Source of the DNA: Candidatus Lokiarchaeum ossiferum
Lineage (GTDB): Archaea; Asgardarchaeota; Lokiarchaeia; Sigyniarchaeales; Promethearchaeaceae
Direction: 5' to 3'
NCBI GenBank assembly: GCA_025839675.1
Contig: CP104013.1
Span: forward strand, 1,500,001 to 1,532,000
Length of the DNA stretch: 32,000 nt
Shown: piece after piece, positions 1-32,000 of the stretch
Layout of the letters: each line of letters starts with the position of its first letter
Numbering within the stretch: the first letter of the stretch is position 1
Position numbers and translations under genes: made by a program
The notes under the pieces: model-generated
Databases searched by the model: none
Told to the model about the DNA's origin: nothing
What the model saw: the letters and a program-made list of their open reading frames with translations, nothing else

Positions 1-909
1 AAAATGAACTAAAAATAAATGACCCACATTAGCATCCCGAGCAACTGTTGCAGCCATTTTCGTTGACATATGAAGTTTTTCAATGGCCAATTTTTCATCT
101 TCAATGATATAGGTAGATTCGCAAATGAAATAATCTGCATTTTTAGCAAGAGTCACCAAATTGGGACACATCATTGTATCACCACTATATGCCACGATAT
201 ATCCAGGTCGTTTTTCAGTGACGATACCTTCCAAAATAGGATTGATTTCAGTGTCTCCATTAATTTTGATCGTTTCACCTTTTTGCATTCGCTTCCATAG
301 AATCCCAGGTCGAATATTTAATTCTTTGGCCCGTTCAGGATTAAATTTTCCATCATGTGGCTTTTCTTCATACCTATATCCCAATGTAGGCATACTATGT
401 TTCATCCAATACGTTTTAATTACATATGCATCTGCAATTTTAATGATTTTTCCTGAAATTTGGACAAAGGCTCGCTCATATGCAGATGTTAAGAAATTCC
501 GGTATTGAATAGTGTCCATCCCCCCTTTAGGTGTATCATCTTTTGGAAACTGAACTTCTATTAGCGAAAGAGAATAAGATTGCGCTTTTAGACCGATTAA
601 TTGAAAATGAAATAGTAAATAAGCTGCAAGGCCTTGCGGTCCAATGATGGTCAAAGGAGCAGTTCGACCATTAAGATGAAAATTAAATAATAACCCAGGC
701 AATCCAATAACATGATCACCATGCAGATGGGAGATCAAAATAGTTGTGGGTACATTAAATTTTAATTTTGCGGCTTCAAACCGTCTTTGAACATCTTCTC
801 CAGCATCAAATAAGATTATTTCACCACTGTCAAGTCTCATTGCTATAGCAGGTAGATTTCGATCCATCGTGGGAGTCGCCCCGCTGGTTCCAAGAAATTT
901 TAATTCCAT
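1..909 (-). CDS. rnz: Ribonuclease Z (tRNA 3'-processing endonuclease, metallo-beta-lactamase fold); partial, C-terminus runs off the window start
   Basis: Absent from the ORF track because there is no stop codon in the window. Reverse translation from the ATG at 909-907 gives MELKFLGTSGATPTMDRNLPAIAMRLDSGEIILFDAGEDVQRRF...ILISHLHGDHVIGLPGLL..., which carries the HxHxDH zinc motif. It is still in frame at nt 1 (...STKMAATVARDANVGHLFLVHF), as expected for short-form RNase Z. The + strand ORFs 70-300 and 161-508 are antisense shadows. Confidence 0.85.
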   Translation of the reverse strand, partial: MELKFLGTSGATPTMDRNLPAIAMRLDSGEIILFDAGEDVQRRFEAAKLKFNVPTTILISHLHGDHVIGLPGLLFNFHLNGRTAPLTIIGPQGLAAYLLFHFQLIGLKAQSYSLSLIEVQFPKDDTPKGGMDTIQYRNFLTSAYERAFVQISGKIIKIADAYVIKTYWMKHSMPTLGYRYEEKPHDGKFNPERAKELNIRPGILWKRMQKGETIKINGDTEINPILEGIVTEKRPGYIVAYSGDTMMCPNLVTLAKNADYFICESTYIIEDEKLAIEKLHMSTKMAATVARDANVGHLFLVHF

Positions 910-984
910 GTCGATTCAATTATTATTTATTTGAAGGGATATTAGAAGGTTTATTTTTTTTACAATTCGAGCTTATCAATATTT

Positions 985-1953
985 ATGATCTACTGTATTT
1001 TACTAAATCCTTCAATTGATAAGATTATAGAAATTCAAAACTTTAAATTAGGAGGAACCTATCAATTACCCAACCCACAAGTGTTTCCAGTAGGTAAGGC
1101 AATAAGTGTTGCACTAACTTTGAAGGAATTGCATATATCGACACATATAGTAGCTCTAATAGGTCAGCTTGATATAAAATTATATAAAAATTTCTTGGAA
1201 TCAAAAGAGATAAATCACACTTTGATTGCAGTTGAAGGTAAAACGAGAACTAATATGACATTAATCGATTCAATCAACGATGCTTCAACGCATTTACGAT
1301 TTTCTGGATTTGATGTCACTGCTAAAAATCTTTCAGAAATCAATTCGTTTCTTCGAATCATGATACAAAAAAATGATATTGTAGTTTTCAGCGGATCATT
1401 ACCCCCTGGCACACCTTCTGAATATTTTTTAGAACCAAGTGAAATTATTCGAAATAAAAATGCAAAATTGATTATTGACTCCAGCGGTGAACGATTGAAA
1501 TTAATGAAAATGTACAACCCATATATCATCAAGGCAAATTTACAAGAGATGGCCATTATTGTTAATAAAAAACTATGTACCAAAGAGGATTTTGACCATC
1601 AACCAACCGAAGAGGAATTATACACTTTACTTGATTTATGTTCCGAATTAAACGAGTACAAATCAAAATTCAATGTCCTAACATTAGGAAAATATGGGGC
1701 TCTAATTTTTAATAGAAAAGAAGCATATTACGGAAAAGTAACCTTAGAAAAATCCGCATATACCATTGGATGCGGAGATGCATTTTTAGGAGGACTAATC
1801 TCTGGTTTGATCAATAAATATGAAATGAAAGCAATCTTAAGAATTGCAACGATTTGTGGAGCTGCGAATACTTTGCAGATTGGTCCAGGATGCATTAATC
1901 AAACGGACATCACTAACTTAGAAAGTAAATGTCAAATTCAAAAACTTAGGTAG
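985..1953 (+). CDS. PfkB-family sugar kinase, 1-phosphofructokinase / tagatose-6-phosphate kinase-like
   Basis: 322 aa with an ATG start. The N-terminus MIYCILLNPSIDKIIEI matches the FruK/LacC-type start (MIYTVTLNPSIDY-like). The C-terminal GCGDAFLGGLISGL matches PfkB signature 2 (GAGD). It is divergent from rnz with a 75-nt spacer. Confidence 0.85.
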   Translation: MIYCILLNPSIDKIIEIQNFKLGGTYQLPNPQVFPVGKAISVALTLKELHISTHIVALIGQLDIKLYKNFLESKEINHTLIAVEGKTRTNMTLIDSINDASTHLRFSGFDVTAKNLSEINSFLRIMIQKNDIVVFSGSLPPGTPSEYFLEPSEIIRNKNAKLIIDSSGERLKLMKMYNPYIIKANLQEMAIIVNKKLCTKEDFDHQPTEEELYTLLDLCSELNEYKSKFNVLTLGKYGALIFNRKEAYYGKVTLEKSAYTIGCGDAFLGGLISGLINKYEMKAILRIATICGAANTLQIGPGCINQTDITNLESKCQIQKLR

Positions 1954-1988
1954 ACGCAAAAGAAATTTTCAATTTGGAAGTAAAGAAA

Positions 1989-2249
1989 CTAATAGGGAAG
2001 TTTTTTCAATTCCTTAAATAATTTGTAAAAATTTCTTTGAAACGAATATGCAACAGGAATAGCGAGCATATCAGGATGTTTTTTAAAATCCATAGAGTAT
2101 GTCAAAGGGTGAACCATTTCAGCAAGGGGAGCGTTGTGATCATTAATAAGAGCAGAAGGTGAATTACTTGCCATAAATTTTACAAAAGTATCATGATTAA
2201 GGGAATTGGGAGTTTTGTCTGCTGATTTGAGATTATTAATTTCGCTCAT
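1989..2249 (-). CDS. Hypothetical small protein (86 aa)
   Basis: Open frame with an ATG start that fills the gap between the PfkB kinase and the protein kinase gene. I recognise no motif. It is divergent from the kinase operon. Confidence 0.4.
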   Translation of the reverse strand: MSEINNLKSADKTPNSLNHDTFVKFMASNSPSALINDHNAPLAEMVHPLTYSMDFKKHPDMLAIPVAYSFQRNFYKLFKELKKLPY

Positions 2250-2338
2250 AGTGAGTACTCTGTTTTTCTAGTATTTGAGTTTTTTTTTATGATGGATGCA
2301 AATTTTTTTAGCAATTAAGGGCAAATATAAATTAGCTG

Positions 2339-4261
2339 ATGTCTTCAAATCCAAAACACTATTTTAAATGTACTAAGTGCAATAGTCTATATATCTTTGA
2401 AAATGATAATCCTATTAAATGCAGCAAGTGTAATGATACGAATTTTCAAAAAATGGAAGGGCGGTTCATACTTAGATGCAGAAAATGTGGGTTAACTCAA
2501 AATAAAAGTGCATTTAATCAACTCCACGGTCAGGAACCTCTTCAATGCCAATCAACGACTTGTCATGGACTTATAAAAGTAATTGAACTAGGAAGAAGAA
2601 AGAAGCAACAAATTGTGAAAGAAACTAGCCCTGAAAATGCATTTGTTTCGAGAAAGAAACAAAATTCTTCAGCAGTGCAACCTTCGGTACCTACCCGGAG
2701 AACTTTACCGAGTAAATCGAGTGAAGATACAGGATTACCTTTCCCAAAACCAAAAGAAACTCAAAATGTGCCTGAATCTCATCCAATTATCAAGAAGGAT
2801 CAATTTTCTCCATTCCCCCAAAAAGAGAAAGATTTAAAGAAACTTGAGAAATCTGCAGGACCTGCAGAAAAAGATCACCCTGGGATTAAGGAGGGAGATA
2901 ATCTTAGGTTAAAAGATGATTTTTATGAAATAACGACAAAATTGGGTACGGGAGGAATGGGTTCTGTTTGGAGTGCCCGAAATCTAACCACAAACAAGAA
3001 AGTTGCAATTAAAGAATTTTATTATAGTAGATTTCATGATCCAGAGTCAGGAAATAATTTTTGTGAGAAATACTGGACCCGAGAAGCAACAATTACTAAA
3101 ATTCAAAGCGATTCACCCGAAGCAACTATGCATTTTATCGGATCCTTAAAACTCGAGAATTTTAGAAATCCCGAATATTACATCTTTTTGGAATACATCG
3201 AAGGAACTGTTTTTGACTCATGGTATAATAATAAATTTAAAGATCTAAAAAATTTAAGCGTAAAAGAACTCAGAATCATAATCAAGGATGTTTTAATGCC
3301 AATTGCTCGACATATGTACTTTGTCCACCAAAAAGGAATTGTTCATCGAGATTTGACTGTCCAAAACATCATGATAGTTAAAAAAAGCAGATATTCTGAT
3401 GAAGAAGTCAAACCCGTTATAATTGATTGGGGTGTTGCTAAAAATGTGGGAGTTAATAATATGTTTCAACCCCGAAAACCTTATTATATATCTTCCGCAC
3501 CAGAAGCAACAGGAATTCGAAATAGAGGAACCCCTCCCGAAGTAATGGCAGGATTTGAACCGATAGCTGCAACCGACATTTATATGTTGGGACATATTAT
3601 GTTTTATATCTTCAGTGGAGGACATTATGCAGGAGCCGCTGCAACAAACGAAGATTTTGTACTTCATCCTGGTGATTTCAATCCAGATTTGCCTTCTGAC
3701 TTTTCAAGATTGGTAGAATTTATGACTCAATACGAACCTGCCGATCGAATGGAAAACATGGTCAAGGTTTATGATGCATTAAATTATTTATATAATTCTT
3801 CTGAAACGATTGAAAATCCCAACTTGGCAAAAACAAAACAAAAACAATATTTCCTTTATTGTGATTATAACGAATGTTTTATCCCGTTGCCAGAAGGACA
3901 AATCGTACAATTAGGTAGGGACGAAATCATTGCTGCGGGGACCGAACATTCGATGGATGGACATCTATATAATGCTTTAATACCTATTGAAGGGGATAAA
4001 TTCATGTTTGAGATCTTTATCAATGAGGGATATGCATTCATTCGAGATTTTCATTCGAAATTGGGATCTTTTATATGTCAATTAACAACCACGAATCAAC
4101 AAGTGTATGATAATATTAGTATAAAGGGATTAGATAACGTCAGTATACAGCTTTCAGAGGCAAATCTCGGAACTACTCGAATCGAAGTCCCTTTTCTGGC
4201 ACCAGATGGAATAACATATCGGATAGAATTCAAAATTTATGCAAAGGAGGAATCCCAATGA
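2339..4261 (+). CDS. Hanks-type Ser/Thr protein kinase with two N-terminal zinc ribbons, a P/S/K-rich linker and a C-terminal FHA-like domain
   Basis: 640 aa. Zinc ribbon 1 is C11-x2-C14...C28-x2-C31 and zinc ribbon 2 is C47-x2-C50...C70-x4-C75-H (nt 2369-2563). The low-complexity linker lies at about aa 104-188. The kinase core (nt 2921-3795) has the glycine loop LGTGGMGSVW, the VAIK lysine (KVAIKEF), the catalytic loop HRDLTVQNIM, DWG in place of DFG, GTPPEV in place of APE, and ATDIYMLGHIMF. The tail (nt 3848-4258) reads ...IVQLGRDEII...FEIFINEGYAFIRDFHSKLGSFI, which resembles the FHA pattern (GR ... D.gS.NGt) but is degenerate. Confidence 0.9.
   Translation: MSSNPKHYFKCTKCNSLYIFENDNPIKCSKCNDTNFQKMEGRFILRCRKCGLTQNKSAFNQLHGQEPLQCQSTTCHGLIKVIELGRRKKQQIVKETSPENAFVSRKKQNSSAVQPSVPTRRTLPSKSSEDTGLPFPKPKETQNVPESHPIIKKDQFSPFPQKEKDLKKLEKSAGPAEKDHPGIKEGDNLRLKDDFYEITTKLGTGGMGSVWSARNLTTNKKVAIKEFYYSRFHDPESGNNFCEKYWTREATITKIQSDSPEATMHFIGSLKLENFRNPEYYIFLEYIEGTVFDSWYNNKFKDLKNLSVKELRIIIKDVLMPIARHMYFVHQKGIVHRDLTVQNIMIVKKSRYSDEEVKPVIIDWGVAKNVGVNNMFQPRKPYYISSAPEATGIRNRGTPPEVMAGFEPIAATDIYMLGHIMFYIFSGGHYAGAAATNEDFVLHPGDFNPDLPSDFSRLVEFMTQYEPADRMENMVKVYDALNYLYNSSETIENPNLAKTKQKQYFLYCDYNECFIPLPEGQIVQLGRDEIIAAGTEHSMDGHLYNALIPIEGDKFMFEIFINEGYAFIRDFHSKLGSFICQLTTTNQQVYDNISIKGLDNVSIQLSEANLGTTRIEVPFLAPDGITYRIEFKIYAKEESQ
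4244..4250 (+). promoter_or_regulatory. Shine-Dalgarno site (AAGGAGG) for the phosphatase gene, inside the kinase 3' end; the ATGA start/stop overlap at 4258-4261 suggests translational coupling
   Basis: The sequence gcAAGGAGGaatcccaATGA places GGAGG 7 nt upstream of the ATG at 4258. The kinase stop TGA (4259-4261) overlaps that ATG. Confidence 0.6.
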
Positions 4262-5397
4262 GTACAAATAATGAATTTTCCGAAGAAAATCATTTGCGAG
4301 ACTTATTATATTCCTTAGCAAAGCAAGAAGTTCCTGAATATGTATTCCAGTGGTTCTTTCGATATTTTGCAAAGGGTACCGAGTTTTTTAAGGCGGAACC
4401 TCACGATTTATTAGAAAACTATAGCGCACTTCTTTCCACAGCAAAAATCATGTTAGATCATAGGTACAATAATGGCTCCTACTCAAAAATAATTCACGAT
4501 ACACATACTCCAGACTGGAATTATTACTTCATCGGGGACACACATGGCAGTTTTGATGATACGTATCTAATGATAGATTATTTTATTCGAGTATTTCAAG
4601 TAAATCCGAATATAAAGATAATATGGTTAGGTGATTACGTTGATCGAAATCCCTTTGATCTACAAAATTTAGCATTTATTGTTGCATTTTGGATTTTATT
4701 TCCAAATAATGTATTTTTACTCAGGGGAAACCACGAAGATGCATCTGTGTGCAGCAGATATGGCTTCTCGCAACATCTCTACGAAAAAGCAGGGTCGAAA
4801 GATTACTTTAATCCAATTTGGGATCAAGTAAATCAATTTTTTAGCCATCTTCCATTAGGATTTAGAACTCAAATTGGGGAAAAAAAAATACTTGCAGTCC
4901 ACGGAGGTATTCCCTTCGATACAAAGGATTATAAACCAATTAAACTCGAACAAGGAGGGAGTAATCTAAATTGTTTTCAAACAGAACATTTTGATATGGA
5001 TGTGTTTTCCCAAACGATTCTATGGGCGGATCCAGACCCAATAAATTTAACAACCGGAGTTGCCCCCACCCCACGAACAGGAAGACCGAGGTTTAGTTAT
5101 CAAGCTTTTAATGATTTTATGGAACTTAATCAATTTGATATTTTAATTCGAGGGCATGAAAAATTCTCAAACGGTTACAGTTTATTATGGGATAAACGTC
5201 TCATATCACTCTTTAGCACTTCAACATATGATGGGAGAAAGATTGGGGAAGCCAAGTTCCTCCGGATTCAACCAAATACAAAACGAAAAGATATAGAGAA
5301 TGAAGAATTAAACCAAGGTATCGGAATATTAGCAATAAAAGAATATTTCCTTGAAAATCAATTGGATAAATATTACAATGCAAAAACGGAGTTTTAA
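4258..5397 (+). CDS. PPP-family Ser/Thr protein phosphatase (PP1-arch-like calcineurin-fold metallophosphoesterase)
   Basis: 379 aa. It carries the PPP motifs FIGDTHGSFDD (GDxHG), LGDYVDRNPF (GDxVDR), LRGNHED (GNHE), AVHGG, ILWADPDP and IRGHE. It overlaps the kinase gene by 4 nt. Confidence 0.9.
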   Translation: MSTNNEFSEENHLRDLLYSLAKQEVPEYVFQWFFRYFAKGTEFFKAEPHDLLENYSALLSTAKIMLDHRYNNGSYSKIIHDTHTPDWNYYFIGDTHGSFDDTYLMIDYFIRVFQVNPNIKIIWLGDYVDRNPFDLQNLAFIVAFWILFPNNVFLLRGNHEDASVCSRYGFSQHLYEKAGSKDYFNPIWDQVNQFFSHLPLGFRTQIGEKKILAVHGGIPFDTKDYKPIKLEQGGSNLNCFQTEHFDMDVFSQTILWADPDPINLTTGVAPTPRTGRPRFSYQAFNDFMELNQFDILIRGHEKFSNGYSLLWDKRLISLFSTSTYDGRKIGEAKFLRIQPNTKRKDIENEELNQGIGILAIKEYFLENQLDKYYNAKTEF

Positions 5398-5400
5398 ATC

Positions 5401-6093
5401 ATGGTAAGTTTTAGTATTACCTATATTTTTCATATTATGACAACGCTTGCAGGATTAACAAGTTCTGTGTTCATTTTAAAGAAAGATTCAAAATATTTAG
5501 GAAATCAATTTATGGCTTCAGCCACAGGATTAATGGGGATTTATACCTTTTGCATTTTTATATATGATATTTTGGCCAATGAAGCTCTAACATTGATTTT
5601 GTTACCGATTGGAATGGTTTGTGTTTTAATTGGAACCATGTTGATTTATTTTGCAATGCAGTGCATGGTGAATTCAGCAGTTTGGTTTAAAAAGCATAAA
5701 GAATGGTTAATTTATGCATTCCTTGTTGGAACAATTGGAATTGTTTTCATTATTTTTGCAGATCGATTTATCACCTTTGAAGCACCCGATGAACTGGGAG
5801 GCAATATTAATGTTCATTTAAGTCTTTATGCGCTACTAGTTATAGCAAGTTTAATGCTCTATTTTATGTTCCGGAGCATAATTTACTTAATTCGACATGG
5901 TATTAGAAAAACTGATGGAGCTAGAAGGAAAAAAATGATCATTTTTGCTTGTGGTTTAGGAATTTGTATTTTATCTCTATTTATTAATGCTGGGAGTCAG
6001 TTTGCATCAGGAGTAATTTTAGATGTTCTAACATATTTAGTTTTGTCCATTGGTGTATCAATTACCAGTTTTGGCTTTTTAAAACGAATCTAA
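5401..6093 (+). CDS. Seven-transmembrane membrane protein with no soluble domain (hypothetical)
   Basis: 230 aa. Its ATG lies 3 nt after the phosphatase stop. I count seven hydrophobic segments at about aa 4-25, 37-58, 63-88, 102-121, 140-164, 179-198 and 205-227. The loops are short and basic (KKDSKY, WFKKHKE, RHGIRKTDGARRKK). Confidence 0.75.
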   Translation: MVSFSITYIFHIMTTLAGLTSSVFILKKDSKYLGNQFMASATGLMGIYTFCIFIYDILANEALTLILLPIGMVCVLIGTMLIYFAMQCMVNSAVWFKKHKEWLIYAFLVGTIGIVFIIFADRFITFEAPDELGGNINVHLSLYALLVIASLMLYFMFRSIIYLIRHGIRKTDGARRKKMIIFACGLGICILSLFINAGSQFASGVILDVLTYLVLSIGVSITSFGFLKRI

Positions 6094-6197
6094 AACAGAT
6101 TTTAACCCAAACGATTTGATTTTGTGATTTTTTTTCATAATTTTCCATCAACCGAATGATATTTATTCAAAGCGATTTAATTTTAGTATGATAAAAA

Positions 6198-7925
6198 ATG
6201 GGATACAAATTTCGATCTACCCTAACAATTGGATTGTTGTATGGGATGCTATTTGTTTTAATACTTGCAGTAGATTTTTTTCTCCCAGATGATATTTATA
6301 TCTTTTCCCCACTTATGATTGCTATCTTAAGTTGTATAGGAATCTTCTTTCAATACTTGATATCTCCTTTAATTATAGGATGGATATATCGCATTGAGTG
6401 GGTAGATTATAATCGACTGGAACAAAATGATCCCCATATCGCCCAATTAATCCAAAATGTTTGTCAAAAGTATAATTTCAAATTGCCTAAATTTGGTGTT
6501 ATTCATGGGGGAACACCCAATGCATTTACATATGGATGGACTCGCAATTCAGCCCGTTTAGTAATTACGGATGGCATTTTAGAGTTATTAAATGCAGAAG
6601 AGCAACGAGCAGTCGTAGCTCATGAACTAGGGCATATTGAACACAATGATTTTATTGTAATGACATTTGTTAGTGCCATTCCGGTAATGTTTTACACCAT
6701 TTTTCGATTGTTGACTAATTCCTATCGATATAGACGATTTACCAGTGTTAAACCATCTAGAGGATCATCTGATGACAACAAGTATGCGCAATATATTCTG
6801 CTTATTAAAATCGGATTAGCCATAGTCAGTTATATCATGTATATCGTAGGATATTTTCTGTCATTATTCATAAGTCGATTACGAGAATATTATGCCGATG
6901 AATTTTCAGGAAAAGAAACAGCGGATCCCAATTCCTTAGCGACCGCTTTGGTCAAAATAGCCTATGGAATTTTGCAAGAACCGGAAAAAGGACAAAAAAC
7001 ATTTAATGACAAAAATCAATATGTGAAAGCCCTTGGAATTTTTGACAAAAATTCTGCGAAAAATTTAGCCTATTCCGCCACAAATGGTAGCGGAAAGATA
7101 GATAATACCCTACTTGCACGCGCCTGTGCTTGGGATTTATATCAACCATGGGCAAAGTTTGCTGAAATCACTTCAACCCACCCACTTCCTGCAAAACGAA
7201 TAAAACAATTGAGCTATATGAGTTTTAAAGAATTTAAAAAGCCGCCAAAGGTAGATCTTTCTCAGGCAAAGGTTGAATTTGAAAAACAAATGGGAAAATC
7301 TGCATTGGATGAATTTTTCGGTGAATTATTAATTTACATCATGCCTAAATTGATCTTCTGGACATGGTTAATCGTAGGAGGTATCTTATTCATAGCCAAT
7401 TTTGATATCACAACCTTTTCCCCCCTCTTTAATGGATATTGGTCTTTTATGGTCTTTAGTTTGGTGTTAGCAGGAATTTTCCAACTAATTCAGAATGCAT
7501 TTAAATATAAAAGTGGTTTTAAAGAACATAAAATTGTTGATTTAATTGGAACAATTAAAGTGAGCCCAATTCGACCTGTTCCAACAATTACAAAAGGTTT
7601 TGTTATAGGAAGGGGAGTACCAGGACTTTTTTGGTCGGAGGATGTTGTAGTAAGGGATGAAAAAGGAATCATGTTCATTGATTATGATTTTGGAATAGGG
7701 TTTATCAACACATTGTTTGGAATCTTCAAAGCGGAAAAATTAAAAGGGAAAGATGTGGAAATTACCGGATGGTATCGCAGAAATCCAAGTCCTTATATCC
7801 AAGTTCATAAAATTAAACTATTGGATGGGTCAGGAAAATCCTTTGGAAATTATAAGCGAGCATTTTGGCAATTTGTGGGGATATTCCTTATCGCTTTAGG
7901 TGGAATTCTCTGGTTTTTACTATAA
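6198..7925 (+). CDS. htpX: M48-family zinc metalloprotease (HtpX-like) with a C-terminal extension of about 220 aa containing extra TM segments and a beta-rich domain
   Basis: 575 aa. It has N-terminal TM segments, the HExxH motif in VAHELGHIEHND, the third ligand region SRLREYYADEFSG and the STHPLPAKRIKQL motif, all as in HtpX. After about aa 350 there are four further hydrophobic segments in two groups (about aa 376-399 and 411-433, then one at the extreme C-terminus), with a Gly/Val/Ile-rich soluble region (KVSPIRPVPTITKGFVIGRGVPGLFWSEDVVVRDEKGIMFIDYDFG...) between the last two. Confidence 0.9.
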   Translation: MGYKFRSTLTIGLLYGMLFVLILAVDFFLPDDIYIFSPLMIAILSCIGIFFQYLISPLIIGWIYRIEWVDYNRLEQNDPHIAQLIQNVCQKYNFKLPKFGVIHGGTPNAFTYGWTRNSARLVITDGILELLNAEEQRAVVAHELGHIEHNDFIVMTFVSAIPVMFYTIFRLLTNSYRYRRFTSVKPSRGSSDDNKYAQYILLIKIGLAIVSYIMYIVGYFLSLFISRLREYYADEFSGKETADPNSLATALVKIAYGILQEPEKGQKTFNDKNQYVKALGIFDKNSAKNLAYSATNGSGKIDNTLLARACAWDLYQPWAKFAEITSTHPLPAKRIKQLSYMSFKEFKKPPKVDLSQAKVEFEKQMGKSALDEFFGELLIYIMPKLIFWTWLIVGGILFIANFDITTFSPLFNGYWSFMVFSLVLAGIFQLIQNAFKYKSGFKEHKIVDLIGTIKVSPIRPVPTITKGFVIGRGVPGLFWSEDVVVRDEKGIMFIDYDFGIGFINTLFGIFKAEKLKGKDVEITGWYRRNPSPYIQVHKIKLLDGSGKSFGNYKRAFWQFVGIFLIALGGILWFLL

Positions 7926-7963
7926 AAGAAACTGTTCTTTTATTTAAAAAATCAATAGTATTT

Positions 7964-8224
7964 TTACTCATTTTTTTTAAATTTTGTTTGATTTTTATCA
8001 CATGAATAGATTCCGTTCTTGCATCCCCGCAATAATAAGCTTTTTGTCTTATGGATGTATTTGATTTCTCCATTTTTGGACAATTCGGATGGAACACACA
8101 TCTCTGATCCAAAATTATCTAAAATAGCAGAAAAGATTTCATCCGTATTTTTCCAATCTGTTAAAAATTTGTAGAGAAATCCTTCAATAAGTTGATTTGA
8201 TAAAGGATAGTTTTTCTTTGACAT
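7964..8224 (-). CDS. Hypothetical small protein (86 aa); gene model uncertain because a second same-strand ORF overlaps it in another frame
   Basis: ATG-initiated ORF in the only non-coding gap between htpX and the first permease gene. ORF 7888-8112 (-) overlaps it in a different frame and has a Cys-rich stretch (CVFHPNCPKMEK...YYCGD). I recognise no family. Confidence 0.35.
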   Translation of the reverse strand: MSKKNYPLSNQLIEGFLYKFLTDWKNTDEIFSAILDNFGSEMCVPSELSKNGEIKYIHKTKSLLLRGCKNGIYSCDKNQTKFKKNE

Positions 8225-8406
8225 AATGTGAATTAATAGTATTCTTGTAATTTAAACGATTTTATCTTTGCAACAGCGGGAAATGATACAAAATTGTTGC
8301 TATAAATTTCAATTTAATCTAGTCATATTTTTTATGAACAAATTTCACTTGGTCTCCATGAAATTTAAAATGAAAGTAGGAGATTTATCCCCGTAGGGTT
8401 AAAAAA

Positions 8407-11400
8407 ATGCGAAAAATTGATTTTTATTGGAAAAAATCGTGGTCTGACCAAAAAAAAAATTTAGCAATTATCATCTGTGTTAGTTTTGCCTTAGCGATGA
8501 TATCGGGCTTTTCATTTTTCTATGAATCGGTTCAAAACTATAATTTCGAAAAATCTTTTACTCAGTCAAGCGATTTTTCAATTTATCATGCACCTCAACA
8601 AAATGCTGACGGGCAGTTTATTTCCCCATTGAATTTTGCTGAATATTCAAACATTACAAAACCAGGGGTAGAAAAAGCATTTTCCTCTACAGATCTGGAT
8701 GTCACAGGATATTATAATTTTGCATCCATAACTCATGGTGAAGCTTTTTTTTCAGTAAAAAATATCAGTCGATTTACCTCAAAAGGATATAACTCTGGAT
8801 TTAATTTCTTAAGTGATACAAATGCTACCGGATTCCAATACATTTTAGCAGAAGATGATTTCTACAAATCTGAACGATTTAACGATTATTTCATCATAAT
8901 CGAAGGAGAAAGTCCAAATTCTGACAATGAAATATTAGTTGATTACCAATTTGCAAGAAAATTCGACTTACGAGTAAATGAAATCTCCAATATCACAACG
9001 ATGATAGGGGCTATATGGCCGGGCACACCTTTAAATATCAATTATCAAGAATTTATTATGGAAAATATAACAATTTCGGGCATTTATTTGCCAAAAGATA
9101 ATTTAATTGGATTTAACAACTTGAATTTCAGATATTCCTATACCTATCAAAATTATGTAGATGAGGTAGTTCCATCAGATGACTTCACTTTTGAATCACC
9201 TGGAACATTTTCCTACTACAATTTCTCAGGAACTGATCTAAATCATCCTGTCCAACAACATTTTTCACAGATTGCAGCCGATACCGATGCTTCGAGATAT
9301 TTAAGATCAACAAATATTGTATCTGGCTATTCCTTATTTTTTAATAGAGCGGCAATCAAATTTGAAACGATAAGCCACCAAAAAACCATAATTTCGCAAC
9401 ATGCCTTTGATTTTTCTTTAAATTTACCTTTAGCAGTTGTGTTTAATGATAATCTAGGATTATTTTTACAAGAACAAGCAAATTCATCAAGGTTAGAAAA
9501 ATACTTATTTCAAATTTTTAATCTACCCTTTATAATTTTTGCCGGAATGATTAGTAAAAAACAATTAAACAGATATTATGATAACCAAAAAGAAGAAATT
9601 TTGATTTTACAAGGAAGAGGAATTTCAAAGTCCATTTTGAATACACAGATTAAATATAGTGCATTTCTAAGGAGTTTTATTACCAGTATAATTGGCACAT
9701 CCTTTGGATGTGTTTTCTTTTTTGGATATAAAAAAATCTTGGGAAATGTCCTAATTATTGGACAAAACGCACAAATATTACCCTTTATTACAGTATCCGA
9801 TCTATTCCTCACATTTTTGGTTAGTCTTGCAATAAATTTCGCAGCGACTATTTCAATAATTCAAAAAATAAAAAAACAAGATTTATCTAAAATTGCTGCA
9901 TCCATGAAAATTGAAGATTTATCATCTGATTTTGATGAAAATAAATTGTTTGGAAAAGAGAAAGAAGGAGAAAAACTAAAAAAATTTGCTCAAAACTTAG
10001 AACACGATAAGAACCAGAAGAAATACCATAAAAAAACACAAAAACGAAAGAAAAAACAAAAGAAAAATGAAATTTTTGAAGAAAATGCAGGAGATTTCTT
10101 TAACAATCGAATCAAACCCACATCAATTCTTCAGATCTGCGTGGGTTTGCTACCTTTGATATTGCTATTTATTATATTTTTAGGAAACAATATCAGCCTT
10201 CCAGACAGTTTAATTGATTTAACTTACAATCTTGAGCAATTAATTCCAGGCATAATATTACTTTGTTTCATCTGTTTAGGACAACTCGTTTCTGGAATAG
10301 GAAAAATATTCTTTTTAGAAAGACCAAAAATATTCAGTAAACTCGCTAAAAGAATTTCGAGGGTGTTTTTACAAGATTTGGATATGTTCATATCAACAAA
10401 TTTAGTAAAAAAGAAACAATGGGGAGAAATTGCGAGTTATCTTAGTATTTTTATTGCATTATTAGTTGCAAGCAATATTAACTATTCTTCTACTCAAACC
10501 TACGAATTTTCAATGAACAATTATTTGGTTGGAGCGGATTTGAGATTGGAAATCACAACTCACAATTTTACTTCAATGGAGAATATTCAAGAATTTGAAG
10601 AAAATCTAACGAATTTTCGCGTGAGTAATCGAAAATTGGTTAATGAGGTCGTTTCCTGTTTCACTTCAAGTTCACAAATCCAAACGACAGTGGGAGGAGT
10701 AAATGTATCTGTCAGTTTGCCTATCTATACACTAGATCTTCAAAAATATGAGAAAATTATTACGGAAATGGGTAAACCTGTTCCATATAGCGACTATAAT
10801 AACAAAATATCAGAAATTCAAAATTTTAATACTGAAAATGAAGTTATTGGAGCAATAGTTTCCCCTACAACATTGAGCCGTTTCAATAAAAATATTGGAG
10901 ATCAATTGGAAATCAAAATCCCTATTTATAATAGTTCCACAGATTCTTATTACTATCAGGAATTACAAATAGAATTTATCGAAGTTCTCGATCTGATGCC
11001 CGGTCTATTTTATGATGCAAATGATTTTCACACTAATGAACTGGGAGTCATATTGGACTTGAAATCGATTCCCGTTTCTGATAATGATATAATTGGGAAT
11101 AGCATAATTCAATTGATGGATCTAAAAATCTCTTCAAATAATGACTGGGAATTGATCGAATCAAATCTTATAACAGTTTATGAAAATCAAGCTACTTTTT
11201 TGAATATCTGGACATATAACCAAGATTGGGACGATTTCCAAATAGAAATACATTATTTCGATTTTGGTTCGAGGGGATTTTACAAACTTACGTTTTTGAT
11301 AATTGTTTTGTTAGGAGTATTTATCGGAATTCATTCTGCATTTACAATCCAAAGTGTTTTAGAAGAAGAAAAAACGGAAATCCAGAATTTGTTCAGAGCA

Positions 11401-11910
11401 GGATTTGAAGATAAAAATCTACTAAAGATCGTGATAATTGAAACTTCAATAATGATATTTTTAGCAATACTGGTCGGAGGATTGGTGGGTACGATCTATG
11501 GAACGATACAACATAAACTAACTTTCAATTATGTATTGACAGATCCAGAATTTTTCTATAGTAGCACTGTACACTTTCCAACGAGCATAAATTTATCTTT
11601 ATTAATTGGAGGAATTCTTCCAGTGGTTTGTGCCATTTTCTTGCTTCAACTACTTCTTCTATCAAATAAATGGATTGGAATGAAACGAAAGAATGGGTTG
11701 CAAAACAAAATGAGTGAATTAGCATTAATTAATTGCTTAGCTATAGGTTTAGCCTTACAATTGTTTTTAAAACTTTCAAATGGAATTGCCTTTGGCATGA
11801 TAATCGGAATTATATGGTTTTCAAGTCAGGCGCAAATTCTAAACAAAAAAAATAAAAAAAATCAAAATCAACTTCCAACAAATGTTGTGAAAATAAAGAG
11901 CAAGGCATAA
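8407..11910 (+). CDS. Giant tandem-FtsX/MacB-type (type VII ABC) permease, paralog 1; two (TM - large extracytoplasmic domain - 3 TM FtsX) modules joined by a polybasic linker
   Basis: 1167 aa. It has an N-terminal TM (LAIIICVSFALAMISGFSFF). The MacB periplasmic-domain-like start reads YFIIIEGESPNSDNEILVDYQFARKFDLRVNEISNIT. The FtsX-type segments are ILILQGRGISKSILNTQIKYSAFLRSFITSIIG... and LFRAGFEDKNLLKIVIIETSIMIFLAILVGGLVG. The central linker is ...KKYHKKTQKRKKKQKKNE. Two extra C-terminal TM segments and a K/N-rich tail are absent from paralog 2. Confidence 0.85.
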   Translation: MRKIDFYWKKSWSDQKKNLAIIICVSFALAMISGFSFFYESVQNYNFEKSFTQSSDFSIYHAPQQNADGQFISPLNFAEYSNITKPGVEKAFSSTDLDVTGYYNFASITHGEAFFSVKNISRFTSKGYNSGFNFLSDTNATGFQYILAEDDFYKSERFNDYFIIIEGESPNSDNEILVDYQFARKFDLRVNEISNITTMIGAIWPGTPLNINYQEFIMENITISGIYLPKDNLIGFNNLNFRYSYTYQNYVDEVVPSDDFTFESPGTFSYYNFSGTDLNHPVQQHFSQIAADTDASRYLRSTNIVSGYSLFFNRAAIKFETISHQKTIISQHAFDFSLNLPLAVVFNDNLGLFLQEQANSSRLEKYLFQIFNLPFIIFAGMISKKQLNRYYDNQKEEILILQGRGISKSILNTQIKYSAFLRSFITSIIGTSFGCVFFFGYKKILGNVLIIGQNAQILPFITVSDLFLTFLVSLAINFAATISIIQKIKKQDLSKIAASMKIEDLSSDFDENKLFGKEKEGEKLKKFAQNLEHDKNQKKYHKKTQKRKKKQKKNEIFEENAGDFFNNRIKPTSILQICVGLLPLILLFIIFLGNNISLPDSLIDLTYNLEQLIPGIILLCFICLGQLVSGIGKIFFLERPKIFSKLAKRISRVFLQDLDMFISTNLVKKKQWGEIASYLSIFIALLVASNINYSSTQTYEFSMNNYLVGADLRLEITTHNFTSMENIQEFEENLTNFRVSNRKLVNEVVSCFTSSSQIQTTVGGVNVSVSLPIYTLDLQKYEKIITEMGKPVPYSDYNNKISEIQNFNTENEVIGAIVSPTTLSRFNKNIGDQLEIKIPIYNSSTDSYYYQELQIEFIEVLDLMPGLFYDANDFHTNELGVILDLKSIPVSDNDIIGNSIIQLMDLKISSNNDWELIESNLITVYENQATFLNIWTYNQDWDDFQIEIHYFDFGSRGFYKLTFLIIVLLGVFIGIHSAFTIQSVLEEEKTEIQNLFRAGFEDKNLLKIVIIETSIMIFLAILVGGLVGTIYGTIQHKLTFNYVLTDPEFFYSSTVHFPTSINLSLLIGGILPVVCAIFLLQLLLLSNKWIGMKRKNGLQNKMSELALINCLAIGLALQLFLKLSNGIAFGMIIGIIWFSSQAQILNKKNKKNQNQLPTNVVKIKSKA

Positions 11911-11926
11911 TTTTTTAAATTTTTTT
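11911..11926 (+). terminator. Oligo-T tracts (T6, T7) immediately after the permease-1 stop; candidate archaeal-type terminator
   Basis: The sequence is TAA(11908-11910)-TTTTTTaaaTTTTTTT. Oligo-T termination is established for archaeal RNA polymerase. T runs are common in this AT-rich DNA, so support is weak. Confidence 0.3.
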
Positions 11927-12108
11927 ATCTAATTTCTTTGTAAAAATTTAAAGTTGTTTTTCTAAAAAGGGAATTAGTTTCATTATTTTCATATTTTGAA
12001 TATGAATTCTAAACAATAATTAAGTGAAAAAAAATTCCAAAGATTTAATAATTCTCTCGAGAAAAATAAATTAAGTATTAATGTTAAAATTTCATTTTTT
12101 TGAAATAG

Positions 12109-15100
12109 ATGAATATTTTAATTTATAAATTAAATCAGGTGAAAATTACAATTCCAAAATATTTTGGTTTTTACTTCAAACACAGTTTATCAAAATTAAA
12201 AAATGAATGGCTCGTTATCATTTGCATTAGCCTCTCTTTATCAATGGTCACGGGATTAAGTTATTTCTTTAAAGCCGCTCAAAAGCATCAATTTGAGAAT
12301 TCATTTTTTACAATGACAGATTTTGAGGTTACTTATTATCCAAAATTTGACAATGGCGGATTAATTCCAAAAATGGATTACTATCAATATTTTCATGACT
12401 CAGAAACCAAAATAAAAAATTCAATTAACAATAGTCCATTAGATTTAAATGGCACATATAAATTCGGACTTTTTGGATGGGGAGCAGGATATGTCGTTCC
12501 ACAATATTGGGATTATCTAAAATTGGAAGACACTTCTGGTATTTTGGATTATGTTAATAAAATAAATGGTTCCAATGTTCAATTTGCATTATTTGAGCAG
12601 GATTTTTATCACTCCCAGCGATTTAATGATTATTTTAAAATTATTGCAGGAACTACCCCTGAAGCTGAAAACGAAGTATTAATGGATTACAATTACGCGA
12701 AGAAATTCAATTTGAACGTGGGAGATATTACAAATATAACAGTCTTAGTTGGAAGAACTCATGATTTGAATCCACCGGTAGGACACTTAATACCTTTTCA
12801 ATCGCCTCCAGTAAAACTGGTAGGAACTTACTTACCGATTAAAGAAGATTACCGAATTAGCCTCCAACGTCTCAAATATAGTTACACTTATTTTGATTAT
12901 CTCGCAAATCGAAGTTTTCCGGAATTTATTGATGAAGTGGACACTCCTGCGATTTTTTCGGCTAAAAATTTTTCAATACCCGGATTTTCACATCCATTCC
13001 AATTATTATATCAAAATATTAATGCGACTGATTTCTACAGAAATTACCTCGTGAATGATAACTTACGATGCGGATACATAATAGCTTATAATAGAGATCA
13101 TATTCAGTTCAATACATTAAATAAGGATAAAACAATAATTGCCCAACAAGCGTGGAACACATCACTTAGTATGCCTTTTGAAGTAAATTTTGTTGATTAT
13201 TTAGCTTTACAATTGAACAGAGTCTATTTAGATTTGATGGAAAGCCATCTCATTATCCAAGTTTTGAATATTCCAATAATCCTTTTTTCAATTCTTATCA
13301 CCCAAAACTTTGTGGCGTCGAATAAAAAGCAAATTAATGAAGAACTATTACTTCTCCGACTTCGGAGTGTTCCATTAAAGACAATAAAATGGCAAATAGT
13401 GATCAGTGCGTTTATTAAGGGACTAATATGTATGATATTAGGTTTACTTGGGGGATTTATTACGTTTTTTGCTTATGAAAATTTCATTGGAATGATTTTT
13501 TTTGATACTGAGAAAGTATTGCTAACCCCTTATTTTGAATGGAATAATGTACTTTCGTCTTTCATTCTTGGAACAATAATGAATGGAATTGCAATTATTC
13601 CGAAATTAATTCAGGCACGAAAACCGAAATATGCTGACATTGCTGCATCTCTATCTCAAGATGATTTAGCTGCTAAGTATGATGAGAGATTATTTTTGGG
13701 AAAAAAAGAAAGAGAATTAACAGAAAAAAATGAATATGACAGTGATAGTAAAAAATTTTTTAAGCGCTATAACATAAAGAAAAAAACTACCAAGAAGAAG
13801 GTCGTTTATTCCGATTTTTATGAAGACGAGAAAAAAAAACGACAATTCTTACCCTATTTACTGATGGGAGTTGGAATAATACCAATAATTTTGAACATAC
13901 TTATAGTTATTAGGTATTCTACAACAGCTTCAGATAGTTTAGTGGATTTAGTTAATATAATGACCTATTCTCTTCAAGCCTTTCAATTTCTTACATTGTT
14001 TGGGATGGCATTTTTTGTTGCTGGATTAGTGAGATTGGTTGTTATTCAAAGACCTTCTCTATTTGCTCGGATATCAAAGCAAATTTCCAAATTATTTGTA
14101 AAGAGGTACGATCACATAGTTGGATTAGAATTAGTGCGACAAAAAAAATGGTCTGGGATTATTACCTATCTGGCAATATTTGCCTCGCTCCTTATAACAA
14201 CAAATATTACATTCAATTCCCAATTTCGTTATGAAACTTTGGAAAGAAACATGTATATTGGCTCCGATTTTCGAGTTGAAATGCAAAATCCATCGTTTGC
14301 ATCATTAGATCAAATTAATTCATTTGAACAACAAATTCTAAATTATTCAGATGCAGACGCAAATCCATATTTTAAGGATTTAACAACATGTTTTGTAGAT
14401 ATTAATTGCACAAGTTATAATTATTTTAACGATCGGATGATAGAAAATTCATTTAACGCTTATATTTTGAATTCAACCGATTATTTAAATATTTTAGAAA
14501 AAAATGAGAAACCTCTTCCCTATCCCGAATTCAAAAATGATATTAAGGAATTGTATTCAGAAAATATGATGTCAAGCAATTCTTCGCTTCCAGCGTTTGT
14601 TTCAAGCCGATTTCTTATTGATTCCAATTCAATTATTGGAGATAAGGTAGAAATTCATCACAAATATTCCAATAACAATACAACAGACTTACAAACTCAA
14701 ATACTACATATCGAGATTATTGGGGTTTTAGATTTTGTGCCAGGATTGTACAATAACTCGGATTTTATTGAGAGTTCAATATTATTGGACATAGGAAATC
14801 TGAATCAATCGGAAAATTTAGTTCATGGGAAAAAAATAATTCAAATACTGTCATTTAATAGCAATTTTGATGTTGGATCAGAGACAGAATATGATAATCT
14901 CCGCATGAAGTATTCCGCTTTTTGTTCGAATATAAGATACGATATATCAGACCCCGATTGGGATGACACATCAAAAGCTATTTTATCTATTCAATACGGT
15001 ACAAGTGGATTTTTTGGATTGGAATATTTAAATTTCACACTTATTGGATTTTTGTTAGTCATAGAATTATCTCTAACAATTATCTTAATAAATCGAGAAA

Positions 15101-15447
15101 ACTCACATTTCAATGGTCTTCTGCTTGCGAGGGGAATAGGCAGAAAAAAAATTTTTCAAATGGAATTAACAGAAACATTTATTGTATTTTTAATTGCATT
15201 TTTAATTGGTTCCATTATCGGAATAGGTTTTAGTTGGATTTTAATCAAGGTTGGACAAATAATTATTCAAAATATAATGGGCAGCACATTTTCCTCTAGT
15301 ACAAATCTTCCTATATTTTGTGATATTGGAAATCTTCTTTCTATTTTCAGTTTACTCATTGTATCATCAATTGCAATCCTTGTTATAAATTATCTCGTGT
15401 CTAAAACAGAAACAATTGAGCAAACAATGGAGAAAGAAATGATCTAA
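12109..15447 (+). CDS. Giant tandem-FtsX/MacB-type permease, paralog 2
   Basis: 1112 aa and alignable with the upstream gene over its whole length. Examples, paralog 2 versus paralog 1: LVIICISLSLSMVTGLSYFFKAAQKHQFENSF versus LAIIICVSFALAMISGFSFFYESVQNYNFEKSF; YFKIIAGTTPEAENEVLMDYNYAKKFNLNVGDITNIT versus YFIIIEGESPNSDNEILVDYQFARKFDLRVNEISNIT; LLARGIGRKKIFQMELTETFIVFLIAFLIGSIIG (FtsX-type). A polybasic linker is also present. Confidence 0.85.
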   Translation: MNILIYKLNQVKITIPKYFGFYFKHSLSKLKNEWLVIICISLSLSMVTGLSYFFKAAQKHQFENSFFTMTDFEVTYYPKFDNGGLIPKMDYYQYFHDSETKIKNSINNSPLDLNGTYKFGLFGWGAGYVVPQYWDYLKLEDTSGILDYVNKINGSNVQFALFEQDFYHSQRFNDYFKIIAGTTPEAENEVLMDYNYAKKFNLNVGDITNITVLVGRTHDLNPPVGHLIPFQSPPVKLVGTYLPIKEDYRISLQRLKYSYTYFDYLANRSFPEFIDEVDTPAIFSAKNFSIPGFSHPFQLLYQNINATDFYRNYLVNDNLRCGYIIAYNRDHIQFNTLNKDKTIIAQQAWNTSLSMPFEVNFVDYLALQLNRVYLDLMESHLIIQVLNIPIILFSILITQNFVASNKKQINEELLLLRLRSVPLKTIKWQIVISAFIKGLICMILGLLGGFITFFAYENFIGMIFFDTEKVLLTPYFEWNNVLSSFILGTIMNGIAIIPKLIQARKPKYADIAASLSQDDLAAKYDERLFLGKKERELTEKNEYDSDSKKFFKRYNIKKKTTKKKVVYSDFYEDEKKKRQFLPYLLMGVGIIPIILNILIVIRYSTTASDSLVDLVNIMTYSLQAFQFLTLFGMAFFVAGLVRLVVIQRPSLFARISKQISKLFVKRYDHIVGLELVRQKKWSGIITYLAIFASLLITTNITFNSQFRYETLERNMYIGSDFRVEMQNPSFASLDQINSFEQQILNYSDADANPYFKDLTTCFVDINCTSYNYFNDRMIENSFNAYILNSTDYLNILEKNEKPLPYPEFKNDIKELYSENMMSSNSSLPAFVSSRFLIDSNSIIGDKVEIHHKYSNNNTTDLQTQILHIEIIGVLDFVPGLYNNSDFIESSILLDIGNLNQSENLVHGKKIIQILSFNSNFDVGSETEYDNLRMKYSAFCSNIRYDISDPDWDDTSKAILSIQYGTSGFFGLEYLNFTLIGFLLVIELSLTIILINRENSHFNGLLLARGIGRKKIFQMELTETFIVFLIAFLIGSIIGIGFSWILIKVGQIIIQNIMGSTFSSSTNLPIFCDIGNLLSIFSLLIVSSIAILVINYLVSKTETIEQTMEKEMI

Positions 15448-15456
15448 TTTTTTTTT
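15448..15456 (+). terminator. T9 tract directly after the permease-2 stop; candidate terminator in the convergent spacer
   Basis: The sequence is TAA(15445-15447)-TTTTTTTTT. The spacer 15448-15671 separates convergent genes. On the other strand, T6 and T7 runs (the + strand A runs at 15640-15645 and 15607-15613) follow the stop of the 1168-aa gene. Confidence 0.35.
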
Positions 15457-15671
15457 AATTATATTTTCATCTCAATATGTATTTTTACCATTCGAATGAG
15501 TATTCAACCCGATAAATCCCATAATGCAACATAGATACCTACCAGGAAAATTTTTCATTCAGAAATGATTTTAGATTAAATTTGGATAGCAAATATGCCC
15601 TAAAGCAAAAAAAGGGTATGAAAAATAAAAGAATTAGAGAAAAAAGCAAGGTTTCCGCATCAAAATTTTCC

Positions 15672-18600
15672 TTAAATTGTCTTACCACAAAAGAAACAGA
15701 ATTTTTCTTCATTCGTTGGTTGTTTTGCCCCACAACTTTCACATCGATCGATATTTGTTCTTTTAACTGGTCGGTTGATTTGTTGTGAATAACGTTGAAG
15801 TTGTTGGCGAACCAATGAAGAACGAGCTTGATTATTCAAATTTTGTTTAACAACGGGCGGTTTATGGATACGAGCTCTTTTCCTTTTAATAATTTTTCGT
15901 TTATATTCCCGTTTTTCTTTCATTGTTTTAAATTCAGGTAAAATTTCTGCTTCATCTTCTTCAACTGCAGGAACCATGAAAGTAATAGATGTAGCCGTAT
16001 TAAGAGAATCGCCAGTAATTTCTTCGGAAATATCATCTGCTTTTACAAACGTCGTTTTAACTTCAGTTAATTTCTGTTTTTCTTTCTTTTTCTTTTGATT
16101 CTTATCTTTTTCAGTGGGATCAAATTGAAGATGACAGAGCTTAATTAAATCATCTATTTCTTCAACAGTATCTCCGATTTCCAGATAAATAGCTTTTTCT
16201 TTGCACTCTAATAACTCATCATAAATGGATTCTGCTTGTTTTTCTTCAATTATTTCAACGATTTTTGAGATTGAGCTTTTTAATGTTGAAATTTCTGTAT
16301 CAATTTGATTTTGGATTTGTGAACCGGTGGCAGCAATATAATCTCTCATTGGATTAATTATGATCCCTTTGTATTGAGAAATTGCAGTTTGCAACCCATC
16401 CATCATATTTCTCGCTTCAATTACTTTATCTATTTCAATAAACCCTTTCGCTTCTTCTACACTTTCTAACAATTGTTGATGATTTGTGGTTAATTCAATA
16501 TATTTATTAATTTCAGGAATTATTGATTTTACAACAAGTCCTTTGGCTGTTTCAAGCAATTGTTCTAACGAATTACGAGCATCATTAAAATGAAGAACGT
16601 TGATCTCTTTTTTAATAATTGTTTCAAGAGAGTCATTCATTCGACCTTCGCGTTCGCTATTCCCTTGTTTGACTTTCTTATCAAGAGTTTTCAGTACAAT
16701 TTGAACTTGTTCAAATAATTGTTTATCATCTGCGGAAACATTCATAATTTCTTGAATAGATTTTAATGTTTGAGGAAATTCCGTGATTGAATCATAATTA
16801 CGCTCCAATTTTTTACACTTGCTTACAACGGATAGATTGTGTTGACATTGGAGGTTCAAGACGTGTAATTCTTGTTTTAAGGTATTTAATCCCAAACGTT
16901 GAGCGCGAATTTCATAGTTACTCAGTAAATCAATAATTTCAGTAAATTCAAGACTTTTTTTCAGTTTGGCTAAAATGGCTTTATAATCGGATTCAAGCTT
17001 CTCAACTCCATCTTGTAATCCAATTTCAATCTGTCCATGTAAATTGGCAACATTTTCTCGTAAAGATGAACTATAAATCTTTGGATTAGTTTTCAAACCA
17101 CTATCAATTTTATCGAGTAATTTTTTACATTGTTTAAAGGCGTCTTTTATATCCCCTTCACTAAAGATAAGCTGAACTTTATGTATTTCGTCCAAACCTT
17201 CAGAGTTCAGTTTAACTTTTTGAGAAAGGCGTTCAATCCGATCCTGGAATTGCTCTAACCCAGTAAAATTATTTCGAGCAATAATTTCTTGCAAAATAGA
17301 TGTAGATTGATCAATATCGATCGATTCATCTAAGAGTGCATTTATTTGATCTACTTTTTCTTGAAACTTCGATTCTTCTTGAACGATTTTTTGTTCTAAA
17401 TCCTTTTCTAACTTCTTGAATTTATCTTCCAAATTGGAATATATTAGAATATCTGATTTTTCAAGCATATTGCTTATTTTTATTTTCCCTTGAAGAATGC
17501 TACCAAATTTTTCATGAGCCAATTGGTCTTCAAACTGGAGGACTTGCTGAAATACATCAAAATTTTGGTTAAACTCTTTCAAAAAATGTTTATGTTGATC
17601 AAGATATGAATGATATTCTTGTTGTGTTGCAATAATATGTTTCTGTTGAAGAAGAGTATTCACCTCTTCAAAATTCAGTTCAGCCATTAGTTTTGTTTTT
17701 ATCGCAACTAATTCTGATCTAAGTATCTCTTCTCCTTCATCCCGACACTTATTAATCTCTAGGCTAAACTTATCCACTCTTTCTTTGATATTATCGAGTA
17801 AGATTTCTGGTTTTACTTTAGATTCGATTTTTTCAATTAATTGGCGCATTGATTTTTGAGAACTTAAATAATCAGCAGTTTGGAATATTGCTTCAATATC
17901 TAGTAACCTATTGTATAATTCCATATTTATATTACATACATTTTGCTCAACACGAATTTGTTCTATTAAAACAGACATTGAATACTGTTCATATTTCTCA
18001 ACCAATAATTTCATAAGAGAATCCGATTCAACAAATCTGAAATCAGCCATCAATTCTTGAACATAAAGGAGCTGTATTTTAGTTTCATTATTTAATTCTT
18101 CAATCAATGACTCGACTTGTTCCTTAATAACTCGAAATTTGTCGATGGAATTGAAAAAAATAAAATCTGGAAATTGTTCAAGGATCTTTTCAGCTTCTTG
18201 AATCTTTTTCCAAGCGGCAGGAAGATCTTTCCATTTTTTTGCAGCCGCACATAATCGTTTAAACTTGAAGTTTTGATTTTGAATATTTAGCAATTCTTTG
18301 GTATTTCCAATCCAAATTGAAATTTTTTTACTAACATTGAGTTCAGGGAGTTTAATTTGTTTTTCTTGAATATATTCTTCAAACTGGGATTTTATAGCAA
18401 CCATCTTCTCAAGAATCTCTGGATGAATAAGAAAATGTTTGTTTGAGAGTGCTTGCTTGATCTTTAATTTATTTAGTTGGTGATCAATTGTGAAAAATTT
18501 TCGTTCAAGATCAGATTCTGAAATATCGTCGGATATTTTTTCTCCAAACCTTCGTAAAGAACGGATAAGAGAAATGTTCTTCTTTATTTTTAATTTTAAT

Positions 18601-19178
18601 AAATAGTACGGATTAAGTAAATAAACCAATCCATTTTGTGAAATTTTCAAATAGAGAGGTTTCAAATTTTCTTTTGCTTCATCAAATTTTTGGGATTTAA
18701 ACAAAGTTTCAAGTTTATCTATGTCATTTTTAATTTCTTGAGACATATGCTTAATTTGGGATGATACTAACCTCATTTCGTTTGTTAATATTGACACCCT
18801 ATCATCTGAATAAACTATGGGGTGTTTATGAATTAACCGTAAATTAGATGTTAACAACAAACGCGATCGAATTAAATCATCGGTTTTTTTTGAATAATTA
18901 AAATTTAAACGATAAATGGAATCGAAATAGGAATATTTGACTTTATCTAAAAATGATATTTTTGGTTCTCCTTCAGAAGAATCATCAAGCTCTGTATCGA
19001 TTGAAGCATTATCTTCCAATGAATCACCTTCAGGAGCAATTTCTTTAACAAGGGATTTAGATTCTTTAGAGAGTGAAAAATTTTCCTTCAGATTTGCACC
19101 ACACATCGAACAAAATGACTGTGGATCTTCCATTTTAATTGGAGTACCGCAAAACTTACATAGATGAGGATCTGTCAT
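15672..19178 (-). CDS. Giant (1168 aa) helical-repeat / coiled-coil-like protein capped by N- and C-terminal zinc ribbons; no recognisable enzymatic motif
   Basis: ATG start. The N-terminal ribbon is C7-KF-C10...C23-SM-C26 (nt 19101-19160), followed by an acidic Ser/Asp/Glu stretch. About 880 aa of heptad-like, K/E/Q/L/I-rich helical sequence with a periodic motif follows. Next come a polybasic block (KNQKKKKEKQK, KEKREYKRKIIKRKRARIHK) and the C-terminal ribbon C1146-ES-C1149...C1161-FF-C1164 (nt 15687-15743). I found no Walker A/B motif, no TM segment and no signal peptide. Confidence 0.85.
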   Translation of the reverse strand: MTDPHLCKFCGTPIKMEDPQSFCSMCGANLKENFSLSKESKSLVKEIAPEGDSLEDNASIDTELDDSSEGEPKISFLDKVKYSYFDSIYRLNFNYSKKTDDLIRSRLLLTSNLRLIHKHPIVYSDDRVSILTNEMRLVSSQIKHMSQEIKNDIDKLETLFKSQKFDEAKENLKPLYLKISQNGLVYLLNPYYLLKLKIKKNISLIRSLRRFGEKISDDISESDLERKFFTIDHQLNKLKIKQALSNKHFLIHPEILEKMVAIKSQFEEYIQEKQIKLPELNVSKKISIWIGNTKELLNIQNQNFKFKRLCAAAKKWKDLPAAWKKIQEAEKILEQFPDFIFFNSIDKFRVIKEQVESLIEELNNETKIQLLYVQELMADFRFVESDSLMKLLVEKYEQYSMSVLIEQIRVEQNVCNINMELYNRLLDIEAIFQTADYLSSQKSMRQLIEKIESKVKPEILLDNIKERVDKFSLEINKCRDEGEEILRSELVAIKTKLMAELNFEEVNTLLQQKHIIATQQEYHSYLDQHKHFLKEFNQNFDVFQQVLQFEDQLAHEKFGSILQGKIKISNMLEKSDILIYSNLEDKFKKLEKDLEQKIVQEESKFQEKVDQINALLDESIDIDQSTSILQEIIARNNFTGLEQFQDRIERLSQKVKLNSEGLDEIHKVQLIFSEGDIKDAFKQCKKLLDKIDSGLKTNPKIYSSSLRENVANLHGQIEIGLQDGVEKLESDYKAILAKLKKSLEFTEIIDLLSNYEIRAQRLGLNTLKQELHVLNLQCQHNLSVVSKCKKLERNYDSITEFPQTLKSIQEIMNVSADDKQLFEQVQIVLKTLDKKVKQGNSEREGRMNDSLETIIKKEINVLHFNDARNSLEQLLETAKGLVVKSIIPEINKYIELTTNHQQLLESVEEAKGFIEIDKVIEARNMMDGLQTAISQYKGIIINPMRDYIAATGSQIQNQIDTEISTLKSSISKIVEIIEEKQAESIYDELLECKEKAIYLEIGDTVEEIDDLIKLCHLQFDPTEKDKNQKKKKEKQKLTEVKTTFVKADDISEEITGDSLNTATSITFMVPAVEEDEAEILPEFKTMKEKREYKRKIIKRKRARIHKPPVVKQNLNNQARSSLVRQQLQRYSQQINRPVKRTNIDRCESCGAKQPTNEEKFCFFCGKTI
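16128..18125 (-). repeat. Protein-level tandem super-repeat of about 118-123 aa (about 360 nt), at least five copies, inside the giant zinc-ribbon protein
   Basis: Equivalent segments recur at aa 405 (EQIRVEQNVCNINMELYNRLLDIEAIF), 527 (DQHKHFLKEFNQNFDVFQQVLQFEDQL), 645 (QDRIERLSQKVKLNSEGLDEIHKVQLIF), 768 (KQELHVLNLQCQHNLSVVSKCKKLERNY) and 888 (PEINKYIELTTNHQQLLESVEEAKGFI). A second motif is interleaved with them (LNFEEVNTLLQQKHIIATQQEY, LEFTEIIDLLSNYEIRAQRLGL, LHFNDARNSLEQLLETAKGLVV, QAESIYDELLECKEKAIYLEIG). The repeats are degenerate at the DNA level. Confidence 0.5.
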
Positions 19179-19297
19179 TGCTATATTATTCAGTTAACCA
19201 TGTGAACTTAAGAAAGTTATCACAAGAAAATCTATCTTCGGAGATTATATGAATTTGAAGAGAAAAATAGGGAAAAAATGAATTTAATAAATATTAT

Positions 19298-22192
19298 TTA
19301 TTTATCGGTTAAAATCAGTTCAAAGGTTTTCACTTCAAATGGACCAATCGTAAACTTTAGAATATTTTCCATTTTATCCATAATCACTGTTTGCTTTGAT
19401 ATATGTCTTTCTAACAAATCGCATTCCTTAACTTCAAGAATTTTATCGTGCAATTGACCAGGTAAAAATACCGTAGCATGGGTTGAATAGCCTGTGACTT
19501 CTGCAAATCGAACAATTATCGATCTTCGCTTTTCCCATTCGTTACGCTTGATTGCAGTTAAATGAACATTATCTTGAACAAGAAATTCAAAATCATTCAG
19601 TTGGAGAGAAATATCATGATCCCCACAAATTTTTTTAACTAAAGGAGGAAAATTATATTCTTCTGCGACTTTTTTAATTTCGGGATTAGTTTTCTTATTG
19701 GATTTAGTTAGACACCCTCCAGAGTGAGGATAATATGCAAATCGAGCACTTATAGGTCCAATCCCAGAATATACTGGAGGTTTTGATCCATCCAATTTCT
19801 TTCGAGCAGCGCGCTCTTTTAAAACCCAAGATTCGGCAGCAGGATTCGGATACCGGACGGCCCTATGTAAGGTTAGTCGAATTCTACCAGCACTCACATC
19901 AAAAGCATATTTCCCTTCATTAAGTAATGCAATACCCCATCGATTATCGGTTGTACTCAAATCAGCATACTGATGCATTGTTTTTTCAAATCTGGCTTTA
20001 TCTGCAAGAGTATCAGGCAGAGTACTCTGGCGAAGTGCACAATACATTTCATCAACTGTGACTTCTTTTGCTTGCGTTTCGGTATCCAAAGTTATTTTTA
20101 ACATAGTTTTAATTTCTTTCCAATCTGCAGTCCAGAAGCAATAAACAACGGGATCATCCTTAAACAATCTTAAAATTTGTGATATTGGTGATTCACCAAG
20201 CATTTTAGAGATTTTGAGAGTACTAAAAATTGGTCCTTCATCCATTACTTCAATTTTTAGTTCTTGAGTTTGTGAATACATTTTCGGTTTGGTCCAATAT
20301 TTTTTCGAAAGATTCCATGCTGGATAACCATCATAACCCCGATCTTTATAGCCTTCAATTAAAAAACTTTTGTTACCATAAACAAGATTTTCTCCATCAT
20401 TCACATTCACGGATTTAATTTCTGTTATAGCGCCTGATTTTGGATCCAAACTGAGACTCGTGATCCCATTAGTCATACGAGGAATACCCTCCGATGTGAC
20501 GAATAGTGAAGGAGATTCAAAATCTTCAAAAGCAATTCTCCCTTTGATAAGTTCATAACCTGAAATTTCCAAAATCATCCACCATCCTTCCGAATTATTC
20601 ATCATCCCATCTTTAAATTCTGCAGCAACGGGTTGACAAAGGGAACACTCTTCACCAAGATCAGTTAAGTAATAGAATTTTGCTTGCGGAGGTTTTCCAT
20701 TTGCATCTAATGTTATATTAGGATCCACTTCTGAAATGGGAATGAAAATTCGAGCATTTCTTTTCCAAGATAATGGATTGAATATTCCAATGGGATATTT
20801 ATCCGAATGAATTTCCTCCATGCAACGATTCAGAATCAAGGCAATATTGGAATCACACATATTCCACAAATCCACAACATCATCATAAACTTCAACAATT
20901 GAACTGCCGGGTAAAACATCATGAAATTGATTGAGCAAAATTAATTTCCAAGTCTTTTCCAAAATTTCATAAGGAAATTCAAAAGCTGGATTAGATATTG
21001 AGAGTATTGTTGCTAAGGTTTCTGTGGAACGCATTAAAGATTCCAATCGTCGATTATGACGCTTTACTTCCCCATGAACCGAGAAAGTTCCACGATGAGT
21101 CTCTAAATATAATTCATCTTCCCAAATAGGCAATTTATCTTTATATTTGGTTAAATTGGAAAAAATTTCCGAAACAGAAGACCAATGAAAATGCATCTCT
21201 TCATCTTTTCCAACTTTTTCAAAATTGATTGCTTCAACCATGTTTTGATGACTCGGCCCATGGCCTCCATCCCCCAAACCAAAGAAATACCCCACATCAG
21301 GAATAATTTGGTTTAAATCAACGTGATCTTTAAAATTTGTATAATCAATGCCATAATTCCAATTTTTTCGTCCAGTTTCTTTTAGAAGATGATAGCCATA
21401 GCGATAATCATTCCAATTTTCAAGAATTTCGGTATTTTGACCAAAATTTGTTGTTAGTAATTCAGATCCATCGGGCGATTTCCAGAGAAAATTAACAAAG
21501 GGAAATTTCGTCTGTTGATTCCAAGTAATTTTTGTTGTCCAAAAGGATTTGGCACCACTTTTGGTTAAGATCTGAGGAAGGCCGATATTATAACCAAAAG
21601 AATCTAAAAACCATTCAGTTTCAGGTAAAACACCAAATTCATCCCGGTAAAACCGCATTCCATAAAGTCTTTGTCGAATCATCGATTCTTCTCCTGGCAT
21701 CATACAATCTGGTTCGACCCAAGACCCACCTACAAGTTCAAAATAACCTTTTTTATGATAATCTTTAATTTTAGCAAATAAGGAGGGATTATCTTCTTTA
21801 ACCCAATCTAACATTTGCGGCGAAGAAGTAGCAAATTTGAAGTTATTCGGAAACCAATCAGCATGGAAAATAGCTTTTTCAAATGTCTTTATTGCTTTTT
21901 TCCGAGTTTGGGCATACCGCCACAACCAAGCCATATCAATATGGGATTGACCGACCATATGCCAATGGAGTTTCCCTGGATCTGAAGTTTCTCCAATCAC
22001 TTTTTTCCATCGAAGCAAATTTGTTCTAACTTCTTGTTGATACTCTGGACTATTGATAGAATCTTCCAACCAAATTTTTCGAGTAGCAGCATTATCTATA
22101 TCAGGTTCTTCAAATTGATTTGGATCAAGTCTTTCAGACCCACTATATTTTCCCTTTTTTCCCAGTTTTTGAAATTCTTCTGTTTGCATCAT
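19298..22192 (-). CDS. GH38-family alpha-mannosidase (cytosolic type)
   Basis: About 964 aa. GQSHIDMAWLW is the GH38 N-terminal metal-binding HxD motif. FLDSFGYNIGLPQIL is the DxFG nucleophile motif. The length and the C-terminal beta-rich region also fit GH38. The ORF track starts at a TTG (22198), and the first ATGs are at 22192 and 22189, so I use 22192. Confidence 0.9.
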   Translation of the reverse strand: MMQTEEFQKLGKKGKYSGSERLDPNQFEEPDIDNAATRKIWLEDSINSPEYQQEVRTNLLRWKKVIGETSDPGKLHWHMVGQSHIDMAWLWRYAQTRKKAIKTFEKAIFHADWFPNNFKFATSSPQMLDWVKEDNPSLFAKIKDYHKKGYFELVGGSWVEPDCMMPGEESMIRQRLYGMRFYRDEFGVLPETEWFLDSFGYNIGLPQILTKSGAKSFWTTKITWNQQTKFPFVNFLWKSPDGSELLTTNFGQNTEILENWNDYRYGYHLLKETGRKNWNYGIDYTNFKDHVDLNQIIPDVGYFFGLGDGGHGPSHQNMVEAINFEKVGKDEEMHFHWSSVSEIFSNLTKYKDKLPIWEDELYLETHRGTFSVHGEVKRHNRRLESLMRSTETLATILSISNPAFEFPYEILEKTWKLILLNQFHDVLPGSSIVEVYDDVVDLWNMCDSNIALILNRCMEEIHSDKYPIGIFNPLSWKRNARIFIPISEVDPNITLDANGKPPQAKFYYLTDLGEECSLCQPVAAEFKDGMMNNSEGWWMILEISGYELIKGRIAFEDFESPSLFVTSEGIPRMTNGITSLSLDPKSGAITEIKSVNVNDGENLVYGNKSFLIEGYKDRGYDGYPAWNLSKKYWTKPKMYSQTQELKIEVMDEGPIFSTLKISKMLGESPISQILRLFKDDPVVYCFWTADWKEIKTMLKITLDTETQAKEVTVDEMYCALRQSTLPDTLADKARFEKTMHQYADLSTTDNRWGIALLNEGKYAFDVSAGRIRLTLHRAVRYPNPAAESWVLKERAARKKLDGSKPPVYSGIGPISARFAYYPHSGGCLTKSNKKTNPEIKKVAEEYNFPPLVKKICGDHDISLQLNDFEFLVQDNVHLTAIKRNEWEKRRSIIVRFAEVTGYSTHATVFLPGQLHDKILEVKECDLLERHISKQTVIMDKMENILKFTIGPFEVKTFELILTDK

Positions 22193-22250
22193 AATCAAAT
22201 AAGTAAAAACATGTTTGGGGAAAAAAAAAGGTTCTCAATCAATTTATTGA

Positions 22251-23780
22251 TCAATTTAAATCGGTCAATATGGTTAATAACTGCCAATTAGAAGTCCAAG
22301 GCTTGGAAAAATCGATTTCCAATATTTTCGCGGTTATTTCTTGAGTGCCATATTGAGAACAAGAAAAAATACTAAAAAGACGATCTTGAAAGTATTCACG
22401 ATGACCATCAAGATAGACTTCATGACCACGCACCACCCGATCAACCTTATTAATTTCACAAAATCGATTGAAAATTTCTTCACCAAAAGTAAATCCCGCA
22501 CCTCTGGGACTCGGCAGGAAATACATCCCAGGGGGTAATTCTGCCGCAGGGTCACTCCATAAAATTTGTTGTGAAAGAATATCCATCTCATCCATATTTG
22601 AATACTTAGAATCAAGTCGATCCAATCCCGCTGTGATATTGGGGATAATGGGTAATTCTTCAAATTCACGATCGTAAAAAGGAATTCCACCATGAACACA
22701 CATAATTTGTTTAGCATCATGTCGAACTACATGGACAAGTGGAAGCTTCATAAAAACATATCCAAAATCGTTAAAGAGGTAAGAATTAGGGAGATATTTA
22801 TTAATATTTTCCCAAAACCCATAATTCATTGAAATGGTAACATCTTCATGATTCCCACGTAAAACTCGAACATATTGGGGGAATTTGAGGGCAAAGGAAA
22901 AAATATAGAGAATGTTATGGATATCATATGGACTCCGATCTACATAGTCTCCATCAAAAACGATTAATATTTCTTCATTAGTCTCTTGAGCCTTCTGAAT
23001 CTGTGTTAAAAAGAATTGAATACACTTATGGGTATCTATAATTGAACCATGGGTATCTCCCACATAATAAACTTTTCCTTGATTTATTGATTCTACAAGA
23101 GGAATTGATAAATCAAGAAATTCATTGCCAAGATACAGATCACTAAACTCTTCTAATAAACCACGAATCATTTCTGGAGCCTTTTCATCACCAACATATA
23201 CATCAGAATCAACTTGTAAATCTGAATTTTGATAAAAATCCCAAAATTTGTTTGCAAAAGGAATTTTTTCATCAGAAATATGAATTTCTTTAAAACCTGA
23301 AATAATCGGCAAAAGAGGTGAGACAATAGGTTCTACAGTTTCTAGAGATTCTTGAGCATCAGTAATTGGATGGGTTGAAATATCGGAACTGATTTCTTGC
23401 CTTAAAGCAGTTAATTTCTTGATATATTCTGCTTCTTCCTGTTGTTGAATAAGTTTGTACTTTGCAAATTTTTCGAATATCTCATCTGTAATCCTCCCAA
23501 TGTCTTCCTTGATTCCATGAGTTTCTAATGGAGTTTGATCTTTCGGGCAGATAAGCATTCCGAGCTGTAAATCGGGAGCGTTATCAAGAGGTTTATCACT
23601 TCGTTTTTCAATCAAATGACTATCATACTGTCTTAAACATGTAGGACACACCACAATCATCCGATCTGCAACAACTAACCCTTCTTTTAAACAATTTCGA
23701 CACAATTTGCTCGCCGCCTCTTTTTCAGAATAATAAAATGCGTGCTTGCAGTGATGACAAATATGTATTTGCTTGGCCAT
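22251..23780 (-). CDS. PPP-family Ser/Thr phosphatase with an N-terminal zinc-ribbon module and a helical linker (paralog of 4258-5397)
   Basis: 509 aa. The ribbon is C8-HH-C11...C27-RN-C30, followed by C45-PT-C48...C78 (nt 23547-23759). The catalytic motifs are YVGDTHGS, DGDYVDRSPY, LRGNHED, CVHGG, ILWSDPA and VRGHE. The antisense and alternate-frame ORFs 22334-22720, 22341-22538 and 22468-22677 are shadows. Confidence 0.9.
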   Translation of the reverse strand: MAKQIHICHHCKHAFYYSEKEAASKLCRNCLKEGLVVADRMIVVCPTCLRQYDSHLIEKRSDKPLDNAPDLQLGMLICPKDQTPLETHGIKEDIGRITDEIFEKFAKYKLIQQQEEAEYIKKLTALRQEISSDISTHPITDAQESLETVEPIVSPLLPIISGFKEIHISDEKIPFANKFWDFYQNSDLQVDSDVYVGDEKAPEMIRGLLEEFSDLYLGNEFLDLSIPLVESINQGKVYYVGDTHGSIIDTHKCIQFFLTQIQKAQETNEEILIVFDGDYVDRSPYDIHNILYIFSFALKFPQYVRVLRGNHEDVTISMNYGFWENINKYLPNSYLFNDFGYVFMKLPLVHVVRHDAKQIMCVHGGIPFYDREFEELPIIPNITAGLDRLDSKYSNMDEMDILSQQILWSDPAAELPPGMYFLPSPRGAGFTFGEEIFNRFCEINKVDRVVRGHEVYLDGHREYFQDRLFSIFSCSQYGTQEITAKILEIDFSKPWTSNWQLLTILTDLN

Positions 23781-23858
23781 GTAAATCTATAAATACCTTT
23801 TATTTGGCGATCTCTATAAATCGTTTGCTTTTGATTTTAAAAATGATATATAAAAAAA

Positions 23859-24635
23859 TTAGATGATTGTCAGAATTCCGGTAAATCCAAATCCAGTCAA
23901 AATTATCTCAATTCCGATCCATAAAAGAATTAATGAGAATATTTTTTGAATTTTAGAGCCATATTTTATAAGTTTGACAATCATTTTAGAAGTAAACTTC
24001 CCCATCAATGGACCAATTATGATATAAGGTAAAGTTAACCCTATAGCATACAGCAACATGAGATACATTTGTACTGAAGTCTCATATTGTATTGAAAGGG
24101 TCAGGATTGAAGCATACATTGGAGTAACACACGGAATAAAGGCAGAACCCAAACTCAATCCAAGTAAGAACGCCCCACCATAGCCAGAGTATCTTTCAAT
24201 TATTGAGGGTCGCTCTTGAGTTTTTTTTAATTCTGTTTCGGAATTTTCAACTGATGTTTTAGGAGTAAGGCGATCTTCCACACTCCTCGAATCATTATTG
24301 TCTGAAGAATGCAGTTTAGAAAATTTCTTACTCATAAATTGTTTATTAAACAAAAGATATAGGGAAAGAAAAACCATTAAAGATCCGGATATAAGATTGA
24401 TGTATTTCATTTGAGTGATCAAAGAACTGAATGTGCTCAGCAAAATCCCTATGATAGCAAAAGTTGTAGAATATCCGATTGCAAAGATGAGGCTCATAAT
24501 GATACTTTGTTTAGTATTTTTTGCAGAGGAACCAATATAGGATATGAATGTAGGTAATAGAGCAGCATTACACGGACTAATAAAGGAAATTAATCCCGCA
24601 GATAACGCGAAAGTAAGGATAGATATTTCAACCAC
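23859..24635 (-). CDS. ccdA: CcdA/DsbD-family transmembrane thiol-disulfide electron transporter
   Basis: 258 aa with a GTG start preceded by GGTGA (SD-like) 9 nt upstream. Two membrane-embedded Cys-Pro motifs typical of CcdA are present: FISPCNAALLP and FIPCVTPM. Six hydrophobic segments are split by a hydrophilic insertion of about 50 aa (SKKFSKLHSSDNNDSRSVEDRLTPKTSVENSETELKKTQERPS). Confidence 0.85.
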   Translation of the reverse strand: MVEISILTFALSAGLISFISPCNAALLPTFISYIGSSAKNTKQSIIMSLIFAIGYSTTFAIIGILLSTFSSLITQMKYINLISGSLMVFLSLYLLFNKQFMSKKFSKLHSSDNNDSRSVEDRLTPKTSVENSETELKKTQERPSIIERYSGYGGAFLLGLSLGSAFIPCVTPMYASILTLSIQYETSVQMYLMLLYAIGLTLPYIIIGPLMGKFTSKMIVKLIKYGSKIQKIFSLILLWIGIEIILTGFGFTGILTII

Positions 24636-24691
24636 TTTTTATTTTCACCATGAAGTTTGAAATAGAAAAAAAAGACTTGTCTTTAATTCTT

Positions 24692-25366
24692 TTACAATAA
24701 TTTATCAATTGCCGATCTCATATTAGCAGCAGAATTTAGCCCAACTAATTTCTGACTGTATGATCCATCTTTCCCCAAAAAAACCATTGAGGGAGTCCCA
24801 GATACACTGTATTTTGACGCCAATGAATAATCAGTGTCTCGAACATTTGACCATGTGTATTCATTTTCAGATGCCCATTTCTGTATATCAGCAACGCTTT
24901 CTGAAATCTGAACATCGATAGCAACTATTAGAACTTCATCACTTGAATATTCTGCCATCACAGTTTTAAGATTCTGCCCATTTTCTTCGCAATAATAGCA
25001 AGAAATGTAATGAAAGTATAGAACAACAACCTTCCCAGCATTATCTGCCAACTCAATAACACTTCCATCAATTGTTGATAAGGAAAGCGGGGTTTTATAT
25101 CCAGAGGGAGAAGATGACACTTCGGTTGAATCTCCTGTGTAAGTATAGGTAATACTATTCACGAGTTCATCATTGTTTTGTGAATCTAATAACTTTCCGA
25201 CTCCAACAATCCCTAAACCGATAATAACAATGAAACCAATGAAAAATACAAAAGGAGAATTATTTTTTTTCTTTGAAAGTTCTTCGTCATAGTAAGTATG
25301 TTTTTTTCCAGACTGCTTTTGCTTAATTTCAGTTTTTGCTTTGATTTGATATTTACTTTTTGCCAT
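24692..25366 (-). CDS. Membrane-anchored thioredoxin-fold thiol-disulfide oxidoreductase (TlpA/ResA-like) with a CYYC active site
   Basis: It has a basic N-terminus and a single TM (FVFFIGFIVIIGLGIVGVG), followed by a Ser/Thr-rich linker (TYTYTGDSTEVSSSPSGYKTPLS). The thioredoxin fold reads GKVVVLYFHYISCYYCEENG ... VSGTPSMVFL, where the cis-Pro region GTP fits the fold. The ORF track starts at a GTG (25375). The first ATG is at 25366, 14 nt after the upstream stop. Confidence 0.8.
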   Translation of the reverse strand: MAKSKYQIKAKTEIKQKQSGKKHTYYDEELSKKKNNSPFVFFIGFIVIIGLGIVGVGKLLDSQNNDELVNSITYTYTGDSTEVSSSPSGYKTPLSLSTIDGSVIELADNAGKVVVLYFHYISCYYCEENGQNLKTVMAEYSSDEVLIVAIDVQISESVADIQKWASENEYTWSNVRDTDYSLASKYSVSGTPSMVFLGKDGSYSQKLVGLNSAANMRSAIDKLL

Positions 25367-25380
25367 GATATTCACTCACA

Positions 25381-25716
25381 TTAAATCTTACATACATTCT
25401 TGATGATAGGATCAATATTTTTTACGGAGAGGTGTTTTTTCAGCAAACCTTCCGTTGAAATAATGATATCTTGTGAAAAATCAAAATGATTGAGATATTG
25501 ATCGGAAAATTCGACCAACAATCCTTGTTGATTGCGGTAACCCTTGTCTTCAGAAATGAAATGAGCTTGATCTTTGACAATAGGGCTAAAAATTTGGGTA
25601 CAAGGCTCTTCCAGATACTCGACATCAATTAAAACATTAGAAATCTTTTTTTTTTCAATATATTCCAGTGCACGAGTATCAAATTGTACATTAGGTATTA
25701 AAGGAAGATCTGTCAT
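25381..25716 (-). CDS. Hypothetical small soluble protein (111 aa), single Cys; probably co-transcribed with the thioredoxin-like gene
   Basis: ATG start, ending 5-14 nt before the next gene. The sequence runs ...FDTRALEYIEKKKISNVLIDVEYLEEPCTQIFSPIV...GLLVEFS.... I cannot assign a family. The alternate-frame same-strand ORF 25440-25628 is a shadow. Confidence 0.55.
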   Translation of the reverse strand: MTDLPLIPNVQFDTRALEYIEKKKISNVLIDVEYLEEPCTQIFSPIVKDQAHFISEDKGYRNQQGLLVEFSDQYLNHFDFSQDIIISTEGLLKKHLSVKNIDPIIKNVCKI

Positions 25717-25801
25717 TAATAGTATTTAGCAAATGAATGTTAAAAAAGGTTATGCAAATAATATACCCTACTAAATTAATTGGTTTTTTTTTTTTAATAA
25801 T

Positions 25802-26080
25802 TTAGGAATCGTCCTTATTTAGTTTAGATTTCAATACTTTTAACATCTCAAAATATAAATTTTTATATACAGCCAATTCTTCTTGAGATTTTTCGAATTT
25901 TGCTTTCCAGTTTTCATTCTCTTCATTCACAATCACAATTTTTTTTATTGTTGTATTTGATAAAGCACTTCCAAATTTCAGTTTAAGATTTAGCTGAATA
26001 TCTCGATAGGACATGCCAACTTTTAAAAGCTTCCGTGCAAATTCGATTTTTTCTTCATTATTGTCAGCCATTCTAATCAT
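25802..26080 (-). CDS. Small helix-turn-helix protein with a C-terminal coiled-coil (about 92 aa)
   Basis: The track ORF 25802-26206 overlaps the upstream 774-aa gene by 107 nt. The internal ATG at 26080 (MIRMADNNEEKIEFARKLLKVGMSYRDIQLNLKLKFGSALSNTTIKKIV...) lies 19 nt after that gene's stop. MSYRDIQ...SNTTIKKI looks like a resolvase/IS-type HTH. The tail WKAKFEKSQEELAVYKNLYFEMLKVLK is heptad-like. Confidence 0.55.
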   Translation of the reverse strand: MIRMADNNEEKIEFARKLLKVGMSYRDIQLNLKLKFGSALSNTTIKKIVIVNEENENWKAKFEKSQEELAVYKNLYFEMLKVLKSKLNKDDS

Positions 26081-26099
26081 TACCTTATCAAAACTGAAA

Positions 26100-28424
26100 C
26101 TAAACATTTTTTGATGATTGGATATCATTAAGTATTTTTTCATGTTCTTTACGTAATTCCTCCTCGTTAAAATCCCTAAATTCTTCAATTTGAATCTCTT
26201 TACCACAAAAGTTACAAATTATTACATTAGATTCTGAATCTACACTAGCTCTCACAGAGTAAATAGGTTTTTTGCAATATGAGCAGAAATACTCATTTTT
26301 TGAAGCTTTCTTGTCTTGATTTATGAGGAAAAATCGAGCTCTTCTTAATTCAAGAAGCAATATAGTAATAAAATTAATAATTGCGGGAATTATCATCAGA
26401 TCCCAATTATTGATAGAGGAAATAAAATCTATAGTTTCTAAGACGCTTATATTTGTTAAAAGGGAAAAAAGGGATAAAATAAAACACACAATGAATATTC
26501 TATCATCTAGTTTTTTTTTTTTAAACTTAAGTTGATAGAATTTGCATATGTAATAATAATAGCCAAGTTCCCACAAGATCCATAGGGCTATAAAATTGAA
26601 AATATTATTTCCCGTAAGATCATACAAATATGACTCCACTACGAATTGAATGAAGTTGATATTAACAATAACCCCAAAAAACAATATTCTACCAACAATC
26701 TTAATTAAAAACTTTGTTGAATTAAAAAAAATCAATTTTTGACTATTGCTCTGCAATATAACAGGCTTTTCTAAACTCAAAACAAATTTTATTAAAACCA
26801 ATGAGATAATCATAGCAAAAAAGAAGAGAGTATAGTCAAAATTAGAATAATTATAAGTTAACCAATAAAAAATTCCCATAAATCCAAAAGATATCAATGG
26901 AATCATTAAAATTAATAATCTTATATCAATTTTTAATTTAGATTTTACATTAAAAGCAAGAAGAATAAATATAAGTACCACCGTAAATCGAATAGAGGAC
27001 AATAGGTAGGATCTATAGATTATAACTTCAAAATATAAATAGAAAGTCAAGAAAAAAGAATAAACTGCTGTTTGAATATAATGTTTGATTATATTCCTAA
27101 CATCATTTTCCAATTTCCAATTAAAACCTATTATCTTCAAAAAGATCATACCAACTATAATAAATACACTCACCAATAGGAAAAGAATTGAAGGAATTAT
27201 TAATCCAACTACTATTACCATCAGAATAAATAATGATGGAAAGAGAATAATGATGGAAATCCTATTGCCAAGTTTCTCTTTCAAATCCTTAAAACTTTCT
27301 TTGATACCACATATGAAAGACTTCACCAACGAATTACTTTCAATGAGAATTCCCGGTATAGATAAAGTGCTCTCCATTTTAAAAAGAATATGGAAAATGA
27401 ATATTCCAATCAAGAAACTAAATATATAATCATCCATCCTATGCGAGAAAGTTCCCATAACATCGATTCCAAAAAACCAAGCGATTATGTTACAAAAAAC
27501 TATGAAAAGATAAAAAAAATTTAGTGTCTCCTTTTCATTTAAAATATCATTTCTATTTAAAATATAAATCAATTGAGTTAATGTGAGGAAAATTAGAGAG
27601 AAAAATGCCCCATACCCTCTTAATTCAAAGCTAAAATCAATTGCGTTTATATAAGCGAAGACAAAAATTCCGACCAAGAAAATAGTACGAATTATTAATT
27701 TGGAGTTCATTTTAAGAGATTCGCGAAGAGCAAGGAAATTGAAGAGTCCATAAGAATCTGGAATATTCAGGCAAGATTTATTTAATAAATCATTCACTAC
27801 TTCATTCTTAGTTAATCCATCTTTTAAATCATTATTAGATTTTGGACGATATTTCAAAAATAAAAAACTACAAATGATACTTTCGAATACAAGGAATATA
27901 AATTTATATATTGATGTGATATATAATTGAATAATTCCAATTGCAGAAAATAATATTACCAAAAACCAAAAAAGGAACATTCTAGTTAATTTTGAAAAAA
28001 CCAACTTCTCTTTAATATTGAAATAATGACAAAAAGTTCCGAATTCTAACATGAAAAAAGAAATTAAAAACATACTAGAATAAATCCAATGTGAGAAATT
28101 TGCGATATCTCTACTTATTATGAAGCTCGTAAATAAATTACAATATATTAAGATTATTACGGAGATACTAGAGAAAATATGCTTAGTGTTGAGGAAATAC
28201 GTGATTATTTTTTTTTTTAGAAACTCTTTTTCGCTTATAAAAAATAACGCAAGAGAAATCCATATATACGAAAATATGGATATTATAAAGCCGTTGGATC
28301 TAAAATGTTCCAAGTGGTTCAATTTAAAGAAATAGAGAAAATAAAGGCAAATTGTTGCACATATAATAAAGGAAATGCAAAGTTTCCTTATCAAAGAATT
28401 TGGTGTTTTCAAATCGTTATCCAT
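26100..28424 (-). CDS. Large polytopic membrane protein (about 20 TM segments) with a C-terminal cytoplasmic zinc ribbon; hypothetical
   Basis: 774 aa with an ATG start. I count about 20 hydrophobic segments rich in Phe/Ile/Leu and two hydrophilic loops of about 40-50 aa. The tail is YF-C714-SY-C717-KKPIYSVRASVDSESNVII-C737-NF-C740-GKEI (nt 26205-26285), followed by an acidic/basic helix. The + strand ORFs inside it are shadows. Confidence 0.8.
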   Translation of the reverse strand: MDNDLKTPNSLIRKLCISFIICATICLYFLYFFKLNHLEHFRSNGFIISIFSYIWISLALFFISEKEFLKKKIITYFLNTKHIFSSISVIILIYCNLFTSFIISRDIANFSHWIYSSMFLISFFMLEFGTFCHYFNIKEKLVFSKLTRMFLFWFLVILFSAIGIIQLYITSIYKFIFLVFESIICSFLFLKYRPKSNNDLKDGLTKNEVVNDLLNKSCLNIPDSYGLFNFLALRESLKMNSKLIIRTIFLVGIFVFAYINAIDFSFELRGYGAFFSLIFLTLTQLIYILNRNDILNEKETLNFFYLFIVFCNIIAWFFGIDVMGTFSHRMDDYIFSFLIGIFIFHILFKMESTLSIPGILIESNSLVKSFICGIKESFKDLKEKLGNRISIIILFPSLFILMVIVVGLIIPSILFLLVSVFIIVGMIFLKIIGFNWKLENDVRNIIKHYIQTAVYSFFLTFYLYFEVIIYRSYLLSSIRFTVVLIFILLAFNVKSKLKIDIRLLILMIPLISFGFMGIFYWLTYNYSNFDYTLFFFAMIISLVLIKFVLSLEKPVILQSNSQKLIFFNSTKFLIKIVGRILFFGVIVNINFIQFVVESYLYDLTGNNIFNFIALWILWELGYYYYICKFYQLKFKKKKLDDRIFIVCFILSLFSLLTNISVLETIDFISSINNWDLMIIPAIINFITILLLELRRARFFLINQDKKASKNEYFCSYCKKPIYSVRASVDSESNVIICNFCGKEIQIEEFRDFNEEELRKEHEKILNDIQSSKNV

Positions 28425-28634
28425 AGTTTTTCATCTTATCTTCAATTAATTTAGCAAATTCCAAATTAGGTGATATATGTATAAATTAAATCCATATAAA
28501 TATTTTCAAGTGCTACATTCAAAGTTTGATATAGAACCAAAATCATAATTAATTTGGATTAAGTGAATAACACTCTAAAAACAAATATAAAGATAGAGAA
28601 AAAAAAAGGTAGATAAAATTACAGAAAATGAATT

Positions 28635-29060
28635 TCAATCCACGGAAACCACTTTAATTTTGAAATTTAGAGCTTTTCCAGCCATTGGGTGATTCATATC
28701 AATGGTCACGATTTCATCTGTAACCTTAACAACCAATGTTGGAATTCTCTGACCCTTCTCAGTTTCCCCATAAAACATCATTCCTGGTTCTGGAACCGGA
28801 TCTTTAGGAAATTTATCACGAGGTATTTCATCCAATAAACGATCATCCCTTTCTCCATAAGCATCCTTAGGTTCTAAACGGAAAGTTTTCTCATCGCCAG
28901 AATTCATGCCTATTAATGCATCATAAAACCCTTTGATCAAACTTCCAGGTTTCATTTCAAATTTCATGGGAGATTTCCCTTCAGTACTATCAAAAACTAC
29001 CCCATCATCAAGCGTACCCGTATATTCAAGGCAGATTTTCGAACCTTCTTCAATTGCCAT
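28635..29060 (-). CDS. FKBP-type peptidyl-prolyl cis-trans isomerase, short SlyD-like/archaeal type with an insert-in-flap domain
   Basis: The sequence is MAIEEGSKICLEYTGTLDDGVVFDSTEG...SLIKGFYDALIGMNSGDEKTFRLEPKDAYGERD...VVKVTDEIVTIDMNHPMAGKALNFKIKVVSV, the classic FKBP/SlyD pattern (HYTG-like, GxxxAlxGM, NHPLAGKxL). The ORF track starts at a GTG (29069), and the first ATG is at 29060. Confidence 0.9.
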   Translation of the reverse strand: MAIEEGSKICLEYTGTLDDGVVFDSTEGKSPMKFEMKPGSLIKGFYDALIGMNSGDEKTFRLEPKDAYGERDDRLLDEIPRDKFPKDPVPEPGMMFYGETEKGQRIPTLVVKVTDEIVTIDMNHPMAGKALNFKIKVVSVD

Positions 29061-29289
29061 ATTTTTCACATTTCAAAAAATTTATTCTTGATTAATTCAA
29101 GTTTTTTTCTCGTTAAGGGCTTTGGGAAAATTTCTTCTCAAGAAATTTTTATAAAAGATAGGTGATAATTATGAAATATTTTCTTGTTCTTTCGGAGAAT
29201 TAATTACAATTAATCTTTTCAAAACATCCACTAAGAACATATTTTGAAAAATAATGATTCCAAAATCAAAAAAATAAGGTTTAACATAA

Positions 29290-29718
29290 ATGTCTGACAA
29301 AGAAATTCAAATATATGAGATTGTAAATCGAGAAACTCGTGCTTGGGACACCAAAGATGTTCAATTGCTCATGACCATTTTTCATCCCGATATGGTATGG
29401 CCTTGGCCAAAAACACCCGACTCCCACGATCCGATTAACTGGACAATAGAATGGGGGAGATTTAACTACAAGCGATGGAGCGAAAATTGGCAACAATTAT
29501 TTGATACACACGATTTAGTTCACAATAAGAGAAGTATTAAAAAAATAGAACTCTCAGACGAGGAAGATGGAGCCTTTGCTGTAGTTGATATTGATACATT
29601 ATGGAGAAACAAAGAAAACAAGGAAGAACAAAATTGGAAAGGTCGCGTATGTAAGGTTTACACAAAACTAGAGAAAGAATGGAAACTGATTATGCACACG
29701 GGAGTCTTGAATTATTAA
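29290..29718 (+). CDS. NTF2-fold protein (SnoaL-like / DUF4440-like)
   Basis: 142 aa. The pattern IYEIVNRETRAWDTKDVQLLMTIFHPDMVW...GAFAVVDIDTLW...KEWKLIMHTGV is typical of small NTF2-like alpha+beta barrel proteins. Confidence 0.65.
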   Translation: MSDKEIQIYEIVNRETRAWDTKDVQLLMTIFHPDMVWPWPKTPDSHDPINWTIEWGRFNYKRWSENWQQLFDTHDLVHNKRSIKKIELSDEEDGAFAVVDIDTLWRNKENKEEQNWKGRVCKVYTKLEKEWKLIMHTGVLNY

Positions 29719-29752
29719 AAAAGAAGAATATCTTCTGAACATAATATTGCAA

Positions 29753-30319
29753 TCACCCACGATTTCCTCGTTTTTTTGAGTATTGATGGCCTAAAATGAA
29801 ATTGAATACGTTTGAGGAGATAGAAAACTTTCTTAGATCAAGGGTTTCCACAAAATTTTGAAATTGATTGGGGGTTTTCCAGAAATATTGGATATCTTCG
29901 GTGATTTCCATTTCAGAGTTACCAACAGCTTTTTCATCCACAATGCATTCCACAATATAGGTTCTTTCATCAGATAATCCAGCACTTTTAGTACACAGGG
30001 GACTAATTGAAACAATTTGGCCATCATAGCCAGTTTCTTCTTTCAATTCTCGAAGAGCTGCTTGTTGAGGAGTTTCACCCTTATCTACCAACCCAGCCGG
30101 AAAACTAATTTCTATCTGATTAATAGATGCTCGAGGCTGTGAAATAAATAAAAATTTATTATATCTTCGTGAACGGCAAACTACGGACACAATTTGTCTA
30201 TTTTGATTTCGTGAAACATAATCCCATTCTTGTTTATTTCCCGTTTTATCAAGATAAGTAACTTGCTTTAATTCCAACCATTTGGTAGCATACAAATTCT
30301 TCGTGCTTTGTACTTTCAT
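29753..30319 (-). CDS. NUDIX hydrolase (ADP-ribose pyrophosphatase-like)
   Basis: 188 aa. A complete Nudix box (GX5EX7REUXEEXGU) is present: GLVDKGETPQQAALRELKEETGY. Confidence 0.9.
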   Translation of the reverse strand: MKVQSTKNLYATKWLELKQVTYLDKTGNKQEWDYVSRNQNRQIVSVVCRSRRYNKFLFISQPRASINQIEISFPAGLVDKGETPQQAALRELKEETGYDGQIVSISPLCTKSAGLSDERTYIVECIVDEKAVGNSEMEITEDIQYFWKTPNQFQNFVETLDLRKFSISSNVFNFILGHQYSKKRGNRG

Positions 30320-30404
30320 GACTAATAGTTTTTTTGTGTTCTTAAAAATGTACCTAGGAAATGTTATGTTTTAATTCAATGAAAGTTTTTGGTAGTTGAA
30401 CGAG

Positions 30405-31340
30405 ATGAAGAAAGCGGATTTTAAATACTACGGTTTATTAGTGATCGCAATGTTTTTCTGGGGTTTGAGTTGGCCGCTTGCACAAATCATGGTAGGACAA
30501 GCAACTCCATTTCAGGTTGGATTATTCCGCTTCTTAATTGCCAGCTTACTATACATTATCATTTTATTTTGTACTAACTTTAAAATTATCAAGACATATA
30601 CCTGGAAATCTGTTAGAGATTTTACAATTCTTGGATTATTAGGTATTTTTGGATATGGTTTTTTATTCTTAACTGCTATGCAATTTACTACATCATCGCA
30701 AGGAGCAGCAATCGCAGGAATACAACCAAGCTTAATCGCTATCGCATCCTTTCTTATTTTTGGTGAGAAATTATATCCAAAATGGAAGTATTTTGGGATA
30801 TTATTAAGTTTCTTGGGAGTTTTAACAATTATTGGAATTCAATCCTTCATTGAGTTCAATAAAAATCACCTAATTGGTAATTTTATTGTTTTTATTGCCT
30901 TTTTATTCTGGTGCGGGTATACTCTTTATGGCAAAAAAATTATGCAAAAATATTCTTCATTAGAAACCACCACTTGGAGTTCTTTTACAGGTATGCTTAT
31001 GTTTGGGGGAGCAGCTTTAATTGAAAATAGATGGTCCCAACTGGTAAATGTCCCAGCAAGTTTTTGGTGGAATATTTTAATTTTAGGAGTATTTACAACG
31101 GTAGTGGGCTTTTTCTTATATTTTTATGTTATTAATAAAATCGGCGCAGTTCGTTCGGGAGTTTTTATCAACTTAGTTCCCGTCTTTGGAACACTCCTAT
31201 CAATAATCATTTTGAACCAAGAAATTACATGGACCCTTTGGATTGGTTTAGTTTTAATTTCTGGGGGAATACTTATCATCAATTATCCCAAAGATTTTTC
31301 AAATAAAGAACAACTCAAAGAGCAAATGATTTTAGATTAG
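30405..31340 (+). CDS. EamA/DMT-superfamily transporter (10 TM)
   Basis: Two EamA-like halves of five hydrophobic segments each, with typical WG.nf and G..l..e patterns (FFWGLSWPLAQI, IFGEKLYPKW, IILNQEITW). The track start at 30396 is a TTG, so I prefer the ATG at 30405 (MKKADFKYY...). The 3' end overlaps the convergent HAD gene by 4 nt. Confidence 0.85.
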   Translation: MKKADFKYYGLLVIAMFFWGLSWPLAQIMVGQATPFQVGLFRFLIASLLYIIILFCTNFKIIKTYTWKSVRDFTILGLLGIFGYGFLFLTAMQFTTSSQGAAIAGIQPSLIAIASFLIFGEKLYPKWKYFGILLSFLGVLTIIGIQSFIEFNKNHLIGNFIVFIAFLFWCGYTLYGKKIMQKYSSLETTTWSSFTGMLMFGGAALIENRWSQLVNVPASFWWNILILGVFTTVVGFFLYFYVINKIGAVRSGVFINLVPVFGTLLSIIILNQEITWTLWIGLVLISGGILIINYPKDFSNKEQLKEQMILD

Positions 31341-31975
31341 GATAGAATGGATTTTTTTATTAAAATTTGGTAAATTTCGGATGGATTCTTAACGATATAA
31401 GCATCAATACCGATATTTTGAGCACCAATTACATTGTTTGGGACATCATCAAAGAAGAGAGTTCTAGCGGGTTCACAATTAATCTGGTTTAATAATTTTG
31501 AATAAATTTTAGATTCTGGTTTGTGACACTTCATTTCATGAGAACAAAAGATTTGTTTAAAAAATCGAGTTATTTGTGTGAAATGAATTTTCCAGTGGGA
31601 AGCATGCAAAGCATTTGTATTTGAAAGAATATAAAGAGGATATTTTGATTCTAATTGTTCTAAAATTGGAAGAATACCATTAGGAATTCCAAGATGGATA
31701 TTATTCCAGCCTAATTTAAATATGGAGAAATCCCATTCTATCCCTAAAACCTCTGTGAGATAGGTAAAATAATCCATGGAAGAGAGTTTCCCTATTTCAA
31801 AATCATAAAGTACTGAATCAAATTTATAATTCTTTTGAAAAAAATCAAAGGAATATTCGGTTAAATCAGCCCATTTTTCAAATGTTCGAGTGAAAGTGTA
31901 ATTTATAAGAACATTTCCCAAATCAAAGACGATAGCATCATAAGGCAAATTGAGAGTACTAGATTTTTGATCCAC
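31337..31975 (-). CDS. HAD-IA family phosphatase, YihX-like (sugar-phosphate phosphatase type)
   Basis: 212 aa. Motif I is VFDLGNVLI (the DLGNV variant seen in E. coli YihX), motif II is LSNTN, and K + FFDD is in LFFDDVPNNVIGAQNIGI. The putative start is a GTG at 31975. A later TTG is possible. Confidence 0.8.
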   Translation of the reverse strand: MDQKSSTLNLPYDAIVFDLGNVLINYTFTRTFEKWADLTEYSFDFFQKNYKFDSVLYDFEIGKLSSMDYFTYLTEVLGIEWDFSIFKLGWNNIHLGIPNGILPILEQLESKYPLYILSNTNALHASHWKIHFTQITRFFKQIFCSHEMKCHKPESKIYSKLLNQINCEPARTLFFDDVPNNVIGAQNIGIDAYIVKNPSEIYQILIKKSILS

Positions 31976-32000
31976 AAAATAGCTAGGAAGCCTAAATATT

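Follow-up and report, generated by a model that had tools for sequence, protein, structure and literature searches.

We found that the conserved unit at this locus of Candidatus Lokiarchaeum ossiferum is probably (at roughly 0.7) a two-gene cytoplasmic phospho-switch, in which a Ser/Thr kinase gene is followed by a gene for a eukaryote-like PPP phosphatase, accompanied by a small partner gene on the opposite strand, and that it was encountered here only in Lokiarchaeia (Promethearchaeota). The original prediction, made from the window (the whole stretch of 32,000 nucleotides that was analysed), had proposed a three-part membrane signalling module of kinase, phosphatase and a seven-transmembrane (7-TM) protein. 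Judged from gene order, this module is real only in part, and the 7-TM gene appears to have been added in the genus Lokiarchaeum only.

The three ORFs all lie on the + strand, in the tight packing that had been predicted (Table 1). The kinase stop and the phosphatase start overlap in an ATGA at 4258-4261, downstream of an AAGGAGG motif, and the phosphatase stop TAA (5395-5397) is separated by 3 nt from the ATG of the 7-TM gene (5401). The AT-rich stretch upstream of the kinase is presumed to be a bidirectional promoter region, and the T8 run behind the 7-TM gene is a candidate archaeal oligo-T terminator. Short gene spacing is by itself common in compact archaeal genomes. The kinase-PPP pair is probably a co-transcribed unit, which in Lokiarchaeum probably extends to the 7-TM gene. 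In L. ossiferum, translation of the PPP would be coupled to that of the kinase through the ATGA overlap and the AAGGAGG site, so that, given a shared transcript, writer and eraser would be made together.

Table 1. Features of the kinase-phosphatase locus, in positions of the window
Feature	Position	Strand	Basis or placement
Small conserved ORF, 86 aa, divergent from kinase	1989..2249	-	conserved position
AT-rich divergent intergenic region, 89 bp, between small ORF and kinase	2250..2338	.	sequence
Ser/Thr protein kinase, 640 aa: zinc-ribbon motifs, linker, Hanks domain, FHA-like tail	2339..4261	+	Pfam, orthologue alignment
Two Cys4 zinc-ribbon-like motifs, C11/C14/C28/C31 and C47/C50/C70/C75	2369..2563	+	Cys alignment
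Variable Lys/Arg-, Ser/Thr-, Pro-rich linker, aa 86-190	2594..2908	+	alignment, composition
Hanks-type catalytic domain, aa 193-497, motifs GTGGMG, VAIK, HRD, DWG, PPE	2915..3829	+	Pfam, NCBIfam
C-terminal FHA-fold domain, divergent, aa 502-637	3842..4249	+	AF2 and Foldseek
Shine-Dalgarno-like AAGGAGG	4244..4250	+	inside kinase 3′ end, 7 nt 5′ of phosphatase ATG
Eukaryote-like PPP Ser/Thr phosphatase, 379 aa	4258..5397	+	Pfam Metallophos, PDB matches
Stand-alone 7-TM protein, 230 aa, HisKA_7TM-like	5401..6093	+	AlphaFold2, family profile, synteny
T8 run, 35 nt after 7-TM stop	6128..6135	+	sequence

The synteny comparison separated the pair from the trio. Kinase and PPP genes were adjacent, in this order, in 13 of 13 distinct loci (gap of -53 to +35 nt), and this adjacency exceeds chance, as the kinases of these loci have diverged to about 50-60% identity. 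Of the 12 loci that include the region 5′ of the kinase gene, 11 carry a homologous small ORF (72-95 aa) in divergent orientation; none of the 41 clusters of this family (72-91 aa) matched a Pfam domain, and the sources carry only Promethearchaeota names where they are named. Several genera also share a common neighbourhood, with genes for ThiS/SAMP, MBL, a large coiled-coil protein, ZIP and GH38. The predicted conservation of the trio, however, did not extend beyond the genus Lokiarchaeum: the 7-TM gene stands behind the PPP gene only in the window and in a second Lokiarchaeum genome (L006), leaving 11 of the 13 loci without the trio. Elsewhere the PPP gene is followed by a gene for an MBL-fold protein (a soluble one in Promethearchaeum), a Bax1-I protein or an M48 peptidase (directly behind PPP in L017), or by an oppositely oriented gene. 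The 7-TM gene of the two examined Lokiarchaeum genomes would thus be a lineage-specific insertion between the PPP and M48 peptidase genes.

A database protein of L. ossiferum is 100% identical to the kinase, in line with the archaeal origin that had been thought probable, and about 30 full-length orthologues (48-90% identity) were identified, all those with a named source being from Promethearchaeota. A Hanks kinase with N-terminal zinc-ribbon motifs was supported, and its catalytic domain is complete. The Pfam Pkinase match lay above the gathering score (1.2e-20, 74.4 bits vs a cut-off of 31.7), an NCBIfam PknB-type alignment spanned aa 193-496, and the key catalytic residues are invariant in orthologues, with the remainder of each motif conserved. 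All eight Cys of the zinc-ribbon motifs are invariant in 27 aligned orthologues, and the Pfam zinc-ribbon match of the N-terminus is marginal (E=0.068). The 105-aa linker contains 16 S+T, 13 P and 23 K+R, with the short conserved motifs PxxPxRR and PFP. A sequence scan of kinase and PPP revealed no credible TM segment in either; by sequence the kinase is a soluble multidomain protein, and the supposed membrane tethering stays unproven. Chk2 kinase domains were among the PDB sequence matches of the kinase.

The kinase also matched the defence kinases mad6, PD-T4-6, MkoA and PglW of PADLOC and NCBIfam at E=1e-29 to 1e-12, from which the pair could be viewed as part of an anti-virus defence or abortive infection system, like the MADS, PD-T4-6 and BREX PglW systems. 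We regard this as very improbable, as these matches are limited to the generic Hanks domain (aa ~175-505) at scores far under the NCBIfam cut-offs (58.7 vs 460 bits), PADLOC gave no match for PPP, 7-TM protein or small ORF, and the locus keeps a stable chromosomal neighbourhood from genus to genus, which sets it apart from a mobile defence island.

The C-terminal tail had been predicted to be an FHA-like reader, and of this the fold was confirmed. Its AF2 model reached a pLDDT of 91.8, and the first 22 Foldseek matches in the PDB were FHA domains or FHA-containing proteins, the best being Sulfolobus ArnA (5a8i, E=2.2e-3, probability 1.0); no PDB match was obtained at E<=1e-3. A local profile match between tail and ArnA covers the YIxDLxSxxGT strand-loop. 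The reader role is not established, because an alignable SxxH and the canonical S-T-N-G loop residues Thr/Asn are both missing from the tail. The T-N residues, which S. tokodaii ST0829 has been shown to require (PMC5007285), are K-L in the window and vary among orthologues (P, V, F / M, K, Q). The tail may therefore be an FHA-derived beta-sandwich that has lost phosphothreonine binding and serves constitutive oligomerisation or substrate docking, in which case the system would consist of writer and eraser with the built-in reader absent. Besides the altered loop, two helices inserted after the GR loop in the AF2 model, Pfam FHA matches that stay sub-threshold (6 of 18 orthologue tails, best E 0.0044) and further Foldseek matches to SMAD MH2 domains, which have the same fold without the FHA signature, all point in this direction. 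However, the positions of the FHA phosphate-binding loops are occupied by G526 (nearly invariant), R527 (invariant) and D570, S573, G576 (nearly invariant), the Lys in place of Thr could still touch phosphate, and fusion to a kinase is a classical FHA context. Weighing both sides, we give a loss of binding slightly less than an even chance.

The eukaryote-type PPP was likewise upheld, and it is complete. The Pfam Metallophos match is above the gathering score (1.1e-24, 88.4 bits), the PDB sequence matches are headed by BSU1, PP1, PP5 and PP2A (1e-27 to 1e-20), and the protein carries GDTHG, GDYVDR, GNHE, HGG and RGH, the core residues of which are invariant across orthologues and a paralogue in the window. 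In a 90% relative the PPP contains two in-frame stops; if they are real, the kinase-PPP pair is not indispensable. As to the action of the two-gene switch, the kinase would autophosphorylate, or phosphorylate targets docked through its zinc ribbons or tail, with the basic S/T/P-rich linker probably disordered. The FHA-fold tail could mediate self-association or substrate recruitment, in a phospho-dependent or constitutive manner, as in Chk2/Rad53 and ArnA, and the PPP would reset the phosphorylation state. The catalytic activity of kinase and PPP, phosphopeptide binding and coupling to the 7-TM protein are all putative.

We compared the locus with known systems. The actinobacterial fhaA-fhaB-pstP-rodA-pbpA-pknA-pknB cluster, to which it had been likened, also unites FHA, a phosphatase, a polytopic membrane protein and Hanks kinases, and the analogy holds for these domain types; homology does not go beyond domain superfamilies. 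There, the phosphatase is a PP2C and not a PPP, the membrane protein is a SEDS glycosyltransferase (the 7-TM protein has no such Pfam match), the FHA proteins are separate, the kinases are membrane-anchored, and the gene order is not comparable. Hanks kinase and FHA are fused in one chain in Chk2/Rad53, which suggests phospho-dependent dimerisation and trans-activation; there a canonical FHA domain stands at the N-terminus, whereas in Lokiarchaeum the domain is C-terminal and divergent, with zinc ribbons in addition, and there is no evidence for orthology. The same domain set occurs in the archaellum regulatory network of Sulfolobus, with the ZnF-FHA protein ArnA, the Hanks kinases ArnC/ArnD and a PP2A-type PPP (PMC6509490, PMC5007285). 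In Sulfolobus these domains lie on separate proteins whose genes are dispersed, and the partner of ArnA is the vWA protein ArnB, while Lokiarchaeum combines zinc ribbons, kinase and FHA fold in one polypeptide with the PPP in the same operon, and a scan of neighbouring genes gave no vWA partner. PrkC/PrpC, Stk1/Stp1 and the STK+STP of archaeal ESCRT loci likewise have writer and eraser genes side by side in one orientation, with hardly any spacing, but the bacterial pairs join a PP2C to membrane-spanning PASTA kinases instead of a eukaryote-like PPP to a soluble kinase. Archaeal kinase-phosphatase (STK-STP) gene pairs (PMC10936438) and Asgard eukaryote-like PPPs close to the eukaryotic clade (PMC8249667) are already known; the latter, with the PP1-arch enzymes, share the catalytic signature of the window PPP, to which PP1/BSU1/PP5/PP2A are closest. 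The literature searched contained no description of this particular PPP orthologous group, which is always coupled to the zinc ribbon-kinase-FHA gene.

The 7-TM protein proved to be as bare as predicted: seven helices were modelled by AlphaFold2 (pLDDT 93.6, pTM 0.91), and no transporter match was found in Pfam or by PDB fold search. Gene callers on public contigs start it at a later ATG, 5437 (218 aa); we favour the longer 230-aa start because a complete first helix needs it, and an 87% relative retains the 230-aa form at full length. The family was found in Promethearchaeota only, where the source was named.

Adjacency is the one observation suggesting that a membrane signal may reach the pair through this protein. 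In a stronger form, the trio would be a single membrane-anchored module in which the 7-TM protein senses and recruits or activates the kinase, the tail reads and the PPP erases. The 3-nt gap kept in both Lokiarchaeum genomes fits this, as does a membrane protein (7-TM, Bax1-I or M48) encoded after PPP in three lineages, and the basic cytoplasmic loop (RHGIRKTDGARRKK) and conserved GIKK..G...KKM motifs could serve as docking or phospho-sites. In the fold search GPCRs were the best PDB matches, the 7-helix bundle is receptor-like, and the protein resembles the HisKA_7TM (PF16927) sensor domain of histidine kinases, which also has seven TM helices and about equal length and is present in haloarchaeal histidine kinases (PMC5847659). 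Nine of 55 family members hit HisKA_7TM (best 6e-7), one paralogue carries this label in UniRef, and the family consensus aligned co-linearly over its full length (213/224 profile positions, E=2.7e-4). However, the consensus, at 21.3 bits, fell short of the 28.6-bit cut-off, the window protein itself reaches no Pfam threshold, and it stands alone without a HisKA/HATPase output domain. Moreover, the trio is missing from most loci, with the soluble protein of Promethearchaeum in third position, and five further 7-TM relatives lie in unrelated gene contexts, four of them, including the L. ossiferum paralogue, without a kinase or phosphatase nearby. We therefore consider a single trio module unlikely and retain the two-gene switch with its small partner gene.

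The 3-nt spacing and the retention of the junction in L006 are also compatible with a 7-TM protein that is truly coupled in function. In L011/L012, a paralogous LRR-kinase is followed after 0.6 kb by a 7-TM paralogue, an arrangement that speaks for the trio module and hints at a recurrent link that is possibly under-weighted here.

The kinase is 100% identical to a Candidatus Lokiarchaeum ossiferum protein, and the source genome, which had been called probably archaeal, is that of a cultured Asgard archaeon. G+C content is approximately 26-36% over the window, and a scan of the window for tRNA and Rfam RNA found none. We located the three co-oriented ORFs of the original prediction, encoding a kinase, a PPP phosphatase and a seven-transmembrane (7-TM) protein, at exactly the positions it had claimed. 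The close packing that it described was also seen in the sequence: the kinase stop and the phosphatase start overlap, an AAGGAGG lies inside the kinase 3′ end, 7 nt upstream of the phosphatase ATG, and the phosphatase stop is followed by the next ATG 3 nt on. Automatic gene calls for public contigs place the 7-TM start 36 nt later, giving a 218-aa protein; we preferred the 230-aa form because it is kept in the closest relative and is required for a complete first helix.

Features of the window around the kinase-phosphatase pair
Feature	Position	Strand	Length	Remark
PfkB sugar kinase gene	985-1953
Small ORF	1989-2249	-	86 aa	divergent from kinase
Kinase ORF	2339-4261	+	640 aa
AAGGAGG	4244-4250
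ATGA overlap	4258-4261			kinase stop/phosphatase start
PPP phosphatase ORF	4258-5397	+	379 aa
Phosphatase TAA	5395-5397
7-TM ORF	5401-6093	+	230 aa
T8 run	6128-6135			downstream of 7-TM gene
M48 (HtpX-like) peptidase gene	6198-7925	+	575 aa	separate gene, downstream of T8 run; long additional C-terminal membrane region
Very large membrane protein	8407-11910	+	1167 aa	FtsX-like permease match
Very large membrane protein	12109-15447	+	1112 aa	FtsX-like permease match
Probable coiled-coil protein	15672-19178	-	1168 aa	CxxC zinc-ribbon motifs at both termini
Second PPP	22251-23780	-	509 aa	Cys-rich N-terminal region, several CxxC

Pfam Pkinase (PF00069) matched residues 196-438 of the kinase with 74.4 bits (gathering cut-off 31.7; E=1.2e-20), and conservation was judged on an alignment of 27 full-length orthologues with 50-90% identity. 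The catalytic motifs were identified as GTGGMG (203), VAIK (222, with K225), HRD (336) together with N343, DWG (363), a variant of DFG, and PPE (399), a variant of APE. G203, K225, H336-D338, N343, D363-G365, P399 and E401 are invariant in all 27 orthologues, and the remaining positions of the motifs vary slightly. By profile and motifs, the protein is a Hanks-type (eukaryote-like) Ser/Thr kinase, for which phosphotransfer is predicted. Eight Cys between residues 11 and 75 are likewise invariant (CxxC-x13-CxxC and CxxC-x19-Cx4C), a pattern that points to two putative zinc ribbons at the N-terminus. A basic, S/T/P-rich and weakly conserved linker occupies residues ~86-190, and the C-terminal 140 residues are very strongly conserved. 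No hydrophobic stretch of the kinase attains TM level, and it is therefore predicted to be soluble.

The C-terminal tail had been described as FHA-like and as a possible reader of phosphorylation. The AlphaFold2 model of residues 490-640, built with the orthologue alignment (pLDDT 91.8, pTM 0.84), is a beta-sandwich with two short helices. When it was searched against the PDB with Foldseek, ranks 1-22 were all FHA domains or FHA-containing proteins (probability 0.8-1.0), with a target-normalised TM of ~0.5-0.6 to isolated FHA-domain chains. The best match was the ArnA FHA domain of Sulfolobus acidocaldarius (5a8i; E=2.2e-3, probability 1.0, target-normalised TM 0.61), and further FHA-type matches were mycobacterial Rv0020c/FhaA, APLF, OdhI/GarA, EmbR, DgcB and Mdb1. 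SMAD MH2 domains, which have a fold in common with FHA, ranked after these. None of the PDB matches reached E<=1e-3, and identities were 12-15%. Pfam FHA (PF00498) did not match the window kinase at E<=0.1 for the whole protein or at E<=1 for the tail, and it matched 6 of 18 orthologue tails (best E=0.0044). As a profile against the PDB, the full-length kinase alignment gave kinase-domain matches only, and the tail-only profile aligned marginally to ArnA (E=0.54), solely over YIRDLYSKLGTF / YIEDLNSTNGTY, where YIRDLYSKLGT stands against YIEDLNSTNGT. Among the FHA-loop residues, as assigned from this alignment and from the sequence pattern, R527, D570 and S573 are invariant and G526 and G576 nearly so; G526-R527 would correspond to the canonical Gly-Arg of the beta3-beta4 loop. 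The canonical Thr-Asn is replaced, with Lys for Thr (P/V/F in orthologues) and Leu, a variable position, for Asn. The SxxH motif was not alignable in the tail, and the position of the ArnA His aligns to Ser/Met/Gln. T199/N200 are essential residues in ST0829, the homologue from S. tokodaii (PMC5007285). Thus, the FHA fold of the prediction is upheld by the model and by Foldseek, but its reader role is not: as the Thr-Asn pair is replaced, SxxH is not alignable and the Pfam match is sub-threshold, function of the tail as a phosphothreonine reader is not established.

The phosphatase matched Pfam Metallophos with 88.4 bits (cut-off 21.5) and carries the PPP signatures GDTHG (93), GDYVDR(N) (125), GNHE (157), HGG (215) and RGH (298), as well as the Tyr of the SAPNY equivalent. 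The metal- and phosphate-binding residues of these motifs are invariant in 11 orthologues and in a second PPP encoded in the window; the final G of GDxVDRG is Asn in the phosphatase and Ser in this paralogue. Its nearest solved relatives were BSU1 (6.7e-27), PP1 (~1e-22), and PP5 and PP2A (both ~1e-20), and the matches to the bacterial-type ApaH/PrpA NCBIfam models were weak (E ~1e-3). The profile match, the signature motifs and the PP1/PP2A-type closest relatives together bear out the assignment to the eukaryote-type PPP enzymes. The literature already contains eukaryote-like PPPs from Asgard archaea, as well as PP1-arch enzymes of archaea that have been characterised biochemically (PMC8249667), and the phosphatase alone is thus not novel. 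The second PPP is 37% identical to the phosphatase over the catalytic domain and constitutes a fusion of zinc ribbons with a PPP, a counterpart of the zinc-ribbon kinase; BLAST found no similarity between the zinc-ribbon regions of the two proteins. A 921-aa protein of the same ZnR-PPP type lies 0.8 kb away from the kinase-PPP pair of another retrieved locus (L005). In the 90% relative from a second Lokiarchaeum genome (L006), the orthologous PPP gene (9920-11059) contains two in-frame TAA, one replacing GAA at codon 53 and one replacing TAC at codon 70, within a locally fast-diverging stretch. Either the gene has become a pseudogene in that population, or the stops reflect an assembly error.

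Loci carrying the kinase were collected by exact-protein look-ups and by a scan of the genome collection with the kinase alignment, and all of their ORFs were subjected to HMM searches. In all 13 distinct loci, including those of Promethearchaeum syntrophicum, two Harpocratesius genomes and several MAGs, a PPP orthologue directly follows the kinase orthologue, and the gap between them ranges from -53 to +35 nt. Divergently upstream of the kinase, a homologous ORF of 72-95 aa was found at 11 of the 12 loci that reach far enough. This small family (41 clusters, source names Promethearchaeota only) has no Pfam domain and carries an invariant HPL..Y...P..Y..QR; its product may regulate the pair or serve as its substrate. 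In the best-supported reading, a writer and an eraser, both cytoplasmic, make up the conserved core unit, which was seen here in Lokiarchaeia alone. The kinase and PPP genes would be co-transcribed, and translationally coupled in L. ossiferum, and the unit would be accompanied by the small, divergently expressed partner. By analogy with Chk2/Rad53 and ArnA, the FHA-fold tail and the zinc ribbons would most likely serve in self-association or substrate docking.

All three genes had been proposed to form one membrane-tethered module, and the trio does not stand as a conserved operon: its order occurs only in the window and in L006, and the other 11 of the 13 loci differ. The PPP gene is followed by the 7-TM gene in these two (gap 3 nt), by an MBL-fold protein gene in the Promethearchaeum-type loci (20 nt), by a Bax1-I protein gene in the Harpocratesius-type loci (69-94 nt) and directly by the M48 peptidase gene in L017 (70 nt), the next-closest relative with a sufficiently long contig. 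Three loci (L005, L021 and L024) have opposite-strand genes there, and in L019 the 342 nt left to the contig end hold no ORF of at least 90 aa. A relationship between the 7-TM protein and the Harpocratesius Bax1-I protein at the same position was rejected, as BLASTP showed no similarity. Comparison of the order PPP-M48 in L017 with PPP-7TM-M48 in Lokiarchaeum is most simply explained by insertion of the 7-TM gene in the Lokiarchaeum lineage. The M48 gene, which lies on the opposite strand in L024, may be an older neighbour of the pair.

The 7-TM protein had no Pfam match, FtsW/RodA and other transporter families included, and NCBIfam gave one match that was not significant (E=0.1, 11.6 bits). 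Seven helices with an N-out/C-in topology are predicted by hydropathy and the positive-inside rule. The AlphaFold2 model from the family alignment (pLDDT 93.6, pTM 0.91) likewise has seven helices (6-28, 33-58, 61-91, 99-118, 142-170, 174-199 and 205-227) and a beta-hairpin (residues 124-140) in a predicted outer loop. Among the 50 Foldseek PDB matches listed, only class A and class C GPCR chains appeared (E ~1e-4 to 3e-3, TM 0.42-0.66), a resemblance of the model that we treated as generic seven-helix-bundle similarity. No transporter was among them, and membership of a well-known transporter family is thus argued against by both Pfam and Foldseek, in line with the original prediction. A word-indexed search returned the protein itself and an 87% relative; its status as an orphan was rejected by an exhaustive phmmer search, which recovered 78 cluster representatives, 57 of them at E<=1e-10. 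Almost all are 220-250 aa long, with P0145 reaching 359 aa and P0183 1096 aa, and all source-named members are from Promethearchaeota, including a paralogue in L. ossiferum. HisKA_7TM (PF16927), a sensor domain of bacterial and haloarchaeal histidine kinases (PMC5847659), matched 9 of 55 family members at E<=0.01 (best 6e-7). The family consensus matched it co-linearly (13-225 against 3-215 of 224) at E=2.7e-4 and 21.3 bits, under the 28.6-bit cut-off, and the profile did not match the window protein itself. A near-identical form of the L. ossiferum paralogue is labelled HisKA_7TM protein in UniRef. No soluble domain that could represent a histidine-kinase output module is visible in the family alignment. 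The most fitting description of the 7-TM protein is that of a stand-alone protein distantly related to the HisKA_7TM sensor domain.

Genomic contexts of the 7-TM family were obtained by exact-protein look-up for six loci only, the window and five others. One relative follows DUF998 and another follows aIF5B, and the one in L. ossiferum is flanked by a dehydrogenase gene and ribosomal protein genes. An actin homologue is found close to each of the other two, of which the first is 0.6 kb downstream of a paralogous LRR-kinase and the second has an acyltransferase and an Arf-like GTPase nearby. Two of the six, the window counted, have a same-subfamily kinase just upstream, and no kinase or phosphatase is a consistent partner over the six contexts. 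At the two loci L011 (3633-6702) and L012 (484-3553), a 7-TM paralogue is downstream of an LRR-containing Hanks kinase (P0037) that is 40% identical to the window kinase domain; an ORF of 112-118 aa lies between the two, and an actin homologue adjoins. It is plausible but unproven that the 7-TM protein is a sensor partner of the pair, acquired only in Lokiarchaeum. A fuller scheme, in which a stand-alone seven-helix receptor of Lokiarchaeum would signal directly through the soluble Hanks kinase/PPP pair, not through a histidine kinase, and the small ORF would encode a substrate or regulator, seems unlikely to us, with a chance of roughly one in eight. It would amount to an Asgard pathway from a 7-TM receptor to Ser/Thr phosphorylation. 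The receptor would then be a GPCR-like, HisKA_7TM-related bundle whose gene was inserted beside a kinase-phosphatase switch that is ancient and was seen here in Lokiarchaeia alone.

We further compared the conserved pair and its neighbours with known systems. The original prediction had likened the locus to the actinobacterial fhaA-fhaB-pstP-rodA-pbpA-pknA-pknB cluster, which has a PP2C phosphatase, a SEDS/PBP pair, separate FHA proteins and TM kinases. In contrast, the Lokiarchaeum locus has a PPP phosphatase, a 7-TM protein without FtsW/RodA match, and an FHA fold fused to a kinase that lacks a TM segment. The analogy therefore reaches no further than the domain classes common to both, every defining feature tested being absent. 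A role in defence was considered and rejected, because the matches of the PADLOC and NCBIfam defence models are confined to the generic kinase domain, no hits were obtained for the partner genes, and the surrounding genes form a stable chromosomal block.

Kinase-phosphatase operons are commonplace in bacteria, and FHA-kinase fusions and archaeal ZnF-FHA proteins are known. STK+STP pairs occur in archaeal ESCRT loci (PMC10936438), and the Sulfolobus Arn network includes the ZnF-FHA protein ArnA, Hanks kinases and PPP (PMC6509490, PMC5007285). As both the individual domain types and the logic of kinase-phosphatase operons are well established, the finding broadens existing categories and adds no new one. 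What is new is the fused ZnR-ZnR-kinase-FHA-fold architecture, constantly accompanied by a PPP and a small protein across Lokiarchaeia, and the 7-TM family, with source names from Promethearchaeota only and distantly HisKA_7TM-like. Full-text literature searches found no description of the kinase-PPP module. Eukaryotes have no closer known relatives than the Asgard archaea, and to our knowledge almost nothing is known experimentally of Asgard signalling. The strictly conserved pair described here consists of a kinase in which zinc ribbons, a Hanks domain and an FHA-fold domain are combined in one chain, and of a PPP of the type thought ancestral to eukaryotic PPPs (PMC8249667). The pair is present in P. 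syntrophicum and L. ossiferum, the two Lokiarchaeia in culture, and therefore offers a tractable entry point into archaeal phospho-signalling, and the 7-TM family, HisKA_7TM-like and with a GPCR-like fold, represents an additional candidate sensor class.

Several other genes surround the pair. Upstream, a block common to five loci (L003, L004, L006, L007 and L009) encodes a ThiS/SAMP-like ubiquitin-like protein of 69 aa and an MBL-fold protein whose Pfam match is of the Anti-Pycsar Apyc1 type; insertion of the PfkB gene has separated the small ORF from this block in Lokiarchaeum. Downstream, the two very large membrane proteins match the FtsX-like permease at the C-terminus and nothing else. 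Only a single such protein appears to be present in L006; in L074, a gene for a similar FtsX protein of 1096 aa lies close to a 7-TM paralogue. The 1168-aa, probably coiled-coil protein is a candidate conserved partner of the pair. Proteins of 1040-1270 aa flank the pair at the same convergent position in Promethearchaeum and Harpocratesius, with ZIP and GH38 genes next, and at least those of Harpocratesius and L021 begin with CxxC motifs.

Follow-up and report, generated by a model that had tools for sequence, protein, structure and literature searches.

NEF87_001226 of Candidatus Lokiarchaeum ossiferum, a helical-repeat protein with putative zinc ribbons encoded near Ser/Thr kinase and phosphatase genes

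The TPR and PPR alpha-solenoids are built of tandem helix hairpins of 34-35 aa. The spectrin repeat (~106 aa) consists of three equal helices and a continuous linker helix, and the tether EEA1 is a parallel coiled-coil dimer with an N-terminal C2H2 module and a C-terminal FYVE domain (two-zinc, R(R/K)HHCR). Among archaea, the Arn network of Sulfolobus comprises the zinc-ribbon-FHA protein ArnA, ArnB, the kinases ArnC/D and PP2A. To our knowledge, no function has been assigned to about half of the genes of Asgard archaea, and, actin excepted, little is known of the components that organise the unusual architecture of their cells.

Described here is the open reading frame (ORF) NEF87_001226 of Candidatus Lokiarchaeum ossiferum (15672..19178, minus strand; annotated as hypothetical), which was analysed within a 32,000-nucleotide stretch of genomic DNA (the window). 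A preliminary description of this DNA had taken the product for a helical rod with a zinc-binding adaptor at each end and had likened its architecture to those of EEA1, spectrin and EzrA.

Gene product and family distribution

The ORF has an ATG start codon and a product of 1168 aa (K 11.6, L 11.1, E 10.4, I 9.8, Q 6.6 %), in agreement with the preliminary description, which had also been correct in reporting neither Walker motifs nor TM segments: a pattern scan of the full protein returned no Walker A pattern, and the maximum 19-residue Kyte-Doolittle mean was 0.85. Catalytic features were searched for and none was found. Comparison with a 76%-identical orthologue gave a dN/dS of 0.13 overall at a dS of ~1.0; NEF87_001226 is a genuine gene under purifying selection. 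A cytoplasmic, non-enzymatic, helical-repeat protein with putative zinc-ribbon modules is supported.

The homologue search that had been proposed was carried out exhaustively by using HMMER and assigned 25 cluster representatives among 1.84 billion to the family, at identities to NEF87_001226 down to 27%. Every named source belongs to the Promethearchaeota; the annotation is 'hypothetical protein' throughout. The three named genera (Lokiarchaeum, Promethearchaeum and Harpocratesius) are all classified in Promethearchaeaceae, and the family appears restricted, as far as can be detected, to these genera and related Promethearchaeota. It was recovered solely by the exhaustive search; a word-indexed protein search returned NEF87_001226 itself and one orthologue, with the single sequence and a 26-sequence profile alike, and gave no match for the tail profile. 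The locus tag was absent from the searchable supplements of L. ossiferum and Asgard papers, in which expression was looked up.

No Pfam family reached its gathering score for NEF87_001226, for its paralogues or for neighbouring unknown proteins. PDB sequence searches with full-length, unit and tail profiles gave compositional or generic matches (ApoA-I, E 0.007; designer PPR; eL37 ribbon, E 0.066 with the tail profile) and no solved-structure match. A confident match to a characterised family, which the preliminary description had allowed for, did not emerge; the family is novel and uncharacterised. A group of shorter paralogues combines the N-terminal units with another tail, in keeping with a modular scaffold whose ends can be exchanged.

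Table 1. Parts of NEF87_001226 and conserved neighbouring genes (window coordinates).
Feature	Coordinates	Strand	Remarks
Putative N-terminal Cys4 zinc ribbon	19083..19178	-	residues 1-32; C7, C10, C23, C26; facultative in family
Acidic disordered linker	18954..19082	-	residues 33-75, net charge -8; dN/dS 0.47
Aromatic-rich capping helices	18816..18953	-	residues 76-121
Tandem array of about eight 120-aa helical units	16071..18815	-	helix pattern, hhalign, unit HMM
Acidic linker modelled at low confidence, including two short, conserved beta segments	15939..16070	-	residues 1037-1080, net charge -9; dN/dS 0.37
Conserved polybasic tail	15744..15938	-	residues 1081-1145, net charge +17; dN/dS 0.04
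Putative C-terminal Cys4 zinc ribbon	15672..15743	-	residues 1146-1168 and stop codon; invariant in family
Conserved upstream PPP-family Ser/Thr phosphatase with two N-terminal Cys4 ribbons	22251..23780	-	Pfam Metallophos E 5.7e-22
Conserved convergent pair, zinc-ribbon Ser/Thr kinase and PPP phosphatase	2339..5397	+	Pfam

Repeat body and terminal modules

AlphaFold2 predicted helices continuously across residues 76 to 1035. The capping helices (76-98 and 102-118; pLDDT 85-90) carry the motif SF.DK.K.FY...Y.LN, which is common to most homologues; pLDDT falls below 50 for residues 33-73 and 1028-1080, the latter with predicted strands at 1041-1044 and 1065-1068. The charge layout described previously (acidic stretch, polybasic block, short acidic segment) was recovered, with net charges of -8 for residues 41-80, -8 for 1041-1080 and +12 for 1081-1120.

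Within the body a predicted helix pattern of 37/17/32/17 residues (long-short-long-short) recurs every ~120 aa, and the units were placed at residues 122-220 (U1), 221-339 (U2, divergent), 340-459 (U3), 460-578 (U4), 579-701 (U5), 702-820 (U6), 821-939 (U7) and 940-1036 (U8, truncated). The units align in register by hhalign profile-profile comparison (probability up to 96%, E down to 7e-9), which bears out the helical repeats noticed earlier; they were seen only through AlphaFold secondary structure and profile-profile comparison, and self-BLAST for internal repeats found nothing. An HMM of the unit matched five to seven units in every family member and had no match in other ORFs of the loci tested (window, L001-L010, L014, L015). 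The invariant motifs LQDGVEKL and NYxIRAxRLG are located in U6. One additional unit of ~119 aa is present in the Harpocratesius lineage; the copy number of the body varies between lineages by whole units.

The body consists of helix hairpins and is not a coiled-coil spacer: sustained heptad or hendecad periodicity was not detected, the periodicity power being low and inconsistent, with breaks every 17-39 residues. The AlphaFold and Foldseek check that had been suggested gave a pLDDT of 90.8 and a pTM of 0.66 for a three-unit fragment (residues 340-701, 362 aa). Against the PDB, the best TM for the full model was 0.07-0.15 and the best E for the high-confidence fragment 0.16; no solved structure matches the repeat body by sequence or fold. 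Neither fold nor sequence searches bore out the likenesses to EEA1, spectrin and EzrA (E 2.6 and TM 0.18 for the spectrin repeats of plectin). Foldseek superposed the 362-aa fragment on compact TPR proteins with an rmsd of 20-35 Å, which was counted as support for an elongated shape. Helix lengths, rmsd and TM values together suggest that the array would form a stiff elongated platform, each unit contributing ~5 nm to a length of about 40 nm.

The Cys4 ribbon announced for each terminus was found in NEF87_001226 (Cys 7/10/23/26 and 1146/1149/1161/1164), both sites having the form CxxCG-x11-FCxxCG and the second forming the extreme C-terminus. Pfam matches were sub-threshold for DZR (PF12773; E 7e-4, 20.1 against a cutoff of 27.3) and Zn_Ribbon_1 (PF13240; 15.6 against 25); the homologous tails matched Zn_Ribbon_1 in 12 of 14 cases and DZR in 11 of 14, all under the gathering score. 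Both ends are accordingly described as putative plain Cys4 ribbons of the PF13240/DZR type. Conservation of the Cys pairs, on which the earlier picture depended, held throughout for one end and only facultatively for the other. At the C-terminus the four Cys are invariant in all 14 sequences, as are Q1153 and G1165. The N-terminal ribbon (dN/dS 0.12) is facultative: it occurs in P0002, P0007 and L004-L006, with its four Cys kept wherever the module is found, and is missing in seven of 13 further loci (L002, L003, L007, L008, L010, L014, L015), including the closest non-Lokiarchaeum relative. At none of these seven loci did an upstream ORF hide a ribbon. An adaptor at each end is thus not the conserved design of the family.

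Mean pairwise identity rises toward the C-terminus, from 19% in U1 to 38% in U6 (repeats 19-38%) and 46-47% across the tail (46%) and the ribbon. The polybasic tail contains the motifs EKREYKRK, KPP and ENLNNxxRSSxTRxxLQxYxxQxNRP, and 18 of 88 columns of the C-terminal tail alignment are invariant (14 sequences). The C-terminal ribbon and basic tail are the most constrained part of the protein, with the dN/dS of the tail at 0.04. No significant similarity of the tail to known nucleic-acid-binding modules was found, the eL37 ribbon mentioned above being the best PDB match.

Gene neighbourhood and possible function

NEF87_001226 is the last gene of a co-directional minus-strand array and is convergent with an FtsX gene (12109-15447). 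This had been read correctly from the window and is specific to Lokiarchaeum; beyond that genus, all nine loci extending past the 3' end have a pair of PPP phosphatase and Ser/Thr kinase genes instead. Wherever the contig reaches, the same order recurs: a long PPP gene, the target, and, facing it, a short PPP gene and a kinase gene. The long PPP gene lies upstream on the same strand in 11 of the 11 further loci that reach that far (directly adjacent in L010 and L015), and its product in the window carries CxxC pairs and GDxHG/GDxVDR/GNHE motifs. The convergent pair is found downstream in ten further loci, adjoining the 3' end of the homologue or one to three unrelated genes away in L003-L007, L009, L010, L014 and L015; in the window and L001, genes for FtsX, M48 and a 230-aa membrane protein are inserted. 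In the window the kinase gene (2339-4261; Pkinase E 1.2e-20) and the phosphatase gene (4258-5397; Metallophos E 1.1e-24) overlap by 4 nt. An FHA domain, suspected in the C-terminal domain of the kinase from an 'LGRDE' motif, found no Pfam or PDB-profile support.

The neighbourhood persists at target identities of 27-29% while other flanking genes change; unrelated genes (GH38, ZIP permease, FtsX, M48, MBL-fold and IS) are readily inserted between the target and these neighbours. Co-transcription is impossible for genes that converge, which counts against a link to the kinase/phosphatase pair. Because the three named genera belong to one taxonomic family, the shared synteny could partly be inherited gene order. 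Zinc ribbons are common in the region, the 774-aa membrane protein encoded at 26100-28424 having one as well, so that having them in common with the kinase and phosphatase carries little weight as evidence.

The reading favoured here, tentatively, is a scaffold that is docked by its C-terminal tail and linked to a phosphatase/kinase phospho-signalling module. The basic tail and ribbon would be the working end, through which the scaffold would attach to a specific and conserved partner of polyanionic nature; nucleic acid or the acidic surface of a protein would be the most plausible candidates. The conserved patches in units 6-8 may bind protein partners, and the optional N-terminal ribbon could make an additional contact in some of the lineages. 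The gene is flanked by a zinc-ribbon PPP phosphatase and by the convergent pair of PPP phosphatase and zinc-ribbon kinase, and for this reason the phosphorylation switch formed by these enzymes probably either uses the scaffold as a platform or acts on it as a substrate. Within the tail, the invariant R-[S/N]-S-x-x-R could be the site that is phosphorylated, and the acidic linker next to the tail might keep it autoinhibited.

A bolder form of this proposal is rather improbable: a Lokiarchaeia-specific stiff rod of ~40 nm, made of an undescribed 120-residue four-helix repeat, that attaches by its basic zinc-ribbon end to the nucleoid, to RNA or to the inner face of the membrane, with the eukaryote-type kinase and PPP phosphatases encoded on either side switching the attachment. 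Such a rod would be a prokaryotic functional analogue of eukaryotic spectrin- and tether-type linkers, arisen independently in the closest cultured relatives of eukaryotes.

On the unlikely side, though to be taken seriously, is a generic TPR/PPR-like solenoid or chaperone that has nothing to do with its neighbours, the synteny being only an ancestral gene order kept within a single archaeal family. The motif of the short helices, hxFxxAxxxLxxxxxxAxxxGL, is like that of TPR/PPR hairpins, and the top Foldseek matches are TPR-type proteins, but with TM-scores of 0.05-0.25 and a period of 60/120 aa rather than 34/35. The unit profile reached E 1.2e-6 on a designer PPR protein because identical designed repeats add up, each contributing at most 5.6 bits. 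Inherited gene order would agree with the single family of the named genera and with the insertions around the target, but the kinase and phosphatase neighbours remain where Trx, DsbD and GH38 vanish.

A two-ended tether of the EEA1/golgin kind, in which each zinc module holds a different membrane or partner and the body sets the distance, is improbable. The window protein does have a ribbon at both ends with ~960 helical residues between them, the number of spacer units differs among lineages, and the polybasic tail could bind acidic lipids. Two-ended tethering cannot, however, be the core function of a family that lacks the N-terminal ribbon in seven of 13 further loci, its closest non-Lokiarchaeum relative among them. 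The ribbons are moreover of the plain Cys4 type and not FYVE or C2H2, the body is not a coiled coil, and the invariant N, Q, R, S and T of the tail, together with its low dN/dS, point to a specific partner rather than to non-specific lipid electrostatics.

Very improbable is a self-assembling cytoskeletal filament (intermediate-filament-like, crescentin/FilP-type or EzrA/spectrin-like), as the length of the protein, its richness in helices and in K/E/L and the elaborate cytoskeleton of the organism might suggest: heptad and hendecad periodicity is not sustained, the helices are broken into hairpins every 17-37 residues, the spectrin-repeat match is poor (E 2.6, TM 0.18), a TM anchor like that of EzrA is missing, and Pfam Spectrin_7 was matched in one of eight members (E 0.005). 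That the ORF is a spurious product of AT-rich DNA, or that the gene is decaying, has next to no probability, although a G+C content of only ~30% and the two matches of the word-indexed search might speak for it. It is refuted by the HMMER homologues, full-length orthologues at 27-39% identity with invariant motifs, and the dN/dS values; the pLDDT of the fragment also speaks against it.

The protein is large, unlike any solved structure and strongly conserved in the lineage holding the cultured Lokiarchaeum and Promethearchaeum strains. Its consistent link to eukaryote-type Ser/Thr kinase and phosphatase genes makes it a candidate, open to experimental test, for a structural or organising factor under phospho-regulation, and antibodies, cryo-ET and proteomics are now usable in organisms that carry the family. 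Should it be merely a lineage-specific interaction scaffold, it would still represent a new helical-repeat fold class, and the reading as an 'archaeal EEA1/spectrin' is removed as unsupported.

Comparison with known systems

With the TPR/PPR solenoids NEF87_001226 shares tandem helix hairpins, the local 'FxxAxxxL...G' motif, the non-enzymatic character and a probable role as a protein-binding platform. Its unit is of 120 aa with unequal hairpins (37/17 and 32/17), however; the similarity is confined to the local hairpin motif, and Pfam TPR or PPR was matched neither by NEF87_001226 nor by family members. Like the spectrin-type rods (spectrin, plectin, EzrA), it has a tandem all-helical unit of ~110-120 aa, a predicted elongated form and a copy number that changes by whole units, but the unit has four helices of alternating length; the plectin match (5j1i) was poor, the one to Spectrin_7 was sub-threshold, and a TM helix was not found.

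A likeness to EEA1 and the golgins, with a putative zinc-binding module on either side of a long helical spacer, is seen in the window protein only. Both modules are putative single Cys4 ribbons of ~20-23 residues, without a Pfam FYVE match in the family, and the N-terminal one is dispensable. SMC/Rad50 proteins differ in their ABC-type ATPase head halves (Walker A/B) at the two termini and in a long antiparallel coiled coil with a central hinge or mid-protein CxxC zinc hook, as against helices of 17-39 residues in hairpins and terminal CxxC pairs; neither Walker A nor an SMC/Rad50 match in Pfam or the PDB was found. The uninterrupted heptad/hendecad rod of intermediate filaments is likewise absent from NEF87_001226.

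The only global structural match was the BFVD model K9ME32, a 749-aa viral protein (TM 0.61, rmsd 5.5 Å over 355 columns of the three-unit fragment), at 12% identity and an E of only 1e-2, both structures being predictions; tblastn against phage genomes gave no phage homologue. Lastly, no sequence relationship to the Sulfolobus Arn network and neither FHA nor vWA were detected in NEF87_001226 or the C-terminal domain of the kinase, but in both systems archaeal genes for non-enzymatic zinc-ribbon proteins have genes for eukaryote-type Ser/Thr kinases and PPP phosphatases as neighbours.

Gene, selection and family

The open reading frame was described correctly in coordinates, strand, ATG start and length (1168 aa), and its product has the same sequence as NEF87_001226, which is annotated as a "hypothetical protein" in Candidatus Lokiarchaeum ossiferum. 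The preliminary description of the sequence was accurate, and the finding holds up. Among the sixteen cysteines, two sets lie at the ends (C7/C10/C23/C26 and C1146/C1149/C1161/C1164), and both fit the pattern CxxCG-x11-FCxxCG. Also as reported, the N-terminal ribbon is followed by an acidic stretch and the C-terminal one is preceded by a basic-acidic-basic order, in a protein rich in K, L, E, I and Q. Neither a Walker A motif nor a hydrophobic segment was detected in the sequence (maximum 19-residue Kyte-Doolittle mean 0.85), again in agreement with that description, and a Pfam scan of the protein returned zinc-ribbon matches only, all sub-threshold. The gene does end a co-directional minus-strand array and converges on an FtsX-type gene. 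Oligo-T runs (T6, T5, T7) lie less than about 70 nt past its stop (window 15540-15671, minus-strand sense), in the 224-nt convergent intergenic region, and would fit an archaeal transcription termination signal.

A metagenomic contig of 71 kb, syntenic with this region, carries a 76%-identical orthologue. Compared codon by codon, the two genes gave dS of about 1.0 and an overall dN/dS of 0.13, with 0.10-0.19 in the repeats, 0.37-0.47 in the two disordered linkers and 0.04 in the basic tail plus C-terminal ribbon. When 1.84 billion cluster representatives were scanned exhaustively with HMMER (E ≤ 1e-3), only 25 family proteins emerged, six of them full-length (1040-1267 aa); DNA-level scans added copies in Promethearchaeum sp., Candidatus Harpocratesius repetitus and other Promethearchaeota MAGs. 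The three named genera (Lokiarchaeum, Promethearchaeum, Harpocratesius) all belong to the Promethearchaeaceae (NCBI taxonomy), and every deposited copy is annotated as 'hypothetical protein'. The target is thus a genuine gene, and its family is small and restricted to one lineage; an AT-rich artefact lacking homologues, raised earlier as a way in which the ORF could fail, is refuted by this purifying selection and by the homologues in other genomes.

Repeat body and termini

Full-length AlphaFold2 modelling with a 26-sequence alignment (mean pLDDT 76.8, pTM 0.38) placed disordered segments at 33-73 and 1028-1080 and ribbon-like bridges at the two termini; from residue 76 to 1035 it predicted helical hairpins without a break. 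Helix lengths of about 37, 17, 32 and 17 residues recur every ~120 residues; in a second model, of residues 340-701 (pLDDT 90.8, pTM 0.66), the pattern is seen three times over. Self-BLAST of the target showed no internal repeats. When units were cut from the family alignment and compared profile to profile, units 1 and 3-8 aligned in register (probability up to 96%, E down to 7e-9) and unit 2 had diverged. An HMM of the unit found five to seven copies in every family member and none in the other ORFs of the loci tested; Harpocratesius-type proteins (1256-1272 aa) have exactly one extra unit of ~119 aa. The body shows no sustained heptad signal and is therefore a hairpin-repeat array rather than a coiled-coil spacer. 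If the unequal hairpins stack on one axis, the model would correspond to an elongated rod advancing ~5 nm per unit; consistent with an elongated shape, Foldseek superpositions of fragment 340-701 on compact proteins gave rmsd values of 20-35 Å.

Conservation climbs from the N- towards the C-terminal part, with mean pairwise identities of 19% in unit 1, 38% in unit 6 (invariant motifs LQDGVEKL and NYxIRAxRLG) and 46-47% in the tail plus C-terminal ribbon. The 65-residue tail (net charge +17) contains the motifs EKREYKRK, KPP and ENLNNxxRSSxTRxxLQxYxxQxNRP, and 18 of 88 columns of tail and ribbon are invariant among 14 sequences. The proposed adaptor at each end, with conserved cysteine pairs, holds for the C-terminal ribbon (C, C, Q, C, C, G invariant) and fails for the N-terminal one, which is found in the Lokiarchaeum and Harpocratesius lineages and is missing from 7 of the 13 other loci examined; each of these seven ORFs is already maximal, and no upstream ribbon-encoding frame was found. 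The retained design is accordingly repeats plus a C-terminal docking module, and the target is a modular, non-enzymatic protein built of helical repeats, whose basic zinc-ribbon terminus is highly constrained.

A group of shorter paralogues has about three N-terminal units in common with the target, followed by an FDPFGD motif, a winged-helix-like segment, a K/S-rich linker and an acidic C-terminal helix (e.g. EKDALDALDDLLDQDL). Judged by sequence, these conserved end elements look like short linear interaction motifs. The paralogues and the target have unrelated neighbour genes. Such reuse of N-terminal units with other ends lends support to the notion of a shared scaffold whose ends can be exchanged.

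Gene neighbourhood

The minus-strand array reads FKBP, 774-aa membrane protein, thioredoxin, DsbD, PPP phosphatase, GH38 alpha-mannosidase and target. Upstream of the homologue on the same strand, a 510-560-aa PPP phosphatase with N-terminal Cys4 ribbons occurs at 11 loci; convergent and downstream, a 378-395-aa PPP phosphatase followed by a 560-660-aa Ser/Thr kinase occurs at 10, the named genomes all coming from one taxonomic family. The kinase also has N-terminal ribbons, a likeness limited by the frequency of zinc ribbons in this genome region. The pattern was counted where the contig extends far enough, and there it is always alike. In most lineages the GH38 gene separates the long phosphatase from the homologue; loci L010 and L015 lack it, the phosphatase gene there stopping 70-115 nt ahead of the homologue, and L010 is also without thioredoxin and DsbD. 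At the flanked loci, homologue identity falls to 27-29%, with 52-67% for the kinase and short phosphatase.

The only clue to the target's function is this recurring association, within the limits that a ZIP permease, an MBL-fold protein, membrane proteins, an IS element or FtsX/M48 genes intervene between the partners and that there is no co-transcription of the convergent genes. The kinase and short phosphatase probably form one operon, given their stop/start overlap. The C-terminal domain of the kinase is highly conserved (73% column identity) and matched nothing in Pfam or the PDB.

The FtsX genes, to which the preliminary description had given weight, number two at this position in L. ossiferum (1167 and 1112 aa, ~30% mutual identity), one in the close relative and none in other genera; only in Lokiarchaeum does their block separate the target from the phosphatase-kinase pair. 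In Harpocratesius repetitus a transposase-like ORF directly 3' of the homologue parts it from that pair. Three loci have a zinc permease gene right beside the homologue, with GH38 on its other side; the window lacks it. Either chance or a tie to zinc supply may account for this. Genes for an MBL-fold protein (Pfam Anti-Pycsar_Apyc1 / Lactamase_B), a ThiS/SAMP-like small protein and a SNAP/TPR-like 570-590-aa protein recur past the kinase in several loci. The 774-aa membrane protein belongs to no Pfam family and has no counterpart on the syntenic contig of the close relative.

Features of the window and of further loci of the family (L numbers; L001, contig of the 76%-identical relative)
Feature	Position	Strand	Remarks
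Target ORF	15672..19178	minus	ATG start, 1168 aa
Ser/Thr kinase	2339-4261	plus	two N-terminal Cys4 ribbons, ~170-aa C-terminal domain
Short PPP phosphatase	4258-5397	plus	start overlaps kinase stop by 4 nt
Long PPP phosphatase	22251-23780	minus	
FtsX block	5401-15447 (L001 13743-20209)	plus in window	230-aa membrane protein, M48 peptidase, two giant FtsX-domain proteins
Polytopic membrane protein, 774 aa	26100-28424	minus	C-terminal cytoplasmic CxxC...CxxC ribbon
MBL-fold orthologue	left edge up to 909	minus	truncated ORF
ZIP/ZupT-type zinc permease	L003 9072-9881; L007 2904-3710; L005 9023-9859	plus; plus; minus	HNFPEG/HNIPEG, by eye
Genes past kinase	L010 16886-20091; L014 13475-16656; L015 9434-12224		MBL-fold, ThiS/SAMP-like, SNAP/TPR-like
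Transposase-like ORF, 565 aa	L005 13856-15553	minus	by eye; Harpocratesius repetitus
Shorter paralogues (P0017-P0023)	L011-L013		370-530 aa; not in window

Proposed mode of action and comparison with known proteins

A scaffold with zinc modules and without enzymatic motifs, as first interpreted, stands; the coiled-coil spacer, the two-ended design and the relevance of FtsX do not. In the model that we tentatively prefer, the elongated scaffold would dock through its C-terminal tail onto a specific polyanionic partner, units 6-8 would serve as protein-binding patches, the number of repeats would set its reach, and the flanking kinase and phosphatases would either act on the scaffold or assemble there. 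In the tail, invariant N, Q, R, S and T residues and a very low dN/dS point to a defined macromolecule, most plausibly nucleic acid, over non-specific lipid. A phospho- or charge-controlled switch is suggested, from sequence, by the invariant R-[S/N]-S-x-x-R and the acidic linker next to it. This composite of tail-docked scaffold and kinase/phosphatase link is possible, if short of probable.

The main rival, a generic interaction solenoid with no tie to its neighbours, would account for the repeats, and the intervening genes leave room for it; set against the recurrent flanking genes, it is rather unlikely. An EEA1-like tether would suit the paired ribbons of the window protein and is improbable, both a coiled-coil spacer and a symmetrical two-ended adaptor as family design being ruled out by the missing heptads and the often missing N-terminal ribbon. 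A filament former is more doubtful still.

No sequence match to the target was found in the PDB with single-sequence or family profiles; the best scores were those of ApoA-I (E 0.007, compositional) and, for the tail, the eL37 ribbon (E 0.066). The unit profile collected E 1.2e-6 against a designer PPR protein; since each repeat contributes at most 5.6 bits, this value reflects a common hairpin motif (FxxAxxxL...G) summed over the identical repeats of the design and is no sign of homology. In Foldseek searches of the PDB, TM values of the full model were 0.05-0.15; the high-confidence fragment scored E 0.16 (TM 0.14) at best, and plectin spectrin repeats E 2.6 (TM 0.18). The characterised families that might have explained the architecture (SMC, Rad50, EzrA) gave no confident PDB profile match and were absent from the top 50 Foldseek PDB matches listed. 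The only global structural match to the three-unit fragment in the fold search was the 749-aa viral model K9ME32 of BFVD (TM 0.61, rmsd 5.5 Å over 355 columns, E 0.01, 12% identity). The kind of protein is familiar, a helical-repeat scaffold; with a hitherto undescribed family and a repeat unit that has no solved counterpart, the target adds to the known scaffolds of this kind.
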